A DNA stretch of 52,887 nt from a virus (lineage: Duplodnaviria > Caudoviricetes), in IMG/VR virus record IMGVR_UViG_3300037760_000130, positions 1-52,887 of that record; one strand, 5' to 3'. The position numbers and the translations under genes were made by a program. A model generated the notes under the pieces. That model saw only the letters and a list, made by a program, of their open reading frames with translations. It ran no database searches and had not been told where the DNA came from. The first letter of the stretch is position 1; every line of letters starts with the position of its first letter. Shown here piece by piece: positions 1 to 52,887 of the stretch.

Positions 1-127
1 GGTCCCGTTTACGTGTGAGCTTCATCCGGTTCTTCTCCGGCGGGGTTGTGTGTTCCGCTATCGACGGTATGATAGCATCGCGTAGGCGATTCGGCAAACG
101 TGCGCATCCGCTTCGGCTCGATGGTCG
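1..127. repeat. Terminal direct repeat (127 bp), identical to 52761-52887; circular-assembly overlap
   Basis: GGTCCCGTTTACGTG...GGCTCGATGGTCG occurs at both ends. 127 bp equals a common assembler k-mer size. Confidence 0.95.
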
Positions 128-240
128 CGCTGCTCTTGCAGCTCGCGGTGGCCTCGATCCCGGCGGCGCTCATCCTGGCCATCATCGGCGCCCCGCTCGC
201 GGCCGTGGTCGCCGGGTTGTTCACGTCGCTGGGAATCTGA
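100..240 (+). CDS. Small hydrophobic membrane protein (not in ORF track)
   Basis: (V)RIRFGSMVALLLQLAVASIPAALILAIIGAPLAAVVAGLFTSLGI*; start uncertain (GTG 100 or ATG 121). Confidence 0.4.
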   Translation: MRIRFGSMVALLLQLAVASIPAALILAIIGAPLAAVVAGLFTSLGI

Positions 241-284
241 AGAAATCTTAACCGTACCTTCGGGTGTCTTCGGGTTTTAGCCCC

Positions 285-313
285 TTGTCGTACTAATAGC
301 CCTCAGCTATACT
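285..313 (+). promoter_or_regulatory. Sigma70-type promoter driving the plus-strand cassette
   Basis: TTGTCG(285-290)-17 nt-TATACT(308-313) in an AT-rich patch, about 50 nt upstream of ORF 364. Confidence 0.7.
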
Positions 314-363
314 ATAAGCACAAGGCGGACGATGGAGCCGCCGACGAACCGAGGGGCAGGACG

Positions 364-777
364 ATGAGCGACCGGACCGAGACGATCCGCTGGAGCCTGA
401 GCAACGGAGCCGAGGCCACGGTGACGGTGAGCCTCAAGCGCGCGACGCGGCACCTGGGGACCAACGGGCACACGGGCGAAGCGATCACCCGCGACGAAGG
501 GCTGGAGATAGAGGTCGAGGGCCGCGCTGAGGGCCATGGCACGCTGGGCAACAGCTATACCGAGCGCGACATCTCCGAAGCGCACCGCGCGAGCGGGGTG
601 GTGGGCACGGTGGGCCGGCTGGCCGTCAAGACAGCGCAGGCCGAGCAGATCAAGGCCGCGATCGCCCGCCTGGAGGCCGACCCTGAGTACGCGAAACAGC
701 AAGCGCGCCGCCGTGAGGCTGACGCGCGCTCGCAGGCCGATAGAGACTCCCGCCGCCGTATCGAGCGGACATCCTGA
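364..777 (+). CDS. Hypothetical protein (137 aa)
   Basis: Purine-rich RBS (GAGGGGCAGGA) before ATG; natural composition; C-terminal charged helix. Confidence 0.75.
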   Translation: MSDRTETIRWSLSNGAEATVTVSLKRATRHLGTNGHTGEAITRDEGLEIEVEGRAEGHGTLGNSYTERDISEAHRASGVVGTVGRLAVKTAQAEQIKAAIARLEADPEYAKQQARRREADARSQADRDSRRRIERTS

Positions 778-799
778 CCCACCAACCGGAGCCTACCCG

Positions 800-1288
800 A
801 TGACCACCGAGACAATCAGCCTCACCGGCTACGCCGTCGCGCTCGAGGTCCGCCGCACGGAGACCGGCACCTACGAGATCCCCGGCGCCGCCGAGCCCGA
901 GGACTGGCACGAGGTCCGCACGGCGCTCGACGACCCAGTCATCACCGAGCATGGGGCCTTGGTGGGCTGGGGGCCCTGGGAGCATGTCGCACAAGTTGAG
1001 GACCAGGATGGCCTGACGCGCTGGTATTTCCTAGCGCGTGACTGGCCGACCACCCTCGCCGACCGACTCCGCGAGGCACGCCACATGCGCGGCCTCACGC
1101 AGATCGAGGTCGGCGAGGCCACCGGCATTGCGCAGAACGTCGTGAGCGCCTACGAGCGGGGCGCGCGGCGGCCGGAGCTGGACGCGCTCACCCGGCTCGC
1201 GGACTGCTACGGCGTAACGCTGGACTGGCTGGCGGGGCGGGACGCGCCCTGCCGCACCACCGCCTCGATCCCCTTGCCGAGCGAGTAG
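800..1288 (+). CDS. XRE-family HTH protein with N-terminal unknown domain
   Basis: ATG 800 (MTTETIS); C-terminal RLREARHMRGLTQIEVGEATGIAQNVVSAYERGARRPELDALTRLADCYGVTLDWL is a typical Cro/C1 HTH. Confidence 0.85.
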   Translation: MTTETISLTGYAVALEVRRTETGTYEIPGAAEPEDWHEVRTALDDPVITEHGALVGWGPWEHVAQVEDQDGLTRWYFLARDWPTTLADRLREARHMRGLTQIEVGEATGIAQNVVSAYERGARRPELDALTRLADCYGVTLDWLAGRDAPCRTTASIPLPSE

Positions 1289-1848
1289 CCCACCGCAGCC
1301 GCAACCACGCGCTCGCCCCAAGTCTCGAGGAACCCGCGCCCCTTCGTGTCGCCCGCCGCCGCCTCCAGCGAGGCGATCAACTCATCGCGCACCGCAAGCG
1401 CCCGGTCGCGCTCGGCAATCTGCCCGGCCTGGCTGCGGATCACGGAATCCTGGCTCGCCATCGCCCGCCGCAGCGCGGATACCTCGCCAGCGTGCTCGGC
1501 CTCCAGCTCGGCCACCGCCACCCGGATCGCGGTCGTGTCCGGCGCATGCACGATGCGCTCGACGATCTCCGGGCGCCTGCGAGCGGACACCTCGGCCACG
1601 GAGTCGGCCCGAGAACGTGCTTGGCGGGCTTCGGCCGCTGCGTGGACCGCCTGGCTGTCCGCGCGCGCTCTGGCGGCGTCCTGGGCTTCGACGACCGCCC
1701 GCAGCGATTTGGCGCGTGCCTGGTGGAACTCCGCGCGGCCCTGAGCCACGAGCCGGTCACGCCATTGGTCGACGGCGAGCCAGGACGTGACGCCGCTGAT
1801 AGCGACCAGCGCGAGCGGCCAGAGGCGGGCGAGGGAGCGCGGGGTCAC
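1207..1848 (-). CDS. Spanin/Rz-like coiled-coil membrane protein
   Basis: GTG start overlaps amidase stop; N-terminal TM (LWPLALVAISGVTSWLAV), long Ala-rich coiled coil, hydrophobic C-terminal segment; directly after endolysin. Confidence 0.55.
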   Translation of the reverse strand: MTPRSLARLWPLALVAISGVTSWLAVDQWRDRLVAQGRAEFHQARAKSLRAVVEAQDAARARADSQAVHAAAEARQARSRADSVAEVSARRRPEIVERIVHAPDTTAIRVAVAELEAEHAGEVSALRRAMASQDSVIRSQAGQIAERDRALAVRDELIASLEAAAGDTKGRGFLETWGERVVAAAVGYSLGKGIEAVVRQGASRPASQSSVTP

Positions 1849-2345
1849 GCACCCTCCGGCCGGAAGTCCTCCAGCATCGCGTACACCAGATCGCCCGGAC
1901 ACGTCGTCGAGCCCACGTCCCGATGGCCCTGGAGCGTGTAGTCGGTCGCGATGTAACCCAGCCGCACGCCGTCCTCGATCAGCCAGCGCACGGAGTCGAT
2001 CGCGTCTTTCGTAGGCTCGTGCTGCTGCCCGTCGATGGCGAGCGCGATGCCGTAGGTCGTCTCGTTATGCCCGCTGGCATGCGCGCCGATCCGTTCCCAG
2101 CCGCGGCCTTCAAAAATCCGCCCGGACTGGCAGACGATCCAGTGATACCCTATCCCCGCCCAGCCGTTGACCTCGGCGTGGTGCCGCTCGACGCCCTGGA
2201 TCGCGCGGATCTCCGCAGCGCCACCGGCCCCGCAGGCCACGTCCGGCACGCCGAAATGGTGGATCACGACGCCCTCACGCGCGCCGCGTAGCTCGGTCCC
2301 GCGCCCGTGCTGGGCGCCCCACTCGGCGCGGCTGATCACGTGCAC
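1845..2345 (-). CDS. Endolysin, N-acetylmuramoyl-L-alanine amidase (PGRP/Amidase_2 type)
   Basis: ISRAEWGA, VVIHH, GWAGIGYHW, IFEGRGW, GAHA, GHRDVGSTTCPG motifs. Confidence 0.95.
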   Translation of the reverse strand: MHVISRAEWGAQHGRGTELRGAREGVVIHHFGVPDVACGAGGAAEIRAIQGVERHHAEVNGWAGIGYHWIVCQSGRIFEGRGWERIGAHASGHNETTYGIALAIDGQQHEPTKDAIDSVRWLIEDGVRLGYIATDYTLQGHRDVGSTTCPGDLVYAMLEDFRPEGA

Positions 2346-2346
2346 G

Positions 2347-2490
2347 TCAGACCGCCGCGTAGCACGCGATCAGCAGCGCGCACGCCGGCACCGATGCGGC
2401 CATCGGGACGTTGGCGAATTGCTCCAGCGCCCAGCATACGGCCAGCACGAGCAAGAACAGCACCAGCGTCAGGATCAGCTTGTTCTGCAT
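2347..2490 (-). CDS. Small two-TM membrane protein (holin-like candidate)
   Basis: GGAGG RBS then MQNKLILTLVLFLLVLAVCWALEQFANVPMAASVPACALLIACYAAV. Confidence 0.55.
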   Translation of the reverse strand: MQNKLILTLVLFLLVLAVCWALEQFANVPMAASVPACALLIACYAAV

Positions 2491-2516
2491 GGTCGAATCC
2501 TCCAAGTCGGAAAGGG

Positions 2517-2891
2517 TCACGAGTCCTCCGGTTTCCCGCCGTAGCGCATCTTGAGCGCGGCCTTCACCACGTCCTTGCCCATCGCGACCGTGAGCGTCAT
2601 GACCACGAGCCAGACATAGGGCGACGTGATCCCCGGCGCGTCGGTACAGGTCCGCACGCCCTCGCTGATAAAGCAGTCGGGCCGGGTCAGGTAGAATCCC
2701 CACCACAGCTCGGCAGCAAGCGCAACGAAGAAACCCCACGAGACGAGTACCTTCGAATTACTCGGCGTCCCGTCCGGGCCGTACAGGTCGAGCGTGTAAT
2801 AGACCCAGGCCACCAGACCCACGTCGCGGATCCGCGGATACTCGACCATGCCGTGCTTGACGGGCTCGGCGGGCTGGGGCGTTCCGCTCAC
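2517..2891 (-). CDS. Membrane protein (holin candidate)
   Basis: 2-3 hydrophobic segments, basic C-terminus, within lysis region. Confidence 0.55.
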   Translation of the reverse strand: MSGTPQPAEPVKHGMVEYPRIRDVGLVAWVYYTLDLYGPDGTPSNSKVLVSWGFFVALAAELWWGFYLTRPDCFISEGVRTCTDAPGITSPYVWLVVMTLTVAMGKDVVKAALKMRYGGKPEDS

Positions 2892-2916
2892 GTCATCACC
2901 TCCGGCACCATGCGCA

Positions 2917-3372
2917 TCAGCCGCCCACGCCGAGCGCGTACAGCGCCACGAGGATCGCGACCACCGAGGTGACCGTACTCACCAGCGTGGCCACGCCGCC
3001 CCACTGCACGCGCCCCTCGCGGGCCTGGATCGTGTCCAGCGGGCGCAGCGCTCGCCGGATCTCGGTCAGTTCCATCCGAAAATCGTCCATCGACGTGTGT
3101 ATGCGCTCCAGCGCGTTCTCGACCAGCCGTATTTTCGTGATCAGCCCGTCCGAGTCGCCGTTGCGCCCCTGGAGTATCACCGCGTGTCGGTCCAGCTCGC
3201 GCCGCAGCTCCATCTGGGTCGAGACGCCCTGGCGCACCGCGACCTCGGTCGCCTGCACCGACTGCCGCGTCGCGTCGGCCACCTCGATCAGGCGCTCCAT
3301 CTCGCGCGTCACGAGATCGTCCCCCGGCGGGTCCGGGTGCTGCGGCGGGGACCGCCCCGGCTGCGCATTCAC
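2917..3372 (-). CDS. Coiled-coil protein with C-terminal TM (lysis-cassette type)
   Basis: Heptad-rich body, C-terminal WGGVATLVSTVTSVVAILVALYALGV. Confidence 0.65.
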   Translation of the reverse strand: MNAQPGRSPPQHPDPPGDDLVTREMERLIEVADATRQSVQATEVAVRQGVSTQMELRRELDRHAVILQGRNGDSDGLITKIRLVENALERIHTSMDDFRMELTEIRRALRPLDTIQAREGRVQWGGVATLVSTVTSVVAILVALYALGVGG

Positions 3373-3435
3373 GGACCGCCTGCGCAGCGACGATGACCTC
3401 GACCATCCGAGCCTCCAGCCGCCGTATGAGTGTGA

Positions 3436-3771
3436 TCATCTCTCACTGTCATCCTCCGCCGCGCGTTCGGGTTTCCGTCCTCTTGGGAATTCCGCGTCCG
3501 CCTCTTCTTGCAGGATCGCCTGTAGCCGCGTGTTCGCCTCGCCCAGCTCGTCGGCCGCCTCCAGCGTCCGACGCATGCCCGCCTGCCACCGTTCCTCGAT
3601 CGTGGCCTCCAGCGCCAGCGCGCGCGCCTCGATCATCCGATGCACGTCATGCCGCAGGACCTGGCGTGCCCGCCAGAGCAGCAGGAGCAGCACGAAGCAG
3701 AGCCCCACCAGGATCACGTCGATGGGCTCCCATACGGCCAGGTAGTTGGCGATTAAGTCGGGCGTATCCAT
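3436..3771 (-). CDS. Membrane-anchored hypothetical protein
   Basis: N-terminal TM (VILVGLCFVLLLLLW) followed by coiled coil. Confidence 0.6.
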   Translation of the reverse strand: MDTPDLIANYLAVWEPIDVILVGLCFVLLLLLWRARQVLRHDVHRMIEARALALEATIEERWQAGMRRTLEAADELGEANTRLQAILQEEADAEFPRGRKPERAAEDDSER

Positions 3772-3780
3772 GGCATCGTC

Positions 3781-3990
3781 TCAGTCATCCGGCGAGGGTT
3801 CATGCCGCCCAGCCCAGTTCCGCGCCACGCCCTCGCCACCGATCGAGAGGACGCCACCGCCCGAGGCCGCCATGAAGGCGTAGATCGCGACGGTCGTGTG
3901 CTCGGGCTCCTTGAGCAGCACGCCGATCGCCAGCACGAAGGCGAGCACGATCGCGAGCACGGTCACACGGGTCCGCTGTCGGGAGTTCAC
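3781..3990 (-). CDS. Small two-TM membrane protein (holin candidate)
   Basis: GTG start overlapping upstream stop; MNSRQRTRVTVLAIVLAFVLAIGVLL...VAIYAFMAASGGGVLSIGG. Confidence 0.55.
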   Translation of the reverse strand: MNSRQRTRVTVLAIVLAFVLAIGVLLKEPEHTTVAIYAFMAASGGGVLSIGGEGVARNWAGRHEPSPDD

Positions 3991-4826
3991 GAGCCCGGCA
4001 GCGCAGAGACGAGCAGGATCGGTGAGCCCGGCTCCTCCGCGAGCCAGACCTCCCAGCACGCCTGCTCGCCCTCCAGCGGGATCGCCGTGTGCAGCGGGCC
4101 CGGCTCGAGCACCACGCCCGTTTCCCAGCCGGCGCGTAGCCGCTGCCCGTCACGCCAGTGATATTGGCACAGCGTGAGGTTCTGACCGAGCGCCGTAGCG
4201 TGGAGCTGGCCCGGCTCGAGCTCCGTCAAGTACTCGCTCGTCGACATCACCACGAGCTCGTCCGAATCGGGCGGCGGCACGCTCACCGTGTCGAGCGGGT
4301 CGACGCCGGGAGGGCCGGGCGGGCTGGCAGGGCACTCGCGCTCGACCTGGACGGGCTGTGCGTTGCCCCATGCCGCGACCGAATCCGCCGGCCACGTGCC
4401 GATGGCTCGGACCCTCGCGCCGTACCATGTCAGTTCGCTCTCGCAGTCGATCGGCCAGCGGATGATGACCACAATGCGTGCCTGCGCCCCGCTGTAGGTT
4501 CCGGACGTGAGCTGGACGTCCCATTCGCCGTCCAGGTCGAGCACGCTGTCGGCGCTCTGGCCGAGCTGCCACTCGTAGCCGGTGATCTCGCTGTTGCGTG
4601 CGGCACGCTGGGGCGCCGTCCACTGCAACCGGAACTGCACCGTGTCCTCGCCGACCTCCTGGGCGCGCAGCCGCACGTTGCGTACATCGGTCGCGGCGTC
4701 GCCTCGCGACGCCTGGGCGGTGCCCGGCGTCCACGCCGCCAGCGCGGCACCTACGGGCCAGCACAGCAGGGCGAGGGCGATCAGGCCGTGTCGGATCAGA
4801 GCTCTTCGATTTCGCATCGTGTCCAT
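3987..4826 (-). CDS. Secreted protein with Fn3-like domain
   Basis: Signal peptide (RRALIRHGLIALALLCWPVGAALAA); RLQWTAP...ITGYEW...WYGARVRAI is an Fn3-like pattern; Pro-rich linker. Confidence 0.6.
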   Translation of the reverse strand: MDTMRNRRALIRHGLIALALLCWPVGAALAAWTPGTAQASRGDAATDVRNVRLRAQEVGEDTVQFRLQWTAPQRAARNSEITGYEWQLGQSADSVLDLDGEWDVQLTSGTYSGAQARIVVIIRWPIDCESELTWYGARVRAIGTWPADSVAAWGNAQPVQVERECPASPPGPPGVDPLDTVSVPPPDSDELVVMSTSEYLTELEPGQLHATALGQNLTLCQYHWRDGQRLRAGWETGVVLEPGPLHTAIPLEGEQACWEVWLAEEPGSPILLVSALPGS

Positions 4827-5248
4827 GCCTCGTTGTTGGTGGGGTTGTGGTCGTAGCGGTCTTCGTCGGGCTCGATTCGAGCCCCGAGCCAGAGTGCGGC
4901 GCCCTCGAGCTCGGCAGGCAATGCTACCGACGGGCTGAGCGTCGCCTGAGCGGGCATCTGATCATCGAACACGACCTGCGCGTCGAACGCCGAACGGTCG
5001 GCGGCCAGCACGAGCACCGCCCGGTAGCCCACTTCGATGTCCAGCCCGCGCGAGGCGACGGGCACCTCGATCTGGACGTACCGCGCGGTATCCTGGCCCT
5101 CCTCTTCCTCCCACACGTGGCACGCGAGCGCGCCGAGGTAGAGGTCGGGCGGGACCTGTCCCGCGAGGTTGCCTGGAGCAGCGGTGACCATCAGCGCGGC
5201 CGCTGCGGCCGCCATTGTTGCCAATCTCCGGGTGCGCATCTTCGTCAC
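4796..5248 (-). CDS. Secreted protein, CARDB/Ig-like domain
   Basis: Signal peptide (MRTRRLATMAAAAAALMVTAAPGNLAG-Q); PDLYL start and EPDEDRYDHNPTNN end resemble CARDB. Confidence 0.55.
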   Translation of the reverse strand: MTKMRTRRLATMAAAAAALMVTAAPGNLAGQVPPDLYLGALACHVWEEEEGQDTARYVQIEVPVASRGLDIEVGYRAVLVLAADRSAFDAQVVFDDQMPAQATLSPSVALPAELEGAALWLGARIEPDEDRYDHNPTNNEAWTRCEIEEL

Positions 5249-5790
5249 CTCCCAAGCAGGTAGAGGGGGTCGTCAGGGTCGAGCAGCTCCCCGAGCGCGA
5301 GCAGGTAGAACGCGCACGGTGTCTGGCGCCCGGCCCGCCACGAGGCCACCGTCGTGTGGCTCACGCCGAGCGCGTGCGCGATTTCGATGTTGGCGAGGCC
5401 GGACGACTCCACCGCGACCCGGATCCGACGCGCGACGCCGCGCTCCCATGCCTCCATGTCGACCGGCTTCCACGTGCGCCCGTCCTCGGTATCGCGGTAG
5501 CCGGCGCCCTCATGTCGTTGGGCAGACAGGGCGCGAACGCACCCTCCGCAGAGGTCGGGGTCATCCAGCCCCACGAGTCCATCCAATCGCATCGTGGGCT
5601 CGAGCCCGCAGCCGGTCAGCGCAGCGTCGGCTGCCGCGAGCGCGTGAAGCTGCGAGCCCTGCCCGATCACGCACGCGGGCCAGCCCTCGTCGGTCTCGCG
5701 CGGCCGCGACGCCCAGCGCCGCAGCGCGGGATGATCAGCCAGGCGCCCGAGCGACGCCTTGAGCAGAGGTGCCACCCCGGCATCAGTCAT
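5245..5790 (-). CDS. XRE-family HTH protein with N-terminal Cys/His motif
   Basis: ATG overlaps tail gene stop; C-terminal SGLANIEIAHALGVSHTTVASWRAGRQTP HTH; N-terminal H...CG...CxxC. Confidence 0.75.
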   Translation of the reverse strand: MTDAGVAPLLKASLGRLADHPALRRWASRPRETDEGWPACVIGQGSQLHALAAADAALTGCGLEPTMRLDGLVGLDDPDLCGGCVRALSAQRHEGAGYRDTEDGRTWKPVDMEAWERGVARRIRVAVESSGLANIEIAHALGVSHTTVASWRAGRQTPCAFYLLALGELLDPDDPLYLLGR

Positions 5791-8700
5791 GACGACGGCT
5801 CCGGCGGGAAGGCTTCCTCTATGAGCAGCACGCGCCACGCACAGTCGACGTCGCGGATCGCGATGATCTGACCGGCGGTCACCATGCCCCGGCGCTTCGT
5901 CACGTAGTCCGGGAGCCACGAGAGGTCGATCGTCACCCAATCGCCGGCGCGCAGCTGCGATGTCACGCTGCGCATGACAGGCATCTCGATCGCTTGGGCG
6001 CCGTTTCTGAAGCGGTCGAAGACGTATCGCCTGCGATCAACCGCGAGCGGGTAGCCTATCTCGTCGGTCACGAACGTGAGGGGATTGCCCTCTTCGTTGC
6101 CCACGGCCGCGAAGGCGATCCCCTCGTACGTGACGTCTTGCTCGCTGTGTTTCCGAATCGACTCTTGGTCTCTGAAGATGTGCGAGACCTCGCGTTCGAC
6201 GATCGCATCAATCGACGTCGGGTCGTCCGGGTCCGGATACCATCTCGGGTACTTGAACGTCAGGAGGTTCACGATCCGCTCGCCGGCGTCCCAGTCTGGC
6301 GTCGGCTCGGTCACCGCGTTCGTCACAGGCACCAGGCCATCGAAGTCTTCCGGCGGAACCTGAGAGACGGGACTTATCCTCAGGTCGCGGTCGAGCGCCG
6401 GCACCCAGCCCGTCGGCCCGTAGATGTGTCTCTCGGTCCAGTCGCGCAGGTTGTCGATCGACTCCGTCAAGCGGAGTTGCACCGGGTCCGTCATCTGCTC
6501 GAGCGCGACCGGGTCGTAGCCGATGCCTGTCGGCACCACCTCGTCGGTCACGGGATCACGCGGGCTGTGCTCGCCATCGTACAGCTGCCTGAGCAACTCA
6601 CCGGTCGTCAGCCCATCCACCAGATACGGGAACTGTTCCGAGGTCGGCCCCTGGTAGAGAATCATGATCTCTACGGCCTCGGAGTCTGTGGGCACTTCCT
6701 CGCCTGGGCGCATGCCGACGTTCACCCGGTCGATCTCCTGCCCCACCACCGCAGCTACTTCGCCCGTGCCTGTGAGCATAAGCGCGGGAAGGTTCGGATC
6801 CAGGCCGGCCAGGTTGCCGCCGACCCAAGCGGGGCCCTCGAGGGTTCGCCAGTCCGCCTCGCCCTCACCGGCGTAGCGCCACATCAGCGTCACGTTCGGG
6901 AAGCTCCCGGCTACGCCGTTGCCTTCGGGAGGCGTGAAAAAGTCTCCGTTCGCCTCGAACGCGGCAGCGTCCTTCGTGGGCTGGGTCAGCACGATGTCGC
7001 TCGGCGAGAGCGCGTTGAAGACGACACGCGTGGACCCATCCACCGTCACGACCGTCGAGTGGACCGCTGTCGCCGACACCGGCCCCGCGATGGCTGGCAC
7101 CAGGTACGACCCGTCCGTGCGCTGGCCCCAACCAGGCCCCTCCGATAGGCCAGGCGGCAGGATCGCCCATTGGTCCGGCTCGGTGAACGCCCGCACCTTC
7201 CGCTCGGTCTCGCGTGTGTCGCGGATCGTCCATCGGTACGCGGCGAAGCTTCCGTCCATGCGAGGCGAGGACGCGGGCCCGTCCGCGATCACGACCCAGC
7301 CCAACTCGTCAGAGATGAATCGGATCAGCCGACAGCGGCGGCCGTGGATGGCTGTGATGCCACCCTCGCTCAACCGTTCGGTCAGCCAGCCGGAACCCTG
7401 GTCACCGACCGTCTGGTTCTTGTCGACGACGATGACCTCGACCTGGCCGATCGTGGCCGCACCCTGCACCACGTCGATCTCTTGCTCGCCGTAGTGCTCG
7501 GGCAGACAGAGGTACGGCTGGACGTGGTCCGTGTCGGTGCCCACTTCCCAAGCCACCGTCAGCCGGTCCTCGTCGTAGACCTGGAGCACGAGCGTGCAGG
7601 GAGCGCCTTCCTGGGGCGGCTGATGGAGCGGCGGCTCGTCGGGCTCGATCTCGAGCGGCTCTCCCGGTTCGAGCGGCAGGATCGACGAGCTCATGAACAC
7701 GCGGGCTCCGTTAGGCCGGACGCCCTGCGCGAGCTGGCGACTCACGAGCCCGACCGCGCCGGCCTGCATCGGGTCCGCCATCACGATGACCTCGTCGCTG
7801 TGCCAGTAGCCGGAAGCCGGCGGGTCCACGCCGATCCCGTCGACCCGCACCCGCACCCGAAGCCTGGTCATGTCCTCGCTGTCGGGCGCCTCGATACGTG
7901 CCCGGATGCAATACATCTCGTAGCGGCGCCCGCAGGTGCGGGCCGACTGAGGCAGGTGGCCGGGCTGGTTGCCGTGCCGCCACGGCATAAGCAGCCACGG
8001 CGTGCTGATCGTGACGCCGGGGTAGCGAGGGCGGCTGTGGCACGACTTCATGTACCACTTCCGGAGCGGCTGCAGGTCGGCCATTGTGCCGCCGCCCTCG
8101 ACGGTCCCTTCGCCACCGAGAGAGCCGATCACCTCGAACGACGTTTGGGCGGTGGAGCTCCGGCCGACTAGCCGCACCGTGCCCGACGTGCTGGTATACA
8201 GATCGTCGCAGCAGCCGATCGGCCAGGTCAGAAGATTCGTCATGACGAGCGCCAACCCTACGCGTTGGCTGTCCTGACCGGCCCCGAAGAACCCGATGCC
8301 CATGTCGATGCCTTCGGTGTCGTCCCGGCCCTGCACGCCCGCGAGCCCGCCTTCGCCGCTATAGACGTAGCAGCGCACGGTCACGTCGGCGCCCAGTGAG
8401 GCGGGCACGTCCAAGTCCGCGAAGAACGCCCAGCTGTGGCCTCTGAGCGCGCCGATCCCACCGTCCAAGCCACGTATCCATATGGGATCTCCCGGGTCGC
8501 CGAACAGCCCGCCCGTCTTGGCCTGGGTCCAGAGCTTGCCAAACCTGCCGTCGAGCGGATCACCGCCCCTGTGCGTCCACCAGCGCACGGCCTCGGCGTT
8601 GTCGACCGCGAATGTGAGCGAGGTCAGCACGCGATCGTTGACGGTGCTCGTGGCGCGCAGCCGGTAGTCGACGCCGTCCGTCAGGAGAGTTGTGTCGAGC

Positions 8701-11700
8701 ACGTGCTTCCAATGATCCAACCCGTCGCCGTCGCCGCCGTCCGGCTCAACGTCCTCCGCGATCAGGCTCCAGGTCTCGCCCGCGTCGTCGCTCAAGTAGA
8801 AATCGAAGCGCTGCCCGCTGTCGTACCAGCGCAGAATGACCTCGGCCTCACCCCGCAGCGGCTCACCCGGCAGCGGATAGAACCACCCGAGCCCGCGCCG
8901 GGTGACGCCGTCGAGCGGGTTCGAGTCGGGATTCCACAAGTAGCTGGACGGGATCGGCGGGCAGCCCATCGCCTCACCGATCGGCTCGAACACGAGTGTG
9001 TCCCACGTCACCTGCGCCCACGCGGACCAGCCGTCCGTACGCTCGACCCGCGCCCACGAAACGTGCTCGGTGGCGGTGTAGAGACCGGACAGGTCGCGGG
9101 TGAACCGCTCCGGGCCCGTCTGCACGGCCGAGTCGATCAGCACGCCCGCGACGTAGGTGCGGAACTCAACACTCAGGTACTCGCTCAGCGGGTCGACGGT
9201 GAGCGAGGCGCTGCTGTCCGTAATCGCGCCCACGCGCAGGTCGGGCGCGTCCGCTCCCTCGCCCGTGGTCGCGCTCGCCTCGTTGCTCGTGCTCCCACAG
9301 GCCCCGTCGGTCGCGACGGTGACATAGTAGTAGGTGGTCTCGGACAGCACGTCCTCGTCGAGATACGTCGCTGAGGGGTCGGGCCCGAGATCCGCGATCT
9401 GGTTCCCCGCGCTCGCCGTGAACGGGGTAGTGGTGCTCCGGTGCAGCGTTCGACCCGTGACGGCCGGGTCCGTCTCGGTGACGGTGACCTCGATTGCCCG
9501 GCCATCGTCCACCGCTGCGGCGGCCAGTTCATCAGCCCCGACGTTGGTCGATCCGGGCGGCGGGTCGCCCTGGGTCTGGATGGCGACCACATCCCATTGC
9601 CGCACGCCCTGGGCCACCAAGGTGCCGCGCATGCCCATCCCCGCGCGGCCCGTCGTGAGCGGTGACGACGAGTCGGTGCGCTCGTCGTTCCACGTCGTCG
9701 GCATGGCCTCGCCGGAATCGGCCCGGCTCCACGCCGAGCGGATCGCGACTCCGCCTCCGGATTCTTCTTCGACCCGGAGTCGCAGCCAATTGAAGACACC
9801 CACGCCACCCCACGCGAAGTTGGCCGAGAACACCGTGGTGGCCGCTCCGTCGACCACCTTCGACAGCCGGACCTGAATGATCGTGCCGGCGTTGAAGAGC
9901 GCGAGATAGTACATGTTCGCACCCGACCCGCCCTGCGACACCCGCGCAGCGACCCCGATGCGGTCAAAGTCGCCCGACGAGTTCATGCGCAAACGCGCCG
10001 CGATGTCGACGGTCGCTGCCGTGGCGTCGAGATCGTCGGGCGCGATGACGGTGTCGCCCGGTGACAATGCCTCGTTCCAGAACAGCACCTTCCCGTCGAC
10101 GGCGCTCGCCACCGCCGCGACATCGAACTCCGACTCGTCCCGCCCGAACATGACCTCCCACCCGGCCGGGAACGTGCCGACCGTGTGGGCGCAGAACGAA
10201 TCATATTTCGAGAACGCTGGACCGAGCACCTCGCCCGACAGATCCGCCGTCAGCGGCTCCAGTGCCGCGTTCAGCGTGCCCACGATCGGCTCGATGATCG
10301 TGCCCGAGAGGTCGGCGGTCAGCGGCTCCAGGGTGGCGGCGAGGGTGCCTTCGATCGGCTCCGCGAACGTGTACTCGTCCCCCGGATAGACCCCGGTAGC
10401 GTCGTACGTCTCGACGATGTTGTCGTCGCCGTCGGTGACGATCAGGTCGGTCCAGCCGCCGAGCGGGATTAGCTCCGTGGCTCCGGTGCCCGCGCTCTGT
10501 GCTTCCTCGTAGCGTGAGCAATTGATCGTCGCGGTGCCGACTGACTCGGTGGCTTGGGCGACGACGGTGCCGCCCGAGTTTCGCACCTTCGCCTTGTAGC
10601 CTGTGGGCAGGCCCTCGACGACGATGATGTTGGAGCGGCACCGAATCGCGTCATCTACACGAATCGCCGACGATGTCCCGCCGCTACGGCGCAGCCCGAG
10701 ACCACCGGATAGCGCGTCGTGGGTCGTGTCTGTGCCCGAGACCGTGGTTCCGTCCACCCACCCCTCTTGCACGCCCGCGCCAACATAAAGCTGCCCCGGA
10801 TAGTCGGTGTTGGTACCGAAGGACTTGGACACTGGCGTGACCAAGTTCGACAAAGACCCTGCTGAAGCGAGAACCAGCCCGACGGTCGGGCTCACGAAGT
10901 TCCACGCGAGCGCGTAGCCGTTTGGGCTCCCGGCGTTCCAGCCGAACCGAAGGAACGCCATCAACGCATTGTTCGTGGCGCTCGTCTGTGCTAGGAATTG
11001 GACGAAGCTTTCACCTGATGCTGCCGCGTCGTTCTCCGCCCACACGGTCGAGGCGGCCCCAACAACCAGCCGACCGGATTGGATCTCCCAGTCGCCGCTC
11101 CGCTCGATCCAGTCGCCTCCGAGCGTCGTCGAGTCCGCACGCTGGAATCCGTCTTCTAAGACCAGCCCGGCCGTGGTCCTCGTCAGACCTGCTGACGGCT
11201 GCCCCACGATCGCGTAAAATGCCCTCGGGTCCGAGAGGTTCGCGTACTCTGCCGCGATCCAGTCATCGGAAAGCACGCCCGACCGCATGTAGGTGAACGC
11301 GATGGCCCCACGCCAACCCTCCGTCGTCGCAGTAGCGTTGCCGGCTCCGATAAACATCAAGTCGGCCGAAGCACCCCCGCCTGTGATCGTCGTGTCCGTG
11401 CCCTTCGAGCTGCCGTTGCTGTACACGTGGCGAGCGGCCGTGCCATCGTATACGACGTGGACCCGGTGAAACAGGTTCTTGTCGGGATCGGCTTGCGGTG
11501 ACGTGTAGACCCACGAATCGTTGGTGTCGAAACAGCCGAGCTTGTCGCCGTCGTCTACAACGGCTTTCGCGAACAAGCCCCCGCCCTGGAGGCCCACAAT
11601 GCCCCGCTGCACGTCGTCGGCTGGGTGGAACGAGGCGGCCATCGACCACTGAGCGCCCGGCGCGTCTACGGCTACCGTAATCACGCTGTCTTCGTCCACG

Positions 11701-12824
11701 AACGCCGCTCCGCCGCCGGGTGCCAGGCCGGGGTACACCGGCTCGATCGTGCGCACAATCTCCGACGTTCCGTCGTCCGTGAGTACGAGCAGCTTATCGC
11801 CTACGTTCTCGATGCCCTCGTACGCTTGGGCGGCCACGCGTCCCCACACCCGCTCGCTCACGATCGTGCCGTCCGTGGCGACCTTGTACGTGCGGTCGAG
11901 GGTGTCGGAGTTGATCCAGTAATACCCCCCCGAATACGTGATCCCTTGAGCGTCCGTGATCGTTGCGCTCAGTGTGATCGTCGCCCCGTTCGTTCCGTCC
12001 AAGTCGATCGTCCCGAGTGCCGTGGCGGACGGGTTTTGGATCATCACGATCTTTTCGGTGTCCGCGTTCCAACACTGCGAGGCGCCGTGACCTCCCGCTG
12101 CCGCGTCGTCGCTGAACTGGGTGACATAGCTCAGATCGGACGCATCCCAAACTCCGATCTCCCCACCCAAGCCTATGTAAATGCTGCCCTCGTGAACGAA
12201 GCCGTCCGTCAGGTTGGACGCGATCGACGCATCACCCTGGGGGTCGGTGTTCTCCGTGACCAAGCTCGACGTGAGATCGTACTTCCGAATCGCGTTCGAG
12301 TCGAAGACGTAGTAATGAGTCCCGTCCGTCGCGATGCCTTGGTGGCCGTTGATGTCCGGCGAAGCCGCCGTTTCCTCGAACAGCACCACGTCGGCACGAT
12401 CGAACTCCTGCACGTCCCCCACCGCGACCGATGGCGTCGAGCCGCCCGTGCGGTTGGTGAGTCCACCGAGCAGCGTGACGACCTCGTAGTCCGCCCACAC
12501 GGCCTCACTCCCGATCGCATCGTCCACCGCCGGAGCCGTCACTTCGGGGTCCTCGACCTCGATCGTCCATGTGCTGTCGGACGCGGCAAGCACTGACGCA
12601 GCCAGGAACACCAGCAGCCCGGTCTCCTCATCCTTGTCGAACGCCACCAGGTCGATCGGGACGGCGGTCGGGGTGTCGTCGTAGACCCGGATGTTGCCGC
12701 CGTCGCTGCGTAGATCGGCCTCGGCCCAGAACCCCGCGGTCATGTCCGAGAGATCCACGAACACGGGGAAATCGCTGAGATTGGACCCGACCTTCCCGGC
12801 CGCGATCTTGAGCTCGACGCTCAC
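5787..12824 (-). CDS. Giant multi-domain tail-tip / host-specificity protein (2345 aa)
   Basis: N-terminal DUF2341-like (NLSDFPVFVDLS, DGGNIRV), propeller-like repeats, LamG/ConA-like (VLSDDWIAAEYAN), Fn3-like (TYYYVTVA) segments; C-terminal hub-like region; downstream of tape measure and Dit-like genes. Confidence 0.8.
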   Translation of the reverse strand: MSVELKIAAGKVGSNLSDFPVFVDLSDMTAGFWAEADLRSDGGNIRVYDDTPTAVPIDLVAFDKDEETGLLVFLAASVLAASDSTWTIEVEDPEVTAPAVDDAIGSEAVWADYEVVTLLGGLTNRTGGSTPSVAVGDVQEFDRADVVLFEETAASPDINGHQGIATDGTHYYVFDSNAIRKYDLTSSLVTENTDPQGDASIASNLTDGFVHEGSIYIGLGGEIGVWDASDLSYVTQFSDDAAAGGHGASQCWNADTEKIVMIQNPSATALGTIDLDGTNGATITLSATITDAQGITYSGGYYWINSDTLDRTYKVATDGTIVSERVWGRVAAQAYEGIENVGDKLLVLTDDGTSEIVRTIEPVYPGLAPGGGAAFVDEDSVITVAVDAPGAQWSMAASFHPADDVQRGIVGLQGGGLFAKAVVDDGDKLGCFDTNDSWVYTSPQADPDKNLFHRVHVVYDGTAARHVYSNGSSKGTDTTITGGGASADLMFIGAGNATATTEGWRGAIAFTYMRSGVLSDDWIAAEYANLSDPRAFYAIVGQPSAGLTRTTAGLVLEDGFQRADSTTLGGDWIERSGDWEIQSGRLVVGAASTVWAENDAAASGESFVQFLAQTSATNNALMAFLRFGWNAGSPNGYALAWNFVSPTVGLVLASAGSLSNLVTPVSKSFGTNTDYPGQLYVGAGVQEGWVDGTTVSGTDTTHDALSGGLGLRRSGGTSSAIRVDDAIRCRSNIIVVEGLPTGYKAKVRNSGGTVVAQATESVGTATINCSRYEEAQSAGTGATELIPLGGWTDLIVTDGDDNIVETYDATGVYPGDEYTFAEPIEGTLAATLEPLTADLSGTIIEPIVGTLNAALEPLTADLSGEVLGPAFSKYDSFCAHTVGTFPAGWEVMFGRDESEFDVAAVASAVDGKVLFWNEALSPGDTVIAPDDLDATAATVDIAARLRMNSSGDFDRIGVAARVSQGGSGANMYYLALFNAGTIIQVRLSKVVDGAATTVFSANFAWGGVGVFNWLRLRVEEESGGGVAIRSAWSRADSGEAMPTTWNDERTDSSSPLTTGRAGMGMRGTLVAQGVRQWDVVAIQTQGDPPPGSTNVGADELAAAAVDDGRAIEVTVTETDPAVTGRTLHRSTTTPFTASAGNQIADLGPDPSATYLDEDVLSETTYYYVTVATDGACGSTSNEASATTGEGADAPDLRVGAITDSSASLTVDPLSEYLSVEFRTYVAGVLIDSAVQTGPERFTRDLSGLYTATEHVSWARVERTDGWSAWAQVTWDTLVFEPIGEAMGCPPIPSSYLWNPDSNPLDGVTRRGLGWFYPLPGEPLRGEAEVILRWYDSGQRFDFYLSDDAGETWSLIAEDVEPDGGDGDGLDHWKHVLDTTLLTDGVDYRLRATSTVNDRVLTSLTFAVDNAEAVRWWTHRGGDPLDGRFGKLWTQAKTGGLFGDPGDPIWIRGLDGGIGALRGHSWAFFADLDVPASLGADVTVRCYVYSGEGGLAGVQGRDDTEGIDMGIGFFGAGQDSQRVGLALVMTNLLTWPIGCCDDLYTSTSGTVRLVGRSSTAQTSFEVIGSLGGEGTVEGGGTMADLQPLRKWYMKSCHSRPRYPGVTISTPWLLMPWRHGNQPGHLPQSARTCGRRYEMYCIRARIEAPDSEDMTRLRVRVRVDGIGVDPPASGYWHSDEVIVMADPMQAGAVGLVSRQLAQGVRPNGARVFMSSSILPLEPGEPLEIEPDEPPLHQPPQEGAPCTLVLQVYDEDRLTVAWEVGTDTDHVQPYLCLPEHYGEQEIDVVQGAATIGQVEVIVVDKNQTVGDQGSGWLTERLSEGGITAIHGRRCRLIRFISDELGWVVIADGPASSPRMDGSFAAYRWTIRDTRETERKVRAFTEPDQWAILPPGLSEGPGWGQRTDGSYLVPAIAGPVSATAVHSTVVTVDGSTRVVFNALSPSDIVLTQPTKDAAAFEANGDFFTPPEGNGVAGSFPNVTLMWRYAGEGEADWRTLEGPAWVGGNLAGLDPNLPALMLTGTGEVAAVVGQEIDRVNVGMRPGEEVPTDSEAVEIMILYQGPTSEQFPYLVDGLTTGELLRQLYDGEHSPRDPVTDEVVPTGIGYDPVALEQMTDPVQLRLTESIDNLRDWTERHIYGPTGWVPALDRDLRISPVSQVPPEDFDGLVPVTNAVTEPTPDWDAGERIVNLLTFKYPRWYPDPDDPTSIDAIVEREVSHIFRDQESIRKHSEQDVTYEGIAFAAVGNEEGNPLTFVTDEIGYPLAVDRRRYVFDRFRNGAQAIEMPVMRSVTSQLRAGDWVTIDLSWLPDYVTKRRGMVTAGQIIAIRDVDCAWRVLLIEEAFPPEPSS
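10233..10361 (-). repeat. Tandem 23-aa repeat inside tail protein
   Basis: EPIEGTLAATLEPLTADLSG / EPIVGTLNAALEPLTADLSG. Confidence 0.85.
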
Positions 12825-12899
12825 GCAGCTACCTCACGCACCCCAAACCCCCACGGCAGACGCGCCGCAGAGGCCGGAGGACGGTGGGGGAGAGGGGAC

Positions 12900-13301
12900 T
12901 CACGCGTCGTTGCCCGGCAACATGATCGCGCCCGCGTTCACCGAGATCGTCTCGCCCTCGGAGACCTCGGTCTCAGCCAGCGACAGCGTGCCCGAGCCCT
13001 CACCCACGTCCATGTCGACGATCGCCGCGCCCTGCGTGATCCGGCACCAGCCGATCGTCTGGGCGGTGATCCCGACGCCGACGGTGGCGAGCCAAGCCGA
13101 TGCGGGGCCGCGTTCGCCGGAGGCAGCAGCCGCGAAGGCGGGGGTCGGGAGCGTGCCGGCGGCAAGCTCGTTGTCGGAATGAGCACCGCCGCCGGTAGCC
13201 GGCTGCGCGCCGTCGAAGAATTCGATGTCGGCGCCGTCGAAGGCGTCCAGGTCGTCGTCGAGGATCAGGTCTCTAGCGGCTTCGTTCGGGCGTAAGGGCA
13301 T
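12900..13301 (-). CDS. Virion structural (tail) protein
   Basis: MPLRPNEAARD...FDGAQPA...PTPAFAAAASG...GWCRI; acidic and Gly/Ala-rich; in tail module. Confidence 0.7.
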   Translation of the reverse strand: MPLRPNEAARDLILDDDLDAFDGADIEFFDGAQPATGGGAHSDNELAAGTLPTPAFAAAASGERGPASAWLATVGVGITAQTIGWCRITQGAAIVDMDVGEGSGTLSLAETEVSEGETISVNAGAIMLPGNDA

Positions 13302-13302
13302 C

Positions 13303-13503
13303 TCAGGGGCTCCGGGTGGCGGATTGACTCGTCGCGCCAAGGGCGCGTAGGTTCGTCGAATGAGGCTGTCCCGCTGGTCGATGCTGGATCTGTTGCTCGT
13401 CGCCGCCTGGCTCGTCGTGCTGGTCTGCCTGTGGCGGTACGGCTTGCCTCACGCCCTGCTGATCTTGACCGACCATCCGTTGCGGTAGCGTCCGCGTCGT
13501 CAT
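13303..13503 (-). CDS. Small hypothetical protein
   Basis: ATG overlaps upstream stop (ATGA) and the ORF fills the gap exactly. Confidence 0.35.
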   Translation of the reverse strand: MTTRTLPQRMVGQDQQGVRQAVPPQADQHDEPGGDEQQIQHRPAGQPHSTNLRALGATSQSATRSP

Positions 13504-13940
13504 TGCGGTGCAGCGAAGTACTCGAGGGTCCACACGTTCGCGTCCTGGCTGCGGAGCGTGATCGCGACTTCGAGCACACGCGGATACTCGGTGCTGCGGC
13601 CTGGCGCGAGGCTCGCGCCCGCTTGGGGGTCCTCGAGCCAGACCACGAACGACGTGGCCTCGTCGTCCGCGTCCGGGTACCAGGTGAACGTCTCGGCGAG
13701 CTGGCCCCATCGGACGAGCGCGTGCAGGTCCGGCCACTCTGACTCAAAGATCCGGAGCGTGAGCACCAGGTTCTCGTCGCGTCGCACGACGTGAGCCGCC
13801 GGGGTGCCGCCCGCAGCCGTCCGTGCACCGCCCACGGTCGGGGTCACGCGGTCCCAGGCGCGCACCGGCAGCGTCGTGGTCCAGTCGACGACGTCGCCGC
13901 CCGTGCCGTACACGAAGCGCGACCGCCATGGAAAGCTCAT
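13500..13940 (-). CDS. Minor tail protein (distal-tail/Dit-like by position)
   Basis: Immediately after tape measure, 146 aa, beta-rich. Confidence 0.6.
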   Translation of the reverse strand: MSFPWRSRFVYGTGGDVVDWTTTLPVRAWDRVTPTVGGARTAAGGTPAAHVVRRDENLVLTLRIFESEWPDLHALVRWGQLAETFTWYPDADDEATSFVVWLEDPQAGASLAPGRSTEYPRVLEVAITLRSQDANVWTLEYFAAPQ

Positions 13941-16150
13941 CCGCGCCCCCTTCGATGCGTGCGCACCGTCGCATTGGGTCCGTAGCGCTCTTCGATGTTC
14001 CGCTGAGCGCCGGCGATCACGCGCTGCACCTCCGGGTTGACCGCATCGAAGCCGGCGCCCTCGAAATAGATGTGCACCTCCGGGCCCGGCGCCTGCATCC
14101 GCTCCGAGCGCGGGCCGCCGGCGTCACGTGAGGCGGACGCGCCGCCTCCGCCCCCGCCGCGCCCCGAGATTGCCGACGCTCCGGCGGCGGCCAGGCCACC
14201 CAGCACGGTCCACTTGGCGGCCGTGACCGCGTGGGCCTTGGCCGCCAAGAAGTGCGCCGGCGCCGTCCAGGCGAGAAACGGGTTCGCGGCCGCAGCGATG
14301 CCCTTGGCGTTCTCCTCGAACGCGAGCGCGATGTTCTCCGCGACCTTACCGCCTGCGTAATCGGCGAGCCCGCCCAGCAGTGCGCTGCCCATGCCCTGCG
14401 CGAACGCGACCAGCACGTCCTCGGCGTTGGCGGCGCCCTCGAAGATCAGGCCGAACGCATCTTCCCAGGCACGCGCCACGCCGTACGCAACGTTCTGGGT
14501 GGCCATCTCCACCGTGCGCGTGCCCTCGAGCACGGCCCGCCAGTCCTCCTCGAAGCCGGTAGTCAGCGCCCGGATCTCACGCAGCCGGTCCGCAAAGCCC
14601 CGCATGCGCTCGTCGAGCGGATCCACGCCCGCATCAGCGAGCGCGGCCATCGTCGCTTGCAGTGAGGCCGCTTCTACGCCGAGCGCGTCCCACTCGTCAC
14701 CCAGCAGTGCTGACATGGTGGCGCTCGACTGCAGCGCCTGATCGTGGCGGGCGATGGCGTCCGCGACCGGGTCGAGCGCGGCCGCGGCCTTCTCGTAGGC
14801 CTCAGCCGCATCTTCCGCGGCGCGTGCGTACGTCTCCTGGCTGATGCGGCCCGCCTCGAGGTGCACGCGCAGGTTGGCGAGCGTGTCGTTGTAGACCTCG
14901 GTCGGAGTGCGTACCGACTCGGTTATCCGGGCGGCCTCCGCGAGCGCGGCGTTGAGCGCCTTCTGCGCGTCCTTCGCGTCTTCGGTGTCCCCGGTCGATG
15001 GAGTCGGTACTGCGCCGCGCCGACGCACGAACGGCTCGTCTGCTGTGGACTGGCGTGGCGGGCGGAGCGCCATACCAGCCTGCAGCGACGCGGCCGCCGC
15101 GTCCTGGCTGATATCTGCCAGCTCACGTAGCGCCGCGGCTCGGTCACGGATGCGTTTCGCGTCTCGCTCCTGGGCCTCTGCGGCGCCCTTCGCACCGATG
15201 GCCCGGTAGAACTTGACGGACGCCTCTGTCGCGAGCGCCGTGGCGTCGGAGAGCCCGGCGACGACGCGGAGGACGCCCGCAAACGCGCCGATCACGACTC
15301 CGTTGAACAGGTTCGCCAAGCGTCCCCAGCCCTCGAACACCAGCCCGACGACCTTCACGAGGCCCTGGAGCACGACCGCCACGCCGCTGAATACTTCGCG
15401 GTTGCGCTCCACCGCTTGGGTGAGGCCCTTCACGACTCCGGTCAGCGTCTGGATCAGCGACGTGCCGCCGCCGGCCTCGATCAGCGCGTCGCCGACGGCT
15501 TGCTTGAAGTCGAACCACTCGTTGGTGAGCTGCTTGATGCGACCCTGGAAGGTCTGGGCCTCGTTGGCGGCCATGCCCGCGAACTGCTCGCGCATGACCT
15601 GGACCGCGTCGGACCCCTCGGCTACGACGATCCCGTAGCGCTTGAGCAGCGCCGTTTCGCCGACCATGGCGCGGCCGACGAGCTTGGCGGCCGTGCCGAG
15701 GTCGATCTGCTTCGCCGCCGCGAGGTCCGCGACCACGGAGACGTTCCGGAGCGAGCCCTCGTAGTCTCGCGAGATGTCCGTCAGGGTCTGTAGTACTTCG
15801 GCGAAGTCCTCGTCACCGACCGTCGTCGCGTCTTGCATCGCTCGAGCGAGCGCACGGATCTCGGGCTCCACGCTCTCGAAGGCGATGCCCACGCCCTCGA
15901 TCGTGCCCGCGAGCCGATTCCAGATCGCGCCCGCCTCAGAGGCCGCGCGAATCGACTCCTTCCCGAACCGGACAATGGCGCGCACGCTGAACGCCGCGGC
16001 CATGACGGCGCCCACGGACAGGGCGACGCGCTTCAGGCGGCCGAGTCCGCCCTCGACGCCCTTGAGCGCTTTCTTTGCGTCCGCCTCGGTGCGCTGGCCC
16101 GATGCGCGATCGAAGACGAACTGCACGACCTTCCGGATCGGGTTAGCCAT
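13937..16150 (-). CDS. Tail tape measure protein
   Basis: About 737 aa, Ala-rich helical with hydrophobic stretches; between tail chaperone and Dit-like genes. Confidence 0.9.
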   Translation of the reverse strand: MANPIRKVVQFVFDRASGQRTEADAKKALKGVEGGLGRLKRVALSVGAVMAAAFSVRAIVRFGKESIRAASEAGAIWNRLAGTIEGVGIAFESVEPEIRALARAMQDATTVGDEDFAEVLQTLTDISRDYEGSLRNVSVVADLAAAKQIDLGTAAKLVGRAMVGETALLKRYGIVVAEGSDAVQVMREQFAGMAANEAQTFQGRIKQLTNEWFDFKQAVGDALIEAGGGTSLIQTLTGVVKGLTQAVERNREVFSGVAVVLQGLVKVVGLVFEGWGRLANLFNGVVIGAFAGVLRVVAGLSDATALATEASVKFYRAIGAKGAAEAQERDAKRIRDRAAALRELADISQDAAAASLQAGMALRPPRQSTADEPFVRRRGAVPTPSTGDTEDAKDAQKALNAALAEAARITESVRTPTEVYNDTLANLRVHLEAGRISQETYARAAEDAAEAYEKAAAALDPVADAIARHDQALQSSATMSALLGDEWDALGVEAASLQATMAALADAGVDPLDERMRGFADRLREIRALTTGFEEDWRAVLEGTRTVEMATQNVAYGVARAWEDAFGLIFEGAANAEDVLVAFAQGMGSALLGGLADYAGGKVAENIALAFEENAKGIAAAANPFLAWTAPAHFLAAKAHAVTAAKWTVLGGLAAAGASAISGRGGGGGGASASRDAGGPRSERMQAPGPEVHIYFEGAGFDAVNPEVQRVIAGAQRNIEERYGPNATVRTHRRGRG

Positions 16151-16155
16151 TGAGC

Positions 16156-16452
16156 TCACCCACCAGCGGCCTCGTCCATATCACGCCGCCAGTCCTGGTA
16201 GTCATCCTTCGGCGACTGCGCGGCCCGATACGCTGAGGCCGCCTGCAGCGCTTCGCGCGCCGATGCCCTGTCCAGGTAGTGCGTGCCGTACACGTAGTGC
16301 CGGTAGGACAGCGGGAAGCCGTCCGGGCCGCACCAGGCGGGCAGGCGATCGACGAACAGGGCCAGGTCATCGATCAGGTCTCGCGGCCGTTGCCGTTTGC
16401 GGCCGCCGGTCGAGCGTGCAGGCTTGCGCTCTTCCGGCGTGCCAAGAAAAAA
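16156..16452 (-). CDS. Tail assembly chaperone G-T extension (-1 frameshift product)
   Basis: The -1 frame from the slippery site reads FLGTPEERKPARSTGGRKRQRPRDLIDDLALFVDRLPAWCGPDGFPLSYRHYVYGTHYLDRASAREALQAASAYRAAQSPKDDYQDWRRDMDEAAGG*, ending just before the TMP start. Confidence 0.75.
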   Translation of the reverse strand, partial: FFLGTPEERKPARSTGGRKRQRPRDLIDDLALFVDRLPAWCGPDGFPLSYRHYVYGTHYLDRASAREALQAASAYRAAQSPKDDYQDWRRDMDEAAGG

Positions 16453-16862
16453 AGCGCCAGCTCGGCCAGCTCCCCCTCCGTCGCGACGCGGTAGGGGTTC
16501 CGCAGGAGGCCCAGACGACGGAACACCCGGCGTACGCGACCAACCACGCGGGTGTTCGACCAGAGGATGTGCTGGATCCGTTCAAGGCACTGGTACCAGC
16601 GCGGCAGATCGCCGCGCTCCAGCTGCTCGCCGAACTCCTGGAGCTCCAGCCAAGCGTCGAGCAGCGCCTCGCCCTCTCGCCAGGCGAGCGGAGGGATCCC
16701 ATACGGCGATCCCCGGAAGGTGAAGAAGATCACCTCGCCGAGGTCCAGCACCGCACGCAAGTTGAGCGGACGCGGGGGCGGACGGCTGGCTCTCTGGCGC
16801 TCTTCGGGCGAGCGCCAGCGGGCCACCATCTCCTCGCGGCCCATGGGACGGATGCGAATCAT
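16374..16862 (-). CDS. Tail assembly chaperone (gpG-like)
   Basis: Between tail tube and TMP; contains slippery site. Confidence 0.75.
   Translation of the reverse strand: MIRIRPMGREEMVARWRSPEERQRASRPPPRPLNLRAVLDLGEVIFFTFRGSPYGIPPLAWREGEALLDAWLELQEFGEQLERGDLPRWYQCLERIQHILWSNTRVVGRVRRVFRRLGLLRNPYRVATEGELAELALFFLARRKSASLHARPAAANGNGRET
16446..16452 (-). other. Programmed -1 ribosomal frameshift site T TTT TTC
   Basis: T7 run in a high-GC genome, in X XXY YYZ phase near the end of the chaperone gene. Confidence 0.8.
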
Positions 16863-16866
16863 CGGA

Positions 16867-17544
16867 TCACGAGCCTCCGCTCAGGTCGATATCCGCAGCC
16901 GCGGGATCGCCCAGCGTGTACAGCCGGTGCCCGTCGGGCATGTCCGGATGCATCATCGCCTGGAAGGTCACGCTCTCGATGTTCTTGCCGGCGTCGCCGT
17001 GCCCGCCCCGGAACATGCGCGTCGGGCGCGGGAAATAGCCGCGCCAGAACCACACGCTCAGCCCGAGCAAGGTCTGGTGGGCCGCGTCCAGCGCTTCCCC
17101 GTCGAGCGTCCACGCGCCGCCCGCGTGGGCGAGCTCGGCGTAGGTGCCGTCCGTCTTCCGGAACAGCCCCTCGGGGAACAGGACCAGCGTGCGCTCGGAC
17201 ACGTCACGCACCCGGATATGGCCCGCGGACGCGCCGCCCGTCGGGCTCAGGACCGGGAGCAAGTCCGGGTCGGCCAAGAACAGCGGCAGCTCGATCGTCG
17301 GGTTCTCGCCGGTCGCCGTGGCCTCGTGGACCGCATCCCCGCTGATCTCGGGCAGCGTAAGGTTGGCGACGGTCCCGTTCGCGTTCACGGTGATGTCGCC
17401 CTCGGTGTCTCCGAGCTGCGCTATTTCCAGCGCGCTCGCGCCGTCCCACATGATCGGGTCGCCGTCCTCGTCGATGGCATAGTACGCGACACCACGCCCG
17501 ATGCGACGGAGGACGGCTTCGAGGTCCAGCAGATTCAGATTCAT
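16867..17544 (-). CDS. Major tail tube protein
   Basis: 225 aa, acidic; LGDTEGDITV pattern; canonical position; ends ...DLSGGS. Confidence 0.8.
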   Translation of the reverse strand: MNLNLLDLEAVLRRIGRGVAYYAIDEDGDPIMWDGASALEIAQLGDTEGDITVNANGTVANLTLPEISGDAVHEATATGENPTIELPLFLADPDLLPVLSPTGGASAGHIRVRDVSERTLVLFPEGLFRKTDGTYAELAHAGGAWTLDGEALDAAHQTLLGLSVWFWRGYFPRPTRMFRGGHGDAGKNIESVTFQAMMHPDMPDGHRLYTLGDPAAADIDLSGGS

Positions 17545-17623
17545 CAGTCAGCCCCTGCGCTGAGGTAGGCGCCGCAGCATGCGGCAGTTGTACGACGGGA
17601 CCCGAAAAACACGGGCACCCCAC

Positions 17624-18034
17624 TCATGAGGATCGGCCCTCCCTGAGGGCTTGGCGGATCGGCGTATGCCGGAAGCGGGCCGCCCGGCCGTAGAAGCCGG
17701 CCCGCTCCGGCGTGGCGAGCTCGGCGCCGTCCGTGTATTCCGACCACATCCAGACGCCCTGGATCACCACGGGCAGGTCCTGGTGGAACAGCTTCCGGAG
17801 CGCCGTCTCGCTGGCAATGAGTTGATCGAGGGTCTCCGTCCATTGGTCCCACTGGATCAGGACCGGAGCCCACAGCTCGGACTCGGAGTCCGTGATGATC
17901 CGGTATTCGAGCGCGGGAACGACGTGCTCCTGGGCGGGCGCGGCCAGACGCACCGTCTCGCCGTAGATCGACGCCAGCACGGCGTTCTGTGCAGCGGCAG
18001 CCGCGATTGCCTGGACGACGTCGCCCCACCTCAT
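17624..18034 (-). CDS. Tail terminator / tail completion protein
   Basis: 136 aa between gp10-like and tail tube genes. Confidence 0.65.
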   Translation of the reverse strand: MRWGDVVQAIAAAAAQNAVLASIYGETVRLAAPAQEHVVPALEYRIITDSESELWAPVLIQWDQWTETLDQLIASETALRKLFHQDLPVVIQGVWMWSEYTDGAELATPERAGFYGRAARFRHTPIRQALREGRSS

Positions 18035-18510
18035 AGCGCCCGCTCCAGGATTTCCTCGATGATCGGATCCACGCGTTCGGCGGTCGGCGCCATGTACGGA
18101 CGTGCCCAGATGATGACCCCGCGGCTGTCGGCGCCCCCGTACTCGAGGCGGCGCGCATAGGCGGGGCTTTCCTGGCCGCCGGATGTGACCCCGAGCCCGG
18201 TGCCGACCTCAGCCTCGATCGTCGTGCGGTCGCGCCACTTGGGCTCGGTATGGCCCACGGAGTTACGCAGTGCGCCGAACAGCACGGCCGGAGGCTCACC
18301 GGGCGCGGATGCGACGTGCAGATTGCCGGCCCGGCTGACCCGGTACGTCCGCCCGCTGCGCTTGCCCGTGAGCGTCTTCTTCAGCTCGGACTCGAAGCGC
18401 AGGACCGAGCGCTTCATCGCGAGCGCGGCCTTGGGCCTCAGCTCTTCGATGGTCTCGTCCATCATGCCGTCGAGGCCTTCCCATTCGTCGCCCGAGCGGA
18501 ACCGGATCAT
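18031..18510 (-). CDS. HK97 gp10-like neck/tail component
   Basis: MIRFRSG...HVASAPGEPPAVLFGALRNSV...YARRLEYG...RPYMAP motifs. Confidence 0.8.
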   Translation of the reverse strand: MIRFRSGDEWEGLDGMMDETIEELRPKAALAMKRSVLRFESELKKTLTGKRSGRTYRVSRAGNLHVASAPGEPPAVLFGALRNSVGHTEPKWRDRTTIEAEVGTGLGVTSGGQESPAYARRLEYGGADSRGVIIWARPYMAPTAERVDPIIEEILERAL

Positions 18511-18863
18511 GACCCCAGCTCCGGCAGCTTCCCATGGAACTCGGTGCAACGCGCCTCGACGTGGTGGCCGCGCGGCTTCGAGGACGATTCTACTTCGAGC
18601 GTCGCGGGCGCATCCGGACCAGATATCAGCTCGACGACGTCGCGCTGCTCGAGCGTCACGGCGGGCAGGAAGTACACCGTGCGCTCTCCGCTCGGCACGA
18701 GCCCGGGCCCGGCGTCCGACAGCACCGCCCTCATGCGCTTGAGCGTGCAGGGCACGGAGTCGTATACGGGGGCGCGGTCGTGTACCGTCTCGCGGTGGTC
18801 GCCCAAGGTCTCGTCGAGACGCCAGACGCGGGCCTGGTGATCGAGTAGCGAGGCGAACGACAT
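18507..18863 (-). CDS. Head-closure / head-tail adaptor protein
   Basis: MSFASLLDHQARVWR...HHVEARC; 118 aa; canonical position. Confidence 0.7.
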   Translation of the reverse strand: MSFASLLDHQARVWRLDETLGDHRETVHDRAPVYDSVPCTLKRMRAVLSDAGPGLVPSGERTVYFLPAVTLEQRDVVELISGPDAPATLEVESSSKPRGHHVEARCTEFHGKLPELGS

Positions 18864-19420
18864 CAGATGCGCCCTCGCTTCCAGCGGGCCCGCACGGAGC
18901 TCCACATGCGGGACGCGCCGGCCAGTTCGCCGATGTCGGCCAGCGTGTACGCGTAGTCGCCGATCCGCTCGCTCTTGATGCCCGCCATGTCCCCGCTGCG
19001 GGCACGCCACGCCGCGGCGACCAGATCGAGCACGACCTGCTGGATGTCGCCCGGCACCTCGTCGAATCCCTCGTCGTAGGTCGCCCGGTAGTTGCGCTTG
19101 CCTGGCGTCCACCACGGGGGGGAGCGCGCGTACAGGCCGCGCCCGTCGAGCTCGTAGGCGCTCGCTTCGATCGTGTCCCAGTCGCCGGCTGCAGTGCCGC
19201 GCACCTCGACTGCGACCGCATCGACCGGCGGCTGACGCAGATACAGTGCGTGCTCGCCGGTCCCGTCCAGCACCTCGACCTTGGCCCTGGGCTCCCGGAA
19301 GTACCAGTCGAGGTCGTGCTCGACGAACTCCGAAACCCGATCAAGCAGCGCCTGCAGGTCCGAGTCGTGCTCGTCGTCCTCGATCTTGAGCCACGCCTTG
19401 GCTGTCGCGAGCGGGATCAT
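18863..19420 (-). CDS. Head-tail connector protein (gp6-like)
   Basis: LATAKAWLKIEDDEHDSDLQALL...VPGDIQQVVL...KSERIGDYAYT. Confidence 0.85.
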   Translation of the reverse strand: MIPLATAKAWLKIEDDEHDSDLQALLDRVSEFVEHDLDWYFREPRAKVEVLDGTGEHALYLRQPPVDAVAVEVRGTAAGDWDTIEASAYELDGRGLYARSPPWWTPGKRNYRATYDEGFDEVPGDIQQVVLDLVAAAWRARSGDMAGIKSERIGDYAYTLADIGELAGASRMWSSVRARWKRGRI

Positions 19421-19707
19421 GGGTCGAGCTCCCGGAGCAGGGTCCGCACGTCCCCTACGGTGTAGCCGGTCGCCCCGCTCGGGGTAAGCAAACTGTCGGC
19501 GAATTCCGTGCGTGACAGCCCCTCGGCGCGCGCCAGGTCCTCAGCCCGCGGGCTGGCGAACGCGACGCCGTACAGCGGATCGTTGGCTGCGGAGGCGGCG
19601 GCGGCCTGGGCCTCTTCACGGGCGCGCTGCTGGAACGCCTGGACGTCTGCGTTCCATGCGCGCGTCTTCTTGCCCGCCGCCGCCAGCTTCCGCAACCAGT
19701 ACGACAC
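19417..19707 (-). CDS. Small protein with E3-binding (PSBD)-like domain
   Basis: FASPRAEDLARAEGL...PSGATGYTVGDVR resembles the ASPxARxLAxExG...GxGxxITxxDV pattern. Confidence 0.55.
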   Translation of the reverse strand: MSYWLRKLAAAGKKTRAWNADVQAFQQRAREEAQAAAASAANDPLYGVAFASPRAEDLARAEGLSRTEFADSLLTPSGATGYTVGDVRTLLRELDP

Positions 19708-19711
19708 CGCG

Positions 19712-21841
19712 TCAGTCCTCCACGACCGGCGCTGCGGCGCGCTCGGCCACGGCACGCACGTCGGCCGCCGTGAAGCCGTTGACTCCGCTCGGCTCGTAGC
19801 CGTCGAAGTCAGACGCCTGCAGGGCGGCTTCTTCCGCCACCTCCTCCGCCTCGGGGCTCGCGAACGGCACACCAGCGAGCTCGTCGTCGTCCTCGAAGTC
19901 GTTGTCACCGACCTCGGCATCCTCCGGCGGCTCGGCCTTGCCCTCGGGCTCGTCGGCCTTGTCCTCGAACTCCGGGGGCTCCGGCCGGAGCATCTTGTCC
20001 TCGACCGGACGCTGCATCTTGACGCCGCCCTCGTTCGGGGTCTGGTGCGCATCCTGGTGGGCCTGCCTGCGGCGCTCGCGGTCCTCGTCGAGCTTCATGC
20101 GCCGTTCGGCTGCGGTCATCTCGAGGGCAGCCTCTTCCTGGGCCACGGCGATGCGGTTCCTGCGCTCGTGCTCCGCCTTCCTCCGTGCCCGCTCTTCGCG
20201 CAGCCGCTTGTTTCTGTTCAGCATACTGCCTCCGTTCCTCAGTTGGTTGGCGATCAGCAGCGCGTCGCCCGTGTAGCGGCGCGCGAGTCTCTTGCCCGCA
20301 GGCCGTGCCTCGTGGCGGCGGGCCTCTTCCTCGGACGCGCGGAACACGTCGCCCTCGGAGACATCGTCCGTGCCGAGCTTGAAGGCCTGCAGTGCAACCA
20401 TGAGCACCCCGGCGCCCCTGCCATTGCCGCTCGACTCGTTGCCCGCCGCGACCTGGTGCACGAGCTCCCACATCAGGTCAGGGTGCCCGCGTGCGCTCTG
20501 GAAGAGACGAAACAGGCGCCGGTTCTCGCGGCTTCCGCGGTGCGCCTTCCGGGTGCGAGGCTCGCCGTGCCACAGGTGCCAGAGATCGCCCTCGAAGCGC
20601 TCATGAGGCCCGACGAGCGTGTCCAGGATCGCGGCCAGCGCTTCGTCCTCGGCACCCCAGCCCTCGAACCGATCCGGGATCCCGCCGCTGGCCTCGTAGT
20701 CGCTCCTGCGCACGATCACGATCCCGCCGCCCGCGAAGCCCGTGTAGGCCTGACGCGACAGCCTGCCGGATACGTCCGAGCTCGCGGGATCCCGGCCAAG
20801 CACAGCGGCCGTGCTTTTCTCGTCGAGCCGCTTGACGCGCGTGTGCGGCACGACCCACGGGGCCTCGCGGGAGCGCACCAACTCGGTCGCCCGCTCGAGC
20901 TCGGAGGCCTCGACCACGCAGTCGGCGTCCGCGATCACGAGCACGTCGCCGGTCGCACGATCCAAGGCGTCGGCCACAGCCGCGCCTTTTCGCCAGGCGC
21001 CCGTCTGGGGCCCGCTTTCGACGATCTGCCACCCAGGGTGCAGGCGCCCGTAGCGCTGGCGCAGCCACGCCCAGGCCCGGTCCCGTGCGCCGCCGTCCGG
21101 GCGCCACGGCACCAGCACCGAGACGCCCCCGTGACGCCTGCGCAGCCCTTGCAGCTTCCGGCCCGTGAACGCGCTCAGCCGTTCGGACACTCGCCGCGTG
21201 TTGAAGACGCTGCCGGCGTGCTGCCGGTAGAGGAAGCACGGACGCTTGGTGGCCACGAAGCGGGCAGGCGGATCGAGCTGCGCGAAGCTGATCCAGAGCG
21301 CGGTATCCCAGCCCCCGTCCATGTCGGTCCGGTACGGTGAACGCAGCCAGTACGTACGACGGAACGGGCTCACCCCGGAGCACGGCGCCTTGGCCTTGAG
21401 CGTCTGCTCGCCGCGGTGCGACGAGTAGAGCCGGGTGCGGTTCCTCGGGCCGGCCTTGAGGTTGCCGCATCGCTCGTAGCCGAGCCCGATCACGTCCGCG
21501 TTGGGCGCCAGCTTGGCGACGTCACAGAGCATGTGCGGCATCGCCATGTCGTCGGCGTCCAGGTGCTGCACCCACTCGACCTCGCCCGCGAGCGCGACCG
21601 CCGCGTTTCTGGCCGAGCCGAAGTCGGTGAACGGGACACGCTTCGTGCGTACCCGAATGCCAGCCCTCTCGAGGATGGCCGCGGCACGCTCGATCTGCTG
21701 GGGCGTCGTGTCTGTGCTGCCGTTGTCCACGATGCAGACGAGCACCGGTGCCGTTCTGAGCGCTGCGATCGAGGTCGCCCACTCCTCGAGGTAGCGCCCG
21801 TAGTTGTGGCAGCTGGTGACGATAGCGAGGTCCAAGCTCAT
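19712..21841 (-). CDS. Tandem GT2-family glycosyltransferase fused to C-terminal charged and PSBD-like domains
   Basis: Domain 1: IVTSCHNYGRYL, IVDNGSTD, ARNAAV, HLDADD. Domain 2: VSVLVPWR, VIADADC, FEGWGAED, LWHLWH. Then charged coiled coil, acidic tract and FASPEAEEVA...GFTAADVR. Confidence 0.85.
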   Translation of the reverse strand: MSLDLAIVTSCHNYGRYLEEWATSIAALRTAPVLVCIVDNGSTDTTPQQIERAAAILERAGIRVRTKRVPFTDFGSARNAAVALAGEVEWVQHLDADDMAMPHMLCDVAKLAPNADVIGLGYERCGNLKAGPRNRTRLYSSHRGEQTLKAKAPCSGVSPFRRTYWLRSPYRTDMDGGWDTALWISFAQLDPPARFVATKRPCFLYRQHAGSVFNTRRVSERLSAFTGRKLQGLRRRHGGVSVLVPWRPDGGARDRAWAWLRQRYGRLHPGWQIVESGPQTGAWRKGAAVADALDRATGDVLVIADADCVVEASELERATELVRSREAPWVVPHTRVKRLDEKSTAAVLGRDPASSDVSGRLSRQAYTGFAGGGIVIVRRSDYEASGGIPDRFEGWGAEDEALAAILDTLVGPHERFEGDLWHLWHGEPRTRKAHRGSRENRRLFRLFQSARGHPDLMWELVHQVAAGNESSGNGRGAGVLMVALQAFKLGTDDVSEGDVFRASEEEARRHEARPAGKRLARRYTGDALLIANQLRNGGSMLNRNKRLREERARRKAEHERRNRIAVAQEEAALEMTAAERRMKLDEDRERRRQAHQDAHQTPNEGGVKMQRPVEDKMLRPEPPEFEDKADEPEGKAEPPEDAEVGDNDFEDDDELAGVPFASPEAEEVAEEAALQASDFDGYEPSGVNGFTAADVRAVAERAAAPVVED

Positions 21842-22677
21842 GCCGGCACCTTCGCGCCACGCACCAGCTCGAGGCAGCGCGCCACCACGGCGGCGGGCTG
21901 GCTCCAGCCGTGGCCCGCCACCTCGATCATCGCTCCGGTGTGGTTCGCCGCCCGGTAGTACTCCTCGATCCGGATCGGCCAGTACTCGGGGGCCTGGGGC
22001 TTGCCGTCGCCGTCCGTCGGCTGGCCCGGCGCGACTCGGCCACCGTTGGCGCCCACCAAGAGGAGCGGAGCCCCACAGAGCACCGCCAGGTGCGCGAGGC
22101 CGGCGTCGGTCGCGATAACCAGTCGCGCCGCCCGCATCGCCTCGATCGTGGCGTCCAGGGTTCGCTCGTAGTCCCACGCGCGCTCGTCGACGCCGAGCTT
22201 GCGATAGGAGGTCTCCTTCGCACCGGCGCTGAACACACGGAGACCTTCGGCCTTCAGCGCGCCCGCTAGCGGGCGCCAGCCCGGCCAGTTCTTGGCGGGG
22301 CCGTACTCACGCTTTCGAGGGCAGATCACCACGTCCGGGGCCAGCGCGTCGCCGCGCTGGGGCTCCCACGGCTCGGGCACGAAGCGGTGCTCCTTGCGTC
22401 GTGGGTCCCGGTCGTCCGGCGTGATGAAGCGGGCCGTCGGGTAGGACTGGGACAGGCGCTTCTTCCACATCCGGACGAAGTCTTTGTCGTGGTCGTAGGT
22501 CCAGCGGCGCTCGGCGTCCTTCTTGCGGTCGACGATCAGCCGGTCACAGCTCGGGTAAAGCGCTTCCAGGCCGGGCTCGTGGCAGACGAGCACGGGGCGC
22601 TCGATCGCGGCAACGGCCGGGACGTGGTAGCGCACCATGATCCCGAACTCACCCCGGAACGGCAGCACGATCTTCAC
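21838..22677 (-). CDS. GT9-like (GT-B, heptosyltransferase-like) glycosyltransferase
   Basis: GTG start; PFRGEFG; KNWPGWRPLA; LVIATDAGLAHLAVLCGAP matches the GT9 D(S/A)GxxHLA motif. Confidence 0.75.
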   Translation of the reverse strand: MKIVLPFRGEFGIMVRYHVPAVAAIERPVLVCHEPGLEALYPSCDRLIVDRKKDAERRWTYDHDKDFVRMWKKRLSQSYPTARFITPDDRDPRRKEHRFVPEPWEPQRGDALAPDVVICPRKREYGPAKNWPGWRPLAGALKAEGLRVFSAGAKETSYRKLGVDERAWDYERTLDATIEAMRAARLVIATDAGLAHLAVLCGAPLLLVGANGGRVAPGQPTDGDGKPQAPEYWPIRIEEYYRAANHTGAMIEVAGHGWSQPAAVVARCLELVRGAKVPA

Positions 22678-23060
22678 GGTGCCACCACGCGGTAGAGAGC
22701 CCTGTGCCCGCGCCACCGCTCCTTCGCGGGGCTGATGATGCTCGCCGCCGTCACGATGCCTTCGGCGGGGTTGTCCGCCTGCAAGCGGTAGTCGAGGCCG
22801 ACCTCCTGCACGAACACCTCGATGCCCTCGAGGGCGGCCAGGTAGAGGCGGTGGCTCCCCTCGATCGCCTTGAGCGTGCGGGTGGTCGGACAGCGCACGG
22901 CACGGATCACGCACACGCCCCGGCCATTGAGTTCCCGCCGGATCGGCTCCAGCTGGTCGTCGGTGTAGTACGGCCAGTGCGGCGCCTGCACGTGGGTCGC
23001 GTCGGCCGCGCAGCGGAGCGTCGGGACCAACTCGGGCGCACGGTAGGCGGGGCGGCTCAC
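22674..23060 (-). CDS. ParB/Srx-like N-terminal domain protein
   Basis: AIEGSHRLYLA resembles the ParB-fold (I/L)DGxHR motif; GTG overlaps upstream stop. Confidence 0.55.
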   Translation of the reverse strand: MSRPAYRAPELVPTLRCAADATHVQAPHWPYYTDDQLEPIRRELNGRGVCVIRAVRCPTTRTLKAIEGSHRLYLAALEGIEVFVQEVGLDYRLQADNPAEGIVTAASIISPAKERWRGHRALYRVVAP

Positions 23061-23629
23061 TGGCCCACCTTCCGGCGGAAGTGACCGGGGCCGGGCGGGG
23101 GCGCCTTCTTCTGTACCCGCTTCCGTAGATCGGCCTCGGTCGCCTTCGTCCGAGGCTTGTAGCCCAGCCGCACCTGCTGCTCCATCCCGGCCAGCGCCTC
23201 GGAGAACGCGCCGGCCACGATGCGGAATTCCTCGAGCGTGACGTGCCGGCGAAAGTCCCGCCAATGCACATGCACCTCACCCAACGAGTGCGGGTGCTCG
23301 AGTTCGATTCTGAGCCTGCGGGGCCAGTACGTCGACTCGTGGGGCTTCGGGCTCGCCACGAGGTCCTCGGGGCCGCCCGTGGCCTTGAGAAGCGTGTCGC
23401 GGTAGGCCTGCTCGCGGTATTCGGGGTTATCGGCCAGGTAGCGGCGCACATCGGCCGCGGCAGCGTTCAGGTTGTCCACGTACTCGAAGAACTCGGGTAG
23501 GCTGAACTCCTGCCGCATGTCCCGGTGGTGGACGTGCAGGTTCTCGGCGAGGTCGACGAGCATCTGCCCCGTCTCGGGCAGGCGCTCGGGCAGCGTCCGC
23601 TCGGCGAGTACGCGCATCACGCGGCCCAT
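23057..23629 (-). CDS. Hypothetical protein with internally duplicated HVHxRDxR motif
   Basis: ENLHVHHRDMRQEFSLPEF and GEVHVHWRDFRRHVTLEEF; start 23629 or 23617. Confidence 0.7.
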   Translation of the reverse strand: MGRVMRVLAERTLPERLPETGQMLVDLAENLHVHHRDMRQEFSLPEFFEYVDNLNAAAADVRRYLADNPEYREQAYRDTLLKATGGPEDLVASPKPHESTYWPRRLRIELEHPHSLGEVHVHWRDFRRHVTLEEFRIVAGAFSEALAGMEQQVRLGYKPRTKATEADLRKRVQKKAPPPGPGHFRRKVGQ

Positions 23630-24183
23630 GCGCTCACCCCCCGGAGGAAGACGTCGGGCACTTTCGCCACCTTCTCGATGAGCCCGCGGTAGGCGCGCTC
23701 GATACGGCGGCGGTCGGCGTCCGAGCACGTCGTGGTGCGCTCCCGCCACGGGAGCCAACGCACACCGCGGCCAAGGAATCGCTCGATCGCAGCACGTCCA
23801 TCGGGGCGTCCCAGCGCCTCATAACGCACGAACAGCGTCGTCGAGGGCGCCGAGCCGTACCACGAGTCCCAGATGGCCTCGTAGCCCAGCACGTCCTCGT
23901 CGTAGAGGTCCGCAGCGGGCGGCCACGCGGCGCCGCAATTGGCGAAGTGGTTCGGCTCGTACCGATTCCGGCGCGTGCTCGCGACGGACTGCGCCACGTC
24001 GCCGAACAGAAACACGGTGTGGGTCGCGTCCGGTATGCGTGGGTTGCCCACCAGCCGGTGAGTCCCGCCCACGCCGAAGTGCTCCGGCATGGACGGGGGC
24101 GAAAACTCACCCTGTGGCAGGCCCGCGATCGAGCGCTTCAGGTACGTCTTGCCCGAGCGCGGGATGGACGCGACGAGGATCAC
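23617..24183 (-). CDS. Sulfotransferase-like P-loop protein
   Basis: GGAG RBS, GTG; ILVASIPRSGKTYL resembles the 5'-PSB loop PRSGT(T/S)xL; SVAS, LFVRYEAL and IERFLG resemble the sulfotransferase C-terminal patterns. Confidence 0.7.
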   Translation of the reverse strand: MILVASIPRSGKTYLKRSIAGLPQGEFSPPSMPEHFGVGGTHRLVGNPRIPDATHTVFLFGDVAQSVASTRRNRYEPNHFANCGAAWPPAADLYDEDVLGYEAIWDSWYGSAPSTTLFVRYEALGRPDGRAAIERFLGRGVRWLPWRERTTTCSDADRRRIERAYRGLIEKVAKVPDVFLRGVSAWAA

Positions 24184-24202
24184 GTATCGGCTCCATCGGT
24201 TG

Positions 24203-24245
24203 CGGCCGCCCGACCGGGGCTCACCCACCCCGGCCGGGCCAGCCG
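24203..24245 (-). terminator. Strong GC hairpin between capsid gene and modification cluster (attenuator or mRNA stabiliser)
   Basis: CGGCTGGCCCGGCCGGGG-TGGGTGAG-CCCCGGTCGGGCGGCCG; no U-tract. Confidence 0.5.
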
Positions 24246-24251
24246 TCAGGA

Positions 24252-25643
24252 TCAGGACGAAGCGGCGGCGGTTTCGAAGTGCGCGAACGCGGCCGGCGCG
24301 TAGATCGGGAGCGCGATCCGCTCCTCGGCCAGGATCGTCCGCATATTCTCCACCAACTGCCGATCGATGAGCCCGACCTGGATCGTGGTCTGCATCCGGT
24401 CCAGGAGCTGGGCGCCCATCTGCCAGTCGCCGACGACGATGTTGCGCTCGCCGGTCTCACGAGACTGCGCACCGACCGCCTCGACCACCCGGATTCCCCA
24501 GATGCGCGAGCCGTTGTTGTCGGTGACCACGACCCAGACGTAGCGGTCGTCCGTGCCCTTCTCGAGCACGATGGTCTCCCAGTCGAACGGGTGGATGACG
24601 GTCGCGTTCGCCTCGTAGCCGGCCACCATCACGTCGGTGATGCCCATCCGGACCACGTCGATCAGGGTGTGGTTGGAGCTGTTGTAGCGGCCGTTCGTGG
24701 CGATGTCCTGCGTGCCGGACACCGTGAGGATCCCCTCGAGGTTCGGCACGGCCCCGGACCCGTACAGGATCTGCTCCTCCTCGGAGCGCATGATCGAGTA
24801 CCGCAGCCGCCCGTCGATCAGCGAGCGCAGCTGCGCCCAGTCCTCGAGCTGCTGGTTCTGGACCGGCATCCAGCCGGCGATCGTCCTGACCGCCGCCGCC
24901 TGGAGGCTGTACTCGACGTCTTCCTCGGGCTTCTCGACGCCGTGCGCGGTCGGGGCGGCGAGCGCGCTGAAGCTCTCCTCCCGCACGTACTCGACGCTGC
25001 CCGCGCTGGTCTGGCCGGAGCCGATCACGTCGCGGATGCGGAGCCGCTCGTCGGCCGTGACATGGGCGACCCGGCTCAGCCGCTCGGGCTCGATGACGCC
25101 CGTGCCCACCGTCGGGACGGCCTTCATCTCCTTGGTGCGCATGAACTGCTCGTAGGTCTTCCGCTGGTCGCGGGTGAGCGGCACGAGCGCCTCGCCGCGC
25201 GGGCCCACGATGACGTTCTTGCCGTTCACGACGCAGGGCAGCTGCACGACGGCGTGGTGGCCTCGCGAGTAGTTGCCGGCCGCGAAGTGCTGGAACTCCT
25301 CGCTCCGGATCACCGCGTCCCCGACCGACACGTAGCCGGCCACGTCGCGGTCGCCCAGCCGCTCCTTGTGGTGGCTCCGCGAGTTGGGCATCGTCGGGTC
25401 CGGGACCTCACGCAGCCGCTCGCGCTGGGCGTTCAGCTGCTGGTACTTCATCTCGGCCTCGATGTCCTGCTGCAGCGCGTCGCCTTCCGCGCACAGAGTC
25501 TCGAAGGTCTTCCGGTCCTCCGGGTCCCAGCGCCGCTTCTTCTTGGTGTCGGGGTCGACCTCGTCGTAGAAGTCCTGGAGCTTCTTCGCCTCGTCGAGGA
25601 TCTTGTCGAGGTCCTTCTGCCGGTCTGCTACGGCGTCAGCCAT
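24252..25643 (-). CDS. Major capsid protein (HK97 fold, with N-terminal delta-domain-like region)
   Basis: N-terminal coiled coil; VEKPE, VRTIAGW, EEEQILYGSG, NLEGIL, IWGIRVVE, ILAEERIALPIYAPAAF; ends ETAAASS. Confidence 0.95.
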   Translation of the reverse strand: MADAVADRQKDLDKILDEAKKLQDFYDEVDPDTKKKRRWDPEDRKTFETLCAEGDALQQDIEAEMKYQQLNAQRERLREVPDPTMPNSRSHHKERLGDRDVAGYVSVGDAVIRSEEFQHFAAGNYSRGHHAVVQLPCVVNGKNVIVGPRGEALVPLTRDQRKTYEQFMRTKEMKAVPTVGTGVIEPERLSRVAHVTADERLRIRDVIGSGQTSAGSVEYVREESFSALAAPTAHGVEKPEEDVEYSLQAAAVRTIAGWMPVQNQQLEDWAQLRSLIDGRLRYSIMRSEEEQILYGSGAVPNLEGILTVSGTQDIATNGRYNSSNHTLIDVVRMGITDVMVAGYEANATVIHPFDWETIVLEKGTDDRYVWVVVTDNNGSRIWGIRVVEAVGAQSRETGERNIVVGDWQMGAQLLDRMQTTIQVGLIDRQLVENMRTILAEERIALPIYAPAAFAHFETAAASS

Positions 25644-26436
25644 GATGCTGCCTCCCTCGGTGGTGTGAAACGAGTGTTGCCAGCCGACGTAGCCGCAGCT
25701 GGTCGAGCATCCGGACATCGGGGGGATCGTCGGAGTCCCCCTCGCTGTCGGACTTGGGTGTGTCTTCGAACAGGCTCAGCTCCTCGGCGTCGCCCTTGAC
25801 GGCGTTGGGGCATGCGGGGCCCTCGCACTTCGCGAGCGCCTCGCTGAGCACGGACTTGAGCTCGGGGCGGACGCCCGGGCGGCAGCGCTCGATCACCGTG
25901 TCGAGCTCGGCGGTGAGGCGCTGCTTCACGGTGGCCGAATCGATCCGGGCCTCAGGGTTCATCGGGAACAGCACCAGGCTGACCTCGTGGAGCTCGATCT
26001 GCTTGAGCACCCGGATCTCGATGCCGTCCTCGTCTTCGTCCATCTCCCACTTGATCGCCCGGTAGCCGATCGACATGGAGTCCACGAACGGGCCGCCGCC
26101 CTCCTCGTCGGAACGCAGGCGGTGCATGATCTCGTCGCCGTCCGCACCGGGCACGATCCGCCACTTCGTCCAGAGGCCTTCGTCGACTTCCTTGGCGTCG
26201 ATGAGCTTGCCCACGGCGTCCCTGACGCTGAACCAGTTGTGGGAGTCCAGGAGCGGCAGCACGCGGCCCGCGGCCTTCCAGTCGCGGATCGTCTTCTTGA
26301 ACGCACCCGGCTTGATGACGTCGTCGCCTAAGTCGCGGTCCCAGGTCGAGGCGAGGCCTTCGAACGTCCTGGCCTCCTCGTCGAGCTGCTTGACCTCCAT
26401 GCGGCGGATCGCGCGGAGCTTCGTCTCGGTGCTCAT
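25636..26436 (-). CDS. HK97-family prohead protease
   Basis: FEGLASTW, DVIKPGAFKKT, LLDSH, SMSIGY, LHEVSLVLFPMNPEA. Confidence 0.95.
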   Translation of the reverse strand: MSTETKLRAIRRMEVKQLDEEARTFEGLASTWDRDLGDDVIKPGAFKKTIRDWKAAGRVLPLLDSHNWFSVRDAVGKLIDAKEVDEGLWTKWRIVPGADGDEIMHRLRSDEEGGGPFVDSMSIGYRAIKWEMDEDEDGIEIRVLKQIELHEVSLVLFPMNPEARIDSATVKQRLTAELDTVIERCRPGVRPELKSVLSEALAKCEGPACPNAVKGDAEELSLFEDTPKSDSEGDSDDPPDVRMLDQLRLRRLATLVSHHRGRQHHG

Positions 26437-28643
26437 GCAGCCTCCTCAAGCTCGAAGATTTGAGTGCAACGCTCGTTCGGGTCTGAGGGCTCCATCGAGC
26501 CGTTGCTGTACGTCTCGCCGACTTTCCGGCGCTGCCCTTCCATCTCCACGTGTTCGTCCCGAACCCTGTCGTCCTGGGACGTGAGCCACACCTTGTAGAC
26601 AGCCACTCCGGGCGTGCGCTCTTCGTAGGCCTGGAGGGATCTGGTTTGGGCCCCGTTCCAGGCCCTTGACGTCTCGGTCCGAGCCACCAGCTTGGCCCGG
26701 TCGCGGCTGAAGCCAGACGACTCGCGGATCCGCTTAACCAGGCGGCCCACGGTGTCGCCGGCATCGAGCCCGGCCTGGACCACCTCCGCGACGGCTTTGC
26801 CCGTCGTCTCGCCCATGACAGAGGCCAGGAACTCGGCTTCCGCAGCTGCGTACTCGGTGAGCCCGGCCTGGAGCAGGCTGAACGTGAGCCCGACCTGTCC
26901 GGACGCCGCACGGATCGCGGCCTTGCTGGTCTGGTGGATCAGCGGGTAGGAGATCGCCCGCATCCGGGGCACGCCCCTGGCCTTCAGCCAGCGGTCGAGC
27001 TCGATCAGCAGCGCCGCGACCAAGGCCTCGTCGATTTCCTTGGTCTCGAGACCGGCCGGGGCCGATTGCTTCAGGGTGCGCTCGGCGAGCCGTGCGATCG
27101 TGTCGCCCTGCACGGCGAGCTCGTCAGCGATGGGGCCTTCCCACGCGTCGGTGGCCTGCTTCGTCTCGCGATCGAAGCGCGCCCACACCTCGGCCTTGCT
27201 GGTTTTCACGTGGAACGCTGGGGTCCGGCCCGCGGCCTCGGCGCCTTCGTCGTCCTCGTCGGCAGCCGGCAGCGCGAACGGGTTCGCGAACTCCGCCTCG
27301 GAGCCTACGCCCTGCTCAGGCTCCATGAGCTCGGGAACGACGTCGGCTCTCGGATCGTCCACCGGATCAAGCCCGACCATTTCCCGGCGCTCGTTCAGGC
27401 TCGCGATCCGGCGCTGCCTCTCGGCGACCTCACTCATGAGCTTCAGGTCGGGCTGCAACGCCCGGACATGGGACGTGTCGAACACGACGATGCGCTTCCG
27501 GTCGCTCTCGAACGGACGGGCGCCGGTCCGGCTCGGTGCCCACAGCAGTTGCCGCGTGATCGCCTTACTGATCTGCGTCCAATCGGGCTGGATCGTGTCC
27601 TCGTAGGCCATCCGCCGCGCTTCGGGCATGTTGGACCACGGCGCGTTTTCCAGGCCGATCTGGTACTGGAGCACGACGGCCGGGACGCCGAATGTCGCAG
27701 CCACCACGGACTCGACGCGGCTCAGGATGTCGCCCGGAATCAGGTCCTTCAGCGTGAGCCCGACCTTGGTCGCGGTGCCGCCGCCCAGGAGTCCGAGCGG
27801 GCCTCCCTTGTGCTCGCGGCGGGCGTACTCGCGGAGCTGCTGCTTGAACTTGTTCCATTCGTCATCGCCCGGATCCCAATCCTTGTCGGTCTGGACGATG
27901 ACGGAGGGAAAGAGGGCGTTACGCAGGATGTCCTTCGTCGAGGCCAGCGCATGCTTGCCGAGATTCAGCCACGACAGCGCCACGTCGACCTTGCTCATGC
28001 CATGGTGCCAGTCGTCCGGGTGGGCCTCCTGGAAGAAGACCACGTCGTCGGGCCCCACCTCGAGCGTGCCAGTCGCCGTCTGGATCCGGAAGCGCCCGTA
28101 GATTCGACCGTCCGCCGCCTCGACCGTGAACTGTGAGCCCGGGAACGGCGTGAGTCGTCCGATCGAGCCGCCCCGGTTGCTGTCTTTCAGCCACAGCGTC
28201 TGGCCGTGCACGTCCAGGTGGGCGACGGTGCGCTGAATGAGCGCGCCCATGTCGAAGTCGGGCGAGGGCTCGTCGAGCAGCTGCGCAAGCGGGTGGTCCG
28301 GCAACCATTCGCCGGTCGACGTCTGGCGGCCCTCGGAGCGCATCACGATCAGCGGGGCCTCGGCGATCTTCCGCATCCGCCAGCGGATCGCGACGTAGCA
28401 GTAGGCTGAGGCCGCGAAAGCGGTGGCCCGACTCACGCGGTCGACGTCGGTTGTGCTGCCGCCGAACAGGCGGGTGATGTTCTGGAGCGACGTGTCGGGG
28501 CTGAAGAACTCGATGGTGGGATCGAGGCTCAGCGTGACGCCTTTGGACTCGGCGGGGTCAGCCGCTTTCCCGTTGCCGTTCGAACCGTTCGGCAACGGGC
28601 GGTCGGGGAAGAGCCCCAAGCGGCTTCGCAGTGCTTCCAGCAA
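26433..28643 (-). CDS. Portal protein fused to C-terminal MuF/SPP1 gp7-like head morphogenesis domain
   Basis: Portal motifs (HPLAQLLDEPSP, FGVPAVVL, SLNERREMVGLDPV); C-terminal RAKLVARTETSRA, KVWLTSQDDRVRDEH, PNERC typical of MuF. Confidence 0.85.
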   Translation of the reverse strand: MLEALRSRLGLFPDRPLPNGSNGNGKAADPAESKGVTLSLDPTIEFFSPDTSLQNITRLFGGSTTDVDRVSRATAFAASAYCYVAIRWRMRKIAEAPLIVMRSEGRQTSTGEWLPDHPLAQLLDEPSPDFDMGALIQRTVAHLDVHGQTLWLKDSNRGGSIGRLTPFPGSQFTVEAADGRIYGRFRIQTATGTLEVGPDDVVFFQEAHPDDWHHGMSKVDVALSWLNLGKHALASTKDILRNALFPSVIVQTDKDWDPGDDEWNKFKQQLREYARREHKGGPLGLLGGGTATKVGLTLKDLIPGDILSRVESVVAATFGVPAVVLQYQIGLENAPWSNMPEARRMAYEDTIQPDWTQISKAITRQLLWAPSRTGARPFESDRKRIVVFDTSHVRALQPDLKLMSEVAERQRRIASLNERREMVGLDPVDDPRADVVPELMEPEQGVGSEAEFANPFALPAADEDDEGAEAAGRTPAFHVKTSKAEVWARFDRETKQATDAWEGPIADELAVQGDTIARLAERTLKQSAPAGLETKEIDEALVAALLIELDRWLKARGVPRMRAISYPLIHQTSKAAIRAASGQVGLTFSLLQAGLTEYAAAEAEFLASVMGETTGKAVAEVVQAGLDAGDTVGRLVKRIRESSGFSRDRAKLVARTETSRAWNGAQTRSLQAYEERTPGVAVYKVWLTSQDDRVRDEHVEMEGQRRKVGETYSNGSMEPSDPNERCTQIFELEEAA

Positions 28644-28654
28644 CGTGACCCCTG

Positions 28655-28707
28655 AAAACGAGACAAGGCGGTGCCATCGGCTGCCGGTCCGGCAGGTGGC
28701 ACCGCCT
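28655..28707 (-). terminator. Intrinsic terminator/attenuator in the late leader
   Basis: AGGCGGTGCCA...TGGCACCGCCT 11-bp stem with inner CTGCCGG/CCGGCAG, followed by TGTCTCGTTTT. Confidence 0.6.
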
Positions 28708-28776
28708 CATCGAGCGGGCTCTACGTGTGGAATTGGCCAGGCGAACACCCGATGCGGGAGTCGGCCTGTTGCAGGT

Positions 28777-28805
28777 ATGCTACAGGCAGGGGGTCGGGGC
28801 GTCAA
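28777..28805 (-). promoter_or_regulatory. Sigma70-type promoter upstream of portal (late/structural operon)
   Basis: TTGACG-17 nt-TAGCAT. Confidence 0.65.
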
Positions 28806-28844
28806 GGATCGTGCATGAACCGAGATAGCCACCTCACCGCGACA

Positions 28845-29063
28845 TCAACGCGGGTAGAACCCCACACCGATCTCAATACACTCCTGGTCCATCAAGCGCT
28901 TCTGCCACTCGCTCGCGTCGTCGTCGAATTCTAGCTCGGCCCACTCGTCGCCGACGCCCGTGACGCGTCCCCAGGATGTGTCTCCAGTAGAAATATCCTG
29001 GAAGGTAATCTCGCCTCCGAGGACGTACGGGTGGCCCTTCGTGACCTTAACGCGAATCTTCAT
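28845..29063 (-). CDS. Hypothetical protein
   Basis: GGAG RBS, MKIRVKVTKGHPY... Confidence 0.55.
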   Translation of the reverse strand: MKIRVKVTKGHPYVLGGEITFQDISTGDTSWGRVTGVGDEWAELEFDDDASEWQKRLMDQECIEIGVGFYPR

Positions 29064-29212
29064 GGGGTCTCCGTATCGGGATGGGCGAAGATGACGAACG
29101 CAGCCGCCGGGATCGCCAGCAGCCACGCCCAGTGACCCCACGTGCCGATTGCGTATCCGCAGGCAACGCCGAGCCACAGCGCCAGATTGGCGAACGTCTT
29201 GGAACGGCTCAT
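29060..29212 (-). CDS. Small membrane protein (not in ORF track)
   Basis: MSRSKTFANLALWLGVACGYAIGTWGHWAWLLAIPAAAFVIFAHPDTETP*; ATGA overlaps at both ends. Confidence 0.55.
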   Translation of the reverse strand: MSRSKTFANLALWLGVACGYAIGTWGHWAWLLAIPAAAFVIFAHPDTETP

Positions 29213-29499
29213 GGCTCCCTCGGTGGCAGTAGGGCGGCGATGCGGTCGCGCAGCGCCTCCAGCCGCCGAGCCCCGTGCGCCAGTTCTGGCCGGTATGTAT
29301 CGCCCATTCCTTGCCTAGCATTTCTATCGGCTACCCGGGAGGCTATGCGTAGCAGCTCCACGTCGTCCCATGTGAACCCGAACGGCTGGCCGTGGAGAAA
29401 GAGGGCGGCGAGGGCGTGGCGGTCGCGTTCACCACCGCCCATTCTGAGACTGCCCTGCCACTCCTCCGGCGTCAGAGCCGGCCGTGTCTCATCGCTCAT
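29209..29499 (-). CDS. Hypothetical protein
   Basis: GGAGG RBS, MSDETRPALTPEEW...PFGFTWDDVELL. Confidence 0.6.
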   Translation of the reverse strand: MSDETRPALTPEEWQGSLRMGGGERDRHALAALFLHGQPFGFTWDDVELLRIASRVADRNARQGMGDTYRPELAHGARRLEALRDRIAALLPPREP

Positions 29500-29772
29500 G
29501 CCTACCTCCGAATTAGGGTTCCGTCCACAGGATCGCCCACAGGGCCAAGGAATACCAGATCGTCGCCGCCCGAACCTGCCCAGCGTGAGCGTCCACGTCA
29601 GCACCCACCAAGGCAGCGCGACCAAGCCCGCGAAATCCGTTGGGACATGCCAATCCCTGCACCAGAGACGATGGCGCACAGTCGGCCCATTCCCCCGTGT
29701 CGCGATAATGTCAGGGAGTCGTTCCATGCTCATGTTCGGAAGTCTCGGCAGAGGCCTAGGCATCCATCCCCA

Positions 29773-29985
29773 TCACGCCACCCGCTCCCCGACCCGCTCC
29801 ACCGCCCCAGCCGGCACCACGTGCACCTCGCCGCACCGACATTGCCACGTCATCACCGGCTCGTCGTCCGGTACGTCCTCGAGCGCCCGGAGCGCTCGGA
29901 GCGCGCGCCGCATCAGCGCGAAGACCCTGAAGTTCGGGCGGTTGCCGCAGAGCCCGCACTCGTAGTCAAGCCGGCGGAGCGTCAC
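29773..29985 (-). CDS. Small zinc-finger protein
   Basis: GTG overlaps TerL stop; YECGLCG...QCRCGEVH. Confidence 0.55.
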   Translation of the reverse strand: MTLRRLDYECGLCGNRPNFRVFALMRRALRALRALEDVPDDEPVMTWQCRCGEVHVVPAGAVERVGERVA

Positions 29986-31541
29986 GCGGCCTCCCCCTCT
30001 TCGTTTTCGTCGTCCATGCCGGGGAACCAGACGCGGGCCACCCCCTTGCGTCTGGTGAGTGCCAGCTTCGTTAGCACCCAGACCAGCGCGTCCATGCGGT
30101 TCGGGCTCCACTTCTCGCCCGGCACCCACGTCGTCATTTCCTGCTCGAGCTCCGGGAACACGCCGACGTGGTCGACCATGCCGTCCTCGTAGAGCGACGC
30201 GACCGGCTCGGCTCGGACCGCCTTGCCGCGGCTGGCGTTCACCATCTCGACCGGCACGCGCCGATCCTCCCCGGCCGCGACCTGGATGTTCGACGCGACC
30301 ATGTCGCCCCCGTAGTTCTTCTCGGCGACGATCCGGTCCGCCTCCAGGTCGTCGTACACCTGCACGCTCTTCCGGCCCCAGTTCAGCGAGCCGAGCGAGC
30401 CTTTCTGGGTCGCGTCGCGCAGCACGTAGTACCGACCGTCGTGCCCCTCGCCGGCCGCGACGATCCCGATCTCGTCGCCGCCGCCGGAGGGGTCTACGCC
30501 CACCACGATCCGGCGCAGGGACGGCGCTTCGTCTCGGTGCCCGATGATCGCCTGTTTCCAGAGCGCGCCCTCCCGTTCGTGGACCTGATGCTGGCACTCC
30601 TGTAAGAAGGCCCTGAGCCCGATCTTGTCGACCTCGGCCTGGCAATCGTCAAGGTCCTGGCCTTCCCAGGTGGCGCGGCCGCCGGTAATCACGGCCCGGA
30701 CCCTGCCCGTCTTTCGGTCGGCCCGTATTTCCGTTTTGAGGTCCTCCACCGCAGGATGGGGTCCGCTCACGATCCGGCGGGCCAGGAAGTCGGCGCGGCC
30801 GTCGGCCAGCCGGGAGAAGATGCCGTGCGGGATAATCAGGTTCTGGATCGCGACGATTGCCGTCCGGGCCGTGCCGGCCGGTAGGATCGAGTGGGTCAGC
30901 GTCTCGGTCTTCTTCGCGGTCGCGGCCGGGCTGTCGTGCTTGGCGTCCAGGTCGTCGAGCACGATGAAGTCGGGCCGCAGCTCACCGACCTTGAGGCCCC
31001 GCGCTGCGGTATCGAGACCGATCGCGTCGACCGTGAAACCGCCCTCGGTGCGTAGACGCTGCGAGCTCCAGCCTCGGGAATGGCCGTACTTGCTCAGCTT
31101 GCGACGGGCATGGCTCGGATAATATTCCTCGACCGCATCGGACTCGAGCAGCTCGGCGATGTTAACCAGGCTGTCGTTGGCGCGGTCCTGGGTCTCCCGA
31201 ACGTACCAGCCGTATCGCCGCCGCCCACGCAACCCGACCGCGACCATGATCAGCTCGGCCGTCTGGCTCTTGCCGCCCCCTCTGGGCCATACACCTACGA
31301 ACGGCGCCGCTGCATCCCCTGGCCCCCGGATGCCCCAAGCCCAGGCCCAGGCCTCGCGGTGCCGCTCAGCGAACGACGCGGTGACGTGGCGAGGGAACAA
31401 CTCCTGCACCCACGGCTCCCAGTCGGTGGGGGCCCGCCGGGTTGTGGCTTCTGCGTCGAGGGCACCCTGCTCCTCGCGCTCCAACTCGATCGCTCGGAGA
31501 TCCAGGCAGAGCAGCGCGAAGTCCACGTCGGGGTCAGCCAT
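29982..31541 (-). CDS. terL: Terminase large subunit
   Basis: Walker A PRGGGKS, Walker B FIVLDD, nuclease GVDPSGG and SPNRMDA. Confidence 0.95.
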   Translation of the reverse strand: MADPDVDFALLCLDLRAIELEREEQGALDAEATTRRAPTDWEPWVQELFPRHVTASFAERHREAWAWAWGIRGPGDAAAPFVGVWPRGGGKSQTAELIMVAVGLRGRRRYGWYVRETQDRANDSLVNIAELLESDAVEEYYPSHARRKLSKYGHSRGWSSQRLRTEGGFTVDAIGLDTAARGLKVGELRPDFIVLDDLDAKHDSPAATAKKTETLTHSILPAGTARTAIVAIQNLIIPHGIFSRLADGRADFLARRIVSGPHPAVEDLKTEIRADRKTGRVRAVITGGRATWEGQDLDDCQAEVDKIGLRAFLQECQHQVHEREGALWKQAIIGHRDEAPSLRRIVVGVDPSGGGDEIGIVAAGEGHDGRYYVLRDATQKGSLGSLNWGRKSVQVYDDLEADRIVAEKNYGGDMVASNIQVAAGEDRRVPVEMVNASRGKAVRAEPVASLYEDGMVDHVGVFPELEQEMTTWVPGEKWSPNRMDALVWVLTKLALTRRKGVARVWFPGMDDENEEGEAA

Positions 31542-31549
31542 CGCGGGCC

Positions 31550-32050
31550 TCAGTCATCGATCATGCCTCCCGGTCCCAGCAGCTTCTGGAGCTCCTCGCG
31601 CCGTTGGTCTTCCGGCAACTCCCGTAGCCTTCGCACCTCGTCGGCCGGGAGGCTCGCGATCAGCTGTTGCACGCTCATCCGGACGTCGAGGCGCTTGGTT
31701 GGGGGGGCGAAGTTCGGATCGCGCCGCTCGAGGTACCACTTCATCACATCCGTTTCGCCATTCGTGAGCGCCCGAGCTAGGGCCCGGCGCGCCTGGCTGT
31801 CGGTGTGCCGCAGGAACCGGTGGTAGGCTTGGGCCTCGGCCTCGGGCCACCATTCCGAGTGGACCCAGCGCTGCATCGTCCGATAGCTCACCCCGGCGAA
31901 TGCGGCAGCCTGCTTCATCGTCTCTACGACCTGGTACAAATACGCCGCGTACAACGCCTTACCCCAGTCGGTCGGCTTCGCGACCGTCTCTGGGCCAAGT
32001 GCCGCAGACTCGTCGACGACGTCATCGTCTTGGGGCTGCTCGTCTGTCAC
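31550..32050 (-). CDS. Terminase small subunit (HTH)
   Basis: KQAAAFAGVSYRTMQRW HTH, KWYLERRDP; directly upstream of terL. Confidence 0.7.
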   Translation of the reverse strand: MTDEQPQDDDVVDESAALGPETVAKPTDWGKALYAAYLYQVVETMKQAAAFAGVSYRTMQRWVHSEWWPEAEAQAYHRFLRHTDSQARRALARALTNGETDVMKWYLERRDPNFAPPTKRLDVRMSVQQLIASLPADEVRRLRELPEDQRREELQKLLGPGGMIDD

Positions 32051-32254
32051 GTCGCATGCCTCCGATCGCGCCCCTTCACTTGATCGAATGCGATATCCCG
32101 CCCTACCCACGGGTGAGGATGCGAGGTGAGCATCATGCCGAGGCCGGTGCTTCGCGTTTCCAGCCGCGAACATACAGGCTCCATCCGCGTTGGTTGGCCA
32201 TTGTTTCGTTCTCCGGGTTCAGGGTCAGCCACCGGGCCAGCGAGACGGCGGTGC

Positions 32255-33325
32255 TCATGCGGCGCCCTTGTCGAGGCCCAGGATGTCCGCTATCAGGGTG
32301 GGGCCGTCGCGAGACCGGCGCCCGCCTTCTCCGGCCTCGTGCTTCCGCCATCGGTCTTCGGCCACCGCGAACAGCGGCCGCAGGGCGGTGCCGTCGCCCT
32401 GGTCGGCGACGACTTCCGCCTTGACGAGTGCTGCCAGCGTGTAGGACGTGCCAACCTCGAGCCAGGTCCCACCCTCTCGGCGAAGGAGGCACGCACCCTC
32501 GATCGCCGCCAGGACGCTCCACGGGTCCCGGTTCTTCTTGTAGCGCCAGGTCGTCAGGATGTCCCGGTTCCGGGCCTCGTCTCGGTAGCTGAGTTTGCCG
32601 AGCCCGAGCTTGAGATGGGCCTTCTTCGCGATCTCAGCCCACAGGGCATCGGTGCGCTCGTCGGTCCCGGTGCTCGCGTGTGCTGTTGGTTCTGCGTTTT
32701 CTTCCAACCCGGCGCGCCGCTCGGTTTCGGGTGCCGTCTTCGTTTCGACTACCGGTGAGGTAGTAGAAGACGGGGGTTTTGTATGGGATGGGGAAGGGGA
32801 TGGGGAAGGGGATGGTTCCGTATAGGCATTACCATACCCATTCGATTCATAGCCCATGCGATACCCTATGCCATACCCATTAGAATCGGGATATTCAGGA
32901 GCGATGGTTTCGCCGTCCGGGTCTGGGTCGTCCAAGCCGTAGCGAGCGAGAAAATCGACGACGATCTGGAGGCGAGGCAAGGACTGGATTTGGTTGAGTA
33001 CGTAGGTGCGGTGCTTGTCGTTCTTCATACTCATGTTCGGCTCGTGCTCCAACCCATCGACGAGCCACCAGACTTTCCACTCGCGCCGAATCCACCCAGC
33101 GCGCTCTAGCTCTTGGGCCGCGAGTTCGACGATGTCCACAGGTAGCCCGGTTTGCTCCGACAGCACCGCCGGGTAGGCAATCTGTATGCCTGTGGCACCC
33201 ATCGTGTTTTTGAGCACGTACAGCAGCAATCGAGCGGGCGCCTGCATGCACTGAAATTTCGGGTGGTCGGGCAGTGACTCGTAGATCGGCCGAAATTCAC
33301 CTTTTGCCTTGTTGGGTATGCCCAT
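32255..33325 (-). CDS. Replication initiator (lambda O-like architecture)
   Basis: N-terminal wHTH-like region, low-complexity central linker (GY repeats, PSPSPSPS) carrying DNA repeats, C-terminal helical domain. Confidence 0.65.
   Translation of the reverse strand: MGIPNKAKGEFRPIYESLPDHPKFQCMQAPARLLLYVLKNTMGATGIQIAYPAVLSEQTGLPVDIVELAAQELERAGWIRREWKVWWLVDGLEHEPNMSMKNDKHRTYVLNQIQSLPRLQIVVDFLARYGLDDPDPDGETIAPEYPDSNGYGIGYRMGYESNGYGNAYTEPSPSPSPSPSHTKPPSSTTSPVVETKTAPETERRAGLEENAEPTAHASTGTDERTDALWAEIAKKAHLKLGLGKLSYRDEARNRDILTTWRYKKNRDPWSVLAAIEGACLLRREGGTWLEVGTSYTLAALVKAEVVADQGDGTALRPLFAVAEDRWRKHEAGEGGRRSRDGPTLIADILGLDKGAA
32785..32890. repeat. Putative replication origin repeats inside the initiator gene
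   Basis: (GGGATGGGGAAG)x2 plus GGGATGG, then CCATACCCATT x2 with ATAGCCCAT/ATACCCTAT variants; locally AT-rich. Confidence 0.55.
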
Positions 33326-33388
33326 AATCCTACGCCGCCTCGCCGTTGTCTGCTGGTTCGTCTACCGGCCCCACATGAGCCGTGCTCA

Positions 33389-33685
33389 TCAGTCCGCAGC
33401 CTCACTCTGTGCGTGTTGCTCTGACCACCAACGCTCGAACGCGCCGGCTTTTCTGTTCGCTTCCCGCATTCGTTCCTCGTGACCAGCGCCCCCGATGTGC
33501 GCGCCGGCGAGGTGGCACTCCTTCGCGTAGGACGGATCGTCTCTCGCGTCGTACGCATAGATCGAGTAGCTGCCAGGGATCAGCCGCGCCGACGGCCAGC
33601 CGTGCACCGGGTGGGAAATATCCCGCCGTCGCGCCGTGATGCTGGCCTTCCACCGCTCGTTGATGGCCACCGCTGGCTTGCTCAT
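33389..33685 (-). CDS. Hypothetical protein
   Basis: GGAGG RBS; MSKPAVAINERW... Confidence 0.55.
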   Translation of the reverse strand: MSKPAVAINERWKASITARRRDISHPVHGWPSARLIPGSYSIYAYDARDDPSYAKECHLAGAHIGGAGHEERMREANRKAGAFERWWSEQHAQSEAAD

Positions 33686-34716
33686 CCGAGGCCCTCCCGC
33701 ACCAGCGCCCACACAGCATCCCGCCGAGCCCAATTCCGCACCTCACGCTCAACCCCGTCCAGCACGAACGTCACCCGCAGCACGTCCGGCCCTGGCGCAC
33801 GCTCCGGACACGCCCGTTCGGTCAGCCCGGCCACGTCGAGCGTGTAGCGGTAGCGGCGACCGTCGATGGTGAGCTCGCCGGTGAGGGCCGCGGGCGGGCC
33901 TGCGAGCGCGGGCGGGCCTGCGGGCTCGGGCGGGTCGAAGAGGCTGGGTGCGCGCGGGTCGTGGGTCATGTCCTGTTCGGACAAAGGCGTCTGTATTGCC
34001 TTCTTAACGGCCTTCGCCACCGCCCTTCCAAGGGGCACTGGCACGCCGTTACCGACTACCTTGTGCTTGCCAGCCACCGTGAACGGGGCGTCGGCCAAGA
34101 AGTCAGCGGGGAGCCCTTGCACGCGAAGGGCACGCTCTAATCCACCGCGGTCCTGGTAGCTGATCTCCCGGAGCCGCGTGCTCTTGACCTTGCCGGACCC
34201 GCCAAGCGCGACCGGGATCGTCCTGCCGCCACCGCTCGCATATGCCGAGGGCTCTGGTTCCTGGCTGTGCAGAGCCAACGTCTCCACCACGAGATTCCGG
34301 CCGTCGCGCGTCCCGAAAGAGAAGCGCCGCAGCCGATTGGTGACGCCGCCCTCAACCCAGATGTCCCGCAGGAGCTGGGCGTGGACGTCGTAGCCCTCAA
34401 CGGCCGGCGGTGGCGCAGCCTCGACGTTCTCCATCAGAAACCACGACGGCGCCGCTTCCGCCACGCACCGCTCGAACTCAGGAATCAGGTTACCGACATT
34501 CTCGCCGCACTTCGGATTGACGTGCCGCAGGCGTGAGAACATCTGACACGGCGGCCCCCCAATCACGCCATCGAACTTCCCCGCAGGCGGATGGAAGCGC
34601 CGAATGTCGCCACCCCAAAGCAGGTCGGGCCCGCGTACCACGCAGAACCCCGATTCCTCGAAAGCCATGTCGAGCAAGCCGATACCCGGGAAGAGAGACA
34701 GCACGAGGCCGCTCAC
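33682..34716 (-). CDS. DNA cytosine-C5 methyltransferase, read in frame into an unrelated C-terminal region
   Basis: LSLFPGIG (motif I), GGPPCQ (IV), MENV (VI), RxR (VIII), VGNGVP (X); Pro-rich extension starts at MTHD (33969). Confidence 0.9.
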   Translation of the reverse strand: MSGLVLSLFPGIGLLDMAFEESGFCVVRGPDLLWGGDIRRFHPPAGKFDGVIGGPPCQMFSRLRHVNPKCGENVGNLIPEFERCVAEAAPSWFLMENVEAAPPPAVEGYDVHAQLLRDIWVEGGVTNRLRRFSFGTRDGRNLVVETLALHSQEPEPSAYASGGGRTIPVALGGSGKVKSTRLREISYQDRGGLERALRVQGLPADFLADAPFTVAGKHKVVGNGVPVPLGRAVAKAVKKAIQTPLSEQDMTHDPRAPSLFDPPEPAGPPALAGPPAALTGELTIDGRRYRYTLDVAGLTERACPERAPGPDVLRVTFVLDGVEREVRNWARRDAVWALVREGLG

Positions 34717-34774
34717 GACCGCATCCTCTCCGGCAACTCCGCCAGAAAGTCGAGGATCGCCACGAGCAGGAGGG

Positions 34775-35248
34775 TCACGGCAGCACCTCGTACTCCGCTT
34801 CCTGCGGCTCGCGGGGTGCGGGCAGGGCGAGCGTGTCCCGGCTCCGCATCACCTCCCACATCGTCTCGCCGGTCGGCGTCTCGGCCATTCCGAGGAGCAC
34901 CTGAGCCGCCGAGAACATGCCCGTCTCGGTAGCCAGCAAGATGCCTTCAAGGATGCCCTTCAGCTGCCGCCAAGCGACTCGCTCCACTTGCTCGTCGTCG
35001 TCGATGCGGTGTTGCTCGCGGAGCGCCCTACGGAGTCCGTCCGTCTGGGGCGCGAGCACGATGGGCATGAAACCGAAAGCGGCCTCGGGCACGGGCAGGT
35101 TGAACCGGATTGCGACCGTGCGTCCGGCCTCCCAAACCTGCTCGAATCGCTGGGCACCGTATTCGCGCAGCATGGTCGCGACCTCCTGCATGGACTTCTC
35201 CACGCTCACGGAGGTCGAGTAGTACCGGACGCTCCCCTGCTTGCTCAC
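34775..35248 (-). CDS. Conserved-type phage hypothetical protein
   Basis: STSVSVEKSMQEVATMLREYGA...ERVAWRQL...FSAAQVLLG. Confidence 0.7.
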   Translation of the reverse strand: MSKQGSVRYYSTSVSVEKSMQEVATMLREYGAQRFEQVWEAGRTVAIRFNLPVPEAAFGFMPIVLAPQTDGLRRALREQHRIDDDEQVERVAWRQLKGILEGILLATETGMFSAAQVLLGMAETPTGETMWEVMRSRDTLALPAPREPQEAEYEVLP

Positions 35249-35604
35249 GGCTCGACTCCCAGCGCACGGAGCGCGGCGAGGCAGATGGCGTGGGCGAGCG
35301 TCGGCGCACTTCCTTCGTGGTCCGGACGCCCATTCCATCCCGTCGTCTCGTGCGGCGTGAAGCCTGCGTGGTACGGGGCCCCGGGATAGAACGGCGTCGT
35401 CATCCGGCACCAGAACCCGCGCTCGCCCATCTTCTCGACCACCTCGAACGCGGCGGCGAAGTCGGTGGAGTAACGGGGTAACGCACGCCGTACCCCCCCG
35501 CCTGGGTCGTAGTAGAGGCGGGACAGCCAGCGACCCGTCACGGAGATTCCCATGACCTTCTCGGCTACGATGGCGTCCATCTCCCGGCCCGGCTCCGTGC
35601 TCAC
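35245..35604 (-). CDS. Phage ABA-sandwich domain protein
   Basis: PGREMDAIVAEKVMG, PRYSTDFAAAFEVVEKM, AHAICLAAL. Confidence 0.8.
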   Translation of the reverse strand: MSTEPGREMDAIVAEKVMGISVTGRWLSRLYYDPGGGVRRALPRYSTDFAAAFEVVEKMGERGFWCRMTTPFYPGAPYHAGFTPHETTGWNGRPDHEGSAPTLAHAICLAALRALGVEP

Positions 35605-35822
35605 GGCTCGACTCCCGTCTCAGGCTCGCCCAGCTCCGGCACGTCGTAGCTCGCCGTGCCCTCGCAGCGCAGCCCGTAGGCGAACCCTGCGTTGTACGCC
35701 GCACCTTCCGCTCGCTCGCGACTCGCCCGCTCGACGTGGATGCCGAACCAGAAGCCCGCGAGCGCAGCCAGGTCAGGATGTAGGCGCCGAGGGTGGTCAC
35801 CCCATTCATAACGGCGCCCCAT
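35601..35822 (-). CDS. Small hypothetical protein
   Basis: Fills gap with overlapping neighbours. Confidence 0.4.
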   Translation of the reverse strand: MGRRYEWGDHPRRLHPDLAALAGFWFGIHVERASRERAEGAAYNAGFAYGLRCEGTASYDVPELGEPETGVEP

Positions 35823-36372
35823 CTTCTGCGTTGGTGTCGAGCTTGCCGACGTTCTCGTTCCAGTCCTTCGGCCCCCCTTGGATCAGCCGGTACGTCCGCA
35901 CGGCAACGAAATCCGTGAGCTTGTACTCCATGCCGCCCAGCCCGTACCTCTTGAGATTGAGCGAGCGCATCACATGCTCTTCGATGCCCGCCACGGTGAG
36001 CTCGGCCAGCGGGGCGCGGGTGATCACGCTCGCGACCGCAGACATGGCCTCCGAGTGGATCGTGTCCTCGGCCTGGTGCAGCGAATCGTAGAGCTGCAGC
36101 AGGTCGTCGATCCGGAAGGCCAGCGCCCCGCTCACCGTGACGGCCTTCCCGTCCGAGGTCGACACGGTCTGAGTCGGCACGTTCGTGAACCGCCGGCGCG
36201 TCGACTGCCGGAACACGCGATCAACGAACGGGATGCGCAGATGCACGCCCGCCTCCAGCAGCGTTACCCGCTTACCGAGCCGGACGCGGATGCCCTGTTC
36301 CCAGGGCGCGACGACAACCCACCACCGGAACAGGTTGCCGAATTGCTGGAACAGCTCGCGCAGGCCGCTCAT
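35806..36372 (-). CDS. SPFH/band-7 domain protein
   Basis: VVAPWEQGIRVRLGK...GVHLRIPFVDRV...TQTVSTSDGKAVTVSG. Confidence 0.85.
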   Translation of the reverse strand: MSGLRELFQQFGNLFRWWVVVAPWEQGIRVRLGKRVTLLEAGVHLRIPFVDRVFRQSTRRRFTNVPTQTVSTSDGKAVTVSGALAFRIDDLLQLYDSLHQAEDTIHSEAMSAVASVITRAPLAELTVAGIEEHVMRSLNLKRYGLGGMEYKLTDFVAVRTYRLIQGGPKDWNENVGKLDTNAEDGAPL

Positions 36373-36692
36373 GCCCGGTCCCTCCCCTCGCGAACAGCCC
36401 GCACCCGCGCCGGCTCCGGCCCGCTGACCACGACCGCCACCGGCTTCGAACCCGGCAGAAGCCGCCCACGCAGCGCGCTCGACTCTTCGGACAGCACCTC
36501 GCGCATCAGGCCCAGCTCGGTGGCCTTCTGGCGGCACACGCCCGCGAGTCCGTCGAGGCCGCGAGCGGCAGTCTCGAGCGCGCTCAGTCGCGCGGCGGCG
36601 CGGTCGAGGTCGTCGATGATCTCGGCCATGTCGGCGTCCACGGCGTCGGCCAGCGTGCGGACGGCGATTGCGGTGCGGGGCTCACTCGGCAT
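36369..36692 (-). CDS. Hypothetical coiled-coil protein
   Basis: GGAGG RBS; MPSEPRTAIAVR... Confidence 0.5.
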   Translation of the reverse strand: MPSEPRTAIAVRTLADAVDADMAEIIDDLDRAAARLSALETAARGLDGLAGVCRQKATELGLMREVLSEESSALRGRLLPGSKPVAVVVSGPEPARVRAVREGRDRA

Positions 36693-36861
36693 GGTCGCCA
36701 TCCTCAAGCAAGTCCATGATCTCGTCGTAGTCCTCCTCGGGGAGCGTGTGCGGGCCATCCATGCTGACCAGCCACTCGGCGTAGGGGCGATCGCGCTCGA
36801 CGACCTCGGGCCAGGGGCGGCCGACGTGCTTCGCGTACGGGCAGCGGCGGGGCTCAGGCAT
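36682..36861 (-). CDS. Small protein resembling DUF3820 / ExoX C-terminal domain
   Basis: CPYAKHVGRPWPEVVERDRPYAEWL resembles FGKHKG..W.E...D..Y..WL. Confidence 0.5.
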   Translation of the reverse strand: MPEPRRCPYAKHVGRPWPEVVERDRPYAEWLVSMDGPHTLPEEDYDEIMDLLEDGDHAE

Positions 36862-37117
36862 CGGGGTCGGGCTCCTGGTCGTAGCCGACGAGCGAAAGCT
36901 GTTCGGCGAGCACGGACGGCTCTGGTGGCGGATCCTCTCCGGGCCGCAGCGGACTTTGGATCGTCCCACGCCGGAGCGTCCGAGCGCGCCTCAATCGCGC
37001 CGCGTGGGGATACCGCCGCTTCCGGCCCTGATGGGAGAAGCACGGGAGCCCTGGACTCGCGTCGCATTCCGCGCACCACGCCAGACGGGCCGTCGGGTAG
37101 TCAGCTTTTGTCGGCAT
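36854..37117 (-). CDS. Small zinc-finger protein
   Basis: CAECDASPGLPC...PHAAR. Confidence 0.55.
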   Translation of the reverse strand: MPTKADYPTARLAWCAECDASPGLPCFSHQGRKRRYPHAARLRRARTLRRGTIQSPLRPGEDPPPEPSVLAEQLSLVGYDQEPDPDA

Positions 37118-37772
37118 CGCCCACCTCCCCGAACCGCTTCCAGCACCATTCGAGGATGGCGAGCGCGCGATCATGTGGCTCCGGCTCCTTGTTCATCACC
37201 TCCAGCCACGCCACGAAGGCGTCGAGGTCGGCTTCTGTGGGGCGGGGCTCGCTCGGTGGGGAGCCGATCCAGACGGGCGCGGTGAACGAATCCGACTTGC
37301 GTTCCGAGACGAACCACAGGCCCTGAACGGGGCCGATGCACGATCCCCAGCCATCGGGCTCGCTCTCGACGGGCCAGGTGCGCTCGGCGCGGTGAATCTC
37401 GATGTTGCGGGCGCGATCGAGCACGAGGTGCGTCGGCCGATCCCCCGTCTCGTCTCGCCCGATTCTCTCACCGATGGCGTCGAAGATGTCGGGCGGCAGT
37501 TGGATCTTGAGCGGCGCCTGGCGTTCGACGGGCTCGGGGTGGGCTCGGGCGCGGTGGTTCCAGGCGGCGAGGGCCGTGTGGCCTCGATAGTCCTCATTCT
37601 CGCCGTCCACGGATGCGCTACACCCGCAGCACGACACCATCGGATAGAGTCGATCTGCCGGATTGTAGGGAGTCTCGGGGCGGCAGGTCGGCAGTAGCAG
37701 GTGCACACGCTCGCCCCCGCAGAACGGGCAGGGCCGGAACTCGCTCGCGCTGTACTCCGGGGTGTCAGGCAT
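37101..37772 (-). CDS. Lar-like (restriction alleviation) zinc-finger protein with C-terminal extension
   Basis: RPCPFCGG...CCGCSA...ALAAWNHRA. Confidence 0.65.
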   Translation of the reverse strand: MPDTPEYSASEFRPCPFCGGERVHLLLPTCRPETPYNPADRLYPMVSCCGCSASVDGENEDYRGHTALAAWNHRARAHPEPVERQAPLKIQLPPDIFDAIGERIGRDETGDRPTHLVLDRARNIEIHRAERTWPVESEPDGWGSCIGPVQGLWFVSERKSDSFTAPVWIGSPPSEPRPTEADLDAFVAWLEVMNKEPEPHDRALAILEWCWKRFGEVGDADKS

Positions 37773-37968
37773 TGGTCTTCACCTCATTGAGCATGTCGAT
37801 GAACCCGAGCAACGACACGGGTCCCTGCACCGTGTCTACGATGTCACCGGGGTAGCGTTCTACCGCGTAGGCTTGATCGAGGCGAGGAGAGATACGGAAC
37901 GAGGTTCCGTTGGATAGGTGAATCTCTACGGACTCGATGTAGGTCTGGCGCTTCCGTTTACGTGCCAT
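37765..37968 (-). CDS. Hypothetical protein
   Basis: GGAGG RBS; MARKRKRQTYIES... Confidence 0.55.
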   Translation of the reverse strand: MARKRKRQTYIESVEIHLSNGTSFRISPRLDQAYAVERYPGDIVDTVQGPVSLLGFIDMLNEVKTNA

Positions 37969-38404
37969 CCTCCACCTCCTCGAACTCATCCACGACCGTC
38001 CACTCGGTGACCATCTCGCCGGGCAGGGTGACGGGCTCGATGCAGCGGGCTTCGAAGCCGTCTTGGTTGCGGCGGCACAGCCCCCTGGAAGCGGCTATGG
38101 CGTCGGGGTACAGCCTTGCATTTTCTTTGTTCAGCGACCAGCCACATTCAGACCACCAACACCCTGGCCTACTCCGAATCGCCCATCCACTCCGGCCCGG
38201 CTTCTCCACCGTCCGCTTGACGGCTTTGCGGACGATGCAGTCGGGGGCGCCGCGCATCATTTGGGTGCTCGCGTGCTCATAGGCCAAGTACCGCGCGCTC
38301 CACTTCGTCGCCCGGTCCACGGTCACCCACGCGATGGCACCAAGGCTGTAGTACTCCTCCACCCTCGGCGCGCGTTGGACGACGTAATAGCTTTCAGTCG
38401 GCAT
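37958..38404 (-). CDS. Hypothetical protein
   Basis: GGAGG RBS; MPTESYYVVQR... Confidence 0.55.
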   Translation of the reverse strand: MPTESYYVVQRAPRVEEYYSLGAIAWVTVDRATKWSARYLAYEHASTQMMRGAPDCIVRKAVKRTVEKPGRSGWAIRSRPGCWWSECGWSLNKENARLYPDAIAASRGLCRRNQDGFEARCIEPVTLPGEMVTEWTVVDEFEEVEDGT

Positions 38405-38585
38405 GATCTGCCTCCGGTGGTCGCTTGGTGATCTGTCCATGTTTGTTGACGGTGAACCCCCTCTTCCGAGCGTCCTCCGCACAACCACCGCAGAGACGCG
38501 GGTAACCGCCCGCGTCGCCTTCCAGATACACGCCGCACCATTCGCAGCCACCACCTTCGAGGAGCCAATCAGCTATCTCACCCAT
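38394..38585 (-). CDS. Small Cys4 zinc-finger protein
   Basis: MGEIADWLLEG..CEWCG...YPRLCGGC. Confidence 0.65.
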   Translation of the reverse strand: MGEIADWLLEGGGCEWCGVYLEGDAGGYPRLCGGCAEDARKRGFTVNKHGQITKRPPEADHAD

Positions 38586-38796
38586 GGTCTGCCTCCGGTG
38601 GCTCGGGGAGCGGTTGCCAGTGGGTCGCGCGGCGACGGAGATTGTCAATCCCCACTCTGAGCATCGGGCCGAGGCTGTACTGACCCATGTGATAAGCCGG
38701 GTAGAACAGCAGCACTTTCTCGCCCTTCGGCGCCGTCTCGATTGGCCTCCATTCGCGGGCGTCCGGGTCGTCGTCGAGTAGGGTCGGGGGTTTCAT
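38578..38796 (-). CDS. DUF551-like protein
   Basis: WRPIETAPK...THWQPLPEPP. Confidence 0.8.
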   Translation of the reverse strand: MKPPTLLDDDPDAREWRPIETAPKGEKVLLFYPAYHMGQYSLGPMLRVGIDNLRRRATHWQPLPEPPEADHG

Positions 38797-38808
38797 GGCA
38801 GTTGCTCC

Positions 38809-39096
38809 TCAAGCTGGAGCCCAGCCCACACGAACGCGGTGACGGGCCAGAAGAGGCCACCGAAGAAGGTCGCTGCGCCACGACCCTCGCGACACAGATT
38901 CCAATCTTCCACGACCGCCGCCGTCACGACCTCCTTGTCCGGTCGCGGCCCACAAGTCCTTCACGCTCGCGATCCGCGCTCCGACCGCAGTACCGATCAT
39001 GACGTAGAGGGCCACGCACGAGAGCGTGACGATGGCGATCCGTCGTGCCTTGCGCCGAGCGTCGGCCCGAGCCTTTTCGTATGCTTCGTTCACCAT
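38809..39096 (-). CDS. Membrane-anchored hypothetical protein
   Basis: IAIVTLSCVALYVMIGTAVGA TM; C-terminal half looks atypical. Confidence 0.4.
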   Translation of the reverse strand: MVNEAYEKARADARRKARRIAIVTLSCVALYVMIGTAVGARIASVKDLWAATGQGGRDGGGRGRLESVSRGSWRSDLLRWPLLARHRVRVGWAPA

Positions 39097-39120
39097 TCTC
39101 GTCTCCCCCCTCGGGTTATG

Positions 39121-39279
39121 GAGTGGGCGCGTGGCCGGTCTCGATTACCGGCTCCGCCAGTGCCGCATCTCGGCGGGCGAGCGTCGGGCCGATTGCACGG
39201 TCCGTTCGTGTGCGGTTGACGGCTATCGCGCCGACACCCTCAGCTCCGCGTGTCCATCCACGCAGCACGCGCCACACTC
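39121..39279 (-). ncRNA. tRNA-like structured RNA A
   Basis: Ends pair (GAGTG[T]GGCGCGTG / CACGCGCCCACTC); 5' hairpin GCGTGGATGGACACGC; 3' T-arm-like GCCGGT-AATCGAG-ACCGGC. Confidence 0.5.
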
Positions 39280-39299
39280 TGTTTCGTATGTCCATCAGA

Positions 39300-39383
39300 G
39301 TAGGCGGGGGACTCGAACCCCCTCACGGTGGGCTTCCACGGCGTCCCGCTTCCGCGTCACCGGCTCAGTCACCCGACACCTAC
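39300..39383 (-). ncRNA. tRNA-like RNA B (or degenerate tRNA)
   Basis: Acceptor-like GTAGGT/GCCTAC and canonical T-arm GGGGG-TTCGAGT-CCCCC; D and anticodon arms not canonical. Confidence 0.5.
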
Positions 39384-39396
39384 ATTCGTCCATCAT

Positions 39397-39470
39397 GCCA
39401 GCTGCCGGGCTCGACCCCGGCGCCTCGTGTGCTCTCTCGTCGTGCTCACCACGAGGGCGCCTGCGCTGGC
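39397..39470 (-). ncRNA. tRNA-like structured RNA C
   Basis: Ends pair GCCAGC/GCTGGC; T-arm-like CCGGG-GTCGAG-CCCGG; inner stem CCTCGTG/CACGAGG. Confidence 0.4.
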
Positions 39471-39478
39471 GTGTCGCA

Positions 39479-40177
39479 TTAGTTGTCGAACCAGAAGACA
39501 GTCCTCACATCGTCGGGCGCACCGAGTTGCAACAGGTACGGCATCGTCTCCGACCAGAACGTCCCATTGTCAAGCGTCGAGCACATCTGGCCCCACTCGA
39601 CCTTGGTGTAGACCCTGTCCAGTTGCTGGGTGACTTCCGCGAGCGTGTCCCTGTAGCCATCGGACATGGCCTCGACCTCGGCAATCATGGCCTCCATCTC
39701 GTCACGCCCCACATGGGTTATGCCGGGGCCTGTGATCCCGCCACAGTACGACTCAGGCGGCTTGCCTTCGCGCTCGCGCCACCGAGCCCACGCAAAAAAC
39801 TCGGGACCGTTCACAATCCCGCGCCGTGTGGCTCGCTGGGTCCAATCGAAGGCCATCAGTTCGGCCACCGTGAGCCATGAGTGAGAGTGTCCGTCGGCAC
39901 CCCACTGCGCGGATTGCGCGCGGATGCGCGGGTCGCAGTCGGTGGGCAATCCGCGCGGTTCGGCGATCGGCTGGATCGCGTCACCCATGTCGCACCCGGC
40001 GAAGCCTACGCCGTTGCGGACGCCCGCCAACACGGAGAACAGACCGTAGCTCCTGCGGCCGTAGGTGTTCGGGGCCTCGGGCGTCTCCGGCTCGTAGTCG
40101 GATGGCGTCCATTCGCGCGGACTCTCCCACGTCCCACCACTTCGACGTTCCTCGAACATGTGTATGTCGCAGCCCAT
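39479..40177 (-). CDS. Conserved-type phage hypothetical protein (MGCDIH start)
   Basis: MGCDIH...RSYGLFSVLAGVRN...PRGLP.D...HSHSWLT..EL...VRTVFWFDN. Confidence 0.85.
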   Translation of the reverse strand: MGCDIHMFEERRSGGTWESPREWTPSDYEPETPEAPNTYGRRSYGLFSVLAGVRNGVGFAGCDMGDAIQPIAEPRGLPTDCDPRIRAQSAQWGADGHSHSWLTVAELMAFDWTQRATRRGIVNGPEFFAWARWREREGKPPESYCGGITGPGITHVGRDEMEAMIAEVEAMSDGYRDTLAEVTQQLDRVYTKVEWGQMCSTLDNGTFWSETMPYLLQLGAPDDVRTVFWFDN

Positions 40178-40263
40178 CCTCAGCTCCTCGTCTCGTGTGA
40201 ATGAATCCCGGAGGGAGGGCGGCGCCTCCGGGGCCCGTCACCGCGTCCGCCCACGCGGTCTCG

Positions 40264-40677
40264 TCATCGAGTCTCGCCGTCGTCCGGCGAGCCTATGCCC
40301 ATCGCCTTCGCCTGCTCGCCTTCCCACTGGAATTGCTCGACCAGCTTTGCGTCCCTGAACTGCCACATGTGGAGCACCCTCCGGTCGAGGTTCAGCCAGA
40401 ATTCGCGCGGTGGATGCGGCACCATCATCCAGACGTCGGCCGGGATCAGGGCGTCGCGCGCGAACCCGAGCTCGCCCCATGTCGGCACGCGCTCGCGGTG
40501 CGCGACCGACAGGTGCCAGCGCCCCATGTCCACCGAACGGATCGCGCTCAACTGCTTGGCGCGGTGGATGAACGTCTCGGCGTCTAGCGGGCCCTTGGGG
40601 TTGCCGATGCGCGCCCACCCATCGTCGGGCGGAACGCTCACTCCAGCGGGCAGGTGGATTCTTGGCACGCCCGTCAC
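40264..40677 (-). CDS. Phage hypothetical protein
   Basis: WHLSVAHRERVPTWGEL...HPPREFWLNL..VLHMW. Confidence 0.7.
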   Translation of the reverse strand: MTGVPRIHLPAGVSVPPDDGWARIGNPKGPLDAETFIHRAKQLSAIRSVDMGRWHLSVAHRERVPTWGELGFARDALIPADVWMMVPHPPREFWLNLDRRVLHMWQFRDAKLVEQFQWEGEQAKAMGIGSPDDGETR

Positions 40678-40738
40678 CGCTGCACCGGCAGCAGCACCAG
40701 GCAGCCGACGACCCAGAGCAGCAGGACGGCGGCGCGTT

Positions 40739-41224
40739 TCATGGGGCGGCCTCCACCGGCAGCGGCTCGCTCACCCGCCGCGCCCGCTCGCTGACCTCAT
40801 GCCGCGCACAGCCCGCACAGCACGGCCAGCCCTCCACATAGACCACCGCCGACTCGTCGCAGCCGCCGCAGCGCACGCGCGCCCTGCCCTCGCATTCGCC
40901 GCAGGGCCGGTGCTCCCACTCGCTCGCCTCGGAGTCATGGCGCGGGACCGTGCGACCGCCGATGCGCATGATGGGCGCGTGGTCTCCGCCCTGGCCGGCA
41001 CAGGCGCGGCACTCGATGGGGTCGAGGGCGTGCCAGAGCTGGGGGCCGAAGTGGGAGGGCACGACGCACGCGATGTCCGCGACCCGCCCGCCGGAGTGCT
41101 GGTACGCTCGGCTCGCCTGGTAATGCGCGTCCGTGGCGTGCTTGGCGAGGACGCGGATGTTCCACGTGGAAGCGTGCTCGCGGATTGTGGCGCGGTAGAG
41201 GTGCAGGGGGATGGAGTTAGGCAT
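40739..41224 (-). CDS. Zinc-finger protein (CxxCxGxG repeats)
   Basis: CRACAGQG, CGECEGRA, CGGC, CAGC. Confidence 0.65.
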   Translation of the reverse strand: MPNSIPLHLYRATIREHASTWNIRVLAKHATDAHYQASRAYQHSGGRVADIACVVPSHFGPQLWHALDPIECRACAGQGGDHAPIMRIGGRTVPRHDSEASEWEHRPCGECEGRARVRCGGCDESAVVYVEGWPCCAGCARHEVSERARRVSEPLPVEAAP

Positions 41225-41426
41225 CGGTCGCATCCGTGTCGAGGTCGTCGATCACTCGCTGGGCGGAAGCCCGGGCCCGCCGAAGCGCGCCGTCCGGGTC
41301 CGCGTCTATGGGCTCGTGCGGGTGCATGCGGTTCCAATGAGCACAGTCGGCGCGAATCTGGTCTATCTCCGCGATAGCCCGAATCGCCCGGTTAAGCATG
41401 TTCTTGCGCGCAGCCTCATTCGCCAT
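41217..41426 (-). CDS. Hypothetical protein
   Basis: GGAG RBS; overlapping neighbours. Confidence 0.55.
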   Translation of the reverse strand: MANEAARKNMLNRAIRAIAEIDQIRADCAHWNRMHPHEPIDADPDGALRRARASAQRVIDDLDTDATDA

Positions 41427-41799
41427 TGTCGTCTGTCTCCTCTACTCCGAGGAATCGCAGCGCGCCATCCAACCCATTACGGCGCATATCCATCACGCCC
41501 CTTGGACTCCAGAGACCCGACGCCAGCCAGAAATCCACGACGAGATACCCGCGCGACAGCTTCAGGCGGTGACCGTCGTTGTGCGCCTCGGCCTTGATCG
41601 CGCCCGCAGCCTCAATCCGGGTAATCCGCTCGGTGTGCTCTGCGGCGCGCTTCATGTTCCGTTCTCGCAGGCTCTCCGGGGTGTCGTGGCAGCGCCCCGT
41701 TGCCCGCCGAGCCACCTCGTCGTACAGCACGCCGTAGCCCCCGCACTCACATGTGCCCACGACCACCGGCACGTCGGATCTACTGGTCTCACTCGTCAT
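41416..41799 (-). CDS. Hypothetical protein
   Basis: Contiguous minus-strand gene. Confidence 0.5.
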   Translation of the reverse strand: MTSETSRSDVPVVVGTCECGGYGVLYDEVARRATGRCHDTPESLRERNMKRAAEHTERITRIEAAGAIKAEAHNDGHRLKLSRGYLVVDFWLASGLWSPRGVMDMRRNGLDGALRFLGVEETDDNGE

Positions 41800-42325
41800 C
41801 GGTCAGGTCCTCCGTGGGATTCCACTCCAAGTCTGGCAGCTCTCCCTCCACGACACGCCCCACTGCCCGCAGCTGCTCGACAGCCGGAATCACCACGTCT
41901 CGCATGACGCGGTGAGGTGATTCGGGGCGGGCTCCGGAATAGAGGCCGAGCGCGTTGAGTAGGTCGCGCATATCCTCTTGCATGACGGCGGACTGCTTGC
42001 CCTGCCGCTCGATCTCAGCCAGCGCGCACTCGTAGTGCAGGGGGCCGAGCTCGTAGCAGGTCGCGTCGTGCGTCGTGCCCTCGCGGCGTGCTCGGGCTTC
42101 GTCGTAGCGGGCGAGGAAGTGACAGCCTCGCAGCAATGCGTTGCCGATCTGAGCCCGCTCGTTCAGGCGCAAGTAGGGCTGGTAGCGAATCGCCGTCATG
42201 GCATCGCACGCCTCCCGCAGCGCCTCGGCCAGCTCGTCGGTCAGCGCGTGCAGCGAGGTCAGTTCGTCGCGCTGTGCGTCGACCATTGCCCGGTGGTAGA
42301 TCGACTCGTCGGTTAGGTCACGCAT
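41789..42325 (-). CDS. Hypothetical protein
   Basis: GGAGG RBS; THDATCYELGPLHYECA motif. Confidence 0.6.
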   Translation of the reverse strand: MRDLTDESIYHRAMVDAQRDELTSLHALTDELAEALREACDAMTAIRYQPYLRLNERAQIGNALLRGCHFLARYDEARARREGTTHDATCYELGPLHYECALAEIERQGKQSAVMQEDMRDLLNALGLYSGARPESPHRVMRDVVIPAVEQLRAVGRVVEGELPDLEWNPTEDLTDDE

Positions 42326-42668
42326 CGTCTGACTCCTCCACTCCCAGGAGGCAACGGAACTCGTCTAGCGTCCATCGCACGGCATCGTCCGGTATCTGCT
42401 CTGGCCGGTGGACCATGTATCGCAGCGCGCGACGAACAGCGTTCAGGTCGGGGTCGGGGGCGGGCTGCTTGCGTGCCCAGCCGATCGTGCAGTCGTCGTG
42501 CAAGGTGAGATCGCCAGCGTCGAGCATGGCGAGTGCCCACGAGCGCACCTCGTCGGCATCGAGGCCATGGCGCACGCGCCCGACGACAGCGAAGTCGTCC
42601 AGCCGGTATTTGCCCGGCCTCGCGAAGCCCCTGATGAAATCGCAGTAGACGTTGCTCAGCCCGGCCAT
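42318..42668 (-). CDS. Hypothetical protein
   Basis: GAGGGGG RBS; MAGLSNVYC... Confidence 0.55.
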   Translation of the reverse strand: MAGLSNVYCDFIRGFARPGKYRLDDFAVVGRVRHGLDADEVRSWALAMLDAGDLTLHDDCTIGWARKQPAPDPDLNAVRRALRYMVHRPEQIPDDAVRWTLDEFRCLLGVEESDDA

Positions 42669-42898
42669 AGGACCCCCTCGTCGCCCACGCGCCCGCACCA
42701 CCGCTGCCCGTCCGGGCCGTGCACGCAGATCACGTGCTCACCGGGCAGTAGCGTCACGCGCCGGGTCCGGAGTCCGTCGACGAGCTCGATCGTGTGGGGG
42801 AGACCGAGGATGCGTTTCCACCAAGGCGCGCGGATGCGCTGGCCGTCGTAGAGGCGGGAGACCTCGTAGCGGGATCGCTCGGGGATGATGTTGGTCAT
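42656..42898 (-). CDS. Hypothetical protein
   Basis: AGGAG RBS; ATGA overlap. Confidence 0.5.
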   Translation of the reverse strand: MTNIIPERSRYEVSRLYDGQRIRAPWWKRILGLPHTIELVDGLRTRRVTLLPGEHVICVHGPDGQRWCGRVGDEGVLWPG

Positions 42899-43873
42899 GG
42901 GGTGGCTCCTTGGGCGGACGCAACGAGGTCCATTTGCTCGGACTTGGGCGCATCCACGGTTGCGAGATTCTTCAGCGCCTGGCGGTAGTACGAATCCTTC
43001 AACTCGATACCCACGCCACGCCGGCCAGCGGCCACGGCACCGTAAACCTCCGATCCCACGCCCATGAACGGCGTGAGCACCACCTCTCCGGGATTAGACC
43101 ACAGCACCAGGCATCGCTCGATCACGTCGAGTTGCAGCGGGTGAACGGTGCTTCTCGTCTTCTTCGTCGCGGGCCCCGATGTAGGGCAGCACACGATTCA
43201 GCCGGACATCATCCCAGAACGCGCTCGCGTACTGTCTCCAGATCCAGTGCGAAAAGCGATTGCCGGTCTGCTTGCCCGTCCACCCCCGGTAGTGCAGGAG
43301 TTCCGCCGGCGGGACGCGCTCGCCCGCGTATTCTGTGAGGCCGTTCGGGTGTTCGATCGGCACGCGGTTCTCGCCCTTCTTCCGGAACACGAGCAAGTAA
43401 TCAGCGGCGGCGTTGGAGCAACGCGAAGAATCGTCCACGACGGTCTTATGCGCGAGATTCTTGGCGAGCGTCCGGTTCCGCACTCCGAGCGGTTCCTTCC
43501 AGATCGAGTATCGGGCGACGTATCGGAACCCTTCGTCCGCGTGCATCCGGATGATGTCGCCGGGGAAGTCGATCATGTAGTCCTTCCCGGTGTTCCCGCT
43601 CGGGATGTCCATGCAGTGGACCGCCGTCATCCGGCCCGGCATCGTGAGGCGTTGGATCTCGCGCACGATATAGCGGTAGTGCTCGAAGAACGTGTCGTAG
43701 TCGTCGTTGTTCGAGAGGTCACGCCCGCTCGACGAGTAGTGGTAGAGTCCGCCGAACGGGGGCGAGTACACCGACAGCCCCACGGACCCACCTGGTAGCG
43801 TCGGCATGACCTCCATGCAGTCACCCAGGTAAACGGCCCAGCGGTCATTGATATTCTGGTCTTTCACAGCCAC
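42895..43873 (-). pseudogene. DNA N4/N6 methyltransferase (beta class) split by a +1 frameshift
   Basis: SVYSPPF catalytic motif in 43094-43873; HPLQLDVIER...VLTPFMGVGSE SAM-binding motif in 42895-43146. Removing one base at 43147-43148 gives continuous DEEDEKH-VHPLQ. Confidence 0.8.
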
Positions 43874-45225
43874 GTCGGCACCTGCACGGGGTCGGGGAAA
43901 TGTTCGTCGGTCGATATCGACAGTGATTCGCGCATGTGAGCCACAAGCCGGTCGAACATGCGGTCGGCCTGGTGGGCCTTACGCTGGAGATTCTGGAGGA
44001 CGTTGCGTTGCCCTACGGTCGTCACGACATCGACGTGTACGGGGCTCTCTTGCCCGAATCGCCAGCACCGTCGCACGGCCTGGTAATACTGTTCGAAGCT
44101 GTGGGACGGGAAGAACGTGACGTGCGCGCAGTGCTGGAAGTTGAGCCCCCACGCTCCGATCGTCGGCTTTGTCACGAGTACTCGAGCCTCGCCGGCCTGG
44201 AAGGCCAGAAGCTTCTCCTCCTTCTCGTCATCGGAATCGGATCCGGCCACCTGGAGCGCGCCTGGGATCAGTCGCGCCAGCGTGTCGCCCTCAGCGTTGA
44301 GGTGGCACCAGACCATGGCGTGACGGTCGTGGTTCACGAGTTCTGCGACGCGCTCGCATCGCTCGGTGAGCGTGCGGCGTAGTTCTTCGCGCTGCTCTTG
44401 GAGCGTAACGGCGGGCATGTCGAACAATGCCCCCTCGGGCGGACGGTTCGCCTCGACGACGTGCTCACGTTCGGTGAGCGGGGGCAGCACGAACCGGGCG
44501 TCATCGTACCCGATATCCGAGGGGCGCCGAATCGCTCGCGCCCACGAGCACACCCACCGCCAGAACGGCTCTTCGGCGTGGCCCTTGAAGCGCCACTTGA
44601 GCGCCTTTCCGTAGTGCCGGCCCGTGCTGCTGTTATTCTGGTCGTTCTTGAAAAACCGATTCAGCACATCCATGTACCCGAGCTGGCCGAGTGCCTCCGA
44701 TGACGTGCCGAGTTCGTGGTAGTCGTTGGGCGCTGCCGTCGCGGTGCATAGCAGTCGGTAGGGAAGCTTCCGCATGAACGCGGTGATGTCCGCTTTCCGC
44801 GCGCCGTCGAAGTTCTTCAGTATGCTCGACTCGTCACAGACGACGCCCACGAAGTCGGCCGGATCGAAGTGGTGAAGCCGCTCGTAATTGGTGACGGTGA
44901 TTCCGGGGTGCGCGGTCCCGTCAGGAGAACGGCGGGCCTCGATGTCAAACTTCTCGGCCTCGCGGATCGTCTGGTGGGATACTGCCAGGGGGGTGAGTAC
45001 CAGAACGCGGCCATTCGTGTGCCGGACCACCTGGTCGGCCCAATCGAGCTGCATCGGCGTTTTTCCGAGCCCACAATCCGCGAATATCGCGGCGCGTCCC
45101 TCGCGCAACGCCCAGCGCACGAGTTCGGCCTGGAAGCCGAACAGGTGCCTCGGTAGGTCGGGTGGGTCGAATCCGCGCCCGCCCCGCGAATGGGCCTTCC
45201 GATCGAGGAACTTATGGTAGTCCAC
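43864..45225 (-). CDS. SNF2-like DEAD/H helicase
   Basis: ADCGLGKT, VCDESS, CTATAAPN, GLNFQ, QAVRRCWRFGQ. Confidence 0.9.
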   Translation of the reverse strand: MDYHKFLDRKAHSRGGRGFDPPDLPRHLFGFQAELVRWALREGRAAIFADCGLGKTPMQLDWADQVVRHTNGRVLVLTPLAVSHQTIREAEKFDIEARRSPDGTAHPGITVTNYERLHHFDPADFVGVVCDESSILKNFDGARKADITAFMRKLPYRLLCTATAAPNDYHELGTSSEALGQLGYMDVLNRFFKNDQNNSSTGRHYGKALKWRFKGHAEEPFWRWVCSWARAIRRPSDIGYDDARFVLPPLTEREHVVEANRPPEGALFDMPAVTLQEQREELRRTLTERCERVAELVNHDRHAMVWCHLNAEGDTLARLIPGALQVAGSDSDDEKEEKLLAFQAGEARVLVTKPTIGAWGLNFQHCAHVTFFPSHSFEQYYQAVRRCWRFGQESPVHVDVVTTVGQRNVLQNLQRKAHQADRMFDRLVAHMRESLSISTDEHFPDPVQVPTWL

Positions 45226-45439
45226 GACTGCTCCTGGACGCAGAAACGCCCGACCTGCCAGCGGCACCCCGGAACTCGCTAAGGAGTTGCCGGCGCTGGT
45301 GGATCGGGCGTCTCATGGTAGTCATGTCTCCTCGCTTCCGGGGTGCGAGTTCAGTATACGGCACGGGTGTGACAGCGCGCAAGGTCACGCGCACCCGCGC
45401 ATCGTCCGGCAACTCCGCCAGCAGGCGAGCGAAGCTCAT
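45212..45439 (-). CDS. Small hypothetical protein
   Basis: GGAGG RBS; ATGA overlap. Confidence 0.4.
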   Translation of the reverse strand: MSFARLLAELPDDARVRVTLRAVTPVPYTELAPRKRGDMTTMRRPIHQRRQLLSEFRGAAGRSGVSASRSSRGLP

Positions 45440-45918
45440 GCGACCCGGTCCTCCTGGCACCACGCCAGCGCGTCGGCCTCGGAGCGCCAGACCATGTAGG
45501 TGCCGCCGTGCTTGGTCCACAGCGCCCCGAAGCCCTTCTGCTCCGGCGTCTGCTTGCCCTTCGCGCTCTTGAGCTCCACCGCAGCGGTGCCGGCGGGTCC
45601 GGCGACGAACAGATCCGGCAGCCCCTTGGTCACGCGCGTCGAGCCGTCCTTCCGGTAGCCTTGCTCGGTATCCCAAACGCCGTAGCCCAACGTGCGCAGC
45701 AGCTTCACGATGGCGTGGCGGATCTCGGCCTCGGAGCGGCCATCGGGGACCGGAGCGTCCGACGCCTCCGCGCGTACGTTCCGCGCCTTCGCGCCCTTCT
45801 CGGCTCCGGCCCCCTTCGCTGGCTCCGTGTACTGCCCGCACCCCTCCGGCGCGTGGTGGTAGCGCATCCACGCGGGGACGGTGGCGCCGCAGCCGGAGCA
45901 GGTGAGGGTGGCTGTCAT
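45436..45918 (-). CDS. VRR-NUC domain nuclease with N-terminal zinc ribbon
   Basis: SEAEI...GLPDL...VELKSAKGKQTPEQ. Confidence 0.85.
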   Translation of the reverse strand: MTATLTCSGCGATVPAWMRYHHAPEGCGQYTEPAKGAGAEKGAKARNVRAEASDAPVPDGRSEAEIRHAIVKLLRTLGYGVWDTEQGYRKDGSTRVTKGLPDLFVAGPAGTAAVELKSAKGKQTPEQKGFGALWTKHGGTYMVWRSEADALAWCQEDRVA

Positions 45919-45921
45919 CGT

Positions 45922-46626
45922 TCAGGCGTGGCTCGTCTGGTCGGCGGGCGTCTTCGCCTCTCGCCGCATGGGCATGAGTAGCCCGCGCACCGAGGGCAGC
46001 CCGTCGTGGGTGGACCGGATCTCGATGGCCTGGTCCTCGCCCCGGAAGGCGCAGTCGACGCCAGCCACGCCCTTCAACTTCCCGACGAAGCCAAAGAGCC
46101 GGGTCCCGATCTTCATGCCGTCCACTCGCTCGAAGTCGTCGAGTCCGAACGAGAGCTTTCGCCAATTGGGGTACTCGCCCTCGTAGATCCGGGCGGCGAA
46201 CGTCTGGCCGTGGGCGCGAAGCGTCAGCACGTACTCCGTCAGGGCCTCGCCCAGCGCCGGCTCGCCCGTTTCTTCGGCCTTTTCGACGCCCACCTCCAGG
46301 TCGTCGTATTCCTCGCAGGCAGAGAGAAGCGTGCGCATGAACCCGAGCGCGAACTTGTCCACGTCCGAGACCACAATCTGATCGTCCGGCGCCTCGTCGG
46401 GCTCGGGGTGAGGCGCGGGCAGGTCCCCGTTGTCCGAATAGGGCGCCCACGTCCGGAACAGCGCGTGCCCGTTGCAGCCGACGAACTGGATGCCGCGAGC
46501 GAAGAACTCGACCGATAGCGTCCGGTATAGCGCCGGGCGGGAATCGTCATTCGCGGACGCGATCGCCGCGTTCAGCCACGCGGTCGCGCCTACGTCGGCT
46601 CGTACCTTACGGGGTGTGTCGCTCAT
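45922..46626 (-). CDS. DNA polymerase III beta-clamp-like protein
   Basis: ASANDDSRPAL, FVGCNGHAL, IYEGEYPNWRKL, GLLMPMR. Confidence 0.65.
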   Translation of the reverse strand: MSDTPRKVRADVGATAWLNAAIASANDDSRPALYRTLSVEFFARGIQFVGCNGHALFRTWAPYSDNGDLPAPHPEPDEAPDDQIVVSDVDKFALGFMRTLLSACEEYDDLEVGVEKAEETGEPALGEALTEYVLTLRAHGQTFAARIYEGEYPNWRKLSFGLDDFERVDGMKIGTRLFGFVGKLKGVAGVDCAFRGEDQAIEIRSTHDGLPSVRGLLMPMRREAKTPADQTSHA

Positions 46627-46661
46627 TGCTTCGCATGCTCCGTGTTCGGGTGATGGTGGTC

Positions 46662-47306
46662 CTACGCTTCCGCCTCGGCGGGCTCCGGCAACGCACCAGG
46701 CTCCGGCAGCGCGGGTGCCGCTTCCGGCTCCTGGCCGTCCTGGAATGCCAGGCCCATGACGACCGCCCGCCATCCGTCGCCCACGAGTGCGAACGCGGGG
46801 TGCCCGGTCGGGCTCGGCAGTGTGCCGACCTCCACGCGCTCGCCCGGCGCACCGTCCAGTGCCCAGGCGAGCAGGCGCCGGTTCACGGGCTGGCCGGCGA
46901 CGGTGATCGCGTGGCGGTCGGGGTCTGCGTAGGGTCCAGTCGTGCCCGCGCCGTTGCAGCCTACGCAGACCGCGTCGTGCTCATGCCCGCAATATTCGCA
47001 GGTGCATGGCTGGCGCCCGGCGACGCCGCACACCTCGCACGCCGACTCGTACGGTCCCAGCCACGCACGCAGCGCGGCCAGGTCGTAGCTCACCGGGTCC
47101 ACGGGGTCGGGGTCGAGCAGGCGCCCTACTAACGCCTGGCGTCTCTCGCCCTCGATCTCCGGCACGTCACCGGGACCCTCCGGGGGTGCCACGGCGACCA
47201 GGCACCGTCCGTCCGTGGCGTAGAGCCAGCGGTCGTGCCGCATCACGCGGTGGAGATGCGGGCGATGGTCGTCCGTGCTGGCGTAGCGTTCGAGTCGGTC
47301 GATCAT
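46662..47306 (-). CDS. Second beta-clamp-like protein with inserted zinc finger
   Basis: ASTDDHRPHL...YATDGRCL...CEVCG..CEYCG..CVGCNG...AVVMGL. Confidence 0.55.
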   Translation of the reverse strand: MIDRLERYASTDDHRPHLHRVMRHDRWLYATDGRCLVAVAPPEGPGDVPEIEGERRQALVGRLLDPDPVDPVSYDLAALRAWLGPYESACEVCGVAGRQPCTCEYCGHEHDAVCVGCNGAGTTGPYADPDRHAITVAGQPVNRRLLAWALDGAPGERVEVGTLPSPTGHPAFALVGDGWRAVVMGLAFQDGQEPEAAPALPEPGALPEPAEAEA

Positions 47307-48682
47307 GGGGCCTCCAATTCGGCGGGCACCGGCTTGCCGGCGTCGCGCGCCCAAGCCTCGCCGTCCTCGACACAAATTTCGCCACTCCCTTCCAGGCCCA
47401 GCCGGCACGCCCAGATCTGGAATCCATGCTCCTTCGCGAGCGCGTCCAACGCCTCCAGCGCATCGAGGTCCAACCCGTTCGCTTCTTCGTCGAGCAAGCA
47501 GATCCGCAGCTCGGGGCGCGCGGCCATCGCGACGGCGACCGCGAGCCGGGCACACTCCGCGCCAGACGCGACCGACAGCGGACGCCCGTTGAGCAACGGC
47601 GAGCCGTCCTCGGCGAACGAAAGGCCCTCGACCGGCATCCCGGCAGAGCGGATCAGCTCGCGCTCCTGGGCGTCCATGGCCTCCATCTCCGCCGTGAGCG
47701 CCTGAATGGCCGCCTCGGCTTCGTTGAGCTCGGCCTGGGCGCCGTCGTAGGCTTCCCACGGCCGGAGCGCCTGCTGCACCCGGTCCGCTTCGTTGATGCG
47801 GGCGCGGACGGCCTCGATGTCGGGCATCACGTCGGGGACCTTGGCGGCCTCTTCAGCGGCGCGCTGCGCGTCGTCTTCGGTGGCCCGCGCGACCTTCGCA
47901 GCCTTGGCCGCATGGGCTTTCGCTTCCTCTAGCAGCCGCTCCAACTCGGCCACCCGGTCGTCGGCGTTCCTGTACTGGGCCTCCGCCGCTTCCGCCTGCC
48001 GGGCCCTCGTCTCCGCATCGCGGAACATGTCCTGTCGTGCCCGGTCCTGCTGTTGCAGCTCGCCCATCTTCGCGAGCTCCGCCGACACGTCGATCGGCTC
48101 CGGTCGCTCGCCACCCGGCTCCTGCACCTGTCGTGCGCGCCGCTGCTGCGCGATCCAGGGCGTGCGCGTCTGGTACCGCTCCGCGCGCGCCGCCCGCAGC
48201 TCGTCGAGCTTGGCGGGCAAGCCGGGGTCCTCGCCCAACGACAGCAGGATCTCCCGCTGGCGGTCGGGGTGCAGCGAGAAGAAGGCGGACGGGTCGAAGC
48301 TGAGCGGGCCGAGCCATTCCGCGAGCTTGCCTTGCGAGTGCTTGCCGCCGTCCGGCCCGATTACGGTGAGGTAGCCCTTCGGCGCAGCCTCGGTGAACCG
48401 GCGCTCGACCGTGAACCCGTTGGACAGCTTCAGCGTCACCGACGCGCGCCCGTCCTCGGCGTCCTCGTTGACCGTCGCCTCGCCCAGGATCTCACCAGCG
48501 CCACCGAGCGCGGCCTTGATGGCGCGCAGCAGACTGGTTTTGCCGGCGCCGTTTTTCCCGCTGACCCGGATCAGGCCGTCCGTGGGGATCAGCTCGACCT
48601 CGGCGGCCCGGAGACGATGGAAGGATTCGACCTTGAGGCCGATGGCGGTGATGCCCCTGCCCTGCTTGCCGTTGGTGCTCAT
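47303..48682 (-). CDS. SMC/Rad50-like ABC ATPase
   Basis: Walker A GKNGAGKTS, coiled coil, signature ASGAE, Walker B CLLDE. Confidence 0.85.
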   Translation of the reverse strand: MSTNGKQGRGITAIGLKVESFHRLRAAEVELIPTDGLIRVSGKNGAGKTSLLRAIKAALGGAGEILGEATVNEDAEDGRASVTLKLSNGFTVERRFTEAAPKGYLTVIGPDGGKHSQGKLAEWLGPLSFDPSAFFSLHPDRQREILLSLGEDPGLPAKLDELRAARAERYQTRTPWIAQQRRARQVQEPGGERPEPIDVSAELAKMGELQQQDRARQDMFRDAETRARQAEAAEAQYRNADDRVAELERLLEEAKAHAAKAAKVARATEDDAQRAAEEAAKVPDVMPDIEAVRARINEADRVQQALRPWEAYDGAQAELNEAEAAIQALTAEMEAMDAQERELIRSAGMPVEGLSFAEDGSPLLNGRPLSVASGAECARLAVAVAMAARPELRICLLDEEANGLDLDALEALDALAKEHGFQIWACRLGLEGSGEICVEDGEAWARDAGKPVPAELEAP

Positions 48683-49791
48683 GCGTCCCCCTCGGCCAGT
48701 GCGGCCTGCTTCTTGGCAATCTGAGTCTCGAGCCAGTCGATGCCGGTACGCAGGTGCCCGATCTCGCCGGACTCCATGGCCGCATCGAGGCTCGCCATGT
48801 GTGTATCGTTGAGCGCGAGGCCAGCACGGGGCGCCTGTTCAATCAGCGCCCGCATCCGAGCCACGAGGTCGGCGGCGTCCGGCTGTTCCTCGGCGTCCTC
48901 CGTGCCCGGCCCGCCCACGATGGCCTCGTTGATCTGCGCGAGCTTGTTGGGCTCCGGCTCCGGTTCGCCCGCGCTGAGTCGTGGCGGGAAAAACTCGTCA
49001 CCGATGTCCGGCTCTTCCTCGGCGTCCAGCTCATCCAGGTCGGCGACCGTGCCCGATGCGAGCGCCAGCACTTCACGCCGCGCGATTCGGTTGCTGCGAT
49101 GGAATTCCAGCATCGCCTCGCGGGCTTCCTCGTACGACGCCCGGAGCACGAGCGCGACGCGGTACGCGGTGCCCGTCTTCTCCTGGCCTCTATCCGTCCA
49201 CCGGACTTCGCCGGGGTGGAGCTGCATCTGCATGGGCAGGCCGCGCAGCGAGCCCAGCTCGTGCTCCAGCATCCGGAGCGTGCCCAGCATCCCGGCGGTC
49301 GCGACCCACGAGGTGGTCCGGTAGACGTGCACGCCCCCGAAGGTGGTGCCGGCCTCCAGGATCACCGCGAGCCGCGCGTACGGCTTGCAGTCGCAGGGCT
49401 TCCCCTGTGCCAGGTCGCACACGCCGCCGACCTGCGTGCGAGGATCGACGAACCGGTCGCCGTCGCACTCGCGGGCCCGCGTACGGCCGGCGTAGTGCAG
49501 CATCCGCGTTTTCAGGTTCTTGTCGCGCGTGTCGAAGGGCAGGCGGATGTCCAGTGCCGTGGGCTTCGCGCCCAGCTTCGCGTGGATGGCCTCGTCGGTC
49601 TCGAAGTTGCCGTCGCCGCCGCGGGTCAGCTTGGCGACGCGGAAGTAATCCAGTTTCGTCGGCGGCTGGAACGTGTTGCCCGATTTGCTCTTGATGGCCG
49701 GCCCCTTCTCGCCGATCTGGATGCGACCGACGACGGGCAAGCGCGGCGCGAGGACTCCGGGCGCGATGGCGCGGCTCGTGGGGGCGCTCAT
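48679..49791 (-). CDS. Recombination directionality factor / gp3-like recombination protein
   Basis: VGRIQIGEK...PTKLDYFRV...ECDG...CKP...GVHVYRTTSW; adjacent to RecE-like gene. Confidence 0.6.
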   Translation of the reverse strand: MSAPTSRAIAPGVLAPRLPVVGRIQIGEKGPAIKSKSGNTFQPPTKLDYFRVAKLTRGGDGNFETDEAIHAKLGAKPTALDIRLPFDTRDKNLKTRMLHYAGRTRARECDGDRFVDPRTQVGGVCDLAQGKPCDCKPYARLAVILEAGTTFGGVHVYRTTSWVATAGMLGTLRMLEHELGSLRGLPMQMQLHPGEVRWTDRGQEKTGTAYRVALVLRASYEEAREAMLEFHRSNRIARREVLALASGTVADLDELDAEEEPDIGDEFFPPRLSAGEPEPEPNKLAQINEAIVGGPGTEDAEEQPDAADLVARMRALIEQAPRAGLALNDTHMASLDAAMESGEIGHLRTGIDWLETQIAKKQAALAEGDA

Positions 49792-50753
49792 GATGCCGCC
49801 TCGATGAAGTCCAGCCGGTCGATGTGCCTGAGCCGCCAGTGGGGCAGCGTCAGGTGATGGACCTCGGGTCCGTAGCCCGGCCACACGCCCGTGCGCTTGC
49901 ACTGCGCGAGCGTGAGCAGCGCCTGGCGCACCTCGGCCTCGCCGATCGCCAGCGCCTCTTCGTCCATCCGGTACACGATGACCTCGTGCGGGGGCGCGGA
50001 CTCCACGACCGGGTAAAGCTGGTTCTGAGGCCAGAAGCCGGTCGCATCGAGCCCCATCCGGTAGAACGCGGCCCGGAAGTAATAGCCGAGGTCGTGCGCG
50101 TGCCGGGTGAACGACTCGTGCGAAGCGGACCGCCCCGTGGACTTCAGGTTGACCTCGGATTCGTGGAACGGCGCGGGCAGCGTCGGCGGATCACGCACCA
50201 CCTGGTCGGGCCGGATGCGGCACCACAGCCCGGTCTCTTCGTCCTGCCAGACCACCGTCAGCTCGCGCGGGCCAGGCGCCCGGAGTAGCGGACCGGCGGT
50301 CGGGTGGGCGAAGAGCGCTTCCTTCATGGCGACCGCCTGGGCCTTCATTCCCCCGGCGACCGTGTGGATACCGGGCAACTCCGGCTGGCCCTTCGCCGGG
50401 TCGTGCGTCTTGCAGAAGCTCTGCCCGTCGCGGTAGATCGAGCCCTGGTGGCTGCACCGCTCACCGTCCTTCTTCTTGCCCCCGCACGTGCCGAGCACGA
50501 CATAGCGCCCGTCGAGTTCGTCGGGCTCGTAGACCGCCGTGTGGAGCACGTTGCCGAGCGCCTTCGGGTCGGTCGTGTCGTCGACCGGATTCTCGAGGTC
50601 GTGGTGCAGGTGGGCCGGCGTCGTGCTGTGCAGCTTCCACAGCTTCGACGCACTCGCGGCCGGGTCAGCCAGGTAGGTGCCCATCGCGATGCCCTCGTGC
50701 CATCCGGGCCCGAGGCGCGTCGTGCCGATGGGGATAATGCTTGCGTTTGCCAT
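49788..50753 (-). CDS. RecE/ExoVIII-like PD-(D/E)XK exonuclease (DUF3799-like)
   Basis: LGNVLHTAVYEP, WQDEETGLWCRIRPD, NLKST, GYYFRAAFY, WPGY. Confidence 0.85.
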   Translation of the reverse strand: MANASIIPIGTTRLGPGWHEGIAMGTYLADPAASASKLWKLHSTTPAHLHHDLENPVDDTTDPKALGNVLHTAVYEPDELDGRYVVLGTCGGKKKDGERCSHQGSIYRDGQSFCKTHDPAKGQPELPGIHTVAGGMKAQAVAMKEALFAHPTAGPLLRAPGPRELTVVWQDEETGLWCRIRPDQVVRDPPTLPAPFHESEVNLKSTGRSASHESFTRHAHDLGYYFRAAFYRMGLDATGFWPQNQLYPVVESAPPHEVIVYRMDEEALAIGEAEVRQALLTLAQCKRTGVWPGYGPEVHHLTLPHWRLRHIDRLDFIEAAS

Positions 50754-51068
50754 GGCGTTACCCTTATTGTTGAGGTTCATGTCGTACCTCGCTCGCGGCG
50801 TCTCCGCGGGCACTCGGCCGTCTCGCGGATTCCCAGGGGACCCGAACTCCCCCCCGCGAGGCGGTCTTTCGTTGCGCATTCACGCTGCCGGCGCCCCATC
50901 GACCGCGCGGATGCACCACTCGCACGTCGCATCCTCATCCGTGGCGCGCGCCGGTCGGTAGATCCCGCCCACGCCGCATTCGGTCTCGTTGGGATACCGG
51001 AGGCTACGGTAAGTGGACGTCTCTGCCGTCGATTCGGCAGCGTGGCGGGCGTGGGTTCGCGGGGGCGG

Positions 51069-51221
51069 TCAGACATCTGCGCTCGCCTCCAGCCGTTGCT
51101 CACAGTCAGCGCAAATGGTGTCTGTGACCGGGCACCGCAGCAGCCCACGCAGCGCGTCGAGCCAGGTCAGCCAGGCGCCGTTTCCGGCGTCGTGCCAGGC
51201 GCAGCGGCGGGCGAGTTTCAT
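51069..51221 (-). CDS. Small Cys-containing protein
   Basis: GGAGG RBS; RRCAW...TDTICADC. Confidence 0.5.
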   Translation of the reverse strand: MKLARRCAWHDAGNGAWLTWLDALRGLLRCPVTDTICADCEQRLEASADV

Positions 51222-51454
51222 GCGACCCTCCAGCGCCAGCAGGCGGCCTCGAACTCGACCGCCGACAGCGCGCAGACCCACGAGCGTCGGCGCCCGTTCG
51301 GGTCATTGACGTACGGACCGCCAGGCCACGCGCACGGATGCACCGCGCCGTGTATGCGGGCGTCGGGCAGAAAGCCCTCCGGATCATCCCTCGGCTCACA
51401 CCGCGCCAGCGCCTGCGGGAGCGAGGGGACGCGGATGTAGACGCGGGTGCTCAT
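51218..51454 (-). CDS. Hypothetical protein
   Basis: ATGA overlaps. Confidence 0.5.
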   Translation of the reverse strand: MSTRVYIRVPSLPQALARCEPRDDPEGFLPDARIHGAVHPCAWPGGPYVNDPNGRRRSWVCALSAVEFEAACWRWRVA

Positions 51455-51723
51455 TCCCACCCCATCTCACGCAGCGTATGCCGCGCAACCTCCGGGTCGC
51501 CCGACTCGATCGCCTCGCGCTCCTCGGATTCCAGGCCGTCGGTCGAGTAGTCGTAGCCGTCGCCGTAGACGAGGATTCGCATGTACCAGCGGTCCCATGA
51601 TGCGCTCAGGTCGCCGTACGCTGCTGCGGCGCTGGGTAGGTCCGGGCACTCCCGTTGCACCACCGTCCGCGCCCTGATGCCGTCCACAACCTCGACGACG
51701 AAAGGCGCGCCAGGGGCGCTCAT
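51451..51723 (-). CDS. Hypothetical protein
   Basis: ATGA overlaps; natural composition. Confidence 0.6.
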   Translation of the reverse strand: MSAPGAPFVVEVVDGIRARTVVQRECPDLPSAAAAYGDLSASWDRWYMRILVYGDGYDYSTDGLESEEREAIESGDPEVARHTLREMGWE

Positions 51724-52091
51724 GGGGTGGCCCCGGTTGCTTCCGCGATGGCCGCGCGCAGCCTGTTACATGCAGGAGAGCAATTGGTCGGACGATCTCC
51801 TGCCGCTGGGCAGCCGTAGTAGTGGCCGTCCAGGCCGATCATTCTTTGCAGCGTGAAAAGCATGCCCGCTACCGCCCCGTCTTCCAGCGCCTCCGTAGGA
51901 ATGTCTGCGCACGCGTTCACCGCGGCGACGATTCGGCGGGCGTTGGCCTCGGCTGAGTGCCGCTTGTCGGATTGCAGCACTTCGGCGATGGCAACGGGCG
52001 GGCTGTCGGCGCCGCGCACGTGGACTGTGCCGAAGCCGTTCGACTCGGTGGCCACCCACGGTACCGGCGTCGGCTCCGTGTGCCCGCTCAT
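51720..52091 (-). CDS. Phage hypothetical protein
   Basis: HTEPTPVPW...EANARRIVAAVNAC..IPTEALE, a common early-phage motif. Confidence 0.75.
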   Translation of the reverse strand: MSGHTEPTPVPWVATESNGFGTVHVRGADSPPVAIAEVLQSDKRHSAEANARRIVAAVNACADIPTEALEDGAVAGMLFTLQRMIGLDGHYYGCPAAGDRPTNCSPACNRLRAAIAEATGATP

Positions 52092-52240
52092 CGCTCCCAC
52101 CTCGCGAGCCCCACCCGCGTCCAGTCCAGCCGGGCGAGCCAGCGCACGGCCAGCTCGGCGCACACGACGATCGTGAGGCCGAGAAAGAACGCGGACGCGA
52201 AGAAGAGCGCGGCCCACCACGGGCCGGTGTGCGCGATCAT
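52088..52240 (-). CDS. Small membrane protein
   Basis: WWAALFFASAFFLGLTIVVCAELAV. Confidence 0.5.
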   Translation of the reverse strand: MIAHTGPWWAALFFASAFFLGLTIVVCAELAVRWLARLDWTRVGLARWER

Positions 52241-52452
52241 GCCACGTACAGGGTGGACGCCACGCGCCCGCACTGCTCACATGCTGGGGTCCAGCCCATG
52301 GCCTTCGCCTCGGCTACCATCGGCGGCGTGATCGGCTCGATCGGCTGACCGCTGATGTCGCGCCCGGTGTACTTGGCGCTGGTTCCGAGGTGATCGCCGC
52401 AGTAGGCGGCGCCGTTGTCGGTCAGGTAGATGGTTTCGGCTTGGATCGTCAT
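52237..52452 (-). CDS. First early gene, small Cys-containing protein
   Basis: GAGAGG RBS; YCGDH...CEQCG. Confidence 0.6.
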   Translation of the reverse strand: MTIQAETIYLTDNGAAYCGDHLGTSAKYTGRDISGQPIEPITPPMVAEAKAMGWTPACEQCGRVASTLYVA

Positions 52453-52497
52453 GGGTGGGGACCTCTCCCGTCGAGATGGGGCGCGAAGTATCTACCT

Positions 52498-52527
52498 AAC
52501 GATACATCGCGTGAACGATACGCGCAA
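52498..52527 (-). promoter_or_regulatory. Early sigma70 promoter with overlapping direct repeats
   Basis: TTGCGC-17 nt-TATCGT; GTATCGTT repeated twice (52498-52505, 52514-52521). Confidence 0.65.
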
Positions 52528-52539
52528 GGGGTCACCCCT

Positions 52540-52785
52540 TCACGCCGCCACCTCCGACTCCGCGAACTCCGGGAACGCTTCGGCCAGCGTCAGCCCGTAG
52601 AGTACGGCGAGCGTCACGAGGTCGCGGCGCCGGACGCGGGTGCGGCCCTTCTCCAGTGCGCTATACGAGTGCTGCATGATGCCGAGCGCGTCGGCGCATT
52701 GCTGCTGCGTGACGTTGTGCTCGGCCCGCAGCTCGGTCATCCTCCGCGCGATTCGTGCGCGGTCCCGTTTACGTGTGAGCTTCAT
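52540..52785 (-). CDS. XRE/Cro-like HTH regulator
   Basis: LRAEHNVTQQQCADALGIMQHSYSALEKG. Confidence 0.85.
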   Translation of the reverse strand: MKLTRKRDRARIARRMTELRAEHNVTQQQCADALGIMQHSYSALEKGRTRVRRRDLVTLAVLYGLTLAEAFPEFAESEVAA

Positions 52786-52887
52786 CCGGTTCTTCTCCGG
52801 CGGGGTTGTGTGTTCCGCTATCGACGGTATGATAGCATCGCGTAGGCGATTCGGCAAACGTGCGCATCCGCTTCGGCTCGATGGTCG
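52761..52887. repeat. Terminal direct repeat copy (circular overlap)
   Basis: Exact copy of 1-127. Confidence 0.95.

What the first reader, a model, noticed from the sequence alone, without database searches (positions are those of the whole stretch)
19417..24183. Candidate virion glycosylation plus sulfation system inserted between capsid and head-tail connector genes
Seen: five translationally coupled genes sit inside the head operon, directly after the major capsid gene. They are a sulfotransferase-like P-loop protein (PRSGKTYL), a protein with a duplicated HVHxRDxR motif, a ParB-fold protein (IEGSHR), a GT9-like enzyme and a double-GT2 enzyme, followed by a small PSBD-like gene. Known: some mycobacteriophages (e.g. 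Che8) encode glycosyltransferases that O-glycosylate capsid and tail-tube subunits. Inference: this phage builds a multi-sugar glycan (three GT domains) on its particle and may sulfate it. I know of no described sulfated phage virion glycan, and the host here is probably not an actinobacterium.
Basis: partly seen in the sequence, partly recalled or inferred. Interest (0 to 1): 0.9.

Follow-up and report, generated by a model that had tools for sequence, protein, structure and literature searches.

The report
Phage capsid-linked glycosylation and sulfation genes
An uncultured tailed phage carries, between its capsid and head-tail connector genes, sugar-adding enzymes related to those that mycobacteriophages use to coat their particles with sugars, plus a small sulfate-adding enzyme, so its particle is probably sugar-coated and possibly sulfated, which nobody has measured.

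Summary
The window is a whole 52.9-kb viral contig. On its minus strand, seven tightly coupled genes lie between the major capsid and head-tail connector genes.

- **Sulfotransferase:** the P-loop protein belongs to an unnamed family of 334 representatives. The family profile matches solved PAPS sulfotransferases (SULT4A1, E 1e-10), with the PSB loop, catalytic His and 3'-phosphate Ser kept.
- **Glycosyltransferases:** the GT9-like and double-GT2 calls are confirmed. The two GT2 domains match mycobacteriophage Wanda gp18 (39%) and Che8 gp109 (27%).
- **Other genes:** the ParB/Srx fold and the PSBD-like domain are weakly to moderately supported. The HVH protein stays unexplained.
- **Layout:** it is not new. 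Six of eight related viral contigs, and the cultured mycobacteriophage Wanda, have a variable glycan-gene island at this site.
- **Acceptor tails:** capsid and tail-tube proteins end in ...ASS and ...GGS. Che8's capsid and tail-tube proteins, reported as glycosylated, end in ...TGS and ...DGS.

The best reading is O-glycosylation of virion proteins, possibly with sulfate added. This is inferred, not shown. The sulfotransferase is rare here (one of eight relatives), and no cultured phage matched it by tblastn. The host is unresolved.

This scan has noted similar sulfotransferase-glycosyltransferase cassettes in other phage genomes. I partly checked one, in a Salinibacter phage.

The parts
24255..25643 (-). 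Major capsid protein (HK97 type, 463 aa). It ends ...FETAAASS (tail at 24255-24272), the candidate glycan acceptor.
   Evidence: PF05065 E 8e-37; phrog_10; C-terminal comparison
23620..24183 (-). Minimal sulfotransferase-family protein P0001 (188 aa). PSB loop PRSGKT at 24145-24162, His42 at 24058-24060, Ser69 at 23977-23979.
   Evidence: Family of 334 representatives. Profile against PDB: SULT4A1 E 1e-10. 47 of 91 members hit Sulfotransfer_3. AF2 pLDDT 95.7. Foldseek top hits are SULTs at weak E.
23060..23629 (-). HVH protein P0002 (190 aa), function unknown. Duplicated HVH(H/W)RDxR motif at 23513-23536 and 23249-23272.
   Evidence: 3 homologues plus L002 and L022. Duplication test. Atlas structural lead to ParB_N- and APH-containing proteins.
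22677..23060 (-). ParB/Srx-fold-like protein P0003 (128 aa), IEGSHR at 22848-22865
   Evidence: 11 homologues. AF2 pLDDT 88.4. Foldseek top hits are Noc, free serine kinase, ParB, KorB, Srx and SbnI at weak E. Atlas features 0.95-0.96. No Pfam hit.
21841..22677 (-). GT9-like glycosyltransferase P0004 (279 aa)
   Evidence: PF01075, 27.6 bits against cut-off 22. Heptosyltransferase II E 3.9e-5 and TibC/Aah E 0.003, both under their cut-offs. Homologues in L004 (57%) and L005 (50%).
20459..21829 (-). Two GT2-type catalytic domains of P0005. Domain 1 is residues 5-215 (21197-21829, DXD at 21548-21559). Domain 2 is residues 240-461 (20459-21124, DXD at 20921-20929).
   Evidence: PF00535 E 9e-22; Glyco_transf_7C; phrog_9549 and phrog_1721. 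Wanda gp18 39%; Che8 gp109 27%.
19715..20224 (-). C-terminal extension of P0005 from Met540: basic coiled-coil region, acidic linker and first PSBD-like domain (19739-19873). A GGAGG lies 5 nt upstream of Met540, so a separate in-frame product is possible.
   Evidence: Homologous to stand-alone genes just after the MCP in L002, L005, L008 and L009. Alignment A6/A7 against PDH E2 PSBD 1w4j, E 8e-7 and 5.4e-4. Shine-Dalgarno.
19420..19707 (-). Small protein P0006 (96 aa) with the second PSBD-like domain (19435-19569)
18866..19420 (-). Head-tail connector/adaptor (end of the island)
   Evidence: PF05135; phrog_442 E 1e-30
16870..17544 (-). Tail tube protein (225 aa). It ends ...DIDLSGGS (16870-16884), the second candidate acceptor.
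   Evidence: Homologues in 4 relatives (5 loci; L005 and L015 are one contig) end GGS or SVS. Che8 major tail protein ends ...YSDGS.

Best explanation
This is a late-expressed virion-decoration island of the kind known from mycobacteriophages.

Proposed mechanism:
- The double GT2 enzyme, which is the conserved core of the island in this phage clade, and the GT9-like enzyme use host nucleotide sugars. They build a short O-linked glycan on the exposed C-terminal Ser tails of the capsid protein and the tail-tube protein.
- The small sulfotransferase then transfers sulfate from host-made PAPS to that glycan.
- The PSBD-like domains, one fused to the GT2 enzyme and one on the next small protein, are proposed to dock the enzyme onto a partner. 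That partner may be the assembling particle.
- The HVH protein and the ParB/Srx-like protein form a separate conserved two-gene module of unknown activity, possibly a phosphotransfer step.

Shown here: the gene order and coupling, the family and fold assignments, the homology to actinophage GTs, and the conserved island position.

Inferred: the virion as target, the C-terminal Ser as site, sulfation of the glycan, and the roles of PSBD, HVH and ParB-like.
For: 1. The genes are translationally coupled inside the head operon.

2. In tblastn against 13 MCP-related loci, 6 of the 8 close ones (L002-L007) have the double GT2 between MCP and connector. Their accessory genes vary: methyltransferases, GT32, GT9, an APH-like kinase and a sulfotransferase.

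3. Cultured mycobacteriophage Wanda has MCP, then GTs, a kinase and a methyltransferase, then the connector.

4. Pairwise matches:
- GT2 domain 1 to Wanda gp18, 39%, E 3e-38.
- GT2 domain 2 to Che8 gp109, 27%, E 3e-13.
- GT2 domain 2 to Corndog gp37, 29.5%.
- The L002 kinase to Wanda gp16, 45%.

5. Passages in PMC12619734 and PMC12363180 say that glycans sit at the C-termini of capsid and tail-tube subunits of Mycobacterium phages, and that Che8, Corndog and Myrna are glycosylated.

6. C-terminal tails:
- Che8 MCP ends TGS and its major tail protein ends DGS.
- In this clade, MCP ends in Ser in 7 of 9 and in Thr in 2 of 9. Tail tube ends in Ser in all five genomes where it was found, the window and four relatives.
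- Salinibacter phage 5_3 has MCP ...TAGS and gp33 ...NAGS, with a P-loop sulfotransferase-like gene and a GT2 right after the capsid gene.

7. Sulfotransferase:
- The profile of 91 family members hits SULT4A1 at E 1e-10. All 48 rows with E <= 0.05 are sulfotransferase-family entries, apart from one named only by a gene code.
- 47 of 91 members hit Sulfotransfer_3 and 32 of 91 hit Sulfotransfer_1.
- The PSB loop, His42 and Ser69 align with the SULT motifs.
- Of 10 longer family members scanned, 3 are fused to GT domains (GT9 below its cut-off, GT25, GT32) and 3 to methyltransferases.
- Sulfotransferase genes sit next to GT genes in L004 and L020.
Against: - No call shows a glycan, its location or a sulfate.
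- No homologue of Che8 gp110, which PMC12363180 calls essential, was found by blastp at E 1e-2.
- The Ser-tail rule is not clean. Wanda's MCP ends ...APSF. Distant loci L013 and L014 have GS-ended MCPs with no GT found by tblastn. In the window, 10 of 50 proteins end in Ser, 4 of them outside the virion module.
- P0001 itself hits no Pfam family at E <= 0.1.
- P0001 has Gly where at least 90% of its family has the Lys of the KTH motif. The whole family has Gly-Asp where SULTs have the 3'-phosphate Arg.
- Foldseek E-values are weak: best 2e-3, TM 0.40-0.50.
- The genome has no APS kinase, PAPS_reduct/CysD or ATP sulfurylase, so the donor must come from an unknown host.
- The sulfotransferase is in only 1 of 8 close relatives, HVH in 1 of 8 and ParB-like in 0 of 8.
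Confidence: 0.5

Rival explanations
1. The island modifies a host envelope glycan (LPS core/O-antigen, teichoic acid or capsule) during infection rather than the virion. The purpose could be to mask receptors or to stop progeny from sticking to debris.
For: - GT9 is best known from LPS heptosyltransferases.
- GT2, GT25 and GT32, and the sulfotransferase-family fusions, are typical of polysaccharide loci.
- PMC12619734 recalls that temperate-phage GTs change host serotype.
Against: - The genes sit in the late head operon, translationally coupled to structural genes. The position is conserved in 6 of 8 relatives and in Wanda.
- The closest cultured homologues are GTs of actinophages, including Che8 and Corndog, whose virions are reported glycosylated.
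- No flippase, polymerase or lipid-carrier enzyme turned up in the two 10-ORF Pfam scans of ORFs outside the island. Not every ORF was scanned.
Confidence: 0.15
2. The sulfotransferase-like protein does not sulfate the glycan. It could be inactive, it could use another donor, or it could act directly on a protein side chain (Tyr or Ser) or on a small molecule.
For: - P0001 lacks the family's Lys40, and the family lacks the Arg130 equivalent.
- It is about 100 residues shorter than solved SULTs, so the acceptor site cannot be read.
- Its PRSG(K/T)T loop also resembles tyrosylprotein sulfotransferases, which appear at E 0.1-0.9 over the loop only.
- PMC10580990 states that the role of phage sulfotransferases is unclear.
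Against: - The PSB loop, His42 and Ser69 are conserved.
- The family is repeatedly fused or adjacent to GTs.
- The protein is well folded in the model, pLDDT 95.7.
Confidence: 0.2
3. The glycosyltransferases decorate phage DNA (hypermodified bases), and the ParB-like protein is a DNA-binding partner.
For: - Phage GTs that glycosylate DNA are well known (passage in PMC12619734).
- The ParB/Srx fold is most often a DNA-associated NTP-binding domain.
Against: - No hydroxymethylase or other base-modifying enzyme was found in two Pfam scans of 10 ORFs each. These found helicase, AAA, Gp3-like, PDDEXK, Lar, Band_7 and Amidase_2.
- Two ORFs read from sequence as DNA methyltransferases (not Pfam-tested) imply ordinary bases.
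- The GT families here match actinophage GTs from Che8- and Corndog-type clusters.
Confidence: 0.04
4. HVH plus ParB/Srx-like is an independent head-module accessory pair with no role in the glycan, for example a regulator or a DNA- or packaging-associated factor. It merely lodges in the same variable slot.
For: - The pair recurs in L022 next to a SprT-like protein and a MuF/SPP1 gp7-like head gene, with no GT on that 2.7-kb fragment.
- L004 has the sulfotransferase, GT9 and GT2 without the pair.
Against: - In the window the pair is translationally coupled between the sulfotransferase and GT9.
- In L002, HVH overlaps by 4 nt an APH/Kdo-kinase-like gene that is 45% identical to Wanda gp16, inside the glycan island.
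- The best structural matches of P0003 include the small-molecule kinases SerK and SbnI.
Confidence: 0.3

Closest known systems
Mycobacteriophage virion glycosylation (Che8 gp108-110, Corndog, Myrna; Freeman et al. 2023, Cell Host Microbe). The paper is not held here. I know it only through passages in PMC12363180, PMC12619734 and PMC11256854.
   Same: - Phage-encoded GTs.
- GT2 domain 2 is homologous to Che8 gp109 (27%, E 3e-13) and Corndog gp37.
- Capsid and tail-tube proteins end in small Ser tails, as Che8's do.
   Different: - In Che8 the GT genes lie at the right genome end, not in the head operon.
- No gp110 homologue was detected here.
- Che8's GT cluster (gp108-110) shows no sulfotransferase, GT9, HVH, ParB-like or PSBD genes in the annotation of that stretch.
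- The host is unknown here.
Cluster J mycobacteriophage Wanda (NC_022067): island gp15-gp24 between major head protein gp14 and connector gp25
   Same: - The same position and logic: several GTs, a kinase and a methyltransferase.
- gp18 is 39% identical to GT2 domain 1.
- gp16 kinase is 45% identical to the kinase of relative L002.
   Different: - No sulfotransferase, HVH, ParB-like or PSBD homologue by blastp at E 1e-2.
- The GT domains are separate genes, not fused.
- The MCP ends ...APSF.
- I saw no experimental work on this island.
PAPS-dependent sulfotransferases (Sulfotransfer_1/3; solved SULT4A1 1zd1, SULT1E1, SULT2A1, StaL)
   Same: Profile homology at E 1e-10. The PSB loop, catalytic His, 3'-phosphate Ser and the strand-YE-helix-FLG segment are aligned.
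   Different: - 188 aa against about 285.
- The Arg130 equivalent is absent in the whole family.
- The Lys of KTH is absent in P0001.
- P0001 alone is below all Pfam thresholds.
Sulfotransferase-family genes of other viruses (cyanophages ACG-2014f, S-SCSM1, P-SSM7 and S-T4; Megaviridae samples; OM43 phage genomes)
   Same: The same fold by Foldseek on BFVD (E 4e-6 to 0.3). PMC10580990 says their function in phages is unclear.
   Different: - No sequence-level match of P0001 to any of 50,697 cultured phage records at E <= 0.01.
- I did not look at where those genes lie in their genomes.
ParB/Srx-fold kinases (free serine kinase SerK 5x0b/5x0k, SbnI 5uje) and ParB/Noc/KorB CTP-binding domains, sulfiredoxin
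   Same: Top Foldseek matches of the P0003 model. The (E)GSHR motif sits where ParB/Srx proteins have their phosphate-binding motif; that placement is recalled, not tested.
   Different: - E-values are only 0.026-0.3 and TM 0.34-0.40.
- No Pfam ParB_N hit.
- No DNA-binding domain.
- 128 aa only.
Salinibacter phage 5_3 (OR896302): capsid gene, then gp27 P-loop sulfotransferase-like, then gp28 GT2
   Same: - A capsid-adjacent sulfotransferase-like gene plus a GT2.
- MCP ends ...TAGS and gp33 ends ...NAGS.
- It is a cultured system.
   Different: - gp27 matches my family profile only weakly (18.8 bits, mostly the P-loop).
- gp28 reaches 23.1 bits against a cut-off of 23.3.
- The MCP is only 21.7% identical to the window's.

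Membership tests
PAPS-dependent sulfotransferase superfamily | 5'-phosphosulfate-binding loop (PKxGTT / PRSGTT type) after strand 1 | tested here: met
   PRSGKT at residues 8-13. R9, G11 and T13 are at least 90% conserved in 91 members. The loop aligns to YPKSGTS of SULT4A1.
PAPS-dependent sulfotransferase superfamily | Catalytic His of the K-T/S-H motif | tested here: met
   H42 is at least 90% conserved and aligns to KSH of 1zd1. The preceding Lys is Gly in P0001.
PAPS-dependent sulfotransferase superfamily | 3'-phosphate-binding Arg and Ser (RNxxDxxxS) | tested here: inconclusive
   Ser69 is conserved and aligned. The Arg position is Gly in the family-wide FGD motif.
PAPS-dependent sulfotransferase superfamily | Significant sequence or profile match to curated or solved members | tested here: met
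   The family profile hits SULT4A1 at E 1e-10. 47 of 91 members hit PF13469 and 32 of 91 hit PF00685 at E <= 0.1. P0001 alone: 0 Pfam families and 0 PDB sequences.
PAPS-dependent sulfotransferase superfamily | Sulfotransferase fold | tested here: inconclusive
   AF2 pLDDT 95.7. The best PDB matches are SULT2A1, SULT1E1, StaL, SULT4A1 and TPST2, but E >= 2e-3 and TM 0.40-0.50.
PAPS-dependent sulfotransferase superfamily | PAPS-dependent sulfuryl transfer | not testable with these tools
   Needs an enzyme assay.
Actinophage-type virion glycosylation system | Phage GTs homologous to those of phages with glycosylated virions | tested here: met
   Che8 gp109 27%, E 3e-13. Corndog gp37 29.5%, E 5e-7.
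Actinophage-type virion glycosylation system | Homologue of the GT reported as essential (Che8 gp110 / Corndog gp38) | tested here: not met
   No blastp hit to Che8 gp110 at E 1e-2. Corndog gp38 was not fetched.
Actinophage-type virion glycosylation system | Capsid and tail-tube subunits with C-terminal acceptor tails | tested here: met
   Window MCP ...AAASS and tail tube ...SGGS. Che8 ...TGS and ...DGS. This is sequence resemblance only.
Actinophage-type virion glycosylation system | Glycan on virion proteins | not testable with these tools
   Needs MS or glycostain.
Glycosyltransferase family 9 | Pfam PF01075 above the gathering score | tested here: met
   27.6 bits against 22, but only profile positions 105-205 of 247. 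The NCBIfam heptosyltransferase models are all far below their cut-offs.
Glycosyltransferase family 2 (two domains) | PF00535-type GT-A domains with DXD | tested here: met
   78.2 bits over 2 stretches. The second domain also hits Glyco_transf_7C (30 bits) and GT21. DADD at 95 and DAD at 305.
ParB/Srx fold | Fold match and the G-x-H/R-R phosphate-binding motif | tested here: inconclusive
   Nearly all of the top Foldseek hits are ParB/Srx proteins, but E is 0.026-0.3. IEGSHR is invariant in 12 of 12 sequences. No PF02195 hit. The profile against PDB finds nothing.
Peripheral-subunit-binding domain (E3_binding, PF02817) | Match to PF02817 or to solved PSBDs | tested here: inconclusive
   The window copies have no Pfam hit at E <= 0.05. 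A positional counterpart in L006 hits PF02817 at E 5.9e-14. A profile of 7 clade copies without L006 hits PDH E2 PSBD 1w4j at E 5.4e-4; with L006 the E-value is 8e-7.

The most novel reading that the evidence does not exclude
The slot between the capsid and connector genes in this phage clade is a fast-evolving 'particle serotype' locus, analogous to a bacterial O-antigen locus.

- It builds an O-glycan on the C-terminal Ser of capsid and tail-tube subunits.
- Different phages tailor that glycan with different groups: sulfate here and in L004, phosphate through an APH-like kinase in L002 and Wanda, and methyl groups elsewhere.
- In this phage the glycan would be sulfated. That would be the first sulfated glycoprotein of a phage particle.
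- The HVH plus ParB/Srx-like pair would be a new two-protein phosphotransferase acting on the same glycan.
- The PSBD-like domain would tether the glycosyltransferase to the assembling head.
Probability: 0.25. Interest if true: 0.8.

Novelty: new variant of a known kind. Interest (0 to 1): 0.6.

Why it matters
Glycosylation of phage particles was reported only in 2023, for mycobacteriophages. There it is said to shield particles from antibodies (passages in PMC12363180).

This finding would add three things:
- The same kind of island, at the same place as in cluster J mycobacteriophages, is the rule in an uncultured phage clade whose members span 54-71% GC.
- The gene content of the island is highly variable.
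- The island can include a sulfotransferase of an uncharacterised minimal family.

If the glycan is sulfated, that would be a new chemistry on phage particles. It would bear on how particles interact with mucus, polysaccharide matrices, antibodies or host receptors. It would also give a function to phage sulfotransferase genes, whose role is called unclear in PMC10580990.

The shared ...GS-COOH tails on capsid and tail-tube proteins in three unrelated lineages offer a simple, testable acceptor rule. The lineages are this clade, Che8 and Salinibacter phage 5_3.

Tried and rejected
Searches that led nowhere:
- Single-sequence searches of P0001, P0002 and P0003 against PDB sequences found nothing useful.
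- Profiles of the HVH family (A2) and the ParB-like family (A4) against PDB found nothing.
- An hhalign comparison of HVH against ParB-like showed no relation (probability 0.2).
- PHROGs has no family for the sulfotransferase, HVH, ParB-like, GT9-like or small PSBD proteins at E <= 0.01.
- NCBIfam gave only sub-threshold hits.
- HVH was sought in IMG/VR twice and in JGI metagenomes once, with no confirmed relative. Relatives came only through MCP-based loci (L002) and the ParB-like scan (L022).

Structural prediction of binding: complex prediction of HVH with the ParB-like protein gave 'no answer' (score 0.01, mark 0.32). It counts neither for nor against binding.

Host assignment failed:
- The one genome-contig hit (L023) is the same 58.8-kb contig as L002, binned into a 'Bacilli bacterium' MAG. 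I do not trust that as a host call.
- MCP and TerL searches of cultured phages give only distant, mixed hits.
- No tRNA genes were found.

Other negatives:
- I rejected a phage-made sulfate donor. There is no APS kinase, PAPS_reduct or ATP sulfurylase.
- I considered that HVH/ParB-like might supply PAPS. This is unlikely, because L004 has the sulfotransferase without them.
- The listing of cluster members gave no names for 10 sulfotransferase-family proteins beyond 'hypothetical' and 'TPR repeat protein'.

Literature:
- Two searches for sulfated phage particles or phage sulfotransferases with capsid or virion terms found no such report.
- Freeman et al. 2023 is not held. I know it only from passages in citing papers.
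- I asked for no supplementary files. The supplements of Freeman et al. may list GT islands of cluster J phages and acceptor sites that bear on the comparison.

Full report
**What the window is.** The window is a complete IMG/VR virus record of 52,887 bp with direct terminal repeats. CheckV estimates 64% completeness. GC content is about 68%, with no compositional break at the island. Almost all genes lie on the minus strand.

**Gene calls.** ORF listing, a GC3 frame plot and start-codon inspection give this order:
- portal (26436-28643)
- prohead protease
- major capsid protein (MCP, 24255-25643; PF05065, E 8e-37)
- P0001 (23620-24183)
- P0002 (23060-23629)
- P0003 (22677-23060)
- P0004 (21841-22677)
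- P0005 (19715-21841)
- P0006 (19420-19707)
- head-tail connector (18866-19420; PF05135, phrog_442)

**Coupling.** The junctions are 4-nt GTGA/ATGA overlaps, a 13-nt overlap, or a 4-nt spacer with a GGAGGA Shine-Dalgarno.

**The sulfotransferase claim.**
- Searched alone, P0001 hits no Pfam family, no PHROG and no PDB sequence. The word-index search found one homologue.
- A full HMMER search with a two-sequence profile found 334 representatives at E <= 1e-3, 144 of them at E <= 1e-10.
- A 91-sequence alignment of these gives a profile that hits solved PAPS sulfotransferases, with SULT4A1 at E 1e-10. All 48 rows with E <= 0.05 are sulfotransferase-family entries, apart from one named only by a gene code.
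- The alignment puts ipRcGtt on YPKSGTS, KtH on KSH, iFlFGdp...S on IYMARNP...S, and vrYEal...FLG on LKYEDM...FLG.
- Scanned one by one, 47 of 91 members hit Sulfotransfer_3 and 32 of 91 hit Sulfotransfer_1 at E <= 0.1.
- The AlphaFold model is confident (pLDDT 95.7). Its best PDB matches are SULT2A1, SULT1E1, StaL, SULT4A1 and TPST2, but at weak scores (best E 2e-3, TM 0.40-0.50).
- In BFVD it matches viral proteins annotated as sulfotransferases from cyanophages and giant-virus samples.
- Caveats: P0001 has Gly where at least 90% of its family has the Lys of KTH. The whole family lacks the Arg that binds the 3'-phosphate in SULTs.

**Link of the sulfotransferase family to glycans.**
- Of 10 longer family members scanned, 3 carry GT domains: GT9 (below its cut-off), GT25 and GT32. 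Three carry methyltransferase domains and 2 carry TPR repeats.
- In relative L004 the sulfotransferase (52% identical) lies directly upstream of the GT9 homologue.
- In an unrelated 7-kb viral contig, L020 (GC 47.6%), a 43% homologue lies between a GT-like gene and a methyltransferase, after terminase and portal genes.
- No cultured phage record matched P0001 by tblastn (0 of 50,697 at E <= 0.01).

**The glycosyltransferases.**
- P0004 passes the Pfam GT9 threshold over part of the model.
- P0005 has two GT-A domains with DXD motifs.
- Against cultured phages, P0005 matches 141 records: Mycobacterium 115, Gordonia 16, Streptomyces 7, Microbacterium 2 and Tunturiibacter 1.
- Its second half matches 134 records of the same make-up, including Che8 gp109 and Corndog gp37.
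- Pairwise: domain 1 is 39% identical to Wanda gp18 (E 3e-38). Domain 2 is 27% identical to Che8 gp109 (E 3e-13) and 26% to Wanda gp20.
- No match to Che8 gp110 was found.

**The layout is known and conserved.**
- An MCP-based scan of IMG/VR gave 13 loci, 8 of them close (55-75% MCP identity).
- tblastn and ORF reading show the double GT2 between MCP and connector in 6 of the 8 (L002-L007). L008 and L009 have instead another GT9-like gene.
- The accessory genes differ in every genome (Pfam):
  - L002: methyltransferase fused to a CTP-dependent riboflavin-kinase-like domain, GT32, HVH, an APH-like kinase and an FkbM methyltransferase.
  - L003: methyltransferases and GT32.
  - L004: sulfotransferase, GT9 and a methyltransferase.
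  - L005: methyltransferase-GT9 fusion, a methyltransferase and GT9.
  - L006: one further gene, read from sequence as a methyltransferase; Pfam gave no methyltransferase hit.
  - L007: a possible GT (no Pfam hit) and Methyltransf_24.
- Island proteins are less conserved than the MCP. In L004, for example, MCP is 72% identical and GT2 54%.
- Cultured mycobacteriophage Wanda has the same architecture. The order is major head protein gp14; then GT, kinase, methyltransferase, three GTs, a Zn protease, two hypothetical proteins and another GT; then connector gp25.
- The L002 kinase is 45% identical to Wanda gp16.
- The island is therefore a variable slot, not a one-off insertion.

**The target.**
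- Passages in PMC12619734 and PMC12363180 state that glycans sit at the C-termini of capsid and tail-tube subunits of Mycobacterium phages, and that Che8, Corndog and Myrna are glycosylated.
- Che8's MCP ends ...NKTGS and its major tail protein ends ...YSDGS.
- The window's MCP ends ...ETAAASS and its tail tube ends ...DLSGGS.
- In the clade, MCP ends in Ser in 7 of 9 and in Thr in 2 of 9. Tail tube ends GGS or SVS in all five genomes where it was found, the window and four relatives.
- Salinibacter phage 5_3, a cultured phage with a very distant MCP, has MCP ...TAGS and gp33 ...NAGS. Right after its capsid gene lie a P-loop protein that weakly matches my sulfotransferase profile (18.8 bits) and a GT2 (23.1 bits against a cut-off of 23.3).
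- Against a simple rule: Wanda's MCP ends ...APSF. L013 and L014 have GS-ended MCPs with no GT found. Ten of 50 window proteins end in Ser, against a 5.1% Ser frequency, and 4 of those lie outside the virion module.

**The other three genes.**
- HVH (P0002):
  - It has only 3 database homologues, plus copies in L002 and L022.
  - The 17-residue motif duplication is real.
  - It has no sequence-level relative in Pfam, PHROGs, NCBIfam or PDB.
  - The only lead is the ESM Atlas model. It resembles part of 343-aa ParB_N-containing proteins (TM 0.61 by query) and an 813-aa APH-containing protein (TM 0.53).
- ParB-like (P0003):
  - It has 11 homologues with invariant APHWP, IEGSHR and GIVTA motifs.
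  - Its model (pLDDT 88.4) best matches Noc, free serine kinase, ParB, KorB, sulfiredoxin and SbnI, all at weak E.
- Gene neighbourhoods:
  - HVH is followed by the ParB-like gene in the window and in L022.
  - It is followed, with a 4-nt overlap, by the APH-like kinase in L002.
  - On this basis I propose that HVH works with a phosphotransferase-like partner. This is an inference.
- PSBD-like domains:
A positional counterpart in L006 hits PF02817.
  - The C-terminal 170 residues of P0005 are homologous to a stand-alone gene that follows the MCP in L002, L005, L008 and L009.
  - L007 has the same fusion as the window.
  - A GGAGG 5 nt upstream of Met540 allows a separate in-frame product.

**What is missing.**
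- The phage has no APS kinase, PAPS_reduct/CysD or ATP sulfurylase.
- Two Pfam scans of 10 ORFs each found no base-hypermodification enzymes.
- The host is unresolved.

**Comparison and novelty.** The system works like, and is partly homologous to, actinophage virion glycosylation. It differs in five ways: a fused double GT2, a GT9-like enzyme, a minimal sulfotransferase, the HVH/ParB-like pair, and PSBD-like domains tied to the GT. I found no report of a sulfated phage particle in two full-text searches. PMC10580990 calls the role of phage sulfotransferases unclear. Earlier notes of this scan describe similar sulfotransferase-GT cassettes next to capsid or tail genes in other phage genomes. 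I partly checked one of them, the Salinibacter case.

**Verdict.** This is a new variant of a known kind. Interest is 0.6.

Noticed in passing
window 19715-20224 (minus strand): The last 170 residues of the double-GT2 ORF start at an in-frame Met540 preceded by GGAGG. They are homologous to a stand-alone gene that follows the capsid gene in relatives. This may be a nested in-frame gene giving both a fused and a free PSBD protein.
   Followed up: partly
window, C-termini of 50 called proteins: Ten of 50 proteins end in Ser, against a Ser frequency of 5.1%. Six are in the virion module: the 279-aa secreted-looking protein 3987-4826 (PGS), the 2345-aa tail protein (PSS), the tail tube (GGS), 17624-18034 (RSS), 18507-18900 (LGS) and the MCP (ASS). 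Some may be by-products of TCATGA stop/start overlaps.
   Followed up: partly
L024 (Salinibacter phage 5_3, OR896302) 5467-11357: A cultured phage whose capsid protein (...TAGS) and gp33 (...NAGS) share the same tail. A P-loop sulfotransferase-like gp27 and a GT2-like gp28 lie right after the capsid gene. It is a possible experimental proxy.
   Followed up: partly
L021 7940-10318 (IMG/VR contig, GC 33%): A tail-fibre-like protein with a very long poly-Ser tract lies directly after methyltransferase, GT9-like and large GT genes. This may be another phage protein-glycosylation cassette.
   Followed up: no
L002 12067-13071 and L003 8966-9946: A SAM methyltransferase fused to a CTP-dependent riboflavin-kinase-like domain (PF01982) inside the capsid-connector glycan island. 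The role of that domain here is unexplained.
   Followed up: no
L022 791-1216 and Wanda gp21 (L016 8238-8792): Small Zn-protease-like genes (an HExxH motif with a weak SprT-like hit in L022; annotated 'Zn-finger protease' in Wanda) recur in these head-module islands.
   Followed up: no
L023 = L002: The 58.8-kb contig of relative L002 is also deposited as part of a MAG labelled 'Bacilli bacterium'. The contig looks like a whole phage genome, so the binning is doubtful as a host clue.
   Followed up: no
ARAGORN finds no tRNA or tmRNA anywhere in the window.
   Followed up: partly
window 5787-12824: A single 2345-aa tail protein takes up 13% of the genome. I did not analyse it.
   Followed up: no
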